Source: Candidatus Binatia bacterium
GTDB taxonomy: Bacteria; Desulfobacterota; Binatia; HRBIN30
NCBI GenBank assembly: GCA_038245295.1
Contig: JBBRSP010000003.1
Coordinates: 320,001-384,000, forward strand
Length of the DNA stretch: 64,000 bases
Direction of reading: 5' to 3'
Of this stretch, positions 1 through 64,000 are shown in pieces (within the stretch, counting starts at the first letter, position 1; every line of letters begins with the position of its first letter). A program made the position numbers and the translations under genes. A model generated the notes under the pieces. The model did no database searches. It was not told where the DNA came from and saw nothing but the letters and a program-made list of their open reading frames with translations.

Positions 1-1
1 T

Positions 2-847
2 TTCGTCGGCGCCACCGCCTATCGGTTGCTCGGCGGTTCACGGCGCTTGGCGCTCGAGCATCTGGAACTTGCGTTCGGCGATCAGTTGACGCCGCGGGTA
101 CGCGAGCGCGTCGCGCGCACCGCGTTCATCAATGCGGCACGCTCGTTCTGTGAGCTGGCCAAAATCGACATGATTCTGCGCCGCCCCGAATACATCGACA
201 CGTTGGGTTGGGAGCACGCCGAGGCGCTGCGGGATGGAGGCAAAGGCTCCATCGTGATCACCGGCCACATTGGCAATTGGGAGCTGCTGGCGGCCTACTT
301 TGTGTCGCGCGGCCTGCCGGTCGCTGCGATCGCTCGACGCATCTACGCTGAGGGGTTGAACGAGCTGCTCGTCAACTTCCGCTCGCGCCACGGCGTTGAG
401 ACGATTCTGCGCGAGAGTCCGAGCTCGGCGCGGCAGATTCTACGGGCGCTGAAGGGTAATTCCGTCCTGGCGATGCTCATCGACCAGGACACGCACGCTC
501 CCTCGGTTTCGGTGCCGTTCTTCGGAAAACTGGCGCGCACTCCGGCGGCGGCCGCCGCCCTGGCGATACGCCGCGATATTCCTGTTGTCGCCGTGTTCAT
601 GCAACGGCGCGACGATTTCGGTTGGCGTGTCGAGGTCAGCCCGCCATTCAAGATCGAGCGCACCGGGGATCACCGCAGCGATGTCCACAAGCTCACGGCG
701 CAGTTTAGCGAGGCGCTGGAAGGGCATATCCGCAAGAGTCCGACCGACTGGGTGTGGTGGCATCGGCGCTGGCGTCGCGGACCGATTCCCCGCCTTGATC
801 TCGATCCGGAAGTTCCTTATCAGCCTGACCAGTCTCGGACCGATTAG
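2..847 (+). CDS. Lipid A lauroyl/lysophospholipid acyltransferase (LpxL/HtrB family), 5' partial
   Basis: GHIGNWEL (HxxxxE), LIDQD, VPFFG and WxWxHRRW motifs; the frame is open to the window edge. Confidence 0.85.
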   Translation, partial: FVGATAYRLLGGSRRLALEHLELAFGDQLTPRVRERVARTAFINAARSFCELAKIDMILRRPEYIDTLGWEHAEALRDGGKGSIVITGHIGNWELLAAYFVSRGLPVAAIARRIYAEGLNELLVNFRSRHGVETILRESPSSARQILRALKGNSVLAMLIDQDTHAPSVSVPFFGKLARTPAAAAALAIRRDIPVVAVFMQRRDDFGWRVEVSPPFKIERTGDHRSDVHKLTAQFSEALEGHIRKSPTDWVWWHRRWRRGPIPRLDLDPEVPYQPDQSRTD

Positions 848-867
848 CTCGGAGGCGCTGTCGCATC

Positions 868-1422
868 ATGACTCCAGATCCTCGCGTCATTCTGATGATG
901 AACTACTACCGTGACGCCGAATTACGCGGCGCCAACCTGTTGTTCCGCTTGATGTCTCATCTGGACGACGCGGACTCTCAGCTCAAACTGTCGCTGCACT
1001 TCCATGAGGAAACTCGCCATGCGTGGTTATGGACGAAGCGGATCAGCGATCTTGGTGGTGTCCCGGCGAAGGTTCGCGACGGCTATCAGTCGCGCATCGG
1101 CTTACGCACCGTCCCACGTAGCCTGATCGAGATTCTTGCCCTGACCGTCATCGTCGAGGAGCGCTCTCTGGCACGTTACAAGGAGCATGCCGCCCGACCG
1201 GACGTCGATCGCGAGACGCTGGCGGTGCTGCAGGAAGTGTCGAAAGACGAGAAGTGGCACATCACCTGGATTCGCAACAAGCTCGAAGCACTGGCCAAGG
1301 CCGAAGGCGCCGAGGACAAGATGCGTCAAGCACTCGAGCGTTATACGGAGATCGACCGCCAGGTCTACGGCGAGTTGCAAGAGAAGGAGCGGCAGGCATT
1401 CGCCTCGCCGTCGCAGGGCTGA
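868..1422 (+). CDS. Ferritin-like di-iron domain protein
   Basis: Helical protein with paired E..ExxH ligand sets (AE..EETRH; EE..DEKWH). Confidence 0.75.
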   Translation: MTPDPRVILMMNYYRDAELRGANLLFRLMSHLDDADSQLKLSLHFHEETRHAWLWTKRISDLGGVPAKVRDGYQSRIGLRTVPRSLIEILALTVIVEERSLARYKEHAARPDVDRETLAVLQEVSKDEKWHITWIRNKLEALAKAEGAEDKMRQALERYTEIDRQVYGELQEKERQAFASPSQG

Positions 1423-1434
1423 AGCACGTCTGAT

Positions 1435-2403
1435 GTGAAGCAATCGAGCGCCGCGGATTCGCTACCGCCGGCGTCCCCACCCCCTTCTGCGACGCGTAAG
1501 GATCGGATCGAGTTTGCGGTGTTTCGCGCCGTAATGGTTCTGCTCGGCGCTCTACCGCGCCGATTTGGACTACGTCTCGGGGCGGCCATTGGCGAGTTGT
1601 TGTACGTGTTCGATCGGCGCGACCGCGCGGTCGCCCTGTTCAACCTGAACATTGCCTTTCCGGACAAGAGCGAGGCCGAGCGACGGCGGATCCTACGGGC
1701 CAGTTGCCGCAACCTGGGACGCCTCGCGGCTGAGTATTGCTACTTCGATCGCTGCAGCGCCGCGGAGATTCTGTCGCACGTCGATTCCGACAACCCGGCC
1801 TGGAAGGCGTTGATGGAACGCAGCACACACGAGGCGGTGCTGGTCGTGACGGCGCACTTCGGCAACTGGGAATTGTTGATCGAGGCGCAGGGACTGCTCG
1901 GCTATCCGGTCCACCTGATCCAAAAGCCGATGCGCAACCCGCTCGTCGATGCGGTGGTCAACGGACGACGGCAAAAGACCGGCACGCGCACGTTGCCGAA
2001 AAAGGCCGCGGCGCGTGATGCCTTACGCGCTCTCAAACGCGGCCCCGGTTTCGTGGCGATTCCGGGGGACCAAAATCAAACGTTGAGCTTCGGGGTGTTT
2101 GTAGACTTCTTCGGCAAACCGGCGTGTACGACACCGGGCGCGGCGCGTTTCGCCATGATGACTGGTGCCCCGGTGTATGCGGTTGTCCTGGCGCGGGTAG
2201 GCGAAAGCGATCAGCACCGCTTCGAGGTTTTGCCGCCAATCGAAATCGTCTCCACCGGCGATCGCGATCGCGACGTGATTACCAACACTCAACATTGCTC
2301 CGACGCGATCGAAACCTTCATCCGTCGTTACCCGGAGCAATGGATCTGGTTCCACAAGCGCTGGAAGACCCGGCCGCCAGGTGAGCCGAAGTTGTATACG
2401 TAA
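1435..2403 (+). CDS. Second LpxL/HtrB-family acyltransferase
   Basis: AHFGNWEL, GDQN, FVDFFG and PEQWIWFHKRWK motifs. Confidence 0.88.
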   Translation: MKQSSAADSLPPASPPPSATRKDRIEFAVFRAVMVLLGALPRRFGLRLGAAIGELLYVFDRRDRAVALFNLNIAFPDKSEAERRRILRASCRNLGRLAAEYCYFDRCSAAEILSHVDSDNPAWKALMERSTHEAVLVVTAHFGNWELLIEAQGLLGYPVHLIQKPMRNPLVDAVVNGRRQKTGTRTLPKKAAARDALRALKRGPGFVAIPGDQNQTLSFGVFVDFFGKPACTTPGAARFAMMTGAPVYAVVLARVGESDQHRFEVLPPIEIVSTGDRDRDVITNTQHCSDAIETFIRRYPEQWIWFHKRWKTRPPGEPKLYT

Positions 2404-2404
2404 G

Positions 2405-2525
2405 CCCTCGCCCGAGCCCACGCCCCTGCCCGCGCCTTGCAGCTGAGCGGATTGCCGATGGGCATGCAGGTTCGTACTGTCTCGCGCAACGCAGGCGGGG
2501 GCGACGGTGTGGGCTCGGGCGAGGG
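2405..2525. terminator. Long inverted repeat between convergent genes; possible bidirectional terminator or repeat element
   Basis: Perfect 17-bp IR: CCCTCGCCCGAGCCCAC (2405-2421) / GTGGGCTCGGGCGAGGG (2509-2525). Confidence 0.5.
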
Positions 2526-2526
2526 G

Positions 2527-3627
2527 TTAGCCCAACTGCATTACCGTGCGAATCCCGCGCCCGGCTCGCATATCGGCGAACGCCTCGTTGATCTCCCCAA
2601 GCGGCCGCCGGTGGGTGATCAGGCCGGCGAGGTCAAGCCGACCGGACTGGTAGAGATTGATGAATCGCGGGATTTCCCGTCGCGCGTTGCAACTTCCGAG
2701 AGCGCAGCCGATGAGCTTCTTCTCCGACAAGGTGAACAAGGCGGCCGGGGCGATGTTGATGACGTCATCCATCGGCGCGGCACCGACGCAGACAGTGGTG
2801 CCGCCGTTGCGCGTCGTGCGTAGGCAGATGTCGATCAAACTGGCGCGACCGACGGCGTCGAAGGCGTAGTCGACGCCGACACTGGTGATATCCATGACGC
2901 GTGTCCACAGATCGTCCGTAGTCGGATCAACGAGATCCGTCGCTCCGAAGTGAGTGGCGGCATGGCGTCGGCTGGCAACTGGATCGGCGGCAATGATTCG
3001 ACTCGCCCCGGCCAGACGTGCGCCCTGCACGATGTTGAGGCCGATGCCGCCGAGCCCGACGACGAGAACCGTCGCGCCCTCTTCAACCCGGGCGGTGTTG
3101 AGGACCGCACCGACGCCGGTCTGAACCGAACAGCCGATGACACAGGCGACATCAAGGGGAACCTCGTCGGGAATCTTGATCGCGCCGCTGGCGGCGCAGA
3201 CGACGTAGTCGCCGAAGCCACCGAGACCGACACCGCGGTAGAGCACCTCGCCGTTGCGTGACAGACCGGTGGTGCCGTCGAGGAACGTGTTTGTGCTCAG
3301 GCTCATGGCGTTGACACAGACGCCATACTCGCCGCGGACGCACCAGTAACAGGTGCCGCAGGCAGGGATGGGCGTGAGAATGACGTGGTCACCGACGGTT
3401 AGTGTGCCGACGTCCGTTCCCACGGCGTCGACAACCCCGGCTGCCTCATGCCCTAGGATGATCGGCGTTGGCGCGGGAAAGACGCCGTCGGCAAGACTCA
3501 GGTCGGAGTGGCAGACACCACAGTTCGTCACGCGTACGCGTACCTGCCCACTGTTGGGCGGCACGATGTCGATCTTGTCCCAAATCTCAAACGGCTTCGC
3601 GAGTTCCGTGAGCACGGCGGCACGCAT
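2527..3627 (-). CDS. Zn-dependent alcohol dehydrogenase (class III-like MDR)
   Basis: CHSD, GHEAAG, structural Zn CxxCxxC..C and GLGGIG motifs; RBS GGAGG. Confidence 0.92.
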   Translation of the reverse strand: MRAAVLTELAKPFEIWDKIDIVPPNSGQVRVRVTNCGVCHSDLSLADGVFPAPTPIILGHEAAGVVDAVGTDVGTLTVGDHVILTPIPACGTCYWCVRGEYGVCVNAMSLSTNTFLDGTTGLSRNGEVLYRGVGLGGFGDYVVCAASGAIKIPDEVPLDVACVIGCSVQTGVGAVLNTARVEEGATVLVVGLGGIGLNIVQGARLAGASRIIAADPVASRRHAATHFGATDLVDPTTDDLWTRVMDITSVGVDYAFDAVGRASLIDICLRTTRNGGTTVCVGAAPMDDVINIAPAALFTLSEKKLIGCALGSCNARREIPRFINLYQSGRLDLAGLITHRRPLGEINEAFADMRAGRGIRTVMQLG

Positions 3628-3773
3628 TCAGTGTCCTCCAGAGCGTCGTGATTTCATTGCGCCGCGGCGGGTGCAACCCCCTGCGGTGTTGGCCTGAGTT
3701 ACATGAGTGCCTCGCCCCCGACCCTCACTGACCTGCTTCGCAGGCGCGAGAGTCGGTTCCTTCGCCCGTTTGA

Positions 3774-5144
3774 TCAGCGCGGCGTTTCGAAGGAGTGCGC
3801 GCCGATAAGCAGAGCGGAGTAAACCTCGAGGCCCTCGGGCTGGTCGCTATCCACTTCGAGTACGGCAAGGCGAACCGATCCGTCCCTCAGGAAGTCGATC
3901 TGCATGAAACCGGGGTGCAGGGAGTTGGACTGGGCGAACAGGGTATGGCGGTTGGTGCCGACGTCGGAGGCGCGTGAGCCCATTCCGGAGACCAGGCTGT
4001 AGCGTGCGCCGCGTGTCGACTCGAACAGTTGCAGACTGTGGTCGTGCCCGGCAGCCCAGACCAGGGGGGCGGCGCCTTCTTTGGCGGCCTCGGCGAGTGA
4101 TAATGTAAATGACTGGCGCATGTGTTTGTAGGTGCCATTCGACGCGTCCTGCGGGCTTGGCGAACAACACTGGCGCAGTCCGACCACCAGCGAGCCTAGT
4201 CCCGGCAATGGAATCCATTGCAGGTAGAATGGAACGTAGTGTTGCAAGATCCGCAACGGGAAGAAGTGCGCCAAGGGGTCGGAGAAACCGCCGTGGGGCC
4301 CTTCGCTCTCCAGCGGATGATGGGCGGCGACGATCACCCAACGCCGTTGTGCGGCGGCCGCTTTGAGCTCCGTGACCAGGGCGCTGCGGACCTGCGGCTC
4401 CGTGCGTTCGGTGCAGTTGGAAGTGGCGGTTTCCCAGGCGAGATCGTGCTTCAAGCGAGGGTCGAGCCACCATTGCGTGTTTAGGGTAATGAGCTCGCCC
4501 ATCGCACCAAGTGGGATGGCGGTCGGCCCGGCGCAACCGCCGGCCGGCAACAACTCGGCGTTGACATCGGTGTAGACGTCGGCTGCCTGGATGAACTTCT
4601 CCTCCTCGAGAATCCGCGACCAGCCGCCTGGTTCGAACTGATCATAATCGTGGTTGCCGGGAACGAAGATGGCGCGTGCCTTGGTGCCGCGCACCACATC
4701 GAGCTGTGCGTTGAGGGACTGCTCCGCCGCTTGGCGGCTGGCGAACAGATCGAGGAACACCGCGTCGGCGATTTGCTTGGCTGTGTCGGCAGCTTGCTCC
4801 CCCGGCTTGGTCACCGGTGGTGGCATACCGCGCTCGTACACATTGTCGCCCAGGAAGGTGACCGTGGTGCGATCCGGCATCTGCCGCGCCTGGTAGGCGA
4901 GGAGGCTGAGTAGCGCATCGCCATTGAGATTGGCGTCGCCGGCATCGCCGATGAGGAGCAGTCGATGGTCGATATCGACCAGGCGCGCCGGCTCGACCGA
5001 AGTCGGTTGGTCGGCTCGATAATACGGATTCAGATGAGTGCAGGCGCTGCTCGTCGCGACACCGAGCACGACGAGCACCCAACGCCAATCTGATCGGCCG
5101 CTGCGTCGACGTCGGCGGCTAGAAGGTGCGGATCTCACCGGCAT
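3774..5144 (-). CDS. Metallophosphoesterase, purple-acid-phosphatase-like, probable lipoprotein
   Basis: IGDAG, GDNVY, GNHD, AHHP and GHDH motifs; Arg-rich N-terminus, hydrophobic stretch and SAC lipobox-like site. Confidence 0.85.
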   Translation of the reverse strand: MPVRSAPSSRRRRRSGRSDWRWVLVVLGVATSSACTHLNPYYRADQPTSVEPARLVDIDHRLLLIGDAGDANLNGDALLSLLAYQARQMPDRTTVTFLGDNVYERGMPPPVTKPGEQAADTAKQIADAVFLDLFASRQAAEQSLNAQLDVVRGTKARAIFVPGNHDYDQFEPGGWSRILEEEKFIQAADVYTDVNAELLPAGGCAGPTAIPLGAMGELITLNTQWWLDPRLKHDLAWETATSNCTERTEPQVRSALVTELKAAAAQRRWVIVAAHHPLESEGPHGGFSDPLAHFFPLRILQHYVPFYLQWIPLPGLGSLVVGLRQCCSPSPQDASNGTYKHMRQSFTLSLAEAAKEGAAPLVWAAGHDHSLQLFESTRGARYSLVSGMGSRASDVGTNRHTLFAQSNSLHPGFMQIDFLRDGSVRLAVLEVDSDQPEGLEVYSALLIGAHSFETPR

Positions 5145-6087
5145 CGATTCGACTCAGGAGGATTCGCAGACGCTCGGCGATGGCGTCGAGCTGCGCGCGT
5201 GTCAGACCAAACTGCAAACCCCAAGGCGCCGGTCGCTCGTTCTCGTCGGGAGAAATGTTCGCTCCGGGTGGCACATTACGCAGGATGCCGGCGGAGTCCT
5301 TTTCGAGTTGGCCGAGGACGGCGAGGCGGTCGAGGTCCCGCCGCGTCACCTTGCGTAACCGCGCAATCGAGGCGGCCGGCAGCGGGACATGGATCTCGTT
5401 GAAGTGTTTCATGAAGAAGTTGTAGAGCACGCCGCCGAAGGCGATGCCGTTGTCGATGGAGAACAGCCGCGGATCGGCGGGGTCGGTTGATTGCAGGAAG
5501 TTGCTGGCTCGGGCGTCACGGTTGTCCGTGAGGTAGTGCAGCAAGTTCAGATTGGCGAAGCTGGTCGCATAGGCCCAATCCTGCCGAAATCGCTGCTCGT
5601 CGTAGGCGCTGTCCGGTTGCTTGACGTTGTCCAGCCAAGCCGCCAGCGCACCATACACGCACCGGGTTCCTGGGAATGTGGGCTGAGCGGCGGCATCGAT
5701 CGCCTTGTAGGTGTCGAGCGCAATACAACGGGCGACGACCGGCGGTACGATGTACCGGTCGTCGTCGAGGAACAGGAATTGCGCTGCATAGGCGCCGATC
5801 TCACGCGGTGGCGAGTCGTTCCAACTGTCGCCGGTTGGGGTAGCGGCCTTCCACTTCGCCTTGATCAGGTACGGTTCCGTGGCGAACTGGAGTTTCGTTT
5901 TCTTGGCGCCCATGACACCGGCGCCGGCGCCGGCAGCTTCAACGATGACGAAGTCGTCGTTCGCGAGGCGGTCCCGTAACGGCGCCGGTGGCAACGGCAG
6001 GTTGGCCGCGGATGCGCGCACCATCGGGGTGAAGGAAAGGAGTGCCAACAGGTAGGCAAGTCCGCGAAGAGGCCGTCGGTTCGTCAT
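5119..6087 (-). CDS. Exported atypical kinase-like protein (CotH/HipA/PI3-4K-like fold)
   Basis: Signal peptide (MTNRRPLRGLAYLLALL..ASA); Gly loop GAGAGVMG, KAKWK, REIGAY, DNRDARASN (DxxxxN) and IDNG; ATGA coupling to the upstream gene. Confidence 0.6.
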   Translation of the reverse strand: MTNRRPLRGLAYLLALLSFTPMVRASAANLPLPPAPLRDRLANDDFVIVEAAGAGAGVMGAKKTKLQFATEPYLIKAKWKAATPTGDSWNDSPPREIGAYAAQFLFLDDDRYIVPPVVARCIALDTYKAIDAAAQPTFPGTRCVYGALAAWLDNVKQPDSAYDEQRFRQDWAYATSFANLNLLHYLTDNRDARASNFLQSTDPADPRLFSIDNGIAFGGVLYNFFMKHFNEIHVPLPAASIARLRKVTRRDLDRLAVLGQLEKDSAGILRNVPPGANISPDENERPAPWGLQFGLTRAQLDAIAERLRILLSRIDAGEIRTF

Positions 6088-7061
6088 GATGCGATCTGCC
6101 TCCGTTCGTCGGTCCGTGCCGCGGCTTGGATGTCGGTTTGGGTGGCGTCGCCCAAGCGCTGCTGCAGCATGAGAAGATGCCGCGCCGAATAGGCGAGAAT
6201 GGCCGCCGCGACATGGAAATGGTCTTCGGCAATATCGAGCAGCAAAGGGACATCGATGCGAATGGCTACCACGTCGGTCTCGGCCTCCACCGCATAGGAG
6301 TGGGGAACGCCGCCAAATGCCGCGTCGAGGCCGAGCAGGTGACCGGCGTCGACCTGCCAGATATCCGCTCCGTCGCCTTCGCATCGTAAGCGGCCTTGGA
6401 CCACCAGAAGGAGGAACTCGGGGCGCGCGTCACGTTCCCAAAGGCGTGCGCCGGCGGTGATGCGAACCTCACCACACTCGCGGATCAGCGCCGCCAGAAC
6501 GCCGACACCGAACGGTCGTAACTCCGGACGCCGCTGCAGCCAGATGAGCTGCTCGACGTATTCCAGCGATGGGGAGGGCGGCGGACCCGGGGGCGCCGGG
6601 ACAGAGAAATGGCCCGGCGTCTGCGAAGCCAGTTGCCGTTGCAGCGCACGTACCTGCCGCCCCATGGCGCTACGCAGTCGGAGGAAGACCCCGAATTGCT
6701 CTTCGATGACCTCGAGCAGGGCGCGGCTGTCGATCACCAGGGCGAGGGAGTTGGTTTCGGCGCTGACGCGCGTATCACTCTCGACCCCAGCCAGGAGTTC
6801 GACGATGCCGAGCACCGCCGGTGAGCTCAATCGACGCCGAGCCCCACGATTTTCGAGCGTAACGCTGCCCTCGACCAGCAGCCGCACACTGTCGACGCGC
6901 CGGTGGGGTTCGGCCAACACCGCGCCGCGTCGAAGCCATTCCTCTCGCATCAGCTGCGCCAACGTCGCCAGCTCATTGGCGTGCAGGTCGCTGAACACGG
7001 GCAGTGATCGCAAGTGGAGCGCTCTTTGTAATGGTTCGACCATTGGCAGCCTATGCTTCAT
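6084..7061 (-). CDS. Protein with two cyclic-nucleotide-binding (Crp-type) domains and no DNA-binding HTH
   Basis: LRSLPVFSDL..LLVEGSV..LGIVE and second repeat LVVQGRL..GHLLGL..EAETDV. Confidence 0.75.
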   Translation of the reverse strand: MKHRLPMVEPLQRALHLRSLPVFSDLHANELATLAQLMREEWLRRGAVLAEPHRRVDSVRLLVEGSVTLENRGARRRLSSPAVLGIVELLAGVESDTRVSAETNSLALVIDSRALLEVIEEQFGVFLRLRSAMGRQVRALQRQLASQTPGHFSVPAPPGPPPSPSLEYVEQLIWLQRRPELRPFGVGVLAALIRECGEVRITAGARLWERDARPEFLLLVVQGRLRCEGDGADIWQVDAGHLLGLDAAFGGVPHSYAVEAETDVVAIRIDVPLLLDIAEDHFHVAAAILAYSARHLLMLQQRLGDATQTDIQAAARTDERRQIAS

Positions 7062-9828
7062 GCGAGAACCTTTCGGCGATGGCTGAGGTCACACCGCTGA
7101 CCATGGCGAGGGATTTCTGGCGCAGGCCGCCAAGCCACTCGGTTGGGTCAATCGCACGTGCCTCCAACGGGGCACGGATGTCGCGCAGATCAAGCTCCGC
7201 CGCGTGATACGAAGCGACGCAGCATACGGAGACGCTCGGGTCTTCGACGAGGCGTAGGAGCAGGGCGTCGTAGGCAAGCGGTTCGGCATCGAGGTAGGTG
7301 CGTGTCGCCGCCAGGCGCAGTTCCAACGGCTGGTCCTCCGTCAGGTCGACGACGACGCCGCGCAGCGTGGGCCCGAGGAGGTCGTGCAGCAACTCGCCGC
7401 TACTCGATCGTGTGCGCGCGTCGGGGCTGCGACGCCCGTCGTAGAGTTTGCTCCAGTCCTCGTCGCGGTACCGCAGCCCGAGGGCACGGAACAGGCGTTC
7501 CACGGCTAGGCCCTCCTTCTGCGCCAAGAGATCGACCAATAATTGATATCCGGTGGTGCGGCGCGCCGGTTGCTCGACGGCACCCTGCTCGAGAGTGACG
7601 CGCCACTGCAGATTCTGGGCGATGGTGCGCACTTGTTCGTCGACGACGCGGTCGATGAGGGTCGGATCGACGTTGAGGGTGGGAGCGTTGGCAATGAGGT
7701 GACCGAGGCCGCGTAGAATCTTGTAGCGCACCATGCCGGTCGGCTCGCTGAGCAGGGCTGCCAGCAGCGTATCGGCCGCCGCCTGATTGCCGAAGCGCGA
7801 GAGCGTTCGCGGCAGATGGATGCGCACCGAGCGTGGCAAGGTCGGGTCGTGCAGGGCGTTTGTCAGGTGCTCGAGCCCGACATCACCGAACAGAAGCAAC
7901 GCCCGCCGGGTTGGGGCGCGTAGCTCGCGTGTCGCCAATTGCCTGAGCAACAGCGGCAGGTGCGCCGCATCCCCCAAGGTGCCGATGGCGACGATCGCTT
8001 CGCGGCGCGTGGCAATGTCCGCAACGCCGAGCAGGCGCTCCATCAGCGGCGCGAAGGCGGGAATTGCGTTGTCGCGCAGCGCGAGTGCCAAAGACCGGGT
8101 GACATCGTCACCAGGGTTGGCTTCGAGGTAGGGCCCCAGGCGTGCGTCGAAGGTTGGCACGTCGAGGTGCCCCGCGGCCGTCAAGGCGACGAGCGCCGTT
8201 ACCGCAACGGGGGCAGAGTCGGAGGCCGCGGCTTGGCGCAGTAGATCGACATCCGGCTGCAGCAGGGAGCAGGCGCGCATCGTGGCGGCACGCACGGAGT
8301 CGTCGGCGTGATGCAGGAGGTACTTGGCATTCTGCAGGAAGTCGTCGCGGCGCGCTTGCGTGAAAAGGTCGAGGGCGCGCAGGACGACCGGGGGCGAAGG
8401 GTGGTAGAGGACGAGGGCCGGGATGAGGTGCGTGCGCCCGGTCTCATGCAGCAACGACATGGCCGCCGTAACCTTGCCATCATCCGGGCTGCTCAGCGCC
8501 GCGATGAGCGTTTCCAGGGAAGCCATGTCGAGCTCCGGGAAATCGATCTGCATGGCGATGGCCCCTTCGCCGAGCGTCTCGCGAAACAGGTCCAGGTACG
8601 GTTGGCGCAGCGACAGGGCCAGATAGATCCAAGCCATCGTACAGGCGATTAGGATGGGGCCGATCAGCCGCTCCGACGGAGCGATGGCCAGCCAGCCGAG
8701 GATCAGCAGCGACGCCAGCGCCTGGCCGCCACGATGTGCCAGAATATCGCTGACCGCTTTGACCGCGCTCCGTAACCGCGGTGACAGCGGCACATAAAGC
8801 AACTCGGTGGCCGTCTTGTGGAGCGACCAACGCAACACGCCGTCGACGCCTCGCAAACAGAGTACGGCGGCCAGACCGCCGGTGATGGTCAGCAGCACGC
8901 CGCCGCCGAACAGGAGCACCGGCTGCAGCGCCAGCGCCTCGGTGACGCCGCGGGCGCGCACGAAGGGCACCACGGCGGTGAACAACAACAGCAAGGCCAG
9001 GAGATCGAAGAGAAAGTAACTAGCCGCCAGAAAGGATCCGAGCTGTGCCGGGCTGATCTCGCGCGCCACGACGGTCTTGAAGATGAAGTCTCCCAGCGTG
9101 ACGGTAACGCTGGCGACGAGAAGCAGCAGCGCGACTCGGCGCATGTAGTTGTGACGCAGGGCCAGGCTGATGCTTTCACGAATGCTCAATTCTTCGTGCG
9201 CCGGGCGCGCGATGACTGTCGCGGCATCGTCGCTGGCGCGGCACGCTTGTGCCCTGGCCATCAGGTACGAAGCACCGGCACTGAGCAAGAAGACGGCGGC
9301 GCTGACGCCCAGGAGGTAACGCGGCGCCATATAACGCGCCGTCACGCCGGCGAGCCCGTACCCGACGAGTGAGCCGAGTAGCGGCCCTGCGGCGATCACC
9401 GGGAACACTCGTTTGGCCTGCGTCGGCGTGAAGCGATCGCTCAGCATCAACCAGAAACGCAGCAGGATGAGGGTCGAGGCGAGCCCGCCCCACACATACA
9501 AGGCATAGAGAGCAGCCGCTGGTTTCGTCTCGCTCAGCAGAAACAACAGGGCCAGGTTGCCGGTCGCGGCGGCGATCTGCAGCAGGATCAGCTTCTCTGC
9601 GTGCTGCTGTGGTGCGGCTGAACCAGAAAATAGCCGCGTCGCCGCCAACGCCAAACCCGCCAAGACCAGGTAGACCCAGGGCAGATGGCTGGCGGGAAGA
9701 TGGGACAGGAACAGGGCGTCGCGAGCCGTTTCGAGCATCGAGTGGGCGACGAGAACCAGGAACACCGTGATGGTGGCCCAGATCGTCGCGCCGCGTTCAT
9801 CGGGATGGACGTCAGCCAACCAACGCAT
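7051..9828 (-). CDS. NTT/Npt (TLC ATP/ADP-translocase-like) transporter fused to HEAT repeats
   Basis: About 12 TM with LETARDALFL, QAKRVFPVI and ELLYVPL..KAVSD motifs, then about 500 aa of HEAT-like repeats; RBS GAGGA. Confidence 0.85.
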   Translation of the reverse strand: MRWLADVHPDERGATIWATITVFLVLVAHSMLETARDALFLSHLPASHLPWVYLVLAGLALAATRLFSGSAAPQQHAEKLILLQIAAATGNLALLFLLSETKPAAALYALYVWGGLASTLILLRFWLMLSDRFTPTQAKRVFPVIAAGPLLGSLVGYGLAGVTARYMAPRYLLGVSAAVFLLSAGASYLMARAQACRASDDAATVIARPAHEELSIRESISLALRHNYMRRVALLLLVASVTVTLGDFIFKTVVAREISPAQLGSFLAASYFLFDLLALLLLFTAVVPFVRARGVTEALALQPVLLFGGGVLLTITGGLAAVLCLRGVDGVLRWSLHKTATELLYVPLSPRLRSAVKAVSDILAHRGGQALASLLILGWLAIAPSERLIGPILIACTMAWIYLALSLRQPYLDLFRETLGEGAIAMQIDFPELDMASLETLIAALSSPDDGKVTAAMSLLHETGRTHLIPALVLYHPSPPVVLRALDLFTQARRDDFLQNAKYLLHHADDSVRAATMRACSLLQPDVDLLRQAAASDSAPVAVTALVALTAAGHLDVPTFDARLGPYLEANPGDDVTRSLALALRDNAIPAFAPLMERLLGVADIATRREAIVAIGTLGDAAHLPLLLRQLATRELRAPTRRALLLFGDVGLEHLTNALHDPTLPRSVRIHLPRTLSRFGNQAAADTLLAALLSEPTGMVRYKILRGLGHLIANAPTLNVDPTLIDRVVDEQVRTIAQNLQWRVTLEQGAVEQPARRTTGYQLLVDLLAQKEGLAVERLFRALGLRYRDEDWSKLYDGRRSPDARTRSSSGELLHDLLGPTLRGVVVDLTEDQPLELRLAATRTYLDAEPLAYDALLLRLVEDPSVSVCCVASYHAAELDLRDIRAPLEARAIDPTEWLGGLRQKSLAMVSGVTSAIAERFSHEA

Positions 9829-9834
9829 ATGTCC

Positions 9835-10560
9835 TCAGAAGGTGACCTGCAGTGCCAGGCCCGTGCCGTTTGGCGCAACGTGCCACGCCACGGGTTGCGG
9901 CGCGCGCGCGAATCGGCGCTGATACTCCTCCCAATCGTTGGCCGGCCACCAGGGTTGGCTCCACAGGGCTACCTCGCCAACCGCGATTCCGATTCCGGCC
10001 GAGCGCCAAGCACGCGTGCGATCGTCAAAACCCTTCCAGACAATGAGGGCGCCGGCGGTGTTGATGCCGACGTTCAGGGCATGGCGCAGCCAATTGAACC
10101 GGTTGTCGGAAACATCGGCGTTGGTCTGCAACTGCGTCTCGGCAAGCGCCAGTTGGGCGCGCCGTTCGGCCGGGGTCTTGCCGGGCAGGGCGCGGACCGA
10201 ATCGGCGCCATCTTTCGCTGCGAGCGGACGCAGCAGGAGTCCGGTTACGCCACCCGCCGCTTTGACGGCGCTGACGATGTAGTCGGCGCGTTCACCCTTG
10301 GTGTCGGAGAGGCCCGCCCGGACACTTTGGACGACGACGCCGGTTCCATAGAAGGCGGTCCAGCCGTGCCACCAGTACCAGGCATAGTCGCGACCCGAGT
10401 CGAGATGCTCCTCGAGAAAGGCCAGTCGGCGGTCGACCTCCGAGTCGCTCATCTGCTCGACGTGCGCCAGAATGTTTGGCGCCTCCGCGGCAAACGAACC
10501 GAGAGGAGCGAGCAGTAGCAAGACGTAGAGGAGCGACGGCGTCAGACGTTTCAACATCAT
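9835..10560 (-). CDS. Hypothetical exported/membrane protein
   Basis: Signal peptide, several hydrophobic segments and a C-terminal alternating strand ending in Phe (LALQVTF); ATGA coupling. Confidence 0.7.
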   Translation of the reverse strand: MMLKRLTPSLLYVLLLLAPLGSFAAEAPNILAHVEQMSDSEVDRRLAFLEEHLDSGRDYAWYWWHGWTAFYGTGVVVQSVRAGLSDTKGERADYIVSAVKAAGGVTGLLLRPLAAKDGADSVRALPGKTPAERRAQLALAETQLQTNADVSDNRFNWLRHALNVGINTAGALIVWKGFDDRTRAWRSAGIGIAVGEVALWSQPWWPANDWEEYQRRFARAPQPVAWHVAPNGTGLALQVTF

Positions 10561-11969
10561 TCTCCCATGCGGCGTGGGCTGCGAGCGAAGACGCCCACCG
10601 AGGGTGGGTCGCCTTTGCGCGGGTCGTAGACACGCTGCATGAGGATGCGCGTGCGGAAGGCCGGCTGCGAAGCGATCGGTTGTAGATCGATCGATAAGGC
10701 CGGCGATGTCGGCGTTTGGTTGGAAAGAGTCGTCGACTCGTCGAAATGCCGGCCGGCCGCTACCGCACAGGCAAGCCACGCGATGACGACCAGCAGACTG
10801 ATTACGGCCAAAGCCTGGACCGAGTCGGCCAGCAACCAGGTCGTCGACGCAAGGATTAGCAGCGAGCTGAGCCCCTTGGCAAAGCGCATCAGGAACATGT
10901 CGATGAACGCTTTGGCCTGATACTTCGTCGCCTCGTCGGTGGGCGTGTAAAGGACTTCCTTGGCCGCCTGATTGAGCGAGTAGCTCAGCGCCGCATCACT
11001 GAAGAAGGCGGTGGCAATCACGGCAAACAGAGGCATCACCAGGAACGAGGCGCTGCCGAGAGCGAGACACACGGGCAGGATGAGCAGCCCGACGCGAGGC
11101 CCCCAACGGCGCAGGACGGCGGTGGTGACGACGAATTGCACGATTGCCGAGACGACAATGGCGGCTGTGCTGAAACGTCCGAGGAAGGCTGCCATCGCGG
11201 CCTCGTCGGTGAAGCGCAAGGCGACGAACGTGTTGAACTGGTAATCGATGATGTTGGAGACGATCTCGTAGAGGATTACGATCAGGGCGATCGAGGTCAG
11301 ATAGCTCGATCGGAACGTCAGCCGGGCGCCGTTGACGGCGTCTTTCAGCGCCGACTCGGGGCGCGCCACGGTGGCGACAGCCGCGTCGCTGTGGTGCGCC
11401 ACCCAGCGCGCCGCGCCGGCGATGCCGAGAAGTAAGGCGACACAGACGAGGAGCAGGTTTGCCGGGCCAAGATTCTGGGCGCCAAAGCCGGTCAATCCAC
11501 TCCCGAGAGCTCCGCCGATGATGCCGCCGGCGCCGATGAAACCGTAGTCGCGCCGCGCTTGCTCCGGCGAAGTCACGTCGTTGGCGAAGCTCCAAAACAG
11601 AGCGACCATTACGGAGTTGAAGATGTCGACGTAGAAGAAATAGACGTACTGCATCCACGTGCCGCTGCCGAAGGTGAACTTCCACCAGAAGAACAGCGAA
11701 CCCAGGCTGAAGGTCACCACACAGAAATAGACGATATGCTCGCGGCGAAACCGCGCGGCCAGGCTGGAATAGAGGAGTACGACCGGCAGCATGAGGGCTG
11801 CCGTTCCTAGCTTTACCCACGGCAACCCTCTGGGACCAACCGTGGTGAGGAAGTGCGAGGTGCGAATCGGCTTCTGAATCCAGAACGCCGCGATGACGAG
11901 CAAAAAAAAGACAAACAGACCGACGATGCGCGCCCGCTCTCGTCGACGTTCATCGAGAGTCCCCACCAT
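10557..11969 (-). CDS. Stand-alone NTT/Npt-family nucleotide transporter
   Basis: About 12 TM; KPIRTSHFL, FWSFANDV..QARR and YSLNQAAKEVLYTP..KYQAKAFID motifs. Confidence 0.85.
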   Translation of the reverse strand: MVGTLDERRRERARIVGLFVFFLLVIAAFWIQKPIRTSHFLTTVGPRGLPWVKLGTAALMLPVVLLYSSLAARFRREHIVYFCVVTFSLGSLFFWWKFTFGSGTWMQYVYFFYVDIFNSVMVALFWSFANDVTSPEQARRDYGFIGAGGIIGGALGSGLTGFGAQNLGPANLLLVCVALLLGIAGAARWVAHHSDAAVATVARPESALKDAVNGARLTFRSSYLTSIALIVILYEIVSNIIDYQFNTFVALRFTDEAAMAAFLGRFSTAAIVVSAIVQFVVTTAVLRRWGPRVGLLILPVCLALGSASFLVMPLFAVIATAFFSDAALSYSLNQAAKEVLYTPTDEATKYQAKAFIDMFLMRFAKGLSSLLILASTTWLLADSVQALAVISLLVVIAWLACAVAAGRHFDESTTLSNQTPTSPALSIDLQPIASQPAFRTRILMQRVYDPRKGDPPSVGVFARSPRRMGE

Positions 11970-11983
11970 TTGGCGGTAAGAGG

Positions 11984-11999
11984 AGCAACGCTTGTGCCC
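11984..11999 (-). promoter_or_regulatory. Sigma54-like -24/-12 promoter of the NTT operon
   Basis: Minus strand GGGCACAAGCGTTGCT, i.e. GG-N10-GC with GGCAC..TTGC, ending about 15 nt before ATG 11969. Confidence 0.5.
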
Positions 12000-12228
12000 G
12001 CAGCGCGATAACCGGGGTTGCACAGGAAAGCGAAGTCAGGGGCCGAGACCCGGGGTAAGGTTTACAGACGTTGTGGAGGAGTTCGCCCGCCAGGCTTCGG
12101 CGAACGCAGTTAGAGACTAGCGAGCGTTACCCAGGCCATCCCGTGAAACGGCGGCCGAGCCTCCCAATCACGCGTATTGAGGACGAAACGAAGCGCACGG
12201 AGCGGCACCTGCCGGTACCAAGAATTTC

Positions 12229-12617
12229 GGTAGCGGGTCCGGTTGATTTCCAAGGGTAGGCAACGTCATTCCGGCGAAAGAGTATGTCGATTTACTCGGG
12301 AACCATATGTTTTGAAACCGAGCAGACCTATCCGTCATATCGGCGGAAGAGACGGTCCATTTTCTCTGATTCATCGTTTGAAACTACGCAAACACCTCCG
12401 TCATACCGGCGAAAGCCGGGGTATCTCCCCATCGTGTTTGGCCTTCCACTCGAGGAGATCCCGGCTTCCGCCGGGATGACGTTGCTTCATTTTGGTTTTA
12501 CGACAGTCTCGAAAGCCGGGATCTCCTCAAGCGGAAGCCTGGAAAGGCCGGCGAGATTCCGGCGTTCGCCGGAATGACGAATCCTCGCCGCCTCGGTTTT
12601 CAAATGAACCCATTACC
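12229..12617. mobile_element. Outer REP-cored miniature element with IS1-like imperfect terminal inverted repeats
   Basis: Ends GGTAGCGGGTCCGGTTGA / GGTAATGGGTTCATTTGA; internal GTCATTCCGGCGAAA..GCCGGAATGAC palindromes; no target duplication seen. Confidence 0.5.
12280..12510. mobile_element. MITE copy A (GAGACTGTCG-type ends) inserted in a REP hairpin loop
   Basis: TIR GAGTATGTCG / CGACAGTCTC; 4-bp duplication GAAA at 12276-12279 and 12511-12514. Confidence 0.8.
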
Positions 12618-14418
12618 AGGAGTCCCCGCTGCCGAAAATGCACTGACCGGGCGGCGGGTGCCCGTGCAGTTTGCGCTGGTCTTGACGCCGCTCGGTTATG
12701 CGAGCCTCGGTTATGCAATCGTCAAACACGACCTGTGGGACATCGACCGCATCGTGCGTCGCACCTTTGCCTACGTTTTGGTGAGCATGATCGTTCTGGC
12801 AGGGTATGCCGGACTTCTCGAAGCGTCTCTTCGTTGGATGCCGGCGATTGGAAGTGAGGGGCAGACTCTCCTCGGAATGGGCTTCGTTCTGGCCCTTGCC
12901 GTGTTTCTCGATCCCTTGCGTGGCGCCGTGCAATCGGTCGTGGACTCGGCGTTTTTTCGCCGACGGTTGGACTATCGTGCGACGATCCGTGAGCTGAGCG
13001 CGGTGATGACGACGTTGTTGGACCTGCGCGAGATCATCGCGCAGGTCACGCGCGTCGTGACCGACGGCATGCAGCTCGAGTCGATGACCACCGGCCTGAC
13101 GGCCGAGCATGGACGAAGTGTGGTGTGGCAACGCTCGGCAGAGGGGGAACTACAATCGAGCGACGCCGGGCGTGAGGTTGTAGCCCTGGCCGGTGCGGCG
13201 ATTCAAGCGCCGATCGCGGACGTGCGCGCCGTGACGGGTCAGATCGATGATCCCGTCGAGCGAGCGGCGGCGCAGGCTCTGATTGTCGCGACCCGGGCGC
13301 AGCTGGTGATTCCGGTGAGCTTTCAAGGAACGTCGATCGGCGTGCTGCTCCTCGGCTCGCGGCGCTCCGGCTTGCCGCTGGAATCAGAGGCGATTGATCT
13401 GCTGCGGACCCTCGCGGATCAGAGCGCCATTGCGGTCCAGAACGCCCACGCACACGCGGCGCTGGAGGCGCTGAATCGCGACCTCGATGCGCAGGTGCGG
13501 GTGCGTACCCGTGAGCTGCGCGAAGCATACGATGAGTTGAAGAGCGCCCAGGCGCAGCTCATCCAATCTGAAAAGATGGCGTCACTCGGTCAACTGGTGG
13601 CGGGAGTCGCACACGAGCTCAACAACCCGGCCAGTTTCTTGTACGCCGGCCTCGAGAACATCGAGGAAAGTGTCGGCCGTTTACGCACCGTGTTGCAGGC
13701 GTATGAGGCGATTCCGGTCAGCGACCCGGCTGTGCGGGCTCACCTCGACGATGTTCGCGAGCGCGAACAACTCGCCTCCGTTTTGCAGGAACTTCCGGGG
13801 TTACTGAGTATCAGTGGGGAAGGGTTGGATCGGATCAAACGCATCGTCGACGACCTGCGCGTCTTCGCGCGCGCCGATAGCGGCGAGCGCGTTCGCACGG
13901 ACGTCGTGAAAGGGATCGAAGCCAGTTTGCGACTCCTGGGAAATCAGCTGTCGCGATCGCGCATCCGGGTTGTGGTGGAAGCCGAGCCGCAGCTGCCCAC
14001 TATCGAGGCCAATGCGTCACAGCTCAATCAGGTCTGGATGAATCTGTTGTCGAACGCCATTGATGCCGTGTCGGAACGCCGCGAGCCCGAGATTCGGGTC
14101 GGCGTCCGGCTTATCGCTGTGCAAGATTCGGCGCGCGTGCTGGAGGTGGAGATCAAGGACAATGGGCGTGGCGTCGAGGCGACTCATCTACGGCGCTTGT
14201 TCGAGCCGTTCTTTACTACGAAGCCGATTGGTCAAGGCACCGGGCTCGGCCTCAGCATCGCGTACGGCGCTGTCAAAGCGCATGGCGGGACGATTGAGAT
14301 CGAGAGTGAACCGGGCGGCGGGACCCGCGTCAGCGTGCGGCTCCCCGCCGAAGAGCCGACGCCACCCCCCACGCCAGAGGCGAGAAGGGTGGCGGAAGCG
14401 GTTAGGCGTGAAGCCTAG
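12574..14418 (+). CDS. Membrane GAF + HisKA + HATPase histidine kinase (NtrB-like), apparently N-terminally truncated
   Basis: EKMASLGQLVAGVAHELNNP H-box, NLLSNA, DNGRG, FEPFFTTK and GTGLGL; only about 3 TM remain, and the available ATGs lie inside the MITE. Confidence 0.85.
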   Translation: MTNPRRLGFQMNPLPGVPAAENALTGRRVPVQFALVLTPLGYASLGYAIVKHDLWDIDRIVRRTFAYVLVSMIVLAGYAGLLEASLRWMPAIGSEGQTLLGMGFVLALAVFLDPLRGAVQSVVDSAFFRRRLDYRATIRELSAVMTTLLDLREIIAQVTRVVTDGMQLESMTTGLTAEHGRSVVWQRSAEGELQSSDAGREVVALAGAAIQAPIADVRAVTGQIDDPVERAAAQALIVATRAQLVIPVSFQGTSIGVLLLGSRRSGLPLESEAIDLLRTLADQSAIAVQNAHAHAALEALNRDLDAQVRVRTRELREAYDELKSAQAQLIQSEKMASLGQLVAGVAHELNNPASFLYAGLENIEESVGRLRTVLQAYEAIPVSDPAVRAHLDDVREREQLASVLQELPGLLSISGEGLDRIKRIVDDLRVFARADSGERVRTDVVKGIEASLRLLGNQLSRSRIRVVVEAEPQLPTIEANASQLNQVWMNLLSNAIDAVSERREPEIRVGVRLIAVQDSARVLEVEIKDNGRGVEATHLRRLFEPFFTTKPIGQGTGLGLSIAYGAVKAHGGTIEIESEPGGGTRVSVRLPAEEPTPPPTPEARRVAEAVRREA

Positions 14419-14906
14419 CGACAAGCGGTTCCGACGTTGGCCCAGTCGCCGTCGGCACACAGGAACGTCACGCCGGCTTTACAAACGGTCGAGTTGCTGG
14501 CGACGGTGACGTCGTTGAGCATGCACGTACGCGTGCCGCCGACGGCTCGCATCGGCACATCACCGACGGTACACGTCAGGCCGGTACTGATCCAAGCACC
14601 GTCGTCACAGCGCTTCTGCGTGCCAGCCTGGCAGCTCGATGAACCCGGCGAGTAGCTGATGCCGGAGAGGATACAGGCTGGGGCGATAGCCTTGGCGGAG
14701 ACATCGTCGCAGGCGCGGCTGAGCGATTCCCACTTGCCGTCGTCACAGCGGTGCAGTGTGCCTGCCTGGCACATGCTGCCACCGTCGGAGGAGGTGCTTC
14801 CCTTGTATACGCAGGAGCTACCCGCCATCGCACTCGTGCAGGCGGTGCTGCTGATCGTCAAGGCGGCTGCGAGGACCAAGCCTCGGATTCCCAGTGTCTT
14901 CATCAT
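14415..14906 (-). CDS. Small exported Cys-rich protein with three DUF1496-like repeats
   Basis: Signal peptide plus 3x C-x-(Y/L)-x-G..S.G..C.AG....C.DG.W...C; RBS AGGAG. Confidence 0.7.
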   Translation of the reverse strand: MMKTLGIRGLVLAAALTISSTACTSAMAGSSCVYKGSTSSDGGSMCQAGTLHRCDDGKWESLSRACDDVSAKAIAPACILSGISYSPGSSSCQAGTQKRCDDGAWISTGLTCTVGDVPMRAVGGTRTCMLNDVTVASNSTVCKAGVTFLCADGDWANVGTACR

Positions 14907-15212
14907 GATGCGTCTCCTTTTGCTCTGTTGACCGGCGTCCGCGGCAACCGTTGCCGTGTTGGCGGAGTCAGTGACCGCGCCCGCGAATTCCAATGGATGC
15001 GTGTGCCGGTCGTTTGGTTGCTGGTGTTGTAACTACGCGAGTCGGGGAGGCGGCGTAATCTCGGAGTACTACGCGCGTGGTTCTACGGCAGCTTCAACTC
15101 GGCATCAGCGTGCGCTGCCCATCTAGAACGAACCACTCCCCCAGCCTGCAGTGCAGGCGTGGGGGACTGGGGAGTGCAATCAGTGTGGGTGAGAGCCGAG
15201 CGAAGCGGTGTC

Positions 15213-18200
15213 TCACCTGCACTGGAGCGTTGTCGTGGTGATGCCCGTGCGCAGCTGGCAGACGGAGAATAGAATATCCAACACGTAGCCGTCGCTGTCC
15301 GCCACGCGTACCCGAAGGGGCGCCGTCAACGTCGGCGCTTCCGGCGTCGGGAGCTTGAAGTTGATCTTCCCACGCAGCGTGGTGATGCCGTCCCGCCCGT
15401 AGACGAAGTGCATGCGATCGACGTGGACGACGTCATCATTGGTAAAGCAGTACGAGTCCACCCCGCCCGGGCAGGATCCCTGATTCAGCGGAAGTAGCTC
15501 CAGGGTCTCCTCCAGCGTACCGCCCTGGCTGTCGCTGATCGTCAGGGTGACAGGCGCGATCGTCATCGGGCCGGTCCAAGATGTGTCGAAGCAGCCTGGT
15601 GGCGCGACGCATCGGGTCGCCGAGAAGATGACCTTGGCATGGAGCGGATCTCGGTTTGACCACAGCAACTTGAACTTCCGGTTGCCTCCACACGGCTCCG
15701 GGGTTCCGGGCGGCCGTCGGGTGCGCGTCGGGGGTGGGGTGAATGTCGATGCCCGGGTTGGGGTACTGCGGACTCCCGTTGGGGTACGTGTGGGAATCGG
15801 CGTCACGTCGGTTCCGGGGCGGGTGCGCGTCGGCGTCGCTGAAGGCACGGGTGTGAGCGGGGTGGCCGTCGGTGTCGGGCCAACACCGGAAACGGACGTT
15901 GGATCGGTCGCCGTGTTGTTCGAGATGTTCCCGTCGCCATCCGTCGTCACGCTCGCCACATTGATAGAGATCGGCGACGCCGAGCTGTCGACGCGGACGA
16001 CGAGCAGGATGGAGCTGATGGAGCCCGGGGGCAACGGTGCCGTGCGTACGCACGTCATGGTCTGCGATGCGCCCGAGCACGCGAAAGCTCCACCGCTGGC
16101 CGACACGTAAGAGAATCCCGTTGGTAAGGTGTCGATTACCGTTATGGTGCCGGTCGTCGCGAGGCTGCCGACGTTGGTCACGGTCAGGGTGTAGGTTCCG
16201 TTCTGCCCTGGTGCGAATGTCCCGGAATGCTGCTTCCGGATGGCCAAGTCGATCGCCAGGGCCTGTATTGTGTAGGCGGTGCTGTCGGTGGCTGTGTTGC
16301 CGACTCGATCAGTGACCGTCGCCGTATTGGTGATGCGGGTACCGGCGGCGACGGCGTTGTCGATATCGACGTCAAACGTGACCGTTGCCACCTGGCCGGC
16401 TGCCATCGTGCCGAGGTTTACCGAGACGGGAGACTCCGAGACCACGGCGCCCTGACTCGTGATCACGCTGCCCGGCACGATCGTCGTGTTCGCCGGAGCT
16501 GGATCGGTGAGGAAGACGTCGATGGCCATCGCCGAGCCGGTGTTCTGCACCGTCATCTTGTAGCGCACGCGCTCGCCACCATTCGGACCGCCGCTGTTGT
16601 TGTTGTCGCCGATCAGTTGATAGGTCTTGTCGAGAATCAGTCGCGGTGTGCCAACCGAACCCGGCGGCAGGGAGTCGATGCACGTTGGCTGCACGCCGTC
16701 CGCGATGCTGGGGTTGTTGTCTGTGAGACTTGGGCTGGTCTGTAGCGAGTCACCACTGCCCTGGTTGCAGATAGTCCCGGTCCCGGTGACTGTGCCGATC
16801 ACCGTGATCGTGACCGACGCGTTCGGCAGCAGAGTGCCAATGTCGCCGATGAAGATCGTGTTCGAGGGGGGCGGCGCTGTTCCCTGTGTAGTGCTGATTG
16901 CGGTCACGGCGATACTCGACGGCACGGTGTCGTTGAAGACGACGTTAGTAAGTATCGACGCGCCGGTATTCTTAAGCGTGATGAGATAACGAATCACGTC
17001 GCCCGGATTGATCGTGCCGACGGGTGGAACCGTGTCACTGACAATTTCGACATACTTTTCGGCACGCAGGCGGTGCGCCGGGATCCCCTGGCCGGTGATG
17101 ACGTCGGTGGGCTGGTCGCCGTTCTTGTCGTTGCCGTCCACGTCGGTGGGCTCCGGCACGGTCTGGTTCGAATCGACGCTGCCCTGGTTCGAAATCACGA
17201 CGCCATGGGCCGTCCCGGCGAGGACGCGAGCCTCGAACGTAATGCTGACGGTCTGACCGGTGGTCATCGACCCGACATTGACGCGCAACGTCGGGCGACC
17301 GGAGTCGTTGGTCGTTCCTTGCGTTGAGGACAGAGTGCCGTTCACGTATGTCGTTTGGATCGGCACTGTATCGGTAAACACTACGCCGGTTACCGGGGCG
17401 GACGTGTTTATGAGCGTCACGGTGTACTGAAGGATGTCGCCCGGGTAGACCTCGCCGCCGTTCAGGTCGATGACGGTCTTGGTCGCGTCGATGAAGGCAT
17501 TCTCGTTTGGAGTGACGGTGGCGCTGCTGCCGCTCGTGTAGTCGTTTAGCCCGCCTATACCGTCCCCGCCGTTGCGTCCGTTGTCCGGCGCTCCGGTCGC
17601 CCCAGGTATGCCTGCCCAGGTCAGCGCGACGTTGTTGGTGAGCGGCGCCCCAATCTGTGCTCCCAGATCGATGGTTGCCTGGTAGGTGAACGTGGTGTTG
17701 CCGGCGAGCAGTGTCAGGGCCGAAATGCGGAACTGCAGGTTCTGTCCAGCCGCCGTTACGTCGGCCGCGGGCAACGTCGCCGAACCGGGTACGTAGGTGA
17801 GCCCGGGGGGCAGGACATCGTTCAATACGAGATCGTATGCATCCGCCGTGCTGCTCGGCGCATGGCGGACTTGCACCGTGTAGGTGACGATGTCGCCAAG
17901 CGACTGTGAGACCGGATCGGCACTTTTCAGGACTTCAAGGACGGGCTCGATGAGGCTGATCGGCACGCCTTGGAAGCCCGGGGTGCCGGCGTCATGGTCG
18001 AAGTTGAGAGTGGTGGAGCCGTACTGCACGGTGAGCGATGAGCCATTAGCCTGCTCGCCGTTGCGTAGAATCGTACCGCTCTGGTTCGCCAGGATGTTGT
18101 CGACGCGGGCCGTCAGCGTAATTGCGACGAAGTCGTCACTCGAGCTGGAATTGCCGGGATCAATGACGTTGCCGAAGTTGAACTGCACCGTTTGGCCGCT

Positions 18201-21200
18201 TCCCAGTCTCGTGTTGTAGCTGGCGTTGCCGGCCGTCATGCCCAGGTTGCCGAACGCGATGCTGTGACTGACGTATGTTAGCCCGGCCGGCAGGACATCG
18301 GTGACAATCATCCCCGGGGTCGTACCTTCAACCACGGAGACACGGATATTGTAGGAGACATTCTGGCCGACCGTATACACGGAAGGCGATACGGTCTTGT
18401 CGATGGCGATAGGCGCAGCGATCGTTAGCGCCTGGCTCGCCTGTTCGGCGTAATTGTTCAGCGTCGTATTATTGTCGTCGTCGACGGTCGCCGGGCCGCT
18501 GCTGTTGTCGCGCCCACCGCCTACCAGACTTGTGTAGTTTGCACGCGTCGCGTTGTTTAACACCTGGCCCGGGACGACCGTGTTCATGACGACGGAATCG
18601 AAATCGATCTGGAGTGTGGTCCCAGGGGCCATCTGCAACAGCGGCAGGGACACAGTGTCATTGGTGTTGCTGGTTGTTGAGACGATGGAGTGGGTCGAGT
18701 TTACCGGAGTATTGGTAGCGTTGAGAAATACGTTGCCGCCGCTCGGCGTCACGACGACGTTGCTGAGCTGGTAGAGGCCATTCGGCATCACGTCATTCCA
18801 GTTCAGGCGGTACGCTGTCGTGTGCCCGACGTTCTGTAGAATGACTCGCCAGCTCACCGTATCGCCGGCGTCGGCATTCGTCGCGCCGGCAAGCACCTGC
18901 TTTTGCATCTCGAGATTCGGTTCCCCGACACGCACCGGCAGATCGTTGGTCACAGGACCAAGGGCGATCGGCGTCCCCGTCGCGGCATTGACGAAGTTCA
19001 GGCTCGCCGTGTTGGGGAGGTAGATGTTGTCCTGGTTGCCAATCACGTTTCGAACGGTCGTCGTATACGCAATCTGGATGTTGCCGGCCGTCGGCACGGT
19101 GATGTTGCCGAAGTTGAACGTCAGGTTGTTCCCCACCAGGGTGAAGAAGGCGGCATTGCCCTCGGAGAGCGGCGCGTTTGCCGCCACCGCACCAACCGGT
19201 AGGGTGACGACCAGGGAGCCGGCATTGAAGCTCAACCCGGCGGGTAGGACGTCGGTGATGACGAAGTTGCTTGCGGAGCCAACCGGCGCGCCGACCGAGA
19301 TACGAAATTGCGGCGTTTCCCCGATGGCATAGTACGGTTGCGGGTTCAGTGTCGTCTTAGTCAGCGTCGGCACGCCGACGGTCACAGCGGCCGGATCCGA
19401 GGCGGTTAGATCGTTGGCCCCGCCGGTGGCTGTGCGCTCTCCGGTTGTCGACCCCGGGGCACCTGGCGTTGCGTTGCCGGTGCCGTTCGAGCCAGGGAGA
19501 CTCGACGCATTGACGGTGGCGATGTTGGGCACCGTCTGCCCGAATTGCGCCAGCGGCCCGAGAACGGCGGTGTACGTGATGGTCACCGACTCGCCCGGAT
19601 CGAGTTGGTCGATCGTCCCGCTCAGGAGGTTGCCGACGAAGGCCGCGCCGGCCGTTGCCCCTGTGGCCCCGACGTTGACGCTGGTTACCAGCGGCGAGAC
19701 GTATTGTACGGGTAGGGTGTCGCTGATCGTCCAGTCGAACCCACTAGCTGCATTGGTGCCGCTGGCGGAATTAGTGACCACCAACGTGAAAGCAATCGTG
19801 TCCCCGCCGGTCGCCGATGTCGGGTTGGCGGTCTTGTCGACGCTCACTACCGGCTCGGCAATGTGGGTAAGGCGGGGGGTGGAGTCGACTTGTTGACTGA
19901 CTCCGCCGGCGTTGAGGAAATGCAGACGTCCAATGTTGGACAGCGACGTGCCGGCATTGTTGGTGACGCTGTTGTCAACCACGACGCGCAGGGTGAGCAA
20001 GTACTGTTCGGCCGTCGTGTTGTCCATGTCGGCGTTCACGACATTGCCCAAAGTCAAACTAACCTCGCCCGTACTGCCCGTCAGCGTCACCGCCACAGGG
20101 CTCCCCGGCGAATTCGAGTTGATCGATCCAGGATCTGCGGCGCTGGTTAGAAGCAGCGAAGTACGGTCGAGCCTCGCCGAACCGGACACCAAGGTTGTGC
20201 CGGCTGGCAGAACGTCCGCCAAGATGACCCCATTCGTTATTCCTTCGGGGACGGTGAAGGTGACGCGGTAGGTTACTACCTCACCGATGGCGACAGGCGG
20301 GTTGCCGTTGATCCCCAGGTCGCCCGGGTCGGTTGAGTTCTCCGACGTGGCAACGATGCTCTTGCTCACCCCGGCGTTGGGGATCGACACGTTGGCGCTG
20401 CCGGCATTGGTCGTCGCGCGTTGCTGCGCCACGACCCCGCTCTGACTGTCACCGGTCACCGACGCGGTGTTCTGGTAGGTGGTGCCCGTCACGACATCCG
20501 GACGTACTCGCGCCGTGAATGTGAACGAACGCGAGCCTCCCGGCGCAATGAATGACGCCGGCAACATCGCGTAGGTGACTGTCGGGCTGGCGTAGCTAAA
20601 CGCGAAGTCGACGGGTGTCGAACCGGCGTTGACCGAGACGACCGGCGTCAGATCGAAAAGGCTGGACGGCAGGGGGTCGGCCAGGACAACATCGTACGCG
20701 GGAGCCGTTCCCGTATTGTTGGCAACGAGGGTGATCGTGACCACGTCGCCCGCATCGGGATTCGCCGGCGCCATGGCCTTCGACAGCGTCAATCGCGGTT
20801 GCAGAAACGTGGTCGAGGCCGTCGAACTGAGCGGACCGCCTGGGTTCCCGGTAAAGTTGAGACGTCCCGTATTGGTCTTGGTCTGAGCCGGTATGCCGTT
20901 GTTCTGTGCCGTATCTAGGACCAGGGCCTGCAGCGTTACGGTGAAGGTATTGGTCGCGCCGTTGTTGTCGGCGGTGACATCGGTCGTCCCGAAGGTCAGA
21001 GTAATCGTCTGGCCTGTCGCCGGAGCACCGGCGACGCCGACCGTCGGGGCCAAATTGAGAGACCCGTTAAATGTCCCCGGCAGGACCAGGACTGAACCGG
21101 GGATGAACTGGAAGCCCGTTGGCAGGATGTCGCTCAGGACGAGGCCTGGAGTGCGCCCCTCCGGCAGGGTGACGGCCAGCGCGTAGGTTATGACATCGCC

Positions 21201-24071
21201 AGCCGTGACGCTGCTGCCCTGGGTGCCATTGGGCGAGATCGCTTGGATGGATTTGGCGATCTGGGGGGTAGTGATTGTGGCGCTCGCCGTGTCGGTCTGG
21301 TCGATGGACGTAAAATCGGGGCCGCCCTCGGCGCCGGCGTAATTGAACAGCGTTGCCGTATTGGTCAGCACTTGGCGCGGCGTTACCGGCGATGCGTCGG
21401 TCGGCCCGTCCGCTTGCAGGTCATAGGTGATGACGGCGATGTTTCTGCCATTCGTCGGGTCGAAGGGGTCGATGGCTCCCGGCGGCGCTAGCGTTGGGCC
21501 CGGGTCATCAAGCTCGATGCCACCGAGCGGATCAAACAAACCACTTCCCAAGGCAGTGGTGGGAATGACGGCGCCGGTTCCATCGGTGACGCAGAGATTG
21601 AGCCCGCCACCCGGGATCGAAAACCCGCTTGGTAGCGAGTCGCGCAAACGCACATCGAACGCCCCAAGTATACTGTTCCCGGTGTTCTCGACGACGATGG
21701 CGAAGGTAACACGATCACCCCCGTCGATATTGCCGACGTTGCTGTTCATCGGCGTCGCCGTCAGTCCGTTCGTGCTGACGGTCGTGCCGAAGCGCGGGCA
21801 GGCGCCGCCCGGACTGGAGAACGCGACCGGCCCGACTGTGGAGGGTGCAAACGTAGCCGCAGCATTGGTGCTGGCTAAGGCACCTTTCGTGATCCGCAGG
21901 GCCGGCTCGGTGAGCTGGAACTGTACCAACGAGTCAGCCGCGGAGAGCGTGTTACTCGTATTGTTCTCGAGTTCCTGGACCTGATTGGTCAGGAAAAGTC
22001 CGTCGGCAAACGGCTGGGTGTTGATGGTCACGGTGAAGAGAAGGTCGACGGCGACGGGAGTGTTCGTGGGATCATCGTAGGTACCGTAGCTGAACCGGAG
22101 GAGATTGGCGGTCGCATCGCTCGACACTGTCGGCGTGATCCCGGATAGCGCAAAGAAGGTGTCTGAGGGCCCGAACTTCGCGGCTCCGGCGGCCGGCGCT
22201 GCGGCGCTGACCACCGCGCTGAAACCCGCCACCTCGGTAGCTACCAGCACAGGGAGCGGCAGGAAGTCATCGAAGCGCATGTTCTCGACGTCACCCGAGC
22301 GCATGGTGAAATGAATGCGGTAGGTGATCGTGTCGCCAGGGGCAAATTGGGTTGCCGGGCCGACGACCCCATTGCGCGCATAAATAGTCTTGGTGAGCGT
22401 ACCGCCGCCGAGGCTGACGCCCGCGGTGGAACCATCGCCTTCGGCAAACCCGGTTTGCATGAGCGTCCCGTTGTCGAGAATATCGCCCGCAACGTTGGTC
22501 ACGTTGCTCAATTGATCCCCTGGGTTGAGCGATGGGTTGCCCGACGGGAAGGTATCCGTAAACGAGTCGAGGATCGTGGTCTCGAATGTGATGGTCGCGG
22601 TCGTCGGCCCATCATTGGCCGCTCCGCCGTCCGGGACGAGGCCTCCGGCGAGACGCCCGGTAAATCCGCGAGTGATCAACTCGTCTGAAACGCGGAAAGT
22701 GAGGTCGGTGGTGCCGGTTCCGGGACTGTTCAGCACGCTGGAGGAGTTCGCCGGAGCGAGGGTGCCGCTGGAGGTAGCGCCGTTCTCGGTCACAGCGAGG
22801 GTTGGGGGTGTCAGATTGATATGTTGCCCATCGGAGAACGTGTCGGTGACGATCAGGTTCTGGAACGTGAAAAAATCGGACACCTGGAACACGAGCGTGT
22901 AGCGCAGGGTGTCGCCGGGCGAAGCCCCTGGGGCCCCGACGTCGGTGACGATCGCCACACTCTTTTGGATAGCGATCGACTTGTCGGTGAGCGTATGCTC
23001 CGGGCCGGGCTGATCGATCACCGGATGAGCGGGTGGGTCGCGCGCATCGATCGGCGTCCAATCGCCCTCGCCGCGGGCGTTGTTGAGAGACTGGACGTCG
23101 TCGCCCGTGATCGGGCTAATGACCGGAACTGCGTTGGCATCATTCTGGGGTACAAAGTATTCAAACGTAACCGTCGCATCGGCGGTGCCGGGGCCGCCGG
23201 TCACGGCGGGAAAACGCACAACGAGGTCGTTGTTGGGTGGGTTGGCGGCGGCTCCCACCGTAGGCGTATCGAGCACCACAGCGCCGGCCGGCGTCGTCGC
23301 GACAATCGATAGGAATGCAAGATTGTTCGGAAGGAAGTCGGTAACGTCGAGGTTGGTGATGGTCTGGCCATCGGCGATATCGACCGAAATCGTATAACGC
23401 CGCGGAAAGTTCGGGCCGGTCGCCGTTTCGGATTCTGGTCCGTTGTACGTCTTGGTAACGGTGAGGAGCGTCGGCGTCAGGTTGCCGCTCTGCGTCGTCC
23501 CGGTGATCGGTGGATCGGTCCCCGGGTTGTCTAGCGCGTCGGCGCCGTACCGGAAGCCAGGCGTCGCAAGCACTGTCAATGGTGTTCCGACATCGGCCAG
23601 GTTGCTTAGCAATGTAGTGACGCTGATCGTCGCGGGGGGCTGCGATGCGGTGAAACTGCCGAACGGCAACTGCAAAACGACGAGCTGGTCGCCGGCTGGG
23701 CATGCTACCGGCAGCCCGGTGTATGGGTGCGCGGCGACTGGACAAGTGAGAGTGATCGTGGCGACGGGAGTACCGAGGTACGTAGCGCTGACGAAGGTCA
23801 ACCCATCATCGGTTGCAGCGCCGGCGCCGTCGGCACCGATGCTCGGCAGAAGGAGGTCGATATAGGGACCAAAGCCGGCGTCGGTTGCCGCGGCGTTGTC
23901 AAAGGTCAACGACAGGGTCTGCTGTTGGCCGATCATTCCTGCGGCGGGAACGGCCAGTGTGACCGACGGAATTGGTTGTCCCCAGGCGACTGAGGCCAGG
24001 GGCAGACTCGCAACAAAGGACAGCGCTGCTCCTGTGGAGAGCCTCGCCAACGATAGAAACAGTTTGCCCAA
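15213..24071 (-). CDS. Giant (2952 aa) surface protein/adhesin with about 16 DUF11 / isopeptide-forming fimbrial-type repeats
   Basis: Signal peptide; repeated K..(P/A)GD.(I/V)TY..D.LP.G..N.A units; Pro/Thr linker, then a short Cys-containing C-terminal domain; TTG start with GAGG. Confidence 0.85.
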   Translation of the reverse strand: MGKLFLSLARLSTGAALSFVASLPLASVAWGQPIPSVTLAVPAAGMIGQQQTLSLTFDNAAATDAGFGPYIDLLLPSIGADGAGAATDDGLTFVSATYLGTPVATITLTCPVAAHPYTGLPVACPAGDQLVVLQLPFGSFTASQPPATISVTTLLSNLADVGTPLTVLATPGFRYGADALDNPGTDPPITGTTQSGNLTPTLLTVTKTYNGPESETATGPNFPRRYTISVDIADGQTITNLDVTDFLPNNLAFLSIVATTPAGAVVLDTPTVGAAANPPNNDLVVRFPAVTGGPGTADATVTFEYFVPQNDANAVPVISPITGDDVQSLNNARGEGDWTPIDARDPPAHPVIDQPGPEHTLTDKSIAIQKSVAIVTDVGAPGASPGDTLRYTLVFQVSDFFTFQNLIVTDTFSDGQHINLTPPTLAVTENGATSSGTLAPANSSSVLNSPGTGTTDLTFRVSDELITRGFTGRLAGGLVPDGGAANDGPTTATITFETTILDSFTDTFPSGNPSLNPGDQLSNVTNVAGDILDNGTLMQTGFAEGDGSTAGVSLGGGTLTKTIYARNGVVGPATQFAPGDTITYRIHFTMRSGDVENMRFDDFLPLPVLVATEVAGFSAVVSAAAPAAGAAKFGPSDTFFALSGITPTVSSDATANLLRFSYGTYDDPTNTPVAVDLLFTVTINTQPFADGLFLTNQVQELENNTSNTLSAADSLVQFQLTEPALRITKGALASTNAAATFAPSTVGPVAFSSPGGACPRFGTTVSTNGLTATPMNSNVGNIDGGDRVTFAIVVENTGNSILGAFDVRLRDSLPSGFSIPGGGLNLCVTDGTGAVIPTTALGSGLFDPLGGIELDDPGPTLAPPGAIDPFDPTNGRNIAVITYDLQADGPTDASPVTPRQVLTNTATLFNYAGAEGGPDFTSIDQTDTASATITTPQIAKSIQAISPNGTQGSSVTAGDVITYALAVTLPEGRTPGLVLSDILPTGFQFIPGSVLVLPGTFNGSLNLAPTVGVAGAPATGQTITLTFGTTDVTADNNGATNTFTVTLQALVLDTAQNNGIPAQTKTNTGRLNFTGNPGGPLSSTASTTFLQPRLTLSKAMAPANPDAGDVVTITLVANNTGTAPAYDVVLADPLPSSLFDLTPVVSVNAGSTPVDFAFSYASPTVTYAMLPASFIAPGGSRSFTFTARVRPDVVTGTTYQNTASVTGDSQSGVVAQQRATTNAGSANVSIPNAGVSKSIVATSENSTDPGDLGINGNPPVAIGEVVTYRVTFTVPEGITNGVILADVLPAGTTLVSGSARLDRTSLLLTSAADPGSINSNSPGSPVAVTLTGSTGEVSLTLGNVVNADMDNTTAEQYLLTLRVVVDNSVTNNAGTSLSNIGRLHFLNAGGVSQQVDSTPRLTHIAEPVVSVDKTANPTSATGGDTIAFTLVVTNSASGTNAASGFDWTISDTLPVQYVSPLVTSVNVGATGATAGAAFVGNLLSGTIDQLDPGESVTITYTAVLGPLAQFGQTVPNIATVNASSLPGSNGTGNATPGAPGSTTGERTATGGANDLTASDPAAVTVGVPTLTKTTLNPQPYYAIGETPQFRISVGAPVGSASNFVITDVLPAGLSFNAGSLVVTLPVGAVAANAPLSEGNAAFFTLVGNNLTFNFGNITVPTAGNIQIAYTTTVRNVIGNQDNIYLPNTASLNFVNAATGTPIALGPVTNDLPVRVGEPNLEMQKQVLAGATNADAGDTVSWRVILQNVGHTTAYRLNWNDVMPNGLYQLSNVVVTPSGGNVFLNATNTPVNSTHSIVSTTSNTNDTVSLPLLQMAPGTTLQIDFDSVVMNTVVPGQVLNNATRANYTSLVGGGRDNSSGPATVDDDNNTTLNNYAEQASQALTIAAPIAIDKTVSPSVYTVGQNVSYNIRVSVVEGTTPGMIVTDVLPAGLTYVSHSIAFGNLGMTAGNASYNTRLGSGQTVQFNFGNVIDPGNSSSSDDFVAITLTARVDNILANQSGTILRNGEQANGSSLTVQYGSTTLNFDHDAGTPGFQGVPISLIEPVLEVLKSADPVSQSLGDIVTYTVQVRHAPSSTADAYDLVLNDVLPPGLTYVPGSATLPAADVTAAGQNLQFRISALTLLAGNTTFTYQATIDLGAQIGAPLTNNVALTWAGIPGATGAPDNGRNGGDGIGGLNDYTSGSSATVTPNENAFIDATKTVIDLNGGEVYPGDILQYTVTLINTSAPVTGVVFTDTVPIQTTYVNGTLSSTQGTTNDSGRPTLRVNVGSMTTGQTVSITFEARVLAGTAHGVVISNQGSVDSNQTVPEPTDVDGNDKNGDQPTDVITGQGIPAHRLRAEKYVEIVSDTVPPVGTINPGDVIRYLITLKNTGASILTNVVFNDTVPSSIAVTAISTTQGTAPPPSNTIFIGDIGTLLPNASVTITVIGTVTGTGTICNQGSGDSLQTSPSLTDNNPSIADGVQPTCIDSLPPGSVGTPRLILDKTYQLIGDNNNSGGPNGGERVRYKMTVQNTGSAMAIDVFLTDPAPANTTIVPGSVITSQGAVVSESPVSVNLGTMAAGQVATVTFDVDIDNAVAAGTRITNTATVTDRVGNTATDSTAYTIQALAIDLAIRKQHSGTFAPGQNGTYTLTVTNVGSLATTGTITVIDTLPTGFSYVSASGGAFACSGASQTMTCVRTAPLPPGSISSILLVVRVDSSASPISINVASVTTDGDGNISNNTATDPTSVSGVGPTPTATPLTPVPSATPTRTRPGTDVTPIPTRTPTGVRSTPTRASTFTPPPTRTRRPPGTPEPCGGNRKFKLLWSNRDPLHAKVIFSATRCVAPPGCFDTSWTGPMTIAPVTLTISDSQGGTLEETLELLPLNQGSCPGGVDSYCFTNDDVVHVDRMHFVYGRDGITTLRGKINFKLPTPEAPTLTAPLRVRVADSDGYVLDILFSVCQLRTGITTTTLQCR

Positions 24072-24264
24072 AATAGAACCTCTCCGCTCGTTCCGGTAGC
24101 GAACCGTGGGCCATCCGGGAGTAGGGCGCCGGGGTTAGGGAATCGTGCTGCTCGACGCGTTCAGAATGTCTCAATGGTGTTTCACGAGCGTACGCATGGT
24201 CTTCGTCCCGTGGGGGAATTCCCACCGGTGCGACGGGCAGGTAGCTGCGCCGGGCGGCTGATTT

Positions 24265-26151
24265 TTATTTCAGACTGAGCTGACCGTTGACGGGATTCTT
24301 CTTGAACCGCCAGTTGTACATGTCGGTATCCGGGCCGACCTGGACGATCATCGTCATACTCACATCGGTGCCGGTGTCGAATTCGGAGAGATCACCGTCT
24401 TTGGCCGACAGGCTTACCGAGGTCGAGCCGTCGAGGCGATTGACGACGCGTAGCTTGGTGAAGAAGCCGTCGAAGGTTCCCTTGATCGTCCCGTAGGCGC
24501 CGAAGTTCTCGAGCAAGCCGAAGTCGAAGATCTGGTCGACATTGCCGTCGGTGAATCGCACTTTGACAGGCCCGCTGGCGGAGCGCGGATGGCCGAGGCG
24601 GGCGCCGAGGTAGAGGCGGCTGCCGGCACCGTTGATCGGCTTCAAGCGGGCTACACGGCGCACGAATCCCTGGTTACCGAAGCCAAGCGTTGTGCCTCCG
24701 AGGTTTGCCACGGTGCCGTTGGCGAGGCTGGTGTTGACGTCGTTGATCGTCGCGTCGACGGTGATTGCGTCGCTCGCCGTGGCGCCGGCTTCGGCGATCA
24801 CCTCGATCAAATAGCGACCCTCGACCGCCAACGGGATCGTAACGCGATCCTCGCCGATGCTGTCCATGTCGAAGTCACCTTCGGTGTAAGCGACGTTCGG
24901 AATCGTGCTGGTCGTCGCGGAGGCGGTCAAGCCATTCGGATCCGTGACCAGGAGATTCACCGGTCCTTCCGAGTGAATCTCCAGGTTGAGCGCCGGGTTG
25001 TCGGCGACGAAGACCTCGTAGGTCTTGTCCGCATTGCCGCCGGTCGGATTGCAGTTCGACTGGTAGGCGAGCTTGGCGCCGTTGGCACTCAGTTTCGGAT
25101 AGAGATTGAGGCAGGTGCTCGGGCCGTCGGTGATCTGCGTGAAGGTTTTGCGCGTGCGGTTGTAGAGCAGGATCTCGTTGCTGTGATCGGGGTTGTTGCC
25201 GGTGGCGTCGAAGCCGGAGGTGAAGGCGATCCACTTGCCGTCGTCGTTGATCGTCGGAGTGTCGCCATCGAAGGGGCCGTCCGGCGTGCCGGATACCAGT
25301 GTCGTGTAGCCGGTCTTGCTGCGCAGATAGACCGCCGATGCGCCGTCCGGGTTGAGGCCTGCGACGTTACTCGACGAGATGTAGGTGATGAAACGGCCGT
25401 CGCCACTGACTGCCGGCACGCTGGAATCGCCGTTGCCTTCCGGGTCGTTGGTGATCTGATCGAGATTGCGCGCCGTCAGATCGTAGACGAATAGCTCCTG
25501 GCTGAAGTCGGCGTTGCGACCGGTGAGATCGCTGGTGCTGACGAAAGCGATCGTCTTGCCGTCGCCGCTGAGCGCCGGGTTGTGGCTTTCCCCGTCGCCA
25601 TTGGGATCCCGCGATAAGGCCATGTTGCCGCTGCGGTTGTACAGATAGACCTCGTTGCTGAAGTCGTTGTTGGCGCCGCGCAGGTTGCTGCTGGTCTCGA
25701 AGCCAACGCGTTTGCCGTCGCCGCTGATCGCCGGCACCAGGCTCGAGCCGTCGCCTTCCTTATCACGCGTAAGCTGAGAGAAGCGTTTGCGGGTGCGGTC
25801 ATAGCGGAAGATCTCGTCGCTGCCGTCGTCGTTGCGGCCGACATAATCGGACGAGGATTCGAAGGCGATATAGCGGCCGTCCGCCGAGATGACCGGATTC
25901 GTCGAGCCATCGGCGGTGATGCGCACGAACTGACCGGTGAGCAGGTCGTAGGTGAAGGTGTTGGCCACCGGCGTCGCGTTGGTCCCGCCGAGGTTGCCGT
26001 TCGAGCCGAGAACAACGATTCGCCCGTCGCCGCTGATCCCCGGTGGGCTGGTGAATTTGCCGACCGGAAGGTTGGTAACTTGCACAGTGCCGGCGTTGGC
26101 GGTGCCGACGAGAGCCGCCAGGATGAGTAGGGCGAGGTTTGAGTGTCGCAT
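24265..26151 (-). CDS. Exported TolB-like (PD40) beta-propeller protein with a C-terminal beta domain
   Basis: Signal peptide; about 7 repeats of P.IS.DG..IAF.S..(N/D). Confidence 0.8.
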   Translation of the reverse strand: MRHSNLALLILAALVGTANAGTVQVTNLPVGKFTSPPGISGDGRIVVLGSNGNLGGTNATPVANTFTYDLLTGQFVRITADGSTNPVISADGRYIAFESSSDYVGRNDDGSDEIFRYDRTRKRFSQLTRDKEGDGSSLVPAISGDGKRVGFETSSNLRGANNDFSNEVYLYNRSGNMALSRDPNGDGESHNPALSGDGKTIAFVSTSDLTGRNADFSQELFVYDLTARNLDQITNDPEGNGDSSVPAVSGDGRFITYISSSNVAGLNPDGASAVYLRSKTGYTTLVSGTPDGPFDGDTPTINDDGKWIAFTSGFDATGNNPDHSNEILLYNRTRKTFTQITDGPSTCLNLYPKLSANGAKLAYQSNCNPTGGNADKTYEVFVADNPALNLEIHSEGPVNLLVTDPNGLTASATTSTIPNVAYTEGDFDMDSIGEDRVTIPLAVEGRYLIEVIAEAGATASDAITVDATINDVNTSLANGTVANLGGTTLGFGNQGFVRRVARLKPINGAGSRLYLGARLGHPRSASGPVKVRFTDGNVDQIFDFGLLENFGAYGTIKGTFDGFFTKLRVVNRLDGSTSVSLSAKDGDLSEFDTGTDVSMTMIVQVGPDTDMYNWRFKKNPVNGQLSLK

Positions 26152-26208
26152 CAGCTCTATGGTCGCCTCAGACCCGGGAGGCTGTCAATCAACAATTCTC
26201 GGGCCGCG

Positions 26209-26751
26209 CTATTCGTCCAGAAGCGCCAAAGCGGCACGATGCGCGGCCTCGAACGGATCGCGCTCCGCCTGCAACCCAGTCGGCAAGCCCTCATCGGCGG
26301 CGATGAGAAAAAAGAAACTCTGCACCAGCAGGTATCCCCATAACGCGGTACTCGTCGCCGCGAGGGGCGGAGCGCTCAACCAGCGCGCCAGGAGCAACCC
26401 GCCAAGTTGCAATACGCCTTCGATCGTGACCGCGCGTGCGGTGCTGTTGCGGTAGAGGAAGGCGCTTCTGGCAATACCCAGCGTTAGCCCCAACCCAAGG
26501 CCGAGCTCCGTTGGGTTGCGCGCGACCAACGCTGCGACGACGGCGACTCCGCCGGCGCAGCCTGCGACGATGAGACTGCGTGAGCGGTTGCGGCTCAGGC
26601 CGCTGACATAGAGCACGATCGCGAGGATGAGGTAGAGCTGCCTCGCGGCGTTTGCGCCAAGTAGCGGTCCGACGACGACCAACCATGGAACCCAGGCCGC
26701 GGCCGCCAAAGCCGCGAACAGAACGCTGCGTCCAAACGTGTTCCAGGTCAT
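26209..26751 (-). CDS. Hypothetical multi-pass membrane protein
   Basis: 5-6 hydrophobic segments; ATGA coupling with the PspA-like gene. Confidence 0.75.
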   Translation of the reverse strand: MTWNTFGRSVLFAALAAAAWVPWLVVVGPLLGANAARQLYLILAIVLYVSGLSRNRSRSLIVAGCAGGVAVVAALVARNPTELGLGLGLTLGIARSAFLYRNSTARAVTIEGVLQLGGLLLARWLSAPPLAATSTALWGYLLVQSFFFLIAADEGLPTGLQAERDPFEAAHRAALALLDE

Positions 26752-27296
26752 GACGGCTCTCCTGTTGATCCCGGCGCGGACTGACGTCGCCGCAACAATT
26801 CGATCTCGATCTCCTCGTCGCGAACCTCGTACCCGCTCGGCGGTAGGCTGCCGAACGCGCCATCGTGCGACCGCGCCACGGCCAAGCGTACGCGGCCGCG
26901 TAACACCTCGAATTCGCTCTGCTGGGTTGCCAGTTGCGCGGCCAGCGTGTCGATCTCCGTCCGCAGTCTGGTCTGTATGACGTGGCGCTGGCCCGCCTCG
27001 TGACGGCGCGGCAACAGCCGGCGAATGGCGAAACGCGCCAGGTCGTCCTTCCCACCAGCCAGCGCAAGGCCGATGTCTTCCTCCAGCGCCTGCATCTCAC
27101 GCCCACCCGTTGCCTCAACCTCGTGCAACCGCCGGCATTCGTCGTGTAGCGCTTCGATCCGTGCCCGTTTTCGGTCGAGCTCTAACTCGGCTTCGCGCAG
27201 ATGTTGCTTGAGCAACAAGGCGCGATCCTCGAGCGATTCGACGACGCCGTGAGCGTCGGCTTTGAGAAGGATGGCAATTCGAGTCAACAGTTTCAT
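26748..27296 (-). CDS. PspA/IM30 family coiled-coil protein
   Basis: MKLLTRI..LKAD..VESLED..LLKQHLRE; ALAGGKDDLAR; acidic EEIEIEL tail; RBS AAAGGA. Confidence 0.8.
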   Translation of the reverse strand: MKLLTRIAILLKADAHGVVESLEDRALLLKQHLREAELELDRKRARIEALHDECRRLHEVEATGGREMQALEEDIGLALAGGKDDLARFAIRRLLPRRHEAGQRHVIQTRLRTEIDTLAAQLATQQSEFEVLRGRVRLAVARSHDGAFGSLPPSGYEVRDEEIEIELLRRRQSAPGSTGEPS

Positions 27297-27334
27297 GATG
27301 TTGTCCTTTCCTGTCAGGCCGAACGGTGCTCCAG

Positions 27335-28753
27335 CTACTTCTTGCTACCGGCACGTCGGGCATCGAGCGCTTGGGCGCTTGCAGCCTTGCTCAGCTCGTT
27401 GCGCTGTCGCTCTTGACCAGGCCCGTTGAAGGCGGCGGCGACGTTGTCCTTGAGCTTGTCGGCCTCCTTGAGCTGAGCGCTGACGGCCGGCGAACTGAGG
27501 TGGGCGTTCATGCGCTCCGCGTCGGCGCGGAACTCTTCGACGCTTTTGATTGCGCCGTCGCGATCTCCGGCTTGCACCTGCCGCGCCACCGCATCTTGCA
27601 TCTTGTTGTAACTGTCGACGATGACGGCTCGGCCCCAGGCGCCCGGTTCTACATGGTCGTAGAACTCGCCTTCGCCGGCGACACAGGCGATTTTCGGGAG
27701 CGCGTCGAGATTCAGTACGGCTCGCGTCGCGCCGTTGCCGTATGACAAGGCGAACACGCCGAGGTCGGCCTCGCCGAGGACAGCGTGTGGCACGGCGAGC
27801 GTCACCCAGACGCGGCGTTGCTGGCCGGCAAAGAGCGACCCGGGGTGGAAGGTGACTTGTCCATCATGTGTTTCAATCGGGTAGCCGGCCGCGTCGAGTA
27901 CGCGTACTCCCGGAGCCGGATGAATCTCTACGGCCAGACCGCTCGCGATCGTCTCGCGCGCCGCCTGGAACTCGCGGGCGAAGACGTCGGAGAGCGTGTT
28001 TGTGTTCTGGACGTAATAGTAGTTGCCGGTTCCCGCGTCGGCGAGCGATGTCATCAGTTGCTCGTTGAAGTCGGTACCGACGCCGACGGTCGACAGCATG
28101 AACTCGCCCTGCGCCGCGCGGGCCGCACGGCGGCGCAAGCCTTCGGGGCTGGCGTCACCCTGATTCGCCAGACCATCGGAGATGAGCAGCATATGAGGAA
28201 CGTGGTCGCTCTGCCGATTCGCTTCTATGAGAGCGAAGGCGCGGTCGAGCCCACTCGACACGTTGGTGCCGCCGTCGGGTGTCACGGCGGCGAGCCTCCC
28301 GAGGAGCTCTGCCCGTGTGCCGTCATCGACCGTCGTCAAACTGATCGGCACTTCGGAAGTGGTGCTGTAGGTGACCAGGGCGAAGCGGTCGCCGGTGGTC
28401 AATTGCGCCAACAATTCGCGCACCGCGGCTCGGGCGTGGTCGATCTTCTCACCCGACATCGAGCCGGAGCGGTCGAGCACCACGACGAGGTCGGTGGCGT
28501 GGCGGTGGGGCGATTCTGCGGCGGACGCGGCGCCGGCCATGACCAGCTCGAGGCGCACGACACCGTCGGCGCCGCGCAGGACGGCGGTGCGATCCAGTGT
28601 GCCGGTGAACGACACGGGGCCGTTGCCCGCAGCCGCGATTCGCTGCGGCGGCGGTGGCGGTTGACTGCCGACCCCGCGGCCGACGAATCCGGCGAAGCCG
28701 GTCAGCAGCAGTAACCCCGTGGCGATCATGAATTGTACTCGGCGCGATTTCAT
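27335..28753 (-). CDS. Membrane-anchored/exported von Willebrand factor A domain protein (YfbK-like)
   Basis: N-terminal hydrophobic segment; MIDAS DRSGS, GGTN, ISDG and VGVGTDFNE. Confidence 0.88.
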   Translation of the reverse strand: MKSRRVQFMIATGLLLLTGFAGFVGRGVGSQPPPPPQRIAAAGNGPVSFTGTLDRTAVLRGADGVVRLELVMAGAASAAESPHRHATDLVVVLDRSGSMSGEKIDHARAAVRELLAQLTTGDRFALVTYSTTSEVPISLTTVDDGTRAELLGRLAAVTPDGGTNVSSGLDRAFALIEANRQSDHVPHMLLISDGLANQGDASPEGLRRRAARAAQGEFMLSTVGVGTDFNEQLMTSLADAGTGNYYYVQNTNTLSDVFAREFQAARETIASGLAVEIHPAPGVRVLDAAGYPIETHDGQVTFHPGSLFAGQQRRVWVTLAVPHAVLGEADLGVFALSYGNGATRAVLNLDALPKIACVAGEGEFYDHVEPGAWGRAVIVDSYNKMQDAVARQVQAGDRDGAIKSVEEFRADAERMNAHLSSPAVSAQLKEADKLKDNVAAAFNGPGQERQRNELSKAASAQALDARRAGSKK

Positions 28754-28833
28754 AAGCGTCTCCCTTCGTTCCGTGGTGCGGCGAGCTGTCGCCGTCACTC
28801 GCCGACTACATACGCCCGAGAGCGCGATTCGTT

Positions 28834-28851
28834 TGTAAAAGGACTGTAAAA
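28834..28851. promoter_or_regulatory. Direct repeat, candidate OmpR/CpxR-type operator
   Basis: TGTAAAA-N4-TGTAAAA (11-bp period) in the divergent intergenic region of an otherwise GC-rich area. Confidence 0.55.
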
Positions 28852-28910
28852 GCGGGCAGGGCAGAGTGCGGCGCGTTTACTGTAGCCGCGAAATGCGTAC
28901 ACTCGTGGCC

Positions 28911-29597
28911 GTGTCAGCCGAGATTCTCATCGTCGAAGACGAAGCGGTGATTCGCAGCGGCCTGTGTGATCTCCTCGCCCTGCAGGGATACGTCCCCGTC
29001 GCAGTTGGCAACGGCGAACAAGGTCTCGCGCAGGCCCGCGCCAAGGAGCACGCGCTGGTGATTCTCGATGTGATGTTGCCCGAGATGAGCGGCCTCGATG
29101 TCTGCCGGCTGTTACGCGCCGAACGGCCGACGCAGGCAATCCTGCTGCTTACGGCGCGTGGCTCCGAGAGCGATGTGCTCGACGGCTTTCGCAGCGGTGC
29201 CGATGACTACGTCACGAAACCATTCTCTGTCGCCGAGTTGTTGGCGCGTGTTGCCGCGCTGTTGCGGCGCAGCGCTGCGACAACAGCGGACCCTGTCGCC
29301 ACCTTTGTGTTCGGCGCGTGGGCCGTCGATCCACACCAACGGACGGCCTGTAGCGCGGAGTCGAGTGTTGTCTTGAGCAGCCGTGAAGTGGCGCTGCTGG
29401 CATTGCTGGCGCGCGAACGGGGCCGCATCGTCGGTCGGCGGCAGCTGCTCGCGGAAGTCTGGGGCATGCAGCATGTGGAAGCGATCGAGACGCGCACCGT
29501 CGATATGCACGTCGCCAAACTTCGCAAGAAGCTGGCGGCCGGTGGCGTCGACCCGATCGCAACCGTGCGTGGTGAGGGATACCGCTACGGCGGTTGA
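28911..29597 (+). CDS. OmpR-family response regulator
   Basis: IVEDE, LDVMLP, GADDYVTKPF and RTVDMHVAKLRKK..TVRGEGY; TACACT 7 nt before the GTG suggests a leaderless start. Confidence 0.93.
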   Translation: MSAEILIVEDEAVIRSGLCDLLALQGYVPVAVGNGEQGLAQARAKEHALVILDVMLPEMSGLDVCRLLRAERPTQAILLLTARGSESDVLDGFRSGADDYVTKPFSVAELLARVAALLRRSAATTADPVATFVFGAWAVDPHQRTACSAESSVVLSSREVALLALLARERGRIVGRRQLLAEVWGMQHVEAIETRTVDMHVAKLRKKLAAGGVDPIATVRGEGYRYGG

Positions 29598-29600
29598 GGC

Positions 29601-31361
29601 ATGCGCCGCCTTCGCCTGCGATTCGTCCTATTCGCCCTCGGGCTCTTCGCTCCGATCGCGCTCTTGGTGGAACGCGCCATCAACAGCGTAGCGCTCGAAC
29701 GCAACCTGCGGCACCAGGTGCTCGCCGAGCGTGTCTTCGATGAGACGGAACGGGTCTTGTCGCAATTTCTCGAGCCGCAAGAGCGACAGCCTTTCGACGG
29801 CTACACGCAAACCTCGCACGCCGCGGCTCCCGGGTTTGTCCTCGGCTACTTCGAGATCGGTCCGCAAGGGACAATTCGCACGCAACCGGCGCGCTCGGAA
29901 GCGGCACAACAGGGGCTACTGGCTGCGGTCGAGATTGCGCGCAGGCATTTCGGCGCCGAGCCACGCGCGAACGCAGACGCGGGCCCAGCGCATCTGGCCC
30001 AGGCGCCCGGAACAACCGTGACAGTCGGCAAGGATGCCGACGCGGGCAACGAAGCGCGCGCGCCAGTGTCGGCACCGGCGATCGATGCCTTGCGCTCCCT
30101 CAATAAGGCGGCGGCCGAGCGGCTCGATCGGTTTCGTTCAAGCGACGGGAACGAGTCGATGCAGAAGGCGCGCGGGCAGGGCGAGCCGGGCCCGCGGCAG
30201 GGAGAGAAACAATCCGCCGCGCAATCCGCCGCCGGGGCTGACGAGTTGCCGCCGATGCTCGGCCAGTTGGTCGATGCGCAGACTCTGCTGCTGTACCGCA
30301 CCGTGATTAGAACCACGCAGGGATATCGGCAGGGTGTGATCCTCTCCGTCGCGGCGCTGTGCGCTTCGTTGCGCGAGCAAACGGTGACCGCGCCGGAGCT
30401 CGAGGGATACGCTGAGCTGCAGTGCGGGGCCGCCGGTGAGCTGCCGGCGAAGCGCCTCGGTTATGCCTACGAGCATCGCTTCGCCGATCCCTTCGATGCC
30501 CTGCGGGCCCGATTGCTCTTGCAGCCGCTGCCTGGTGTCGGCGGGGCCGCATACATTTACGCCTTGTGCACCCTGCTCGTGTTGATTGGATCGGTCGGAC
30601 TGCTGGCGCTGTACCGCATGGTGGCGGTGACCATGCGGTACGCCGAGCAGCGGAGCAACTTCGTTGCCGCCGTGTCGCACGAACTGAAGACACCGCTGAC
30701 CGCCATCCGCATGTACGGCGAGATGCTGCGCGACGGGTTGGTGGCGTCCGACGGGAAGCGTCATGAGTATTACCGGCACATCACCGGCGAGGCGGAGCGG
30801 CTCAGTCGACTCATCACCAACGTGCTGGAATTTGCCCGACTCGAGAAAGGCGCGGTGCAACGTGCACCGACCAATGGCAACATCAATGCCGTGGTCGACG
30901 AAGTCGCCGTTTTGCTGCAGCCGCGCCTCGAAGCGGAAGGGTTCACTCTCGTGGTGACCTCGACCGATGGACTGCCGGCCGTGCCGTTCGATCGTGATGG
31001 ACTCATCCAGGTGCTTGCCAACCTCGTCGACAACGCCGCCAAGTATGGCCGCGACGCCGTCGACAAGCGCATCGAGTTGCACACCCAGGTTCGTGACAGC
31101 CGCGTGCGTCTTGCGGTGCGTGATCACGGCCCGGGCGTCACACCGACACAACTCAAAAGGATCTTTGAGGCGTTCTACCGCGGTGAGAACGAGCTGACGC
31201 GCCGGCACAAAGGTACCGGGATCGGCTTGGCTCTGGTGCGTAGCCTGTGCGACGCCATGCAGGCGCAGGTGGAGGCACGCAACCACCCGGACGGCGGTCT
31301 GGTGGTCGAGATCAGCTGGGACAGTGCGGAGCGCGCCGCTCCGCGGCGCCCAGCGCCGTGA
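29601..31361 (+). CDS. Membrane sensor histidine kinase
   Basis: Two TMs flanking a periplasmic region; VSHELKTPL, NLVDNA, DHGPG and GTGIGL. Confidence 0.92.
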   Translation: MRRLRLRFVLFALGLFAPIALLVERAINSVALERNLRHQVLAERVFDETERVLSQFLEPQERQPFDGYTQTSHAAAPGFVLGYFEIGPQGTIRTQPARSEAAQQGLLAAVEIARRHFGAEPRANADAGPAHLAQAPGTTVTVGKDADAGNEARAPVSAPAIDALRSLNKAAAERLDRFRSSDGNESMQKARGQGEPGPRQGEKQSAAQSAAGADELPPMLGQLVDAQTLLLYRTVIRTTQGYRQGVILSVAALCASLREQTVTAPELEGYAELQCGAAGELPAKRLGYAYEHRFADPFDALRARLLLQPLPGVGGAAYIYALCTLLVLIGSVGLLALYRMVAVTMRYAEQRSNFVAAVSHELKTPLTAIRMYGEMLRDGLVASDGKRHEYYRHITGEAERLSRLITNVLEFARLEKGAVQRAPTNGNINAVVDEVAVLLQPRLEAEGFTLVVTSTDGLPAVPFDRDGLIQVLANLVDNAAKYGRDAVDKRIELHTQVRDSRVRLAVRDHGPGVTPTQLKRIFEAFYRGENELTRRHKGTGIGLALVRSLCDAMQAQVEARNHPDGGLVVEISWDSAERAAPRRPAP

Positions 31362-31414
31362 AACCCACCAATCTCGACTCGACGACGGCCCGCAGCTTGT
31401 GGCATAGGAGCCGC

Positions 31415-31867
31415 ATGCTGAAAGTTGGAGACCGGGTTCCCGATGTAGAAGCTGTGCGCGCCGACGGCAAACCATTTCGCCTGAAGGACTACCGCGGCAA
31501 ACGCAGCGTCGTGTTGTACTTCTTCCCCAAAGACTTCACGCCCGGCTGCACTAAAGAGGCGTGTACGTTCCGCGACCGCAACGCCGAAGTGGGCGAACTC
31601 GACGCCGAAGTGATCGGTGTCAGCACCGACACGGCCGACAAGCACGCTGAGTTCGCCAAGCACTACAACCTGCCGTTCACGCTGGTGAGCGATCGTGATG
31701 CCTCACTGGCGGCGGCGTTTGGTGTCTCGCGCCTGGGCGGCTGGCTACCCAGCAAGCGCGTGACGTTCGTCATCGACAAGGATGGCGTCGTGCGCAACGT
31801 CATCCAGAGCGAGTTCAACATCGACAAGCACGTGCAGGAAGCCATCGACTCGCTCAAGATCGTGTGA
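31415..31867 (+). CDS. bcp: Peroxiredoxin (BCP/PrxQ)
   Basis: FFPKDFTPGCTKEAC motif; RBS AGGAG. Confidence 0.9.
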   Translation: MLKVGDRVPDVEAVRADGKPFRLKDYRGKRSVVLYFFPKDFTPGCTKEACTFRDRNAEVGELDAEVIGVSTDTADKHAEFAKHYNLPFTLVSDRDASLAAAFGVSRLGGWLPSKRVTFVIDKDGVVRNVIQSEFNIDKHVQEAIDSLKIV

Positions 31868-32008
31868 GACTGCCCCCGGCAGGGAGCGTCCCCTCTGCCG
31901 GCTCGAATGGACCGACAACACCTGGGAGAGGGTTGGGGTGAGGGTTGGTCGGCGGATCCAATCTGCATCGGCTCCGGACCCTCACTGCTAACGACTCCCC
32001 ACTGCCGA

Positions 32009-32338
32009 CTACCGAGCGTTCTTGTTTCTGCGCCGCTTGGCACCCTTCGGCATGGCCGAAGTCCCATTGGCCGCCACACCGATCGCCGGTAGCACGTCAC
32101 TGGCGGCGAACACACGCACACGCAACGTCGGACCATAGTGCAAGACGAAGGCATTGAGCGCTTCGACTGACGCGGCCTCTATGATGGCGACACCGCGGAA
32201 CGGCGGATCGCGATCGGCCCACACGTATTCGCCGACGAACTGGAAGCCTTCCGGCATCTGGTCGGCCCACTCGATACGCTTGGCGATAGCTGCGTCCATC
32301 ATGTCCCAGGTGAGATCGTACTCGGCAACGAACAGCAT
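32009..32338 (-). CDS. Small ferredoxin-like-fold protein (DUF3303-like)
   Basis: MLFVAEY..PEG..GEY..GVAIIEA.S.EAL pattern; directly follows the phaC-like gene. Confidence 0.6.
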   Translation of the reverse strand: MLFVAEYDLTWDMMDAAIAKRIEWADQMPEGFQFVGEYVWADRDPPFRGVAIIEAASVEALNAFVLHYGPTLRVRVFAASDVLPAIGVAANGTSAMPKGAKRRRNKNAR

Positions 32339-32351
32339 GCGTCAGCTCCGA

Positions 32352-33536
32352 TCAGGCAGTGGCGGGCAGCGATGATTTGCGACTCCGGGGCCGACGGCTG
32401 CGCGTCGGCGAGCGGCGGCTACTGCCGCTGGTGGCTGGTGTACGATGCGTCGAGCGCAGCGCGGAGCGCTTGCTGAGCCAATCGGCAGCGACGTCCCACA
32501 CCAACTCTGGCGCACTGGCGCCGGCAAAGACGCCCATGTGACCACCCGACACGAGCTTGTAGGTCTTGTCCTTGGACGCCGTCGCCTCGAGCAAGGCTTG
32601 AACGGTGGCGCGCGGCGCGACCTGATCGCTCTTGCCGGCGAAGACGAGCAGCGAAGCGTGAATGTTGTGGAGATCGGCCACGCGGTCGCCGAACTTCATC
32701 TGGGCCCGCGCCAGCTTGTTGCGTTGCATGATCTCCTTGTTGAACTGCACGAATGCCGCCTGCGGGTAGTCGATAAACTGGCTCGTCCACTGGTTCATCG
32801 CGTCGAAGCCGTTCACGTACTCTTCGTTGTACATGTTCATGAACAGGTCGGCGTAACGCGTGACGTTTTTCATCGGGGTCAGCAGGCGGAACGCCATGCT
32901 CGACAAACCGCCCGGCACGTTGCCGATGCGCTTGGCGAGTGCCTCGACCTGATTTCCGGCGAGCTTCGAGAACCAGGCAAAGAGTCCCATCTTGCTCATA
33001 TCGACGGGCGTGGCGATGCTGACGATATTGCGCACCGAGTCGTCGCGATTCGCCGCGACGTGGCTGAGCGCGAAGATGCCGCCCATGCAATAGCCCAGCA
33101 CGGACAATTCATCGCTGCCCGCGTCGGCCTTGACGGCGCGGCAGGCCGTCGGCATCCAATCGAGGACATAATCGTCGAGGCTAACAAAGGAGTCTGCGTC
33201 GTCGGGTTCGCCGAAGTCGACCAGGTAAACCGCGAAGCCACGCTTGAGGAGGTGCGCCACCATGCTGCGGCCGGGAAACAGGTCGAAGATGAACGGCTTG
33301 ACCATCAACGGCGGCACGAGCAACACCGGCAGGGCATAACGCGGCGGCACCGAGCCGGCGTGATAGCGGCGCACTTCCAGCTTCTGATGCTTGTAGACGA
33401 CATCGTAGGGTGTGCGTCCGACGACTGCCTTCGGGTCGCGGATGAGCCAGTCGATGCCGTTGACGAAGCGGAGCAGCGCCCGGTTGGCCTCGACGCGCGC
33501 CAGTTGCTCACCCCTTTGTAGGAGATTGTCGAACAT
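32352..33536 (-). CDS. phaC: Class III/IV-type PHA synthase-like alpha/beta hydrolase
   Basis: GRTP..VVY, PVLLVPPL, GYCMGG lipase box with Cys, SDQVA Asp and GGHMG His. Confidence 0.75.
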   Translation of the reverse strand: MFDNLLQRGEQLARVEANRALLRFVNGIDWLIRDPKAVVGRTPYDVVYKHQKLEVRRYHAGSVPPRYALPVLLVPPLMVKPFIFDLFPGRSMVAHLLKRGFAVYLVDFGEPDDADSFVSLDDYVLDWMPTACRAVKADAGSDELSVLGYCMGGIFALSHVAANRDDSVRNIVSIATPVDMSKMGLFAWFSKLAGNQVEALAKRIGNVPGGLSSMAFRLLTPMKNVTRYADLFMNMYNEEYVNGFDAMNQWTSQFIDYPQAAFVQFNKEIMQRNKLARAQMKFGDRVADLHNIHASLLVFAGKSDQVAPRATVQALLEATASKDKTYKLVSGGHMGVFAGASAPELVWDVAADWLSKRSALRSTHRTPATSGSSRRSPTRSRRPRSRKSSLPATA

Positions 33537-33544
33537 GCGTCCGC

Positions 33545-33573
33545 ACCGTACGAACGTAGCGCTCGCCTGTCAA
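33545..33573 (-). promoter_or_regulatory. Sigma70-type promoter of the phaC-like gene (probably leaderless)
   Basis: TTGACA-N17-TACGGT ending 8 nt before the ATG; no SD. Confidence 0.6.
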
Positions 33574-33721
33574 CGCGAGTCCTGGTCTGGGTAGTTGCTC
33601 AATTTGGGATCCACGCCCGGCCAGCTGCCGACAGGTCGAACTGAGACACTACCCCTGTCTGATCCCCCTCGCGCCGACGCGCCCGCTCCGATAGAGACGG
33701 GCCACACAAACGGAGGCTCGC

Positions 33722-34642
33722 ATGCGTATCGGAATGATGATCGGTGACGGCAGCAATCTCGGCGGCTCGGTCGACTCACTCGTCGCGAAGATCAAGGAAG
33801 CGGAGGAGATGGGGCTGCACACCGCATGGCTGCCGCAGATCTTCGGTGTCGACGCGATGACGGTCATGGCCATCGCCGGGCGAGAGACATCGCGCATCGA
33901 GCTCGGCACCGCGGTTGTTCCCACGTATCCGCGCCACCCCGTGACGATGGCGCAACAGGCGCTCACGGTCCAGGCGGCAAGCCGCAATCGTTTCACCCTC
34001 GGCATTGGGCTGTCGCATCAGGTGGTGATCGAGGGCATGTTCGGTCTGTCGTTTGCCAAATCGTACACCCACATGAAGGAGTATCTCGGCGTCCTCGCAC
34101 CCCTCATCCGCGAGCGCTCCGTCTCGTTTCAAGGGGACAGTTACCGCGTCAACGCCAATATTACCGTTCCCAACGCCGAGGCCTGCCCGATCCTTCTGGC
34201 AGCGCTGGCGCCCAAGATGCTGGGGCTCGCTGGCAGCATCGGCAACGGCACGATTACCTGGATGACCGGGCCGAAAACCCTGCGCGAACACACCATCCCG
34301 ACGCTACAGGCAGCGGCCGCGGCGGCCGGCAGGCCGACGGCTCGCGTCGTGGTGGGCTTGCCCATCGCGATTACCGACGATGTGGCGGCGGCGCGCGCCG
34401 TCGCGGCGCAACACTTTCAGATCTACGGCATGCTGCCGTCGTACCGCGCCATGCTCGATCGTGAAGGTGTTGCAGGCCCGGGCGATGTGGTGATTGCCGG
34501 TGACGAAGCGACGGTCGAGGCCCAGCTCGCGGAATTGCGAGGCATGGGAGTGACGGACTTTCTTGCCGCGCCGTTCCCGGTTGGGGATGCTCCGGCGAAG
34601 TCTCTCGATCGTACGACGCAGTTCCTGCGACGGCAGGTTTGA
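33722..34642 (+). CDS. LLM-class, probably F420-dependent oxidoreductase
   Basis: WLPQIFGVDA, IELGTAVVPTYPRHP and LGIGLSH motifs; RBS GGAGG. Confidence 0.85.
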   Translation: MRIGMMIGDGSNLGGSVDSLVAKIKEAEEMGLHTAWLPQIFGVDAMTVMAIAGRETSRIELGTAVVPTYPRHPVTMAQQALTVQAASRNRFTLGIGLSHQVVIEGMFGLSFAKSYTHMKEYLGVLAPLIRERSVSFQGDSYRVNANITVPNAEACPILLAALAPKMLGLAGSIGNGTITWMTGPKTLREHTIPTLQAAAAAAGRPTARVVVGLPIAITDDVAAARAVAAQHFQIYGMLPSYRAMLDREGVAGPGDVVIAGDEATVEAQLAELRGMGVTDFLAAPFPVGDAPAKSLDRTTQFLRRQV

Positions 34643-34747
34643 CGGGGAGCAACCTCGTCGGTGGGTATCGGACGGCCTCGCCGTCAGAACGCGATCAGAT
34701 CGTGAACAAAAAATTGCGCCACCTTTGGTCGTGACAACAACGGCGGC

Positions 34748-36100
34748 ATGCTAGCAGCCGAGGGCATGCGTAGAGTTCTCCTCGCGAGTTCACTCCTCTT
34801 TCTGGCCACGGCCGGAGCCGCCGTCCCTCAACCGACCTTTCGTTTCCTCGGCAGTCTTCTGAATGCCGACGGACCGTATCACCTGACGGGTGCTCACGGC
34901 ATCGCGTTGAGCCCGGACAACGAGCACGTCTACGTCGCCACGTTTACGGATCACGCCGTCGTGGTTCTCGACCGCAGCGCCAGTACCGGTCTTCCGACCT
35001 ACGTCGAAGCGCAGATCGACCAGCAGGGTGGCGTGACAGGCATCATGTCGGCGAGCGCCGTGACGGTCAGCCCGGACGGCGCCGATGTGTACGTGGTCGG
35101 CTACTTCGGCAACGGGCTGGCGGCCTTTCACCGCAATGCGGACACTGGTCGCCTCGAGTTTCTGCAATCGCTGATCGGCGCCGACTTCGGCCTCATGGGT
35201 CCGAACGCTATCGCCGGCAGCGCCGACGGCAAACATCTTTATGTCAGCAGCTTCATCGAAGACGGCGTCAGTGTTTTCGCCCGTGCTGCGGATGGCCGTG
35301 TTGGTTATCTGGAAACAGAGCGCGACGGCGTCGGGGGTGTGGTCGGGCTGTTCAAGCCGACGTCGGTCACGGTGACACCCGACGACAGCCAGGTCTTGGC
35401 CTTGAGCGGTAGCGACAACAGCCTCGTCGTCTTCGGGCGCAACAAGGACTCGGGCCTCCTGACCTACCAGCAGACAGTGCAGGACGGCGTCGACGGCGTA
35501 ACCGGGTTGCTCGGGGCAATCGACGTCGCGGTGACGCCCGATGGAACCTCCGTCTACGCGATCGGCGAAGGGGCGCTGGTCACGTTCACGCGCAATACAA
35601 GCACCGGGCTTGTGACCTTCGTGAGCGCGCGCTTCGATGTTGCGGGTCCCGAGGAGCAGGGCAGCCCAAGCGCCCTGACGATCAGTGCCGACGGCCAACG
35701 GGTACTCATGACCCGCGCCGGCGACGATACCCTCGTCGTCTTCGGTCGTGATCAAACCAGCGGGGCGCTTACCACCCAGCAGACCTTCCAAGAAGGAATC
35801 GCCGGCGTACGCGGCCTCGAGGGCGCCAACGATGTCGTGCTGACCAGCGACGGCCGCTACGCGTACGTGGCGGCCCAGTTCTCCGACGCGGTCACCACCT
35901 TCGGCCCACCATCAGCGTGCGCCGGCGACTGTAACGGCGACGGCGAAGTGACCATCGACGAAATCATCGTCGCCGTGAACATCTCCCTGGGCTCACAGGC
36001 AGTAGGCAGCTGTATTGCCGTCGACTTCGACGGCAGCGGCGAAGTGACCGTCGACGAGCTCATTCGCGCCGTGCGCGCCAGTCTCGAAGGATGCGGGTGA
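34748..36100 (+). CDS. Exported lactonase-family beta-propeller with a C-terminal Cys-flanked dockerin-like domain
   Basis: Repeated SPDG..(V/L)Y blades; tail CAGDCNGDGEVTIDE..DFDGSGEVTVDE..GC. Confidence 0.8.
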   Translation: MLAAEGMRRVLLASSLLFLATAGAAVPQPTFRFLGSLLNADGPYHLTGAHGIALSPDNEHVYVATFTDHAVVVLDRSASTGLPTYVEAQIDQQGGVTGIMSASAVTVSPDGADVYVVGYFGNGLAAFHRNADTGRLEFLQSLIGADFGLMGPNAIAGSADGKHLYVSSFIEDGVSVFARAADGRVGYLETERDGVGGVVGLFKPTSVTVTPDDSQVLALSGSDNSLVVFGRNKDSGLLTYQQTVQDGVDGVTGLLGAIDVAVTPDGTSVYAIGEGALVTFTRNTSTGLVTFVSARFDVAGPEEQGSPSALTISADGQRVLMTRAGDDTLVVFGRDQTSGALTTQQTFQEGIAGVRGLEGANDVVLTSDGRYAYVAAQFSDAVTTFGPPSACAGDCNGDGEVTIDEIIVAVNISLGSQAVGSCIAVDFDGSGEVTVDELIRAVRASLEGCG

Positions 36101-36297
36101 GAGTGAAGAGTGAACGTGGGACTGAAGAGTGAAACAGAACCATGAGTGCAGAGCGAAACGATGAGCGAACGCAAGACGCGTCGTTTCACTAGAAAAGCGA
36201 AGCGGTAGGTGGCGAACCGCTTGATTGCGAGGATCTTTCCGTCCGCCCCGTCGCGTGCCCCTTCTTTCGCTCTTCACTCTTCACCCTTCACTCTTCG
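36098..36297. repeat. Inverted heptamer tandem arrays (TGAAGAG / CTCTTCA)
   Basis: GAGTGAAGAGTGAA..TGAAGAGTGAA on the left; CTCTTCACTCTTCACCCTTCACTCTTC on the right. Confidence 0.6.
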
Positions 36298-36304
36298 ACG
36301 AGGG

Positions 36305-36333
36305 TTGACCTTCTCAGCGCTGACTCGTAATGT
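36305..36333 (+). promoter_or_regulatory. Sigma70-type promoter upstream of the dsbA-like gene
   Basis: TTGACC-N17-TAATGT; AGGAGG SD downstream. Confidence 0.5.
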
Positions 36334-36373
36334 CCGGCCCCATCCAAGTGGGCTTACTTTTTAGGAGGATTAG

Positions 36374-37369
36374 ATGATTCGTTGGATTCCGGTGCTCGCC
36401 GCCGCACTGCTCGCCGCTTCTTGCGTGCCGGCGCTCGCCGAAACTGTTGCAACCGTCGGCTCGACCAACATCAGCCGTGAAGATCTCGACAAACACGTCA
36501 GCTCGAAGATCAGCGCGCTCGAGGATCAGCGTTTTGAAATCCTCAACCAGGGCGTCGAGGAGCTCATCACCCAGCAGCTCGTCGAGATGGAAGCCAAGAC
36601 CCGTGGCGTTACGGTCGAAGAGCTTGGCAAAAAAGAGATCGAAGCCAAGATCAAGGAACCGACCGACGCAGAGATCAAGAAGGTCTACGAGGAGAACAAG
36701 GAAGACCTCGAAGGGGCCACACTCGAGTCGGTTAAGCAGCAGCTGGTCGACTACATCAAGCAGAACAAACAGGGCGAGTTGGGGCAGAAGTTCATCGCCG
36801 AGCTCAAGAAGAAGTACAAGACCACCAACAATCTGAAGCCGCCGAAGGTGGATGTCTCCGACGCCGGCCGCCCTTCGAAGGGCCCGGCATCGGCTCCGGT
36901 GACGATCATTGAATTCTCCGACTACGAGTGCCCGTTCTGCAAGCGCGCCGAACCGGCCGTCGAGCAGGTGGTGAAGACCTATGGCGACAAGGTGCGCCTG
37001 GTTTACCGCAACTTCCCGCTACCGATGCACCAGAATGCACGTCCCGCCGCCGAGGCCGCCGCCTGCGCCAATGCGCAGGGCAAGTTTTGGGAATACCACG
37101 CCAAGCTCTTCGCGGCGGATACTCTAAGCACCGACAAGTACAAGGCGATTGCCAAGGAGACGGGTCTGGCCGCCGACAAGTTCGATGAATGCTTGACCAA
37201 GAAGCCGTTCGGTGATGCCATCGACAAGGACATGGCCGACGGCAGCGCCGCCGGAGTCAGCGGCACGCCGGCGTTTTTCATCAACGGTCGCAAGCTCTCG
37301 GGGGCGCAGCCGTTCGAGAAGTTCAAAGAGTTGATCGACGACGAGTTGAACCGCGCTGGCAAGTCCTGA
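36374..37369 (+). CDS. Periplasmic DsbA-family thioredoxin-fold protein with an N-terminal SurA-like helical region
   Basis: Signal peptide; EFSDYECPFC and GVSGTPAFFING. Confidence 0.88.
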   Translation: MIRWIPVLAAALLAASCVPALAETVATVGSTNISREDLDKHVSSKISALEDQRFEILNQGVEELITQQLVEMEAKTRGVTVEELGKKEIEAKIKEPTDAEIKKVYEENKEDLEGATLESVKQQLVDYIKQNKQGELGQKFIAELKKKYKTTNNLKPPKVDVSDAGRPSKGPASAPVTIIEFSDYECPFCKRAEPAVEQVVKTYGDKVRLVYRNFPLPMHQNARPAAEAAACANAQGKFWEYHAKLFAADTLSTDKYKAIAKETGLAADKFDECLTKKPFGDAIDKDMADGSAAGVSGTPAFFINGRKLSGAQPFEKFKELIDDELNRAGKS

Positions 37370-37401
37370 GTCACCGCCGCGCCGGAAAAGGGGACCCAAC
37401 A

Positions 37402-38154
37402 ATGAAACGCTGGATACGTGCAGCCGTCGGCCTCGCCTTCGTTGCAATGCCGCTGGTCGCGTCGGCTGACGAAGAAGGCTCGGCGTTGGTCAAGAAGATG
37501 TTCGATGCCTTGCCATCGAAGCCGTTCAAGGCAAAGGTCAAGATGACCTCGGATCGCGGCTGGACGCGCGAGTTGACGATGATCCGCCAGAACACCGACG
37601 GCGTCGACAAGATCTACCTTGAGGTAACCGCTCCGAGTGATCTGAAGGATACGCGTTTTCTGCTGATCGACCGTGTTGTCGGCAAGGACGAACAACAAAT
37701 GTTCGTGCCGCAAATGAAGCGCGTCGTGTTGCTCAACAACGAGACCCGCAAGCAGGAATTCCTCGGCTCGGATTTCCTGGTCACCGATCTGGTACGTCCT
37801 GATCTCGATGCGTTCACGTACACGATCACCGGCAAGGAGACTGTCGGCAGCAAGCCCTGTACGGTCGTCGAGGCTGTGCCGAAAAATCCGGCCGACGAGG
37901 CCTACTCGAAGTTCCAGCTGTGCATCGATCCGGATGACGTTTTGGCCGTCCGTGTCGTGTACTTCGATCCGGCGGGCAAGCCGCTGAAAACGATGACGCT
38001 CGACAAGGTCGAGCGCATTGATGGAGAGCTGACTCCGGTCATACAACGCATGGTCACCCAAAGCGGCCACTCGTCGCAGATGGAATTGCTGGAGATGAAG
38101 TACGGCGCCGAGCTGCCGGGCGACGTCTTTAGCAAGACGTACCTGACGCGATAA
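37402..38154 (+). CDS. Outer-membrane lipoprotein-sorting (LolA-like) protein
   Basis: Signal peptide; P.DLKDTRFL, FLGSDF..DL, YFD..GK.LK and F....LTR. Confidence 0.8.
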   Translation: MKRWIRAAVGLAFVAMPLVASADEEGSALVKKMFDALPSKPFKAKVKMTSDRGWTRELTMIRQNTDGVDKIYLEVTAPSDLKDTRFLLIDRVVGKDEQQMFVPQMKRVVLLNNETRKQEFLGSDFLVTDLVRPDLDAFTYTITGKETVGSKPCTVVEAVPKNPADEAYSKFQLCIDPDDVLAVRVVYFDPAGKPLKTMTLDKVERIDGELTPVIQRMVTQSGHSSQMELLEMKYGAELPGDVFSKTYLTR

Positions 38155-38189
38155 ATACACGTGCCAGACAAAACGCGGGGGGTGGTTGA

Positions 38190-39311
38190 ATGGGCTCGTT
38201 GAAAGCGATGATGCGCAAGGAGTTCCTGCACGTCTCGCGTGATCCGACGCTGATCGGTTTCGTGATCGGTTTGCCGCTGCTGCTCATCATCCTGTTCGGA
38301 TACGCCCTGCGGCTGCGGGTCGATCACCTGCCGGTCGCCGTGCTCGACGCGGATCGCACGTTCTTCAGCGTCACGATCACCGACAAGCTGGAGAAGAATG
38401 GTCAGTTTTTGGTGCGTAAGGTCGAGTCGGAAGACGACATCCAACGCTTGCTTAAATCCGGCGAAGTGCGCGTCGGCTTGATCATTCCCAAGGGCTTTAC
38501 CGAAAACCTCGGAAATCAGAAGACAACCGAGTTTCCGTTTTACGTCGACGGCAGCATGCCGACGCTGGCCCAAGCGGCGTTGTATGGCGCGCGCCTGCTG
38601 ACCGAAGACGACTTCCTGTCGACCTTGCAGATGGACGATCCGGACAACCCTTCGGGGCCTCCGCGCAAGGCGGCGATCCGCATCTCCGAGCACATCTTGT
38701 TCAACCCGGAGATGCGCGACGCCGACTTCTTCCTGCCCGGTACGATCGGCATCGTCTTGATGATTGTCGTTCTGACCTTGTCGCTCGGCCTGGTGCGCGA
38801 AAAGGAGCAGGCAACCATCGAGCAACTGATGGTGACGCCGATCACGCGCCTGCCCCTGATTGCCGGCAAGATGATTCCGTACGGCATCATCGCGCTGGGC
38901 GACTGGGTTCTGGTGTGTCTGCTGGCGCGTCTGCTGTTCGGCGTACCGATCGAACACGCCTTCTTTCAGGTGTTGCTGCTCTCCGTGTTGTTCATCGCTG
39001 CGCTCCTGGCCCTCGGCGCGTTGATGTCGACGATGTCGAGTACCCAACTGCAGGCGACGTTCATGGGCATCTTCGTCATCGTTACATCCGTCTTGATGTC
39101 GGGCTTCGTCTTTCCAATCGAGGCGATCCCCTCGTGGTTGCGTCCGGTCGCCTGGGCTCTGCCGATGACTTACTTCATCGACGGCATCCGCGCCTTTCTG
39201 TTGAAGGACGCGACCATCGCCAGCCAGTGGTTCAACCTCGGTATGTTGATGATGTTCATCGTCGTGCTGACGAGCCTCAGTCTGCTGGGGTTCCGCAAGC
39301 AGTTAGCGTAA
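38190..39311 (+). CDS. ABC-2 type exporter permease (YbhR/S-like)
   Basis: RKEFLHVSRD, VREKEQATIEQLMVTP and MSGFVFPIE. Confidence 0.9.
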   Translation: MGSLKAMMRKEFLHVSRDPTLIGFVIGLPLLLIILFGYALRLRVDHLPVAVLDADRTFFSVTITDKLEKNGQFLVRKVESEDDIQRLLKSGEVRVGLIIPKGFTENLGNQKTTEFPFYVDGSMPTLAQAALYGARLLTEDDFLSTLQMDDPDNPSGPPRKAAIRISEHILFNPEMRDADFFLPGTIGIVLMIVVLTLSLGLVREKEQATIEQLMVTPITRLPLIAGKMIPYGIIALGDWVLVCLLARLLFGVPIEHAFFQVLLLSVLFIAALLALGALMSTMSSTQLQATFMGIFVIVTSVLMSGFVFPIEAIPSWLRPVAWALPMTYFIDGIRAFLLKDATIASQWFNLGMLMMFIVVLTSLSLLGFRKQLA

Positions 39312-39321
39312 GGGGGAGCCA

Positions 39322-39933
39322 GTGCCGTCAGCCGCAGCACCGACGCAGCGTCAGTTGTCAAAGGGCGAAATGATCTTCCGTCAGGGAGATCCGGGCCATT
39401 GCATGTACATCATGCTCCAGGGGCGGGTCCGCCTGATCCTCGGCGAACCAGGTCGCGAGCGCGAGCTTACGACCTTCCAGACCGGCGACTTCTTCGGCGA
39501 ATTGGCCGTATTGAGCGGCGAGCCGCGCAGCGCCTCCGCCGAAGTCACCGAGGATGCCACCGTTCTCGAGATCGGCCCGGAAACGTTTCAGATGATGGTG
39601 CACGACGACTTGGCCATCGTACGCCGCATCATGGAGGTTCAGGGGCAACGCGTGGCGCGGACCAACCAGCCGATCCAGGAGCTCAGTAAGCGGCTGCGTA
39701 CGGTTGGTGTGGCGGTGGTGTGCTTGCGCGCCCTGCGCGCCGGGGCCACGTCGCTCTCCCTTGCGGACCTCGAAAAGCGCTCCGGCCTGGCCGGGGCAAG
39801 CCTGAGTGAAACAACGTCGAGCCTGGAGCAGTTGGGTGCCGGCCGAGTCGAAGGCTCGCAATGGATCTTCGCCACGCCGGATGCCGACGTGAAATTTCTC
39901 GACGCCATGTCCAAGCTGTCCGCCGGCGAGTAG
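39322..39933 (+). CDS. cNMP-binding (Crp/Fnr-like) protein
   Basis: IFRQGDPG, GDFFGELA and PRSASA; C-terminal possible winged helix. Confidence 0.8.
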   Translation: MPSAAAPTQRQLSKGEMIFRQGDPGHCMYIMLQGRVRLILGEPGRERELTTFQTGDFFGELAVLSGEPRSASAEVTEDATVLEIGPETFQMMVHDDLAIVRRIMEVQGQRVARTNQPIQELSKRLRTVGVAVVCLRALRAGATSLSLADLEKRSGLAGASLSETTSSLEQLGAGRVEGSQWIFATPDADVKFLDAMSKLSAGE

Positions 39934-39983
39934 GGGCGGTTCGCGAACCGCCCGAATCCGTCCACGGCGGCCATGCCGAGGGC

Positions 39984-41003
39984 TCAGGGCTGACGACTCT
40001 TCAAATCCATTTCGCGGGTAAAGCTGACGAAGATGTCCTCGAGGCTCGGGCTCACCGAGCGCACGTCCGACTGATCACCGGGCTGAATCACTCCCGCCGT
40101 CACCAGACGGCTGCGCAGGTGATGCATGACTGAGGCGCGTTCGGCCGCGGTGGTGAACTGTCCCAACGTATCGTTCCGATCCGGTTCGGGCGGTAGGCCT
40201 TTGACCCGGATGTGCAACGCCTGGCCGAAGACGCTGATGTCATCGACGATCGGATCGTCCTTCAACACCGCCAGCGCGCGCATCAGTTCGTTACAGACGA
40301 TTTCGATACGCCGGTTGGTCGCCTTGATTTCGTCGGCCTTCATCGAGTTCGGATCGCCGCTGACGAGCAGCTGGCCATAGTAGATGTAGGCAGCCTTGGT
40401 GCAACGCTCCGCCTCGTCCATGTAGTGCGTCGTGACGAACAGCGTGGTGCCTTGCTGGGCCAACGAGAAGAGCAGATCCCACATCTGGCGTCGCGCCACC
40501 GGATCGACTCCGGCCGTCGGTTCATCGAGAAAGACAATGTTGGGCCCGTGAATCAATGCACAAGCCAGGGCAAGGCGCTGTTTGAGGCCACCAGACAGAC
40601 GACCCGCCTGCTGCTGTTCGCGATTGTCGAGGCCGCAAAGCTCGATGAGCTCGCGCTTGCGCGGCGTCGAGCGCTCGCGCGGCACACGGTACACGTCGCC
40701 GAAGAAATCGAGATTCTCCTGCACCGTAAGGTCGGGATAGAGACTGAACTTTTGCGACACGTAGCCGATGCTCTGCTTGATACGTTCCGGCTCGCGCATG
40801 ACGTCAAAGCCACCCACCGTGGCACTGCCGGCGCTAGGCGTCAGCAGGCCGCACAACATGCGGATCAACGTGGTCTTCCCCGACCCGTTGGGACCGAGCA
40901 TTCCGAAGATCTCGCCCTTGCCGATGCGCATGGTGATCGGCTTCACGGCTTCGCGATCTCCAAACCGCTTACACAAACCCTCTGTAACGATTGCGTCTGC
41001 CAT
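39984..41003 (-). CDS. ABC transporter ATP-binding protein
   Basis: GPNGSGKTT, LSGG, FLDEPT and TTHYMDE. Confidence 0.93.
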   Translation of the reverse strand: MADAIVTEGLCKRFGDREAVKPITMRIGKGEIFGMLGPNGSGKTTLIRMLCGLLTPSAGSATVGGFDVMREPERIKQSIGYVSQKFSLYPDLTVQENLDFFGDVYRVPRERSTPRKRELIELCGLDNREQQQAGRLSGGLKQRLALACALIHGPNIVFLDEPTAGVDPVARRQMWDLLFSLAQQGTTLFVTTHYMDEAERCTKAAYIYYGQLLVSGDPNSMKADEIKATNRRIEIVCNELMRALAVLKDDPIVDDISVFGQALHIRVKGLPPEPDRNDTLGQFTTAAERASVMHHLRSRLVTAGVIQPGDQSDVRSVSPSLEDIFVSFTREMDLKSRQP

Positions 41004-41080
41004 ACGTGTGTCGCGCGTCATACGATTTGGCGGGCGCAAAAGCTAGCGTCGGCGCTGCGATCCGTGGAGGGCGGCAAGAA

Positions 41081-41176
41081 GGACACCATCTCCCCCCGGC
41101 GACAGTTACCGAGCGCTACGTTCATCCAAGGATCTGATCTCACGGCACAATCGCCGAGTCTTGTGGGTGGGTGTCC
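41081..41176. ncRNA. Candidate structured RNA (long imperfect hairpin)
   Basis: Nested pairings GGACACC/GGTGTCC, CGGCGA/TCGCCG, CCG..GAG/CTC..CGG and ATCC/GGAT. Confidence 0.3.
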
Positions 41177-41225
41177 AACAATCGCGGGTCACTGGATTGT
41201 GACGGTCCGGCATCGAGGCGGTGAG

Positions 41226-41304
41226 GTAGGCGCAGGTCTTTAGCCTGCGCCGGATCGAGTGGTTCAGCATGGATATTCCGCCGCAAGCTAAAGCTTGCGC
41301 CTAC
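41226..41304. repeat. GTAG-type REP doublet (REPIN-like)
   Basis: GTAGGCGCAGGTCTTTAGCCTGCG ... CGCAAGCTAAAGCTTGCGCCTAC in inverted orientation. Confidence 0.7.
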
Positions 41305-41487
41305 CCGTGACGGCTTCCGCATCGGGCATTCGCCGGGACACCCGCGATTGTGCGCCGAAGCGTTGGCGAAGGCGCGAGCAACCGCCAATGGAAAATTCCG
41401 AATGGAGAATTGAGAAACGGTCAACCGCAGGGGACTTAGTCCAAGCCCGCCAATTGCATCAAAACGGTCCATCCAACCCCGCCGCCG

Positions 41488-41727
41488 TCAGTGCCGCGCA
41501 TCGCTGAGGACCTCACATTTCATTTCCTGCAGCAGATCCGCCAACGACTTGAGGGCGCGGTCGGGCCAGTTGTCGCCCATCGCCAGGGCCGACAAGGCCG
41601 TCGCGACGGCACAGCGCAGCAGCGCTGTCGCGCCGTTCTGGTCGAGCGCGGCACGAACGGTGGGATTGTCGACATTGATCTCGATGCGTACTTGCACGTC
41701 TTCTTCGAGTCGGGTGATCTGAATCAT
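41488..41727 (-). CDS. Small hypothetical protein (79 aa)
   Basis: Strong SD AAGGAGGAG; protein-like composition. Confidence 0.65.
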   Translation of the reverse strand: MIQITRLEEDVQVRIEINVDNPTVRAALDQNGATALLRCAVATALSALAMGDNWPDRALKSLADLLQEMKCEVLSDARH

Positions 41728-41925
41728 TCGCTCCTCCTTGCCCGCCACGCAACGCAAGCGTCGTGCCGCCCGGTGAGAGGCGACGGATCATCGAAGGAGA
41801 GGACAGCGTGTACTCACTGTGAGTCGGGGCATGTTGTCAGGCCGAAGCCTTTTGTGCAGGTAGTGCGGCGGCCTGCTTGACGGCCGCGCGTGCGGCTCGA
41901 TAAGAGCGACGCCACCAAGCCTACT

Positions 41926-43173
41926 ATGGAAACCTCACACACAGGCAATCTCGCCGGCGTTCGCGTGCTCGACTTGTCGCGCGAGTCCGGCTTCTTGACG
42001 GGTAAGCTGTTGGCCGAGCTCGGTGCCGATGTGATCAAGGTGGAGGACCCGGAAGGTGATCCGGCTCGCCTGCGGCCTCCCTTTGTCCAGGGCGTCGCGG
42101 CACCCGAGGCATCGGTGCTTTGGCTGGCGCTCAATACAAGTAAGCGCGGCATCACACTTGACCTTCGTAAGCCGGCCGGCGCGCGCGCCTTCGAAGCATT
42201 GTGCCGCACCGCCGACGTGGTGTTCGAGACGGCTGGACCGAGTGAAGCCCACGCCCTCCGCCATGCCGGCTTCGACCTGGCGCGTCTACACGCTCTCAAC
42301 CCGCGTCTGATCGTGTGCAACTTGAGCCCATTCGGCCAGACCGGCCCGTACGGCTCGTATCGCGGCTCGGATCTGACGGCGATGGCGCTGGGCGGCAACA
42401 TGTACCCGACAGGGAACCCGGAGCGCGCGCCGGTGCGTTGCTCGTTGCCGGTGTCGTACTACCATGGGTCGATCGAGGCGGCCGCCGGCATCAGCTTCGC
42501 TCTGTGGGGCCGCGAGACCAGCGGGCAGGGCCAGTTCATCGATGTGTCGCTGCAGGAAGTGATGAACGTCCCGAACATGACGACACCGATGCAACTGCCG
42601 TTCACCGGCTTCAAAGGCGGCCGCGTCGGTGGCGGCTTCCGCGGCAATAAGGCATTCTTCCACGAGTTGTGGCCGTGCAAGGACGGCTACGTGTCGTTTG
42701 CGCTGCGCGGCGGACCAGCACGTATCCCCGGCATCATCGCGCTGGTCGAGTACATGGACGAGAACGGCATGGCGCCGCCGGTCCTCAAAGAGCGGGACTG
42801 GAAGGCCTACAACCACAATACCGTGACGCAGGAAGAGGTCGATGCCATCGAGGTCGCCCTGGCAGCGTTCTTCCAGGGCAAGACGATGGAGGAGTTGTTC
42901 GCGACGGCGTGCGACCGCAACCTCATGCTGGCGCCCGGCAACACCGCCAAACAGATCCATGGCTCGAGGCAGTTGGCGGCGCGATCGTTCTTCGTCGATT
43001 TGGAAGATGCCGGTCGCGGCGTGACGCTGTCGTATCCCGGCGCGTTCGCCATCAGCTCGCTTGGCGGCATCGGCGTGCGCTCGCCGGCGCCCTGTCTGGG
43101 ACAACACAACGCCGAAGTCTATGCCGAGATCGGCCTCGATGCCGAGGCACTGAGAGCCCAAGGGGTCGCTTGA
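41926..43173 (+). CDS. Family III CoA-transferase (CaiB/BaiF)
   Basis: LAGVRVLDL, LGADVIKVE, NTSKRGITLDL and PFGQTGPY; HGS at the usual catalytic-Asp region. Confidence 0.9.
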   Translation: METSHTGNLAGVRVLDLSRESGFLTGKLLAELGADVIKVEDPEGDPARLRPPFVQGVAAPEASVLWLALNTSKRGITLDLRKPAGARAFEALCRTADVVFETAGPSEAHALRHAGFDLARLHALNPRLIVCNLSPFGQTGPYGSYRGSDLTAMALGGNMYPTGNPERAPVRCSLPVSYYHGSIEAAAGISFALWGRETSGQGQFIDVSLQEVMNVPNMTTPMQLPFTGFKGGRVGGGFRGNKAFFHELWPCKDGYVSFALRGGPARIPGIIALVEYMDENGMAPPVLKERDWKAYNHNTVTQEEVDAIEVALAAFFQGKTMEELFATACDRNLMLAPGNTAKQIHGSRQLAARSFFVDLEDAGRGVTLSYPGAFAISSLGGIGVRSPAPCLGQHNAEVYAEIGLDAEALRAQGVA

Positions 43174-43242
43174 TGCCGGCAGAGTGCCGCTGAGCGCGAG
43201 GCGGATGGAGCCAGGCGGACCGACCAGATGAAAGCCCTGGCC

Positions 43243-43460
43243 GAGACTGTCGATAAACTGAAATGAAGCTACGTCATCCCGGCGAAAGCGACTGTCGATA
43301 AACTCGGATGCTATCCCGTCATCCCGGCGAAAGAGTGTGTCGATTTACTCGGAAACCATATTCAAAACCGAGCAGACCTATCCATCATACCGGCTTTCGC
43401 CGGTATGACGGGGGTGTCTGCGTTCTTTGAAACGATGAATCAGCGAAAATCGACAGTCTC
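43243..43460. mobile_element. MITE copy B with stacked internal ends
   Basis: Perfect TIR GAGACTGTCGAT / ATCGACAGTCTC; 4-bp duplication GGCC at 43239-43242 and 43461-43464. Confidence 0.85.
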
Positions 43461-43702
43461 GGCCCGGGGGAACGAGGTGACGGTCCGTGGGGTGCCCGTG
43501 GCTGCTGGCCGACCGCCAGACAACAAGCATTGTTGCGTGCCGTGTTGCTCCCCGGCGACGTCGTGCGCCGACGCCACGGCCACGGCGCTTTGTTGGGCTT
43601 CGCCTCTGCGTTGGCGACAACCTGGGAATGCGCCAGCCTTGGCGCCGCGATGGTGCAGATTCCGCGCCGGCTCGTCCGGCGGCTCGCACACACGGGGGCG
43701 GC

Positions 43703-44000
43703 GTGAAGATTCTGCATTGGACAGAGTTGTTCTGGCCGCATATCGGCGGCGTCGAGACATTTACGGCGCAGCTGCTGAAGCGGCAGCAGCAGGTTGGCCA
43801 CGAGGTGAGCATCGTCACCTCGCACAGCGGCGTTCGGCTGCCGGATGAGGATCAGCACGACGGCATCCCGAGTCGGCGGTTTCCCTTCAACGCGATTCTC
43901 GCCGATTGCGATCTGCCGCGAATCGCCGTCGTGCGCGGTAAGGTAGCGGCGCTCAAGAATCGCCTCACGCCCGATGTGATTCACGTGCACAGTAGCCCCG
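43703..44000 (+). pseudogene. Glycosyltransferase family 4 N-terminal fragment
   Basis: MKILHWTELFWPHIGGVE..GHEVSIVT..PDVIHVH, after which the similarity is lost; no C-terminal GT-B domain. Confidence 0.7.
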
Positions 44001-44686
44001 TTGCTCGCCGCTGTCGGCGGCTGGAGCGCCATTGCCATGGCTGGGTGGCGTGCCGCAAGTCCACGTCGACGTCGTTTCCTTCCTCTTACGGTTGCATCCC
44101 TCTTTCTCGTTGCCTCGACGCGCGGAGCAACGGGACAGGGTGCCGCACCCGATCGACTTCCGGAGGCTTCACTGCGGGGAGCCCATCCGCCGGCAACGCC
44201 GCCTGCCGTGATGGATCGTCTTCCTGATCGGATGCTACGCAGTGCGTTCGCGACCCCGACTGCCTCGCCGCCCGCGCCTACCATTGTTCCGCCGTTTGTG
44301 AAGGTTGGCCTCCGCAACGATCGATCGACGGGTGTGGCGTCCCCTATCGTCTACGTCGGGTTGACGTCGGATGGGACATCCTTCTCACTCGGCGAAGGCG
44401 GAGGGTTGATCGACCGAACGGGCGAAAAGACGACTATGGCGCCGAACAGCTGTTGCTGTTGCGCTACGCCTCAACGCGGTGGGAACTGGCCTTCGTGTGG
44501 AAGAACGGTACGGAGTCGACCATTGGGCCGATGGATCATCAGACCTGGGCGCAATTCAAATCCGCGATGGCGCAGTATTTCCCCGGTGGTCTTGTCCCGT
44601 TGGTCGAAGTGGATCGGTGAATCGAGGCGGTAGTCGAGGCCGAGGTTGACCGTCACGTACGCCTGAGGGTATTTCGGTCGGCACCA

Positions 44687-45955
44687 ATGACAGAGCAAGG
44701 CACGGCAGGGGAAGCGGTGCGGTCGACGGCAAAGCCGCGGCTGTTTGATGGATTGAAGGTTCTCGAATTCGGCGGCGGTGCCGCCGGGCCGCTGGGGACG
44801 CGTTACTTCGCCGATCAGGGCGCGACGGTGATTCGTGTCGAGTCGAAACAGCGCCCCGACTTCATTCGTTTGTTGCGCTACACGCCCGGCGACCCGGCCG
44901 GATTGGATGGCAGCCACATGTTCGCCATGGTGAACATCAACAAGCTCGGCATCGCGCTCAACATGAGTCACCCGAAGGCCATCGGCCTGGCGCGGCGCCT
45001 GGTCGATTGGTGTGATGTGTTGGCTGAAAACTTCGCCCCGAAGGCGATGGCGAAGTGGAGTCTCGATTACGCCACTCTGAGCCAGAGCAAACCCGATCTG
45101 GTGATGATCAGTACATGTCTGAACGGACAGACGGGGCCGGATCGTAACTATCCGGGCTTCGGTGGGCAGGGCTCGGCGATCAGCGGCTTCAATCACCTGA
45201 CCGGCTGGCCCGACCTCGAGCCGCTCGGTCCCTACGGAACCATCACCGACTCCTTGTCGCCACGCTACGTGGCGTTGCTCGTCGCTTCGGCGCTCCTGCA
45301 TCGTCGGCGCACCGGGCACGGGCAGTATATCGACCTCTCCCAGGTCGAAGGCGGCGTCGTCTGCCTCAGTGAAAACCTGCTGACCTACACGGCAACCGGC
45401 GAGTTGCTGGAACGCATCGGCAACCGCTCACGTCATGCCGCTCCACACGGGGTGTTTCGTTGCGCCGCCAAGGGCGACGACGATGATCGATGGATCGCAA
45501 TTTCCATCCAGAGCGACGAGCAGTGGTTTGCTTTGCGGCGCGCCATGGGGGATCCGGCGTGGGCGACCAAGCCGGATTGGTCGTCGACGGCCGGCCGTCT
45601 GGCGCAGGTCGATCAGATCGAGGCCGCGGTCGGCGAGTGGACTCGCACGAAGACTGCCGAAGAGCTGATGCGCAAACTGCAGGCCGCCGGTGTCGAAGCC
45701 GGTCTGGTCAACAACTTCGAAGACCTGCTCAACGACCCACAGTTGCGGCATCGCAACCACTACCGCGAGGTGACGCATCCGGTGATCGGCAAACATCTCT
45801 GTGAGACCAACGGCATGCGGTTCTCCGCGACGCCCGATGCCGTGACACGGCCGGCGCCACGGCTCGGCGAACACACATCGGAGGTGTTCCAGAACATCTT
45901 GGGTCTGAGCGAAGCGGAGTATGCCGAGCTGAACGCCGAGGGCGTATTTCAATGA
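44687..45955 (+). CDS. Family III CoA-transferase (CaiB/BaiF)
   Basis: GLKVLEF, GATVIRVES, ENFAP, GQTGP and TITD (catalytic Asp position). Confidence 0.9.
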   Translation: MTEQGTAGEAVRSTAKPRLFDGLKVLEFGGGAAGPLGTRYFADQGATVIRVESKQRPDFIRLLRYTPGDPAGLDGSHMFAMVNINKLGIALNMSHPKAIGLARRLVDWCDVLAENFAPKAMAKWSLDYATLSQSKPDLVMISTCLNGQTGPDRNYPGFGGQGSAISGFNHLTGWPDLEPLGPYGTITDSLSPRYVALLVASALLHRRRTGHGQYIDLSQVEGGVVCLSENLLTYTATGELLERIGNRSRHAAPHGVFRCAAKGDDDDRWIAISIQSDEQWFALRRAMGDPAWATKPDWSSTAGRLAQVDQIEAAVGEWTRTKTAEELMRKLQAAGVEAGLVNNFEDLLNDPQLRHRNHYREVTHPVIGKHLCETNGMRFSATPDAVTRPAPRLGEHTSEVFQNILGLSEAEYAELNAEGVFQ

Positions 45956-46581
45956 GCCCGCTGGAGCCGGTTGCCTTCGATGTTGGTCGTGCCGCGTTGT
46001 GCATCGTCGAGATGCAGAACGATATCGTGCACGAATCGAACATCGGCAAACGTGGCATCGGTGGGGTGCTCGCGGCGCAGGTGCAGAAGCGCGGCGTCGT
46101 CGGATGTTTGCAGGCGGTGCTGGCGGCAGCGCGCCAGCGCCGCGTTCCCGTGCTGTACATCAACTTCGCCTTGAAGCCGGGCTTTCCAAAGCCCAACACG
46201 AAACTGCACAACCGCTCGCGCAGTCAGCCGACCCTGATCGAGGGAACCTGGGGTGTGCAGGTGCACGAGGGCCTGACGCCACAACCGAGCGACTTTGTTC
46301 TCGAGCGTACCGTCGGCATCGACGGTTCGTATGGCACGCAGCTCTATCCGGTACTGCGATCGCTGCAACGCAACGTCATGATCATGAGTGGCGTGTCGAC
46401 CAATCTCGCGGTCGAGGGCGTGGTGCGCGCCTCGGTCAACCGCGGCTTCGATGTTGTCGTGATGGAAGATTGCTGCGCCAGCTATCCCGACGAGTGGCAT
46501 CGCTTCTCGATCGACAACATTCTGCCTCTGATTGCCACGGTCACCGACAGCGTGGCAATCCTGGAGCGCCTTCGTTCCTGA
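45952..46581 (+). CDS. Isochorismatase/cysteine-hydrolase family protein with a non-canonical active site
   Basis: IVEMQND, GTWG, GVSTNLAVE and EDCCAS; ATGA coupling. Confidence 0.82.
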   Translation: MSPLEPVAFDVGRAALCIVEMQNDIVHESNIGKRGIGGVLAAQVQKRGVVGCLQAVLAAARQRRVPVLYINFALKPGFPKPNTKLHNRSRSQPTLIEGTWGVQVHEGLTPQPSDFVLERTVGIDGSYGTQLYPVLRSLQRNVMIMSGVSTNLAVEGVVRASVNRGFDVVVMEDCCASYPDEWHRFSIDNILPLIATVTDSVAILERLRS

Positions 46582-46590
46582 GTGCTCTGC

Positions 46591-49014
46591 CTATTCAGCC
46601 ACGACGCTCCCGCGCTGACGCGGCAGTTGGCGCGACGACGTGTCGCTGCCGCCCTCGATGTAGAGCACGGGCTGGCCGGGAGCGAGCGCGGTTGCGGAGG
46701 CAAGGGCAACGCGCAGGTTGCCTTGGGCGTCGTGATGATAGGCCACTAGGGCGCCCGGCGCGCCGGGGCCGCGGCGAACCCGTAGCTTGCCGACCAGGCT
46801 CGCATCTGTCGGGAGAACGACTTCGAGCGAGTGCGTTGCGGGGGCGTCGGCGTCCAAGGTGAGCGGCAGCCGCCAGTGGCCGGAGCGCGAATGGCGTGCC
46901 GTCGCGAAGTGGGCTGCAGCAAGGCTGCGGCGAGCCGCACCGCCACCGCCCGCGGGTGGGGTCCAATTGCCGTTGACGTCGCCGAACAGGATGCCGAGGA
47001 AATCCTGATTCTGGGCTGCCGGTTGTCCGCCCGGAGTCAGCGCCACGAGCGGGCTGTAGCTGATGCTGCCGGGTTGGCAGGGCAGGGTGGTGGCGGAGAA
47101 AGACGTGATGCCCTGATTGCTGACCGCCGCCGGTACGGGCAGGAACGCCCAGGACGAATTGCAGCGGCTCGCGGCGGTGATGGGCAACTCGGTGATGAGG
47201 TTGACGCGATACTGTAAGATGAGCGACGCGTCGATGCTCGAGATACCGCCACTACCGTTGACGTCGGCGGCAATCAGTTGCGCCGGTGCCAAGGTCGTCA
47301 GGCTCACCGCCGCTTGCAGCACCAACACGGCATCAAGCGAGCTGATCGCGGCGGCTGCGTTTGAATCCCTCAAGCCCGGGGCAACCGCCCATGTATCGCT
47401 CGCGAGGCCGGCGAAAGCGTACAGGCCGGAGGCCGATGTCGTCGTGTTCGCTGTCCCGGCACCGCTGAGCGCCAGCGCCACGTTCGGCACCGGAACGGCG
47501 TTGGCAAAGAAGTAGATGTGGCCACTAATGCCGTCGGCCGGCGTCGGCTCCGACGTGGCCGTGACAGTGGGGGTCGAGGTGGGGGTCTTTGTTGCTACCG
47601 GCGTCGGGCTGAGGGTCGGGGTGTTCGTATTGGTTGGTGTGTTGGTGAGCGTAGACGTAACGGTCGGTGTCGATGTGAGCGAGGCGGTCCCGGTAGGGGT
47701 CGCCGTTCGCGTTGCGGTTCCGGTGCGAGTTTGGGTTGGCGTTTGAGTGCCCGTGCGTGTTGGCGTCGAGGTGCTTGTCGGCGCGATCGTCGGCGTGTAG
47801 GTGGGCCCGACGAACGGGTAGATGAACTCCATACCGCTGATGTCGTCCGAGCGAATGCTGGCACAGCGTTGCGGGCTCTCGGAGCTGAAGTGCGCCGAGG
47901 CATACATCGTCGCGGTTGGATCGGCGGAGTGGCCGAAGCCGATGGTGTGGCCGATCTCGTGTGTCAGCAGCTCTCCGAGACTGCATTGGTTCCATGGCGA
48001 GCAAGTGCTCAGACCGTTCTGGATCACCACCTTGGCTTCGGTGATCGCCGTGAAGGATTGGCCGTTTACCACCTTGGTCGGCGACGACGTGCTGCAGTAG
48101 CCGCCCTGACCGATGACGCCGGGACAACCAGCGCCGGCGATGTCGTTGTACGGATCATTGAACAGTATGCGGTTGATGCCCTGACAGCCGGCGAAGAGCG
48201 GCAAGGGAAGGCTTAGCGCCCCACCATTCTGGAGGATCAGTGATGCTGTCGGAACATTGGTCCAGGCACCCATGGCATCCACGACCGCTGCCCACGAGGT
48301 CGTCGCCCCGAGGGCGGTGTCGCCGGCCGGGTCAAGGAAATAGGAAACCGGCGTGTTGGTGTCCGCCTGGTGCCAGCGCGACGGGGTCGAGGGTGCCAGG
48401 AAAGTAAACGGTGACATGAACTCGTCCAGCTGAACCGAGCGCTGGGTTTGCACCGGCAGATGTCGTGTGCGTCGATGCGCCAGGCGTTGCAGCCGGCGTA
48501 GCAAGCGGTCGAGCGGAATTGTCTCGACCTCGGGCTCGTAGAATTTCCCACTCGTCGGATCCACGAATGTCGTTTCGCGTAGGGCCCGTCGGGCCACCGT
48601 GTTACCGGCAGAGTCGGTCAGCAGGAAGTATTGGCCGAGGCCGGCCTGCGTGGTCTCGAGGCGGCCGTCATCGGTGAGCCGCGCGAAGACCAGCACCCGA
48701 TCGCCAACGTGATACTCTGGCATTCCGAAGAGAACCTCGGTCACGGTTCCATCCGTCCCGCCGGGCTGCTGCAGTTCCACCTGTGGGCTATCCAGGGTAC
48801 CAAGCAGCACCCGCTCAGGATCGAGGGTCACCCGCGTGATGAGGCGCTGCGTGCCGGGGAGACGACCCGAATCGACCTTGGTTACGGTGGCGATGAGCAC
48901 CAGGTCGGATTGCGACGCCATCCGGGTATCGGAGATCGGGATCATCGTTGTGGCGTGTGCGAGGGCGGGTACGACGAACACCAGGACTGTTGCCAGACGT
49001 GCTGAAAAACTCAT
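46591..49014 (-). CDS. Exported matrixin (M10-like) metalloprotease with Thr/Pro linker, dockerin-like and cohesin-like C-terminal modules
   Basis: [12 protein letters not shown] plus ATMY Met-turn; [38 protein letters not shown]. Confidence 0.8.
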
Positions 49015-49239
49015 TCTGCCTGCAAGTATTCCTGCAAACCGGTGCCTTGCCCAGCGGAAAGTGCGGGCCGCGACTTCTCGCGTTTATTGGACGTCGTACG
49101 GAGAGTCTGCGAAGCACGAATCGACGATGGAACACCTGCGGCGATCAACCGACGCTCAGCCTGCGGAGTCCGCCAATGCGAATTGCCGTGCCAAGCCCAC
49201 GCACCCGGAACCCTCCACTTGCGTCCCCCCTTGGCTCCC

Positions 49240-51393
49240 TCACTGAACTCCAGGGACGCTAGTGAAGATACACGCCCCATCCGGTCCGGTGCAGAAGTTC
49301 TCGACCCGTCCGTCGGTTCGCAAGAAGGCATCGATCTGCGCCTGCGTCTCGGCGAGTTTACGCACCGCCCCGTGAACTCCGTTCTCGAAGGCAGGCGGCG
49401 TGTTTGTCAGGGGATTAGCGGTGCCGCCAACATTGTACGCGACAAACGCCGAGCCATCGAAAGGTGCGGCGATCTCCGGAACGCCGAACACGGGATAGAC
49501 GGTCGGGGCCACAGCCGGGATGCCAAGGCTGCGTACCTGGATGCCGGCGGCGATGGGTGACACCTGTGAGTCGTTGACGCCAATCTGCAGGAGAACCTTT
49601 TTGAGCGGATTACCCGGGAACGGGTTGCTGACAATGTGGTGCATGTACCCGTTCGGCTCGCCGCGATCCCAGAGCTGCTGGATCAACGGGAAGATCAGGA
49701 CCCGATTGAGCTCGTCGGGATAAGCCTGGTTGGCAGCGAAGCTGAACGGGTTGAAGTCGATGCTGCGCTGCAGGAGTGTACTGTAGTTGGCGCCGACGAC
49801 GCCGAGCACGCCGCGCTTGATGTCTGGCGACAACGCAACGACAGGGCCGCCTTCGACGCCGCCCTGGCTGTTGCCGTAATAGAATACTTCCTGCGTGTTG
49901 AGGACACCGTGCCCGTTCACCTGGAAGGCCGCGTGTGAGTTGAAACCGTTGGCCGAGTTCATGAGGCGGCCGAGGAAGATGAAGTTCAGGAACGCCTGCT
50001 GCAGGCGATCCGGCAGCTGGCGGAAGTTGCTGAAGTCGCCGATGAGGCGCAGCGTGTTGGTGACGTCGCCTTCCGACAAGCCGATGAAGTAGGTGCCGGC
50101 CGCCACGAAGTTGTAGCGATTGCTGAGCTGCTGCAGGTGGCCGGAGTTGACTTCGCTGGGGCTGCCGAGAAGGCCGTGACCGTAGACCATGGGACGAGCC
50201 GGCTGCGGGTCTGCACCTTCCAAAGCGACGCGCGGGATGTTGGCGATGAAGGTCGCCTCCATGGTGCCGTTCTGTACCGGCAGGCCGTTGGCGTCGAGGT
50301 TGTAGGTCGCCGGCGGTGTCGTCTTGGTCATGAAGTTCGGCACGGTGAACGTGCCGGTCACGCGGCGGGCGATGTTTTCGTTTACGTTGTCTTCTACCTG
50401 AGTGACGGTGAACGGCGGTGCCCCCGGACCGTTGGCGGCGATCGCTTGTTCACGGATCGACAACATGCGCCCGGTGATCGCTTCATCGCTGGCCGTGACG
50501 AAATCCCAGGCGATGACCAGGTCGTTGCGCGTCACGTTGGCATTCCCCAGACGGGTGAAGATGTCTTCGAAGTGGCCGCGGCGAGCATTGATGGCCTGCA
50601 CCGGCGTGTTGAGCTGGTCGCGGAGAATCTGGAAGGCGCGGCTCGGCTGAATCGAAGCGCCGGCGTCGTTCTTCAGATGGCGGATCGCCACGATGTAGCG
50701 ATGCGCATTCTTCAAACGAATGCCGGGCCGAATGATGAACGCTCGTGTGGCCACTTCCATCGCCTGCGCATCGAGCTCGGTGAAGTGGATGATATGCTCG
50801 CCGGTTTCGGCATCGATGAGGATGGTTGGGCTATCGGCATCGAGGGAGCGCTGGAAGTTGGTGACGCTGGCCGTCGCGGAAGCGGTTGTGTCGACGCCGG
50901 TCGGGAAGAGGGCGACAATCATCGAGCCCGGGCTGAAGCCGTCGAGCGTATTCCACTCGACCGGGTTGATGTGTACGCCACGCACATTGGCCGGCATCGA
51001 TTCGCGCACGTAGTTCATCTTGTAGCCGGTTGGCGTCGACGCATCGGTCTTGAGGAAGTACGACGAGGGGTAGGGCAGCAGGCAGTTGCCGGTGTTGAGG
51101 AACTCACAGGGGACGGTGGCCGAGTCGAGGGCGCAGAGCGGCTCGGCGGCGGCGACGATGGGGCTCTCACAACCTGGGATCGCCGTCCATGTCGGCGTGG
51201 CAGACGGCTGCGGCGTGCGTGTCAGGGTCTGGGTGCTGGTGGCGGTGGTCGTTGCGGTCGACGTCGCCGTGATCGTAGCCGTAGCGGCGGCCGGCACGGA
51301 TGCGGCATCGTCATCACCGCAGCCGGCAAGCGTCAACGCGAGCAAGCCACAACACACCCAAGCGGCCAAGCCGCGATACGTAGTCTGCTTCAT
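49240..51393 (-). CDS. Lipoprotein alpha/beta hydrolase (lipase-like)
   Basis: LAGC lipobox, Thr linker, YGHGLLG and YGNSQGG nucleophile elbow. Confidence 0.75.
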   Translation of the reverse strand: MKQTTYRGLAAWVCCGLLALTLAGCGDDDAASVPAAATATITATSTATTTATSTQTLTRTPQPSATPTWTAIPGCESPIVAAAEPLCALDSATVPCEFLNTGNCLLPYPSSYFLKTDASTPTGYKMNYVRESMPANVRGVHINPVEWNTLDGFSPGSMIVALFPTGVDTTASATASVTNFQRSLDADSPTILIDAETGEHIIHFTELDAQAMEVATRAFIIRPGIRLKNAHRYIVAIRHLKNDAGASIQPSRAFQILRDQLNTPVQAINARRGHFEDIFTRLGNANVTRNDLVIAWDFVTASDEAITGRMLSIREQAIAANGPGAPPFTVTQVEDNVNENIARRVTGTFTVPNFMTKTTPPATYNLDANGLPVQNGTMEATFIANIPRVALEGADPQPARPMVYGHGLLGSPSEVNSGHLQQLSNRYNFVAAGTYFIGLSEGDVTNTLRLIGDFSNFRQLPDRLQQAFLNFIFLGRLMNSANGFNSHAAFQVNGHGVLNTQEVFYYGNSQGGVEGGPVVALSPDIKRGVLGVVGANYSTLLQRSIDFNPFSFAANQAYPDELNRVLIFPLIQQLWDRGEPNGYMHHIVSNPFPGNPLKKVLLQIGVNDSQVSPIAAGIQVRSLGIPAVAPTVYPVFGVPEIAAPFDGSAFVAYNVGGTANPLTNTPPAFENGVHGAVRKLAETQAQIDAFLRTDGRVENFCTGPDGACIFTSVPGVQ

Positions 51394-51551
51394 GGTTCGG
51401 GCCTCCTCAGTTGATTGGACGCGGCTCAGTATCACGAACGCCAAGCCGCTGGCCATTGTCGCGTCACTGTCCGGTCGAGGTTGGCGGCTGTGCGGGATGG
51501 TTCGCCGATCAATCGGGAATCCCGCATGCCCGCCATTTACGGCGCAGGCGA

Positions 51552-52475
51552 CTAGCTGCGGGTCACCGAGGATACGCCCGACGGATGGGCTTCGTGTGTA
51601 ACCTTGGTGTGGGGTGGCACCGACTCGACGATCCACATGTTGCCGCCGATCACCGAGCCCTCACCGATGACCGTGTCGCCGCCGAGAATCGTGGCGCCGG
51701 AGTAGATCGTCACGTTGTTCTCGAGCGTCGGATGGCGCTTGCGATTACGCACCAAGGCGCCATCGCGATCACGCGGCAGGCTGATCGCCCCCAACGTTAC
51801 GCCTTGGTAGAGCTTGACGTTGTCGCCGATCACGGCGGTCTCACCGATGACCACGGCCGTACCGTGGTCGATGAAGAAGCTCTTGCCGATCTTGGCGCCG
51901 GGGTGAATGTCGATGCCCGTTTTTCCGTGGGCGTGTTCGGCGAGAATGCGCGGCACCATCGGGACCTGCTCCTCGAACAACTCATGGGCGATGCGATAGG
52001 TCGTAATCGCTTGAATGGTCGGATAGCTGAAGATGATTTCTTCGACGCTCTTGGCCGCTGGGTCGCCCTCGAAGGCGGCGCGCACGTCGAGGTTCAGCAG
52101 CTCCCGGAGATGTGGCAACTTATTGAAGATGCGTAACACGACCTGCTCGGCCCACGCCGGGTCGGGCGGCACCGTGCCGCGCGAGCATTGGCATTCCCAG
52201 TTCTGGGCCCTGGCAATTTGCTCGACGAGGATCTCATAGGCCGGGTGCAGGTGCTCGCTGAGAGCATAACGCAGGTTGCCCTTGTTCAGCGGGCGCCTGC
52301 TGTAGAAGCCCATGTAGATGACCGGCTTCAGGTGATTGAGCGCTTCGATTACGGCGCGTCGGTTCGGCAGAGCGGCGCTTTCGAGGCTGTCGATCTCGTG
52401 GCCGCTGTTGTAGCTGTCGGCGACCTGGTCGATGACGCCCTCGAGATCGGCGTAGCGGCTAAGGGTGGTGCTCAT
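51552..52475 (-). CDS. cysE: Serine O-acetyltransferase
   Basis: GDPAA, TGIDIHPGAKIG, IDHGT, LYQGVTLGA and KRHPT. Confidence 0.92.
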   Translation of the reverse strand: MSTTLSRYADLEGVIDQVADSYNSGHEIDSLESAALPNRRAVIEALNHLKPVIYMGFYSRRPLNKGNLRYALSEHLHPAYEILVEQIARAQNWECQCSRGTVPPDPAWAEQVVLRIFNKLPHLRELLNLDVRAAFEGDPAAKSVEEIIFSYPTIQAITTYRIAHELFEEQVPMVPRILAEHAHGKTGIDIHPGAKIGKSFFIDHGTAVVIGETAVIGDNVKLYQGVTLGAISLPRDRDGALVRNRKRHPTLENNVTIYSGATILGGDTVIGEGSVIGGNMWIVESVPPHTKVTHEAHPSGVSSVTRS

Positions 52476-52566
52476 CGGTTCGCTCCCTTGTGTTGGGCCT
52501 CGGTGGGGTGAGGCGGCGACGGCAGGGACAGCAAGGCATGCATGGACGGCAACGAATCCGGATGCA

Positions 52567-53343
52567 TCAGTAGTTATCTTTCATCTCGCGTGTCTTGGCG
52601 AAGATGCCTACGTCGTCGAGGGTTTCGTTCGGAAACCGTTCTTGGATGGTGGCGCGCAGTTCCGGACTGACCCAGCGGAAGAATGGGTTGGTGTCTTTCT
52701 CCGAAGCGATGCTTGTCGGCGTCGTCGCGTTGCCGGTGCCAACCTGTTGTTGGATCCAGGCGTACTTGTCCTGAAGTCGACGATTGCTTGGCTCGAGGGT
52801 GAGGGCGAAACGCAGATTCTTCTCCGTGTATTCGTGACCGAAGTACACCTGCGTGTCGTCCGGCAGAGCCATGAGTTTGCTGAGCGACTGCAGCATCATG
52901 GCCGGGTTGCCTTCGAACAGGCGGCCGCAGCCGCCGGCGAAGAGAGTATCTCCGGTGAACACAGCCTTGTCCTCTTCGAAGTAGTAGGCGACGTGGCCGG
53001 TAGTGTGGGCTGGGATGAAGACGATGCGGGCATGCAGTGTGCCGACGGAAATGCTGTCGCCCTCGGCGACTTCGTCGGTCGCACCGGGGATCCGGTCGCG
53101 CTGGCCGCTGTAGGCGTACACGCGCAACCCGGGGAAGTGTTGCAGCAGGTCGAGGTTACCGCCGACATGGTCGAAGTGGTGGTGCGTCGGCAAGATCGAC
53201 TTCAGGGTGCAACCCTCGCGGCGCACCGCTTCGATCACCGCAGGGGCCTCGGCGCAGTCGACCACGGCGGCCTCCTGGGTCGCCTCGTCGATGATCAGAT
53301 ACGCGAAGTTGTCGGACAGTTGTTTCACCACGACGACACGCAT
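52567..53343 (-). CDS. gloB: Hydroxyacylglutathione hydrolase (glyoxalase II)
   Basis: THHHFDHVGG, FTGDTLFAGGCGRLFEG, GHEYT and EKDTNPF. Confidence 0.93.
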   Translation of the reverse strand: MRVVVVKQLSDNFAYLIIDEATQEAAVVDCAEAPAVIEAVRREGCTLKSILPTHHHFDHVGGNLDLLQHFPGLRVYAYSGQRDRIPGATDEVAEGDSISVGTLHARIVFIPAHTTGHVAYYFEEDKAVFTGDTLFAGGCGRLFEGNPAMMLQSLSKLMALPDDTQVYFGHEYTEKNLRFALTLEPSNRRLQDKYAWIQQQVGTGNATTPTSIASEKDTNPFFRWVSPELRATIQERFPNETLDDVGIFAKTREMKDNY

Positions 53344-53437
53344 GCGTTCCTCCTTTCGTGATCCATGCCGCAGTGCCTACGTAGGCACAAGATGAGCCCC
53401 TTCGGGAAGGAGGAATGCTCTTTCCCGCTTTCACGCT

Positions 53438-54445
53438 TCACTCTTCCCCCTTCTTCTCCAGCCGTCGTACCCGCCGTAGCAGCTCGGGCAGCTTGAGCAC
53501 GGCTGCCGAGACGCGACGGAAAGCGTGGATATCCATGGCCGGATATCCCGAGACAATGGCGCCGGGTGCCACATCATTGGGAACACCGGCCTGGGCTCCA
53601 ACCTGCGCCCCGTCGCCGATGTTCAAATGCCCGGCCATGCCGGCCTGACCACCAACGCGCACGAATCGGCCGATGCGTGTGCTGCCGGAGAGGCCGACCT
53701 GGGCTGCCAGCGCCGAGCCTTCGCCGATCGAACAACCGTGGGCAATCTGCACCAGGTTGTCGATCTTGACGCCGCGGCGCAGGATCGTGGCGCCGACCGC
53801 GGCGCGGTCGATTGTCGTATTGGCGCCGATCTCGACGTCGTCCTCGAGAACGACATGACCAGCCTGGGTGATCTTGCGGACGCTGCCGTCGTTGCCGAGG
53901 ACGTAGCCGAAGCCGTCGCCGCCGATGACGGCGCCGCATTGTAAAATAACTCGATCCCCGAGGACGACGCGCTCGCGCACCACGACGTTGGCGAAGGCGC
54001 GGAAGTCATGGCCAACCCGCACCTCGGGATAGAGTACGACATGGGCATCGAGGCGGGCGTTGTCGCCGAGCACGCAGCCTTCGCCGATGACGCAATAGGG
54101 CCCGACACGCGGGTTGGCTCCGAGCCGGGCGGTTGGCGCAATGACGGCGCTCGGGTGGATCCCGATGAAGCTTGGTGGCGGCGTGTAGAACACGTCGATG
54201 GCGTCGGCGAAGCTGAGATATGGATTGTCGGCGCGCAGGCAGGGAAGGGGAACATTTGCTTCGGAATGTCCGACGATCACCGCCGCCGCGGCCGTATCAC
54301 TCAGATACTTGCGGTAACGCGGATTGGCTACAAAGCTGATCTCGCCCGCCTGCGCGTTTTCGATCGGCCCGACTCCCTTGATGTCGATGCCGCCATCGCC
54401 GTCGAGCTTGCAGCCGAGGCGCTGTGCCAATTCACCAAGCTTCAT
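53438..54445 (-). CDS. lpxD: UDP-3-O-(3-hydroxyacyl)glucosamine N-acyltransferase
   Basis: Hexapeptide repeats; GGDGFGY, EIGANTTIDR and KIDNLVQIAH. Confidence 0.95.
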   Translation of the reverse strand: MKLGELAQRLGCKLDGDGGIDIKGVGPIENAQAGEISFVANPRYRKYLSDTAAAAVIVGHSEANVPLPCLRADNPYLSFADAIDVFYTPPPSFIGIHPSAVIAPTARLGANPRVGPYCVIGEGCVLGDNARLDAHVVLYPEVRVGHDFRAFANVVVRERVVLGDRVILQCGAVIGGDGFGYVLGNDGSVRKITQAGHVVLEDDVEIGANTTIDRAAVGATILRRGVKIDNLVQIAHGCSIGEGSALAAQVGLSGSTRIGRFVRVGGQAGMAGHLNIGDGAQVGAQAGVPNDVAPGAIVSGYPAMDIHAFRRVSAAVLKLPELLRRVRRLEKKGEE

Positions 54446-54641
54446 CAAACCCTCCCCGACGGCTTTGGTCCCGCCCGTTCGATCATCGGAGCCGCGACCT
54501 TAGCCCGCCGCCCGCCGCAGCTGTAGGCCACCCGGGAAAACGCTTCTGGCCCTTCGATTGGCGGGTGACGTTGACCAGCGGCCCCGCCAACGGGTAGGCA
54601 TGGCCGGTGCGTTGCAGAAGCCTGAGGTTACCGCGGCACCG

Positions 54642-55975
54642 ATGAAACCAGCCTCGCTGCGTGTGCTCCTCCTGAAGCCAAGCAAATACGGCGTCGACGG
54701 ATACGTCGAGCGTTTCCGGCGCGGCTTCATGCCGAACAGCACGTTGCCGCACCTCAACAGTCTAACCCCGCCGCGCCACAACGATTGTGTCATCACGACA
54801 CAGGCGATCGATGAGTATGTCGAAACCGATCTCGATTACTTGCGATTGCTGCAGCGCGACCGCGATCGACCGACGTTGTTGGCCCTGGTGGGTGTTCAGA
54901 GTCATCAGTTTCATCGCGCCCTCGACCTCGCGGCGTATGCGCGGCGGCATGGGGTCGAACACGTCGTTCTGGGCGGCCCCCATCCGATGACCTGCGACAC
55001 CGAGTCGCTTCACGGGCGCGGCGTCAGTTTCGCCGCGGCGGAGGCGGAGATCGTCTGGCCAACGATTCTCGAGCATGCGATGGGGGAAGGGCTGCGGCCA
55101 TTCTACGGCGACGACGAGCGTTGGATCGCAACGTTGGATCCGCCGGCCCTCATCCCACCGCCGGAAAGCAACATGCGCAAGTACGCCGTGCAGATGCTCG
55201 GCATCTATCCGGCGCGTGGCTGTCCTTACCGGTGCAGTTTCTGCTCGGTGATCAAGATCGCCGGCCAGCGTATGCGCGGCCAGCCGGTCGAGACGACGAA
55301 TGCGGTCGCTACGCGCGGCAAAACAGGCAGGCATCCTGCTCATCATGTTCACCAGCGACAATTTCAACAAATACCCCGAGGCTGCGGAGCTCTTGCAAGC
55401 AATGATCGACGAGCGCCTTGAGCTACCATTCTTCGTTCAATGTGACGCGCAAGTCGTCGATCAACCCGAGCTCGTCGCGCTTCTTGGACGAGCCGGCTGT
55501 TACCAGATGTTTGTCGGTGTCGAGTCGCTCGATCGGCGCACACTGATGAGTGTGCACAAGTCGCAAAATCTTCCGCAACGCTACGGCGAGCTCGTCGAGC
55601 TCTGTCGGCGCAGCGGCATCGCGGCGCACTTCTCCAACATTCTCGGCTTCCCCAGTGATACCGCCGCCAGCATCCGAGGACACATCGACGCCTTGCGGCA
55701 GCTGCGCCCGGATGTCGCGTCTTTCTACATCCTCACACCCATTCCCGGCACCGAGCAGTGCGACTATTGCCACGCCGGCATACTCGTTCCTGTCGCGATA
55801 CAATGCGGCTCGACGCAGGCATCCGATGGCGGGCGGGTTGGGGCGCGTCAGTCTCGATCACGTGAACGATTACCTGCCACTGCGGCGCTCGACGTTCGAC
55901 ATCGAGCTGGCGCCGCTGCCGCGTAGTTTGCCGGTCGAACGGCAGGTCGTCGGCCGGCTCGCCGCACGGCGGTAG
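54642..55975 (+). pseudogene. B12-binding radical SAM protein, broken by a frameshift near 55299 and a frameshift/deletion near 55760
   Basis: LGGPH and RGCPYRCSFC in the first frame; SDNF, FVGVES and LTPIPGTEQ in the second; C-terminal piece in a third segment. Confidence 0.75.
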
Positions 55976-55995
55976 GCGCGGGCTTTTAGCCGGCG
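55972..55995. repeat. Single degenerate GTAG-type REP at a convergent gene junction
   Basis: GTAGGCGCGGGCTTTTAGCCGGCG resembles the REP at 41226 and contains both stop codons. Confidence 0.5.
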
Positions 55996-57258
55996 CTGCG
56001 TTTGAAGCCGACGCGGCGTTGTCGGATGTCATCACGCGCCAGAACCAGCAGCGGAACGAGAACGCACAGGAGCCCGAATGCATCGCCGAAGCGGGCGTAG
56101 AAAGTGAGATCGCTATGCGGCTCGATGGTGCCGCGCACAGTGACGGCGTGGCCGGGGGCCGAGTGCACCGCGATGTCGCCGGTCGGCGTGATGATCGCCG
56201 ATGGTCCCGACGTCGAGGCGCGGATCAGGTAGCGTCGCTGTTCGACGGCGCGCAGCCGGCCATCGGGTCCGAGCAGGAAGGCCGAGTTGAAGTGCTGCTC
56301 CGGCGTCGCGCCGAGGCGCGGTCCGCCGGCGATCAAGTCGCTGCCGTAGTGGTCGAGTAAGGAAGCCAACGCCGCCCGATAGGATGGCTCGGTTTCGATC
56401 AGGAACGTCATGGCGCTTTCCGGCCAGACTACGAGGGCGGCGGGATGATCGCGGAGGGCGTTGGCTGTCAGCCGCATGTAGGCGTCGAGGTTGGTGCCAT
56501 AGAACTCGCGTTTCCACTGTGCGCCGAGATCGAGATTGCCTTGCGCAATGACGACCGTGCCGCTCGCCTCAGCCACGGATGTGAGTTGGCGCAGGCGCAG
56601 CTGGCCATACGCGGCGACAATCGCCACGGTAGCGGCGACCGTCAGAAGGCCGCCGACGGCGGCGCGCTGCGCGGCGTCGGACGCGGCATGTCGCGCAAGC
56701 AGCAGTTCGACGATGACAATGTTCGCGGCGGCGAGGACGGCGCTGATGCCATAGACGCCGGTGATGTCGGCGACCTGCACCAACCACAGCTGCTCCACCT
56801 GTGAATATCCGAAGAGGCCGAACGGATCGCCGATGAACAATCGCGTGCGGGCCAGCTCCATGCCGGCCCACGCCATCCCGCCGAGCAACGGTAGGAGGAT
56901 GCGCGGTCGCCGTGCGAGGCGCCGATAGAGCAGTGCGAAGGCGACGACGTATGGTCCGACGGTGAGAGCCCAGACGCCACCGAAAAGCAGCAGGCCGAGG
57001 ATCAACGGCTGTTGGTAGTAGTCAGCAACCGCACGCGGCAGCCAAGGTGTGCAGTAGTAGCTACCGAGAAGTGTCGTGACGCCGGAAAGCACGACGGCCG
57101 CCAGCGGCCCACTCACCCTCAGCGCGCAGAACCACGGAACAAACGCGATCCATTCAATCCACCAAACACGGGCGAGTGGGAAGCCGAGTCCATGCAAGGG
57201 CGGGCGTGATCAGCACGGCGGCGAGCCAGACGCCGAAGAGGCGGTGAGTCTTTTCCAT
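55986..57258 (-). pseudogene. lnt: Apolipoprotein N-acyltransferase-like gene with a 5' frameshift and an internal in-frame deletion
   Basis: GYSQ, QVADITGVYG, QGN, VWPES and FNSAF followed directly by RAVEQRR; the K..PFGE and ICYE segments are absent; frame break near 57198. Confidence 0.8.
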
Positions 57259-57750
57259 GGTCGAAGCGCGAGCCCTCAGAGCATGGCGCGGGGTCGGTCC
57301 GCAAGCCGCGAGCCGGTGAGCGGACGGTCCAGCCAAGTTCAGGAAGATCCCATGCGAAACCGCAAAGAAGCGCGCGCGGCAAGTTTTCGCCGTTCTTGCC
57401 ACAGCGCTACGACGCAATAGGAGGCCCGCAGAGCCCCGCTCGGCAGCCGGGATGGCTTACCCTACGCACCCAAACTCAACGTTTTTCGGCAATCTGCGAC
57501 GACACGCGCTGAAATGATTGAGCTTTCAAGCCGCTCGACGAAGCGATGGGCGGCGATCTCAGGAAGAGGGGACGGCGGAATGGGCCATGACTGATATCCT
57601 GCTGGAACGCCCGACGGCCTGCGCGGCTTTGCCCCAGGTAAAGCCGCCCTGCGCGAACCCCCTAACGTTATGACCCATCGTTCACTTTCCGCTCGTCACG
57701 CGGTGTGGCCACCTTGACCCGCGGCGTCTGGGCTGGCACGACCGGCGGCG

Positions 57751-58242
57751 GTGGAGGCAATCGACAAACAAGAGGTGCTGCGGTTGCTGCGGCAGCGACT
57801 GGCGGATCAGTTGGCGACGCTGACGGCGTCGCAACATGCGGCGCAGTCCGGCGCCACCCACGAGGAGAGTCGGCAGGAGCATCCGAAGGACACCCGCGCC
57901 ATCGAAGCGCAGTACCTGGCGCGCGGCCTGGCCAGTCGCGTCGAAACATTGCACGCGGCCGTGACCCGACTGACGAATCTGCGCCTCGACAAGTTTGGCG
58001 AGGCGGACGAGATCGGCCTTACCGCCCTGGTGGGTGTGTCGAACGACCAAGGCGAGCCGGCGGTCTACTTCGTCGTGCCGGTCGGCGGTGGCGAGACGAT
58101 CCCCATCGGTGGCTCCTCGGTGCAGGCGGTTACACCCACCTCGCCGATCGGCCGTGCGTTGATCGATCGACAGGTCGGCGACGAAGCGACCGTCGAGCTG
58201 CCCGGCGGACGTTCGGTGCTGGCCATCGACTGGGTCGCCTAG
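57751..58242 (+). CDS. GreA/GreB family elongation-factor-like protein
   Basis: ATHEESRQEHPKDTRAIEAQYLARG; VTPTSPIGRALI..VGD. Confidence 0.82.
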   Translation: MEAIDKQEVLRLLRQRLADQLATLTASQHAAQSGATHEESRQEHPKDTRAIEAQYLARGLASRVETLHAAVTRLTNLRLDKFGEADEIGLTALVGVSNDQGEPAVYFVVPVGGGETIPIGGSSVQAVTPTSPIGRALIDRQVGDEATVELPGGRSVLAIDWVA

Positions 58243-58487
58243 TTCTATGAGGCTGGCGGAACCCGGCTAAAGAGACTGTCGTAAAACCAAAGTAGAGCAA
58301 CGTCATCCCGGTGAAAACCGGGATCTCCCAGTGCTGGAAGCCTCGAGATCTGGCGAGATACCGGCTTTCGCCGGTATGACGGATAGGTCTGCTCGGTTTT
58401 AAATATGGTTTTCGAGTAAATCGACACACTCTAAACGCGGAACGCGCAAACCTACCGAGTTGCAAACACGCCCTCGTGGCTCAGATG
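58239..58487 (+). repeat. Duplicate of the tRNA-Arg upstream region plus first 18 nt of the tRNA (attL-like), interrupted by MITE C
   Basis: Aligns with 60840-60927; 45 of 47 nt identical over 58441-58487 vs 60881-60927. Confidence 0.85.
58272..58431. mobile_element. MITE copy C (simplest form, 160 bp)
   Basis: TIR GAGACTGTCG / CGACACACTC; duplication TAAA at 58268-58271 and 58432-58435; two inverted REP hairpins inside. Confidence 0.85.
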
Positions 58488-59240
58488 TTTACGCGGTCAA
58501 AGCGATTCTCAGATCAAAGTCGAAGTCGTTCTCAAAGCCCGGTGCCTCCGAGAAGATCGGCAGAAGTTCGATTGCTTCTAGGCACGCTGCCGCCACTGAT
58601 TCCGCGCTACCGACATTGGTTATGTACCACCAGCTTTCCCCACCTGCCTCAGGCGGCCCGGCGACCCAAATTGTCACCCAGGGAACCCGGCGGGGGTTCA
58701 GCTTGCGGTCCAGAATGATGCCAAGCTGCCAGAGATCTTCGCTTGGCTGCGTCGGGTCAGGGAAGCGCCGTCGCTTCGATTCACGCCTCCATCTACTTCT
58801 GCCCCCGCGCTGGTCATGACGGGCTTCGCTACCAGCGGCCGCGGATGAGTACAAGCCGAGCCGTCCGCGGGTCGTGCTCTAGTTTGAATTGGTCCTCGCC
58901 GATGGTGCATCTGGACAGGGACCAGCGAGTGCGAAGCCAACGGTCCCGACCGTTTCGGGAATCCCGACGCTATTCATGCAACACTCAGCGCTTGCAGAAG
59001 GACATGCCGAGCCAGGAGTGGTGCCGAGATTGATTGCAACCATGGCGGCCCGTTCATCAATCGTAACGTCACCATCCCACCCTCGCTATCGCTGCAAGGC
59101 ACTCGCGAGATTGACATCGCTCCGCTTCTGAAGGCAAGGGAGCGCACGCCAACTGGGACGGCAGCTGAACCAGTGACTTTCCATCTGGAATCTCCGGCAA
59201 CGGCAGTCGTTCTGCGACGCAGACACGAGGGGGGAAGACC

Positions 59241-60680
59241 ATGTTCATCAGAATGCTGCGCGAGTGCGCTTTCGGATTCACCTGTTTGGCCATGCTGTTG
59301 TGGGCGGTGCCGGCAGTTTACGCCGCACCGGTCTCGACGATGACCTGGCGCACCGAAGCCGCCCCGAGCGGATTCTGCGTACTCGGAACTTTCGACAACG
59401 CCGCGTTCAACGTCTTCGGAACGACGGTGAATTTTGGTACGCAGGCGGGCGGTTTCTCCTGCACCGGTAGTCTGGTCGGCCCGGCCTTCATCGGCCACTG
59501 CGACTCGCAGCCGGATGCCAGCCAATGGGGCTTCGACTTTTCGGTCCCGGCATCGCTAACGTTTCAGCCCGGGATACCCACTCCCTTCGTCGGCATTTCG
59601 TCGAACGTCACCGGCACCATTGCTACGGCGCTGGGCAATCTGACGTACACGCTCGACGGCACGGATACGCAGCGGGGTGTAATGTTCCCTGCGACGACCA
59701 TTCCCGGCTGCCCGATCGTCGGAGCGGTGGACGTGCACGACGGCATCGGCGGTCTGAACGCCTTCCAGAGCACGGCTACCGGAACCGGGACCAACGTGGC
59801 GCTCAGCACCACCAGCACGTATACCGATCCCAACACCGGCAACCCGACTTCCGCCGCCGTCGATATCACCTTCGACAATGTTACCAGCGGTGGCAGCACC
59901 CTCGTCACCGCCACCTCGAATGCCGCCGGCGATCTCACCAACAACTTCAAGGTCGACATCGGTGGCTATCAGGCGACGTTCATCGACGTCACCACCACCG
60001 CCTCCTTCAGCAACAACATCACCATCTGCCAGCACTACAACGATGCGGACAACGATGGCTACGTGGACGGCACCGGCGTGCTCGAAACCAGCCTGCGCTT
60101 CCTGCACAGCGAAGGTGGTACGTTCGTCGATCGTACCTTGAATCCGCCGGACCCGATGAACAACATCATCTGCGCGCAGGTAACCAGCTTGTCGCCGTTC
60201 GTGATCGGTGTGGCCGTGGCGATGCAGTCCACACACGATGGGGTGGTGCTACCGCCGTTGCCGCTCAAGGTTACCATCCCCAAGGGCAAGACGGAGCTGG
60301 CCAAGACTCTCAAGGTGAAAGTGCAAAATGCGGATTTCAGCGACTCGACGGGGCATACGGCGCATCTGTCGATCAGCGCCAGCACGTGCCCGGCCAGTCT
60401 GTTGCTCGATACGCTGCACGCCGCCGTCGTCCCTGATTTCAATGCCAAGAGCGCCGGTTCGCAGGATTCGACCAACGTGCTCCCCGGCAAAGTGGTAACC
60501 GCTCGAGTGGCGCTGACCCTCAAGCGCGACGACTTCACCAGCGCCAGTGCCAAATCACCGCTGCGTTGCACGATTACCTTCACCACAAGCACCATCGCGC
60601 CCGGTACGGTAATCGACCCGAATGTGTCGAACAACACGGCAAAGGTGGAGATCGACGTGATCGATCGGAACGATTTCTAA
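59241..60680 (+). CDS. Exported multi-domain beta-sandwich protein of unknown function (islet cargo)
   Basis: Signal peptide; ITFDNVT..ICQHYNDADNDG..ICAQVTSLSPF domain; C-terminal DPNVSNN. Confidence 0.8.
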   Translation: MFIRMLRECAFGFTCLAMLLWAVPAVYAAPVSTMTWRTEAAPSGFCVLGTFDNAAFNVFGTTVNFGTQAGGFSCTGSLVGPAFIGHCDSQPDASQWGFDFSVPASLTFQPGIPTPFVGISSNVTGTIATALGNLTYTLDGTDTQRGVMFPATTIPGCPIVGAVDVHDGIGGLNAFQSTATGTGTNVALSTTSTYTDPNTGNPTSAAVDITFDNVTSGGSTLVTATSNAAGDLTNNFKVDIGGYQATFIDVTTTASFSNNITICQHYNDADNDGYVDGTGVLETSLRFLHSEGGTFVDRTLNPPDPMNNIICAQVTSLSPFVIGVAVAMQSTHDGVVLPPLPLKVTIPKGKTELAKTLKVKVQNADFSDSTGHTAHLSISASTCPASLLLDTLHAAVVPDFNAKSAGSQDSTNVLPGKVVTARVALTLKRDDFTSASAKSPLRCTITFTTSTIAPGTVIDPNVSNNTAKVEIDVIDRNDF

Positions 60681-60909
60681 TGAGGTAGGCGGATAGCCAG
60701 CATTGACGCCCGATTTGATTGTGAGCCACACAAGGTAGAGCGTTTGATCCGCCTTGATTCTTCGTTCAAAACGAGGCGTGTGTGCAGTGGTTATCACGGA
60801 TGGGGCCGATGCCTTGGATCTCCACGTGAAGTTTCCGGGCTAGTTCTTATGAGGCTGGCATCCCCCGCCCAAACGGGGTAAACGCGCAAACCTACCGAGT
60901 TGCACACAC

Positions 60910-60983
60910 GCCCTCGTAGCTCAGATGGATAGAGCACAGGATTCCTAATCCTGGGGCCGCGCGTTCGAATCGCGCCGAGGGCA
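60910..60983 (+). tRNA. tRNA-Arg (anticodon CCT); CCA not encoded
   Basis: Acceptor GCCCTCG/CGAGGGC; D-arm GCTC/GAGC; anticodon arm CAGGA-TTCCTAA-TCCTG; T-loop GTTCGAATC. Confidence 0.97.
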
Positions 60984-61004
60984 AGCCTTTTCTCAATTGA
61001 CAGT

Positions 61005-61054
61005 GGATAGTGGACAATTGACAACGGGCGCTTGCTGTCAATTGTCCACTATCC
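61005..61054. repeat. Heptamer-based inverted repeat after the tRNA; possible terminator
   Basis: Perfect 19-bp IR GGATAGTGGACAATTGACA / TGTCAATTGTCCACTATCC. Confidence 0.65.
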
Positions 61055-61113
61055 TTTGTCCACTGCCGCACGGTGCTTGCAAGGTTGGCGGCGATCCGAT
61101 ACCCGGGCCGCCT

Positions 61114-62028
61114 ATGCGGTGGCGATCGGTGGTTCTCGGGGTGGCATTGGCGGCGGTGTTTACCGCCTGTGGTGAGGAGACGGCGGCGCCGGTGCCGCAG
61201 CTCAGTGCCGCGGCAGCGGCGGATCGCGGCGGCGTCGCCTTCTACGATACGCTGTTCGGCGTGCGCGATGCCGGTGACGAGACGATTGATCTGCTGCGCC
61301 ACGCGACGCGCCTTAACCCTCAGGACGGCGTGTCGCTGTTCCGTCTCGGCATGATCCAATTTTTTCTGTACGCGCAGAGCGTCAACGACAATCAGCTCAA
61401 TAAGACTCCGGCCCAGCTCGGTCGGCTCGACGAGGCGCAGCGCAACCTCGACGCCGCTGTGCCACTGCTTCCCGAGGACCGGCGGGTCCCCGGCTTTCGT
61501 GCCGCTATAACGTTTACCCGCGGCTTTGCGGCGCAGAACGAGTCACTGAAGCAAGTCGGCCTGCAGCAGCTGCGCGCCGCGGTCGATTTGTACCCGGAAT
61601 TCAATAATTTCGATTTTATTGGCACCGTAGCTCCGGTGGTCAGTCCGAGCGATCCGTTGTTTGCTGAAGCGCTGGGGTATGTTGGCGATCCGTTGACCAG
61701 CGCCTGCTCGCCGTTCACCGAGCCGATCATCTGCGGCAACCTGGGCAAGGCAGCGCACAACGTCGAGGGTGCCCTCGTGCTTTTCGGCGATCTCTACGCC
61801 AAGGCTGGCGATACCGATCGCGCCAAAGGGTTCTATCGCTTGGCGCAGGCGTCGGGAGCGAGCTTTCCGACCAGCGGCGGCACGTGGCCGTTTGCCTACC
61901 TGGTAGCGGAGCGCCTGCGCACGGCATCCGAACGCGTGCGGCTCTATCGCGACGATGACCCATCGAATGACCCCTTGCTCGTCGGCTATGGGAAGGAATC
62001 ATGCGCTGTTTGCCACTACAAAGGTTGA
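61114..62028 (+). CDS. TPR-like lipoprotein with a C-terminal CxxCH motif
   Basis: Lipobox FTAC; helical repeats; ends in SCAVCHYKG. Confidence 0.7.
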   Translation: MRWRSVVLGVALAAVFTACGEETAAPVPQLSAAAAADRGGVAFYDTLFGVRDAGDETIDLLRHATRLNPQDGVSLFRLGMIQFFLYAQSVNDNQLNKTPAQLGRLDEAQRNLDAAVPLLPEDRRVPGFRAAITFTRGFAAQNESLKQVGLQQLRAAVDLYPEFNNFDFIGTVAPVVSPSDPLFAEALGYVGDPLTSACSPFTEPIICGNLGKAAHNVEGALVLFGDLYAKAGDTDRAKGFYRLAQASGASFPTSGGTWPFAYLVAERLRTASERVRLYRDDDPSNDPLLVGYGKESCAVCHYKG

Positions 62029-62792
62029 TCGTCTCGGCGATCGTGAGTGTCGGGATTCTCGGGGCAGAGGGGCGACATGCCGCGGCGCAACCGTCGCTGA
62101 TCTTGTCGCAGGTGAGTGGCGCTCCGGGGACAAGGGTTACCTTCTCCGGTTCGCTTGCGGCCGGCGGTAGCGATGTTGCCGCCGTGCAAGGAGATATCAC
62201 CTTCGATCCCTTGGCCGTTCCGATTGCCGGTGCGGCGGTCGGTAATCCGTTCTGCGGCCTCAACCCAGGACTCAGCGAGCATTGGCAAGGCGTCTTCTCC
62301 TTGCCGCTGGCTGGTTGCAGCGACGGCACTTGCAATATCCTCCGCGCGATTGTTCTCCCCCTTCAGCAAGGTCCTATTTTGGCACTGCCGCAGGTCACCC
62401 AGCTTTTCACATGCGACATCGATATCGCGCCGGACGCGATGTTGGATACTTATCCCTTGAGTCTGAGTCGCGTGCGGTTCGGCGATCCGGAGGGCCTCAA
62501 CATCGACGGCGCTGGGGTAGGCGGCTCGGTCGACGTGGTCGCCGCGGCTACACCAACACCGAGCCCAAGCCCGAGCCCAACGGCTACACCAACACCACGT
62601 CCCTGCGCCGGCGATTGCAATGGTGATCGCGACGTCCCGATCAACGAGCTGATTGCCATCGTCAACATCGCGCTCGGCAATCTGCCGCTCAGCAGTTGCG
62701 GCGCCGGCGACGTCAGCGGCAACGGCGAAATCACCATCGACGAAATCCTGCAGGCCGTGAATGTCGCGCTGGCCGGCTGCCCGGCGCCGTAG
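62001..62792 (+). CDS. Exported cohesin-like plus dockerin-like protein
   Basis: VSGAPG..VAAVQGDITFD..LFTCDIDI..F.DP.G cohesin-like domain; PT linker; CAGDCNGD..GDVSGNGEITIDE..GC. Confidence 0.72.
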   Translation: MRCLPLQRLIVSAIVSVGILGAEGRHAAAQPSLILSQVSGAPGTRVTFSGSLAAGGSDVAAVQGDITFDPLAVPIAGAAVGNPFCGLNPGLSEHWQGVFSLPLAGCSDGTCNILRAIVLPLQQGPILALPQVTQLFTCDIDIAPDAMLDTYPLSLSRVRFGDPEGLNIDGAGVGGSVDVVAAATPTPSPSPSPTATPTPRPCAGDCNGDRDVPINELIAIVNIALGNLPLSSCGAGDVSGNGEITIDEILQAVNVALAGCPAP

Positions 62793-62793
62793 G

Positions 62794-63654
62794 CTATTTG
62801 CGCTTCGTCAGCTTCTTGTAGGTGAGCAAGTGGCGCAGCGCCTGGGTGCGACGGCCGACTCGATCGAGCACGCGCGCCAGGTTGAAGTGTGCATCGGCAA
62901 ACTTCGGCTCGGTGCGTAGTGCGTCTTGATAGTGGCCGATGGCTTCGTGGACTCGTTCGAGGTCTTCGAGGGCGATTGCCATGTTGTAGTGGGCGATCGC
63001 GTCATCGGGCTGCATACTGATCGCCTTGCCGTAGAACTGCGCGGCCTCGCGCAGCTTACCCTGCTGATGCTCCAGGCGACCGAGGTTGACGTAGGCGTCG
63101 GCGAACTGCGGATCGAGCGCCAGGGTGCGATCGTACGCGGCACCGGCGCCAACCATGTCGCCGCGTTGCTCGCGCTCGAGGCCGCGCTCGAACCACTCGC
63201 TGGCATCTCCGGCAAAGTCAGGGGTGACTGTCTTGTTCGTCGCGGCGAACGCCTTGGCGGACCGCGCCAGCGGTAGCACATCGAAGTCGAACACCAACTG
63301 GCCGTTCGACGGATCCCAGGCGCTGCCGCCCTTTCGCACCACCACGTCCTTGCCGTCGTTGCCGATACGCACGCCGGTCAGCGGCTGATCGGACGGCAGC
63401 TGTTTGGTTAGCTCTGACAACGCGCGGCGAACCCGGCGCACGGGGATGTTCGCTTCGAGCAGCCCTTGCGCCGTTCGCAGCAACACGAGATCCTGAAAAT
63501 TGAAGCGGAAGTGCCGATTGGCCAGGCGCCGCGGTCGGCATAAGCCGGCGTGCACGAGTTCGCGCACGCGGCGTGGGTCAACGCCAATCAGGCGCGCCAC
63601 GTCGCGGGTTGCGAAACGATCTTCCGTCGCTGGCGCCTCTGGTTGCTCCACCAC
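62794..63654 (-). CDS. MerR-like HTH plus TPR-repeat protein
   Basis: DVARLIGV..FNFQDLVLLR; TPRs ADAYVNLG, IAHYNMA and ADAHFNLA. Confidence 0.82.
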   Translation of the reverse strand: MVEQPEAPATEDRFATRDVARLIGVDPRRVRELVHAGLCRPRRLANRHFRFNFQDLVLLRTAQGLLEANIPVRRVRRALSELTKQLPSDQPLTGVRIGNDGKDVVVRKGGSAWDPSNGQLVFDFDVLPLARSAKAFAATNKTVTPDFAGDASEWFERGLEREQRGDMVGAGAAYDRTLALDPQFADAYVNLGRLEHQQGKLREAAQFYGKAISMQPDDAIAHYNMAIALEDLERVHEAIGHYQDALRTEPKFADAHFNLARVLDRVGRRTQALRHLLTYKKLTKRK

Positions 63655-63685
63655 ACCACAATCTGGGTCTCGCGACCCTGTCGAC

Positions 63686-64000
63686 TCAACGCCCCTTGGC
63701 GTTGGCGCGCTTCGGAACGGCGGCGAGGGCGCGCGGCTTGGCGGCCTTGCGCATCGGCGCCGTCTCTTCTTGCTGCTTCGCCGCCAGGCTTGCCTTGAGT
63801 GCTTCCATCAAGTCGACGATCTGCACCTTCGGCGCCTGCGGCGTGGCGGCAACGATTTCCTCGCCAGCCACCTTCTTCTCGATCAATCCCAGGACTCGTT
63901 CGCGGTAGTCGTCCTTGTATTGCTCCGGTTGGAAACGATCGCTTGCCAACTGCCCGATGAGTTGCACGGCCAGGTCGAGCTCGCCCGGTTTGCTGTTGAC
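63686..64000 (-). CDS. ku: Ku (NHEJ DNA end-binding) protein, 5' partial
   Basis: ELDLAVQLI..F.PEQYKDDYRERV..LIEKK..IVDLMEALKASL plus basic tail. Confidence 0.9.
   Translation of the reverse strand, partial: VNSKPGELDLAVQLIGQLASDRFQPEQYKDDYRERVLGLIEKKVAGEEIVAATPQAPKVQIVDLMEALKASLAAKQQEETAPMRKAAKPRALAAVPKRANAKGR

Follow-up and report, generated by a model that had tools for sequence, protein, structure and literature searches.

How could an enzyme that spends ATP work outside the cytoplasm? To our knowledge, the periplasm is generally held to be without an ATP supply. What free-living bacteria use NTT carriers for is itself an open question in the main text of Major, Embley and Williams (2017, PMC5381601). 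In the window, the 64,000-nucleotide stretch of Candidatus Binatia DNA analysed here, an operon sets two NTT-type carriers beside an exported kinase and a phosphatase, and it may offer one answer to both problems.

Six intact minus-strand open reading frames occupy positions 3774-11969 (Table 1). Their coordinates bear out the tight coupling, with two ATGA junctions, described in an earlier note made from the sequence: genes 1 and 2 share an ATGA overlap at 10557-10560, genes 2 and 3 are separated by 6 nt, genes 3 and 4 overlap by 11 nt, genes 4 and 5 share an ATGA overlap at 6084-6087, and genes 5 and 6 overlap by 26 nt. The start of gene 1 is ambiguous. The ATG at 11969 has no clear ribosome-binding site, a GTG at 12023 is an alternative, and there is no start codon at the boundary of 11999 used in the earlier note. 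A search for sigma-70-type promoters at the run gave no match, a terminator search gave no excess, and an Rfam scan of positions 1-16000 gave no match. An alcohol dehydrogenase gene lies downstream (2527-3627); such a gene is near the kinase in 2/80 loci, and we did not count it as part of the run.

Table 1. Genes of the run, in the order of transcription.
Gene	Feature	Coordinates	Strand	Length	Family match
1	Stand-alone NTT/TLC carrier	10557..11969	-	470 aa	Pfam TLC, E 5.5e-24
2	Exported hairpin-tailed protein, no named family	9835..10560	-	241 aa	No Pfam/NCBIfam match
3	NTT-HEAT fusion	7051..9828	-	925 aa	Pfam TLC, E 2.4e-7; HEAT_2, E 1.6e-9
4	Tandem cNMP-fold protein, cytoplasmic	6084..7061	-	325 aa	Pfam cNMP_binding x2, E 1.8e-14
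5	Exported atypical kinase, Fam20/PI4K-II-type fold	5119..6087	-	322 aa	No Pfam family
6	Metallophosphoesterase lipoprotein, purple-acid-phosphatase-type motifs	3774..5144	-	456 aa	Pfam Metallophos, E 3.2e-6

The stand-alone carrier was confirmed as a TLC-family protein (85 bits against a Pfam cut-off of 21) with 12 hydrophobic segments (KD at least 1.0), and phmmer against the PDB matched it to ADP,ATP carrier protein 1 (9j3j, E 8e-19; 9j3n, E 1e-16). Its K53, D115, D242 and K365 align with K155, E245, E385 and K527 of AtNTT1, the sites required for ATP/ADP exchange in plastids (in chain 9j3j_A, a single numbering offset of 84 accounts for all four), so that all four nucleotide-handling charges are retained, with K53 falling in a weakly scored N-terminal segment of the alignment. 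It is thus homologous to the plastid and parasite exchangers (9j3j, 9j3n, TIGR00769, PF03219) but differs from them in having two Glu-to-Asp exchanges. Because the stand-alone carrier (87 bits) and the NTT-HEAT fusion (30 bits) both score far under the 387-bit cut-off of TIGR00769, the NCBIfam NTP/NDP exchanger, both are, by sequence, distant members of that family. The stand-alone protein is likely a working nucleotide exchanger. According to the available text of PMC3306366, NTT1 of plastids works by counter-exchange, and its cycle requires Pi, ADP and ATP. NTT substrates cannot be read from sequence, and divergent NTTs still carry ATP and GTP, according to the available text of PMC4256464. 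Every characterised NTT in the available text of PMC5381601 comes from a parasite or an organelle and has an uptake role, whereas here ATP is predicted to leave a free-living cell.

At the four canonical charge sites, the NTT-HEAT fusion carries Y, G, D and Q in our residue table and so keeps one of four. Since three of the charges are missing, the two carriers probably do not share one job, and the fusion is likely a regulatory or altered-substrate subunit; the ability of divergent NTTs to move ATP and GTP (PMC4256464, available text) weakens a reading of it as inactive. The earlier proposal that the carriers could supply ATP to the kinase is therefore weaker than stated. NTT-HEAT and NTT-HEAT-cNBD proteins of free-living bacteria, their function left open, were described by Major and colleagues with a cNMP-binding gene within a few bases (PMC5381601, main text), and our fusion, whose gene overlaps the cNMP gene, has this architecture. 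That main text is concerned with uptake of ATP and with thylakoids and heterocysts, and mentions neither kinases nor phosphatases as neighbours of NTT-HEAT; our locus has a second, stand-alone carrier that keeps the charges lost by the fusion, with exported enzymes in the same operon. Our carrier tree comprises our own loci only.

The product of the cNMP gene has two PF00027 stretches, which give it a cNMP fold, and an N-terminus that is not hydrophobic; Pfam detected no DNA-binding domain or other family in it. We take a phosphate-binding cassette with Glu and Arg to define cAMP/cGMP-binding proteins. Both cassettes are degenerate here: domain 2 has Asp and His at the Glu and Arg places (the Arg is kept in about half of 20 aligned sequences), and domain 1 is shifted. 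For this reason, gating by a cyclic-nucleotide sensor, as suggested earlier, is unsupported. In some relatives (proteins 55 and 57-59), the cNMP fold is fused onto NTT-HEAT.

The AF2 model of the kinase (pLDDT 90.7) had Fam20C as its best Foldseek match (E 6.7e-7) and aligned with VIA Hydra Fam20 at Z 17.4 (rmsd 4.2, 251 aligned), with PI4KIIalpha at Z 15.6, and with CtkA, CotH and MavQ at Z 12.4, 11.1 and 8.7, respectively. Fam20A/B/C and the type II PI4 kinases are thus its best structural relatives and, as in them, Asp-Asn-Gly replaces DFG, although identity is only 14-21% and the kinase here is bacterial and smaller. Its landmarks are a Gly loop at 55-60, K78, E96, D191, N196 and D212; we presume the roles of the beta3 Lys, alphaC Glu, catalytic Asp and metal-binding Asp from motif position and kinase anatomy. 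Across 150 representatives, counting only rows that have a residue at the position, K78 is conserved in 134/139, E96 in 133/140, D191 in 146/149 and D212 in 143/147. We are confident, on the strength of the model, that this is an ATP-dependent kinase fold with its catalytic residues intact. By sequence, the window kinase matched neither the Fam20C profile (PF06702) nor PI3_PI4_kinase (PF00454), and its family lies nearer the latter (16/72 members at E <= 0.1, best 1.7e-6) than the former (1/72 members, E 0.064). The kinase was not recovered from the PDB by sequence, and a plasmid collection contained no relatives.

A hydrophobic stretch at residues 10-28 agrees with the signal peptide assigned to this kinase-like protein in the earlier note. 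By a hydrophobicity heuristic, 103 of 120 complete representatives have a signal-like N-terminus, and 51 of those 103 also have a lipobox-like motif. In some relatives, a signal peptide and a beta-lactamase-like domain precede the kinase in one fused protein; a word-indexed search had returned no homologues of greater length and full HMMER found the fusions, the earlier blank being a limit of sensitivity. In P0316, a single sequence from one contig in which a lost stop is possible, an NTT is joined to the kinase in one protein through an extra hydrophobic segment. Fam20 kinases work on the far side of a membrane and require a nucleotide supply there, as is predicted for the bacterial kinase; the ATP carrier of the ER and Golgi is the parallel. 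The spore-coat kinase CotH is likewise a bacterial atypical kinase, related to Fam20C and acting at the cell exterior, and the available text on it mentions no carrier link (PMC12189002). CotH differs in being the weaker fold match given above, and the kinase here has no CotH Pfam match.

The phosphatase, a calcineurin-like metallophosphoesterase, has a lipoprotein signal with Cys35, and signal and Cys recur in most relatives. The five metal-binding motif blocks that we take to mark purple acid phosphatases (DxG, GDxxY, GNH[D/E], xxH and GHxH) are present in 16/16 aligned sequences, duplicates counted, which agrees with the PAP-like phosphoesterase lipoprotein of the earlier note. It differs from ACP5-type enzymes in being a bacterial lipoprotein, and other loci swap in tyrosine-phosphatase, LNS2/HAD or PPP-like enzymes. 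Phosphatases adjoin the kinase in 26/80 loci and fall into four groups with three unrelated folds. Two kinase-phosphatase fusion proteins were found (P0267 and P0292), and the tyrosine-type partners in L016, L017 and L030 have no signal peptide.

The second gene encodes not a multi-pass inner-membrane protein, as "membrane protein" in the earlier note might imply, but one whose strong hydrophobicity is confined to an N-terminal signal. Its model (AF2 pLDDT 91.9; 115 homologues) is a long helical bundle with a C-terminal beta-hairpin ending in Phe. Among 105 aligned members, the last residue is F in 103 and W in 2, and 95 have a signal-like N-terminus; the hairpin would be an outer-membrane-type signal. 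Foldseek gave no match at E <= 0.001, the best Z in structural comparison was 7.7, the background for helical bundles, and an Atlas search gave unnamed clusters only, the closest named one being DUF6992 at 0.88. Matches to the carrier, kinase or phosphatase occur in 10 of the 38 loci that have the gene, many on short contigs, and the gene is accessory. Complex prediction with the kinase returned "no answer" (score 0.00), which we counted neither for nor against an interaction.

The kinase and the carrier recur together across genomes. With up to 10 kb of flank fetched per side, an NTT lies in the flanks of the kinase in 43/80 loci (41/80 by tblastn alone), within 300 nt in 23/80, and in 21/31 loci with full flanks; the chance expectation is about 0.8%, assuming two NTT genes per 5-Mb genome. 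In 251 genomes of the source's class, Pfam TLC matched 22/32 kinase-positive and 21/219 kinase-negative genomes, and it under-detects, since five TLC-negative genomes had carriers beside the kinase by custom profiles. Signal-bearing kinases had an NTT in 46 cases and none in 11 (all 11 having 3 kb or more of flank), while signal-less kinases, one of them the second kinase copy of the source genome, had an NTT in none of 7. Because these seven form one clade (support 99/93), the signal-less control amounts to one independent pair. In L088, a signal-less kinase whose N-terminus is the same as in L009 sits beside an exported phosphatase and a hairpin-tailed protein, and the flanks (12 kb upstream, 7.6 kb downstream) contain no NTT. 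Because related sequences are not independent samples, we rejected the use of Fisher p-values (5e-5 for signal and NTT, 1e-12 for co-location) as tests. We also rejected conservation of the six genes as a set: all six occur in 1/80 loci and in 2/23 fetched class genomes, the one being among the two. In all, the set recurs in two other genomes only, one of them with a truncated phosphatase. Of the co-occurrence expected by the earlier note, the kinase-NTT link thus stands far above chance and the full set does not hold. The conserved core is kinase plus carrier. Many kinase loci have only a stand-alone carrier, and all four charges are present in 16/18 such carriers (some on short contigs).

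On these results, we give a somewhat better than even chance to a cycle in which ATP leaves the cell and ADP and phosphate return, feeding an envelope kinase and phosphatase. The operon would be an ATP supply line for extracytoplasmic phosphorylation. The stand-alone NTT would counter-exchange in the direction opposite to that of parasites, sending cytoplasmic ATP out and taking in ADP together with phosphate; the exported Fam20/PI4K-II-like kinase would spend the ATP on an envelope acceptor in the presumed periplasmic compartment, and the lipoprotein phosphatase would strip the phosphate off again. Between them, the two enzymes would thus produce what the carrier takes back in exchange. A control arm that limits ATP loss may consist of the degenerate NTT-HEAT carrier together with the cNMP-fold protein of the cytoplasm, and the hairpin-tailed protein may be an accessory outer-membrane partner. 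Our guess for the acceptor falls on an envelope protein with slightly less than even confidence, somewhat less readily on a lipid or glycan, and least on a small molecule. For the nucleotide-export and phosphorylation system proposed in the earlier note, then, the kinase fold, its signal, the NTT link and the charges of the stand-alone carrier count in favour; a conserved six-gene set, cNMP gating and one job shared by both carriers are weakly supported or unsupported.

Three other uses of the same genes were weighed. It is unlikely that the locus serves scavenging, in which the phosphatase would trim external phosphorylated compounds, the carriers would import nucleotides, and the kinase would use environmental ATP or be a bystander. 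Uptake is the characterised NTT role (PMC5381601, available text), in L158 the NTT is followed by a 5'-nucleotidase, and some kinases have PhoX or a phytase-like gene nearby; but the kinase's neighbour is more often a carrier than any phosphatase, its catalytic residues are retained, kinases that have lost the signal peptide also lack the carrier (one event), and the phosphatase would destroy an importer's target. The degenerate cNMP-fold motifs and the loss of three of four transport charges from NTT-HEAT in this clade would suit signalling, a rather unlikely reading that is partly compatible with ATP supply: kinase and phosphatase would set the level of a periplasmic phospho-ligand (or of ADP/AMP), an NTT-HEAT transceptor would relay it through HEAT and the cNMP fold, and bulk ATP export would be minor. 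Related histidine-kinase genes occur in the flanks of 14/80 loci and, in those of Gemmatimonadota, separate the carrier from the kinase. The kinase would nevertheless still need a phosphate donor outside, and it is the HEAT arm that looks dispensable and the carrier that stays, as the loci with only a stand-alone carrier indicate.

Host-delivered bacterial kinases such as CtkA and MavQ are among the fold matches and NTTs are typical of endoparasites (PMC5381601, available text), which would fit an effector aimed at a host or prey cell that has ATP, with carriers taking that cell's nucleotides. We find this very improbable: the lipobox-like motif in about half of the signal-bearing kinases would tether them, some kinases have a beta-lactamase-like envelope domain as fusion partner, the genome, at 6.6 Mb, is not reduced, and secretion-system genes were not recurrent among the scanned neighbours, VgrG-like genes in two related loci excepted.

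ATP supply to the envelope, our preferred reading, may extend beyond this operon. More tentatively, and with somewhat under an even chance of being right, gated NTT-based ATP export to the periplasm could occur in many uncultured bacteria and power unrelated exported ATP enzymes (Fam20/PI4K-II-like kinase, PPDK-like ATP-grasp, APH-like kinase), with, here, a transporting carrier plus a HEAT/cNMP-fold pseudo-carrier arm and reversible phosphorylation of envelope proteins as a bacterial counterpart of the animal secretory pathway. The operon's parts are known superfamilies; it is their combination that our literature search did not turn up, as it found no paper tying NTT-HEAT/cNMP to exported kinases. 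If true, the proposal would mean that the bacterial envelope has a further, ATP-dependent level of regulation, that Fam20-type kinases can be modelled in bacteria, and that NTT genes are no safe mark of parasitism.

Other exported ATP-using enzymes also lie beside NTTs. Among 12 TLC loci taken from genomes without the kinase, 7 showed no recognisable one and 4 have a signal-bearing PPDK_N/His-swivel enzyme, which is also present in 10/80 kinase loci. In the PPDK-like loci, single carriers keep one canonical charge (12/12) and fused carriers none (12/12); with the canonical charges lost in both carriers, ATP/ADP exchange has no residue support there. A DUF2252/APH-like lipoprotein lies near an NTT in 3/80 loci, and in L157 a second exported kinase-like family sits beside an NTT.

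Six intact ORFs stand head to tail on the minus strand. Two of their junctions are ATGA overlaps, further overlaps measure 11 and 26 nt, and the single gap is 6 nt; the ORF coordinates thus bear out the earlier note's description of overlapping or nearly abutting genes with two ATGA couplings. A Pfam scan identified a TLC carrier (TLC being the Pfam name of the NTT ATP/ADP carrier family), a TLC-HEAT fusion, a tandem cNMP-fold protein, and a metallophosphoesterase, and two of the six ORFs had no Pfam family. By tblastn, the 6.6-Mb host genome holds no further NTT-like genes and one second copy of the kinase, on a different contig. Related loci occur in Candidatus Binatia, Myxococcota, other Deltaproteobacteria, Gemmatimonadota, Acidobacteria, and some Alpha- and Gammaproteobacteria.

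A first search with the 322-aa kinase returned 91 relatives, itself excluded, and the family comprises 677 clusters at 50% identity. Its AlphaFold2 model (pLDDT 90.7) best matched Fam20 kinases (Foldseek E 6.7e-7; Z 17.4, rmsd 4.2, 251 residues) and then type II PI4 kinases (Z 15.6, rmsd 4.0, 233 residues), with CotH and HipA scoring lower. Conserved residues, counted over representative rows having a residue at the position, are K78 (134/139), E96 (133/140), D191 (146/149), N196 (131/149), and D212 (143/147). Model, matches, and retained residues together support the kinase fold proposed from the sequence. Sequence profiles matched PF00454 in 16/72 members and Fam20C in 1/72. The kinase is outside Fam20 proper, and on its model its working can be likened to that of Fam20 and type II PI4 kinases.

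Signal peptides were judged by a hydrophobicity heuristic and reading by eye. With 30 incomplete representatives set aside, 103 of the 120 complete ones passed the heuristic, 51 of them with a lipobox-like motif; only 41/72 passed in the nearer set, in which signal-less forms are present. In some members, a signal peptide and beta-lactamase-like domain precede the kinase in one chain, which hints independently at an envelope location. The signal-less forms served as an internal control: 46 signal-bearing kinases had a nearby NTT gene and 11 did not, versus 0 and 7 for signal-less kinases. Six N-termini in this count were called by eye. It omits rows that lack an NTT and have flanks shorter than 3 kb (16 signal-bearing, 1 signal-less), 2 rows of unassigned N-terminus, and five loci that are frameshifted, partial, or duplicates. 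The seven signal-less kinases form one clade close to the window kinase (support 99/93; tree of 32 of 83 rows), and the joint absence of signal peptide and nearby carrier therefore counts as one event and is suggestive only. The host's second copy, with neither signal peptide nor nearby carrier, belongs to these seven and appears to be a cytoplasmic offshoot of the exported family. A counter-example is locus L088, where a signal-less kinase accompanies an exported phosphatase and the hairpin protein, with no carrier 12 kb upstream or 7.6 kb downstream.

Across 80 kinase loci from species-representative genomes, tblastn placed an NTT gene in the fetched flanks of 41, and profiles derived from the same loci, which favor their own sources, did so for 43. 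It lay ≤300 nt from the kinase in 23/80 and was present in 21/31 loci with full flanks. In a sample of 251 genomes of the class, own genome included, a Pfam TLC match was found in 22/32 kinase-positive versus 21/219 kinase-negative genomes. Kinase loci were fetched from 23 of the 31 other kinase-positive class genomes; a carrier stood beside the kinase in 20, none did in 1, and 2 reach the contig edge after a HEAT or cNMP gene, although the first batch was picked for kinase and TLC on one contig and ~12 of the 23 repeat members of the 80-locus set, so that the two sets are not independent. Both carriers, the cNMP protein, the kinase, and the PAP-type phosphatase occurred together in 8/23, in several orders, and all six genes in 2/23, one from the same taxonomic family and in the window's gene order. 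What is conserved is thus the kinase-carrier pair; of the predicted co-occurrence of six families, this pairing held and the full set did not. In the operon with the window's gene order (L120), the closest in synteny, the phosphatase has an in-frame gap of ~260 residues, real or an assembly error.

PMC3306366 and PMC4256464 describe K155, E245, E385, and K527 as important in plastid NTT1. In an alignment to PDB 9j3j, in which all four positions share one offset, the residues are K/D/D/K in the stand-alone carrier and Y/G/D/Q in the NTT-HEAT protein. Among kinase loci without a PPDK-like gene, 27/33 single carriers keep all four charges, whereas 0/15 fused carriers with a single partner keep >2 (the "single" rows include one split fusion, and the "fused" rows one carrier that shares a frame with the hairpin protein). 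Three fused carriers without a partner in view keep three charges each. This pattern suggests a division of labor between the two carriers. At locus L010, a stand-alone-type carrier and the hairpin protein share one open frame with no intervening stop, a fusion or a lost stop. Two cautions apply to the division of labor: at PPDK-type loci the canonical charges are gone from both carriers, whose residue signature differs, and PMC4256464 reports that microsporidian NTTs altered at three sites still transport ATP and GTP. TLC-like carriers with other signatures (L132-L134, L137, L138) lie near copper-efflux, multicopper-oxidase, or aldo-keto-reductase genes, so that some family members probably transport a different substrate.

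The cNMP-fold protein, predicted to be cytoplasmic, is fused to NTT-HEAT in relatives, a fusion described in Major 2017 (PMC5381601). Its binding cassettes deviate from the consensus. The 241-aa hairpin protein, present in 11/80 kinase loci, starts with a signal peptide and is modeled with confidence as a helical bundle that ends in a beta-hairpin, with conserved polar residues inside the bundle; structure searches found no fold match. Its last residue is Phe or Trp in 105/105 members. A C-terminus of this kind resembles an outer-membrane targeting signal, and we read the protein as an accessory probably targeted there.

The enzymes found as partners look interchangeable. A phosphatase flanked the kinase in 26/80 loci: tyrosine type in 12, the window's PAP type in 8, a second metallophosphoesterase in 3, and LNS2/HAD in 3. 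Most of these begin with a signal or lipoprotein sequence, but three of the tyrosine type lack one. Carriers also stand with further exported ATP-using folds, a DUF2252/APH-like lipoprotein (3/80) and a PPDK_N plus His-swivel enzyme (10/80). The latter (L024, L028, L030, L053, L136, L156, L158, L159, and others), of ~1000 aa with a conserved His motif and a signal peptide wherever the start is readable, adjoins NTT carriers and proteins of the Beta-lactamase2 type and may be a second exported ATP-dependent system. Twelve TLC loci from the 21 kinase-negative, TLC-positive genomes included 4 with a PPDK-like enzyme, 1 (L157) with another exported kinase-like protein, and 7 with no recognizable exported ATP-using enzyme. 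In one singleton (P0316), an extra hydrophobic segment joins carrier to kinase.

By genomic and structural inference throughout, the operon is a real, conserved system. Most likely, and we hold this with fair confidence, the stand-alone carrier would send ATP out in exchange for ADP and phosphate produced by the kinase and phosphatase, with NTT-HEAT and the cNMP-fold protein gating the flux; PMC3306366 describes plastid NTT1 as a counter-exchanger needing Pi, ADP, and ATP. A sensing relay seems doubtful, nucleotide or phosphate scavenging unlikely, and a kinase delivered as an effector highly improbable. For ATP export to the kinase, the acceptor may be protein, to which fusions of the kinase to a PPP-like phosphatase (two proteins) point; lipid, to which the LNS2 partner and PI4K likeness point; or cell wall, as the beta-lactamase-like fusion may indicate. 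This mechanism is specific and testable. No paper, by title or abstract start in mostly non-subscription literature, ties NTT carriers to exported kinases, and the system as such is apparently undescribed.

Coordinates of the operon, its surroundings, and features at other loci
Location	Strand	Feature
3774-11969	-	Six-gene operon
12250-12620		Short palindromic REP-like repeats clustered upstream of operon; 457 blastn matches on 43 host contigs
12574-14418	+	GAF/histidine-kinase ORF directly after repeats; may be missing N-terminal sensor part
14415-14993	-	192-aa Cys-rich, signal-bearing protein with short repeats; no Pfam/NCBIfam match
15213-24071	-	2952-aa repetitive, surface-protein-like ORF; signal-like N-terminus, Pro/Thr-rich linker near C-terminus
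G000:C2:360736-361653		Second kinase copy (another host contig)
L010:772-3036		Carrier-hairpin frame
L120:4468-5082		Gapped phosphatase
L157:4486-12087		Exported 562-aa kinase-like protein of other family (motifs read by eye), with Omp85 gene, two NTT carriers, BON-domain gene
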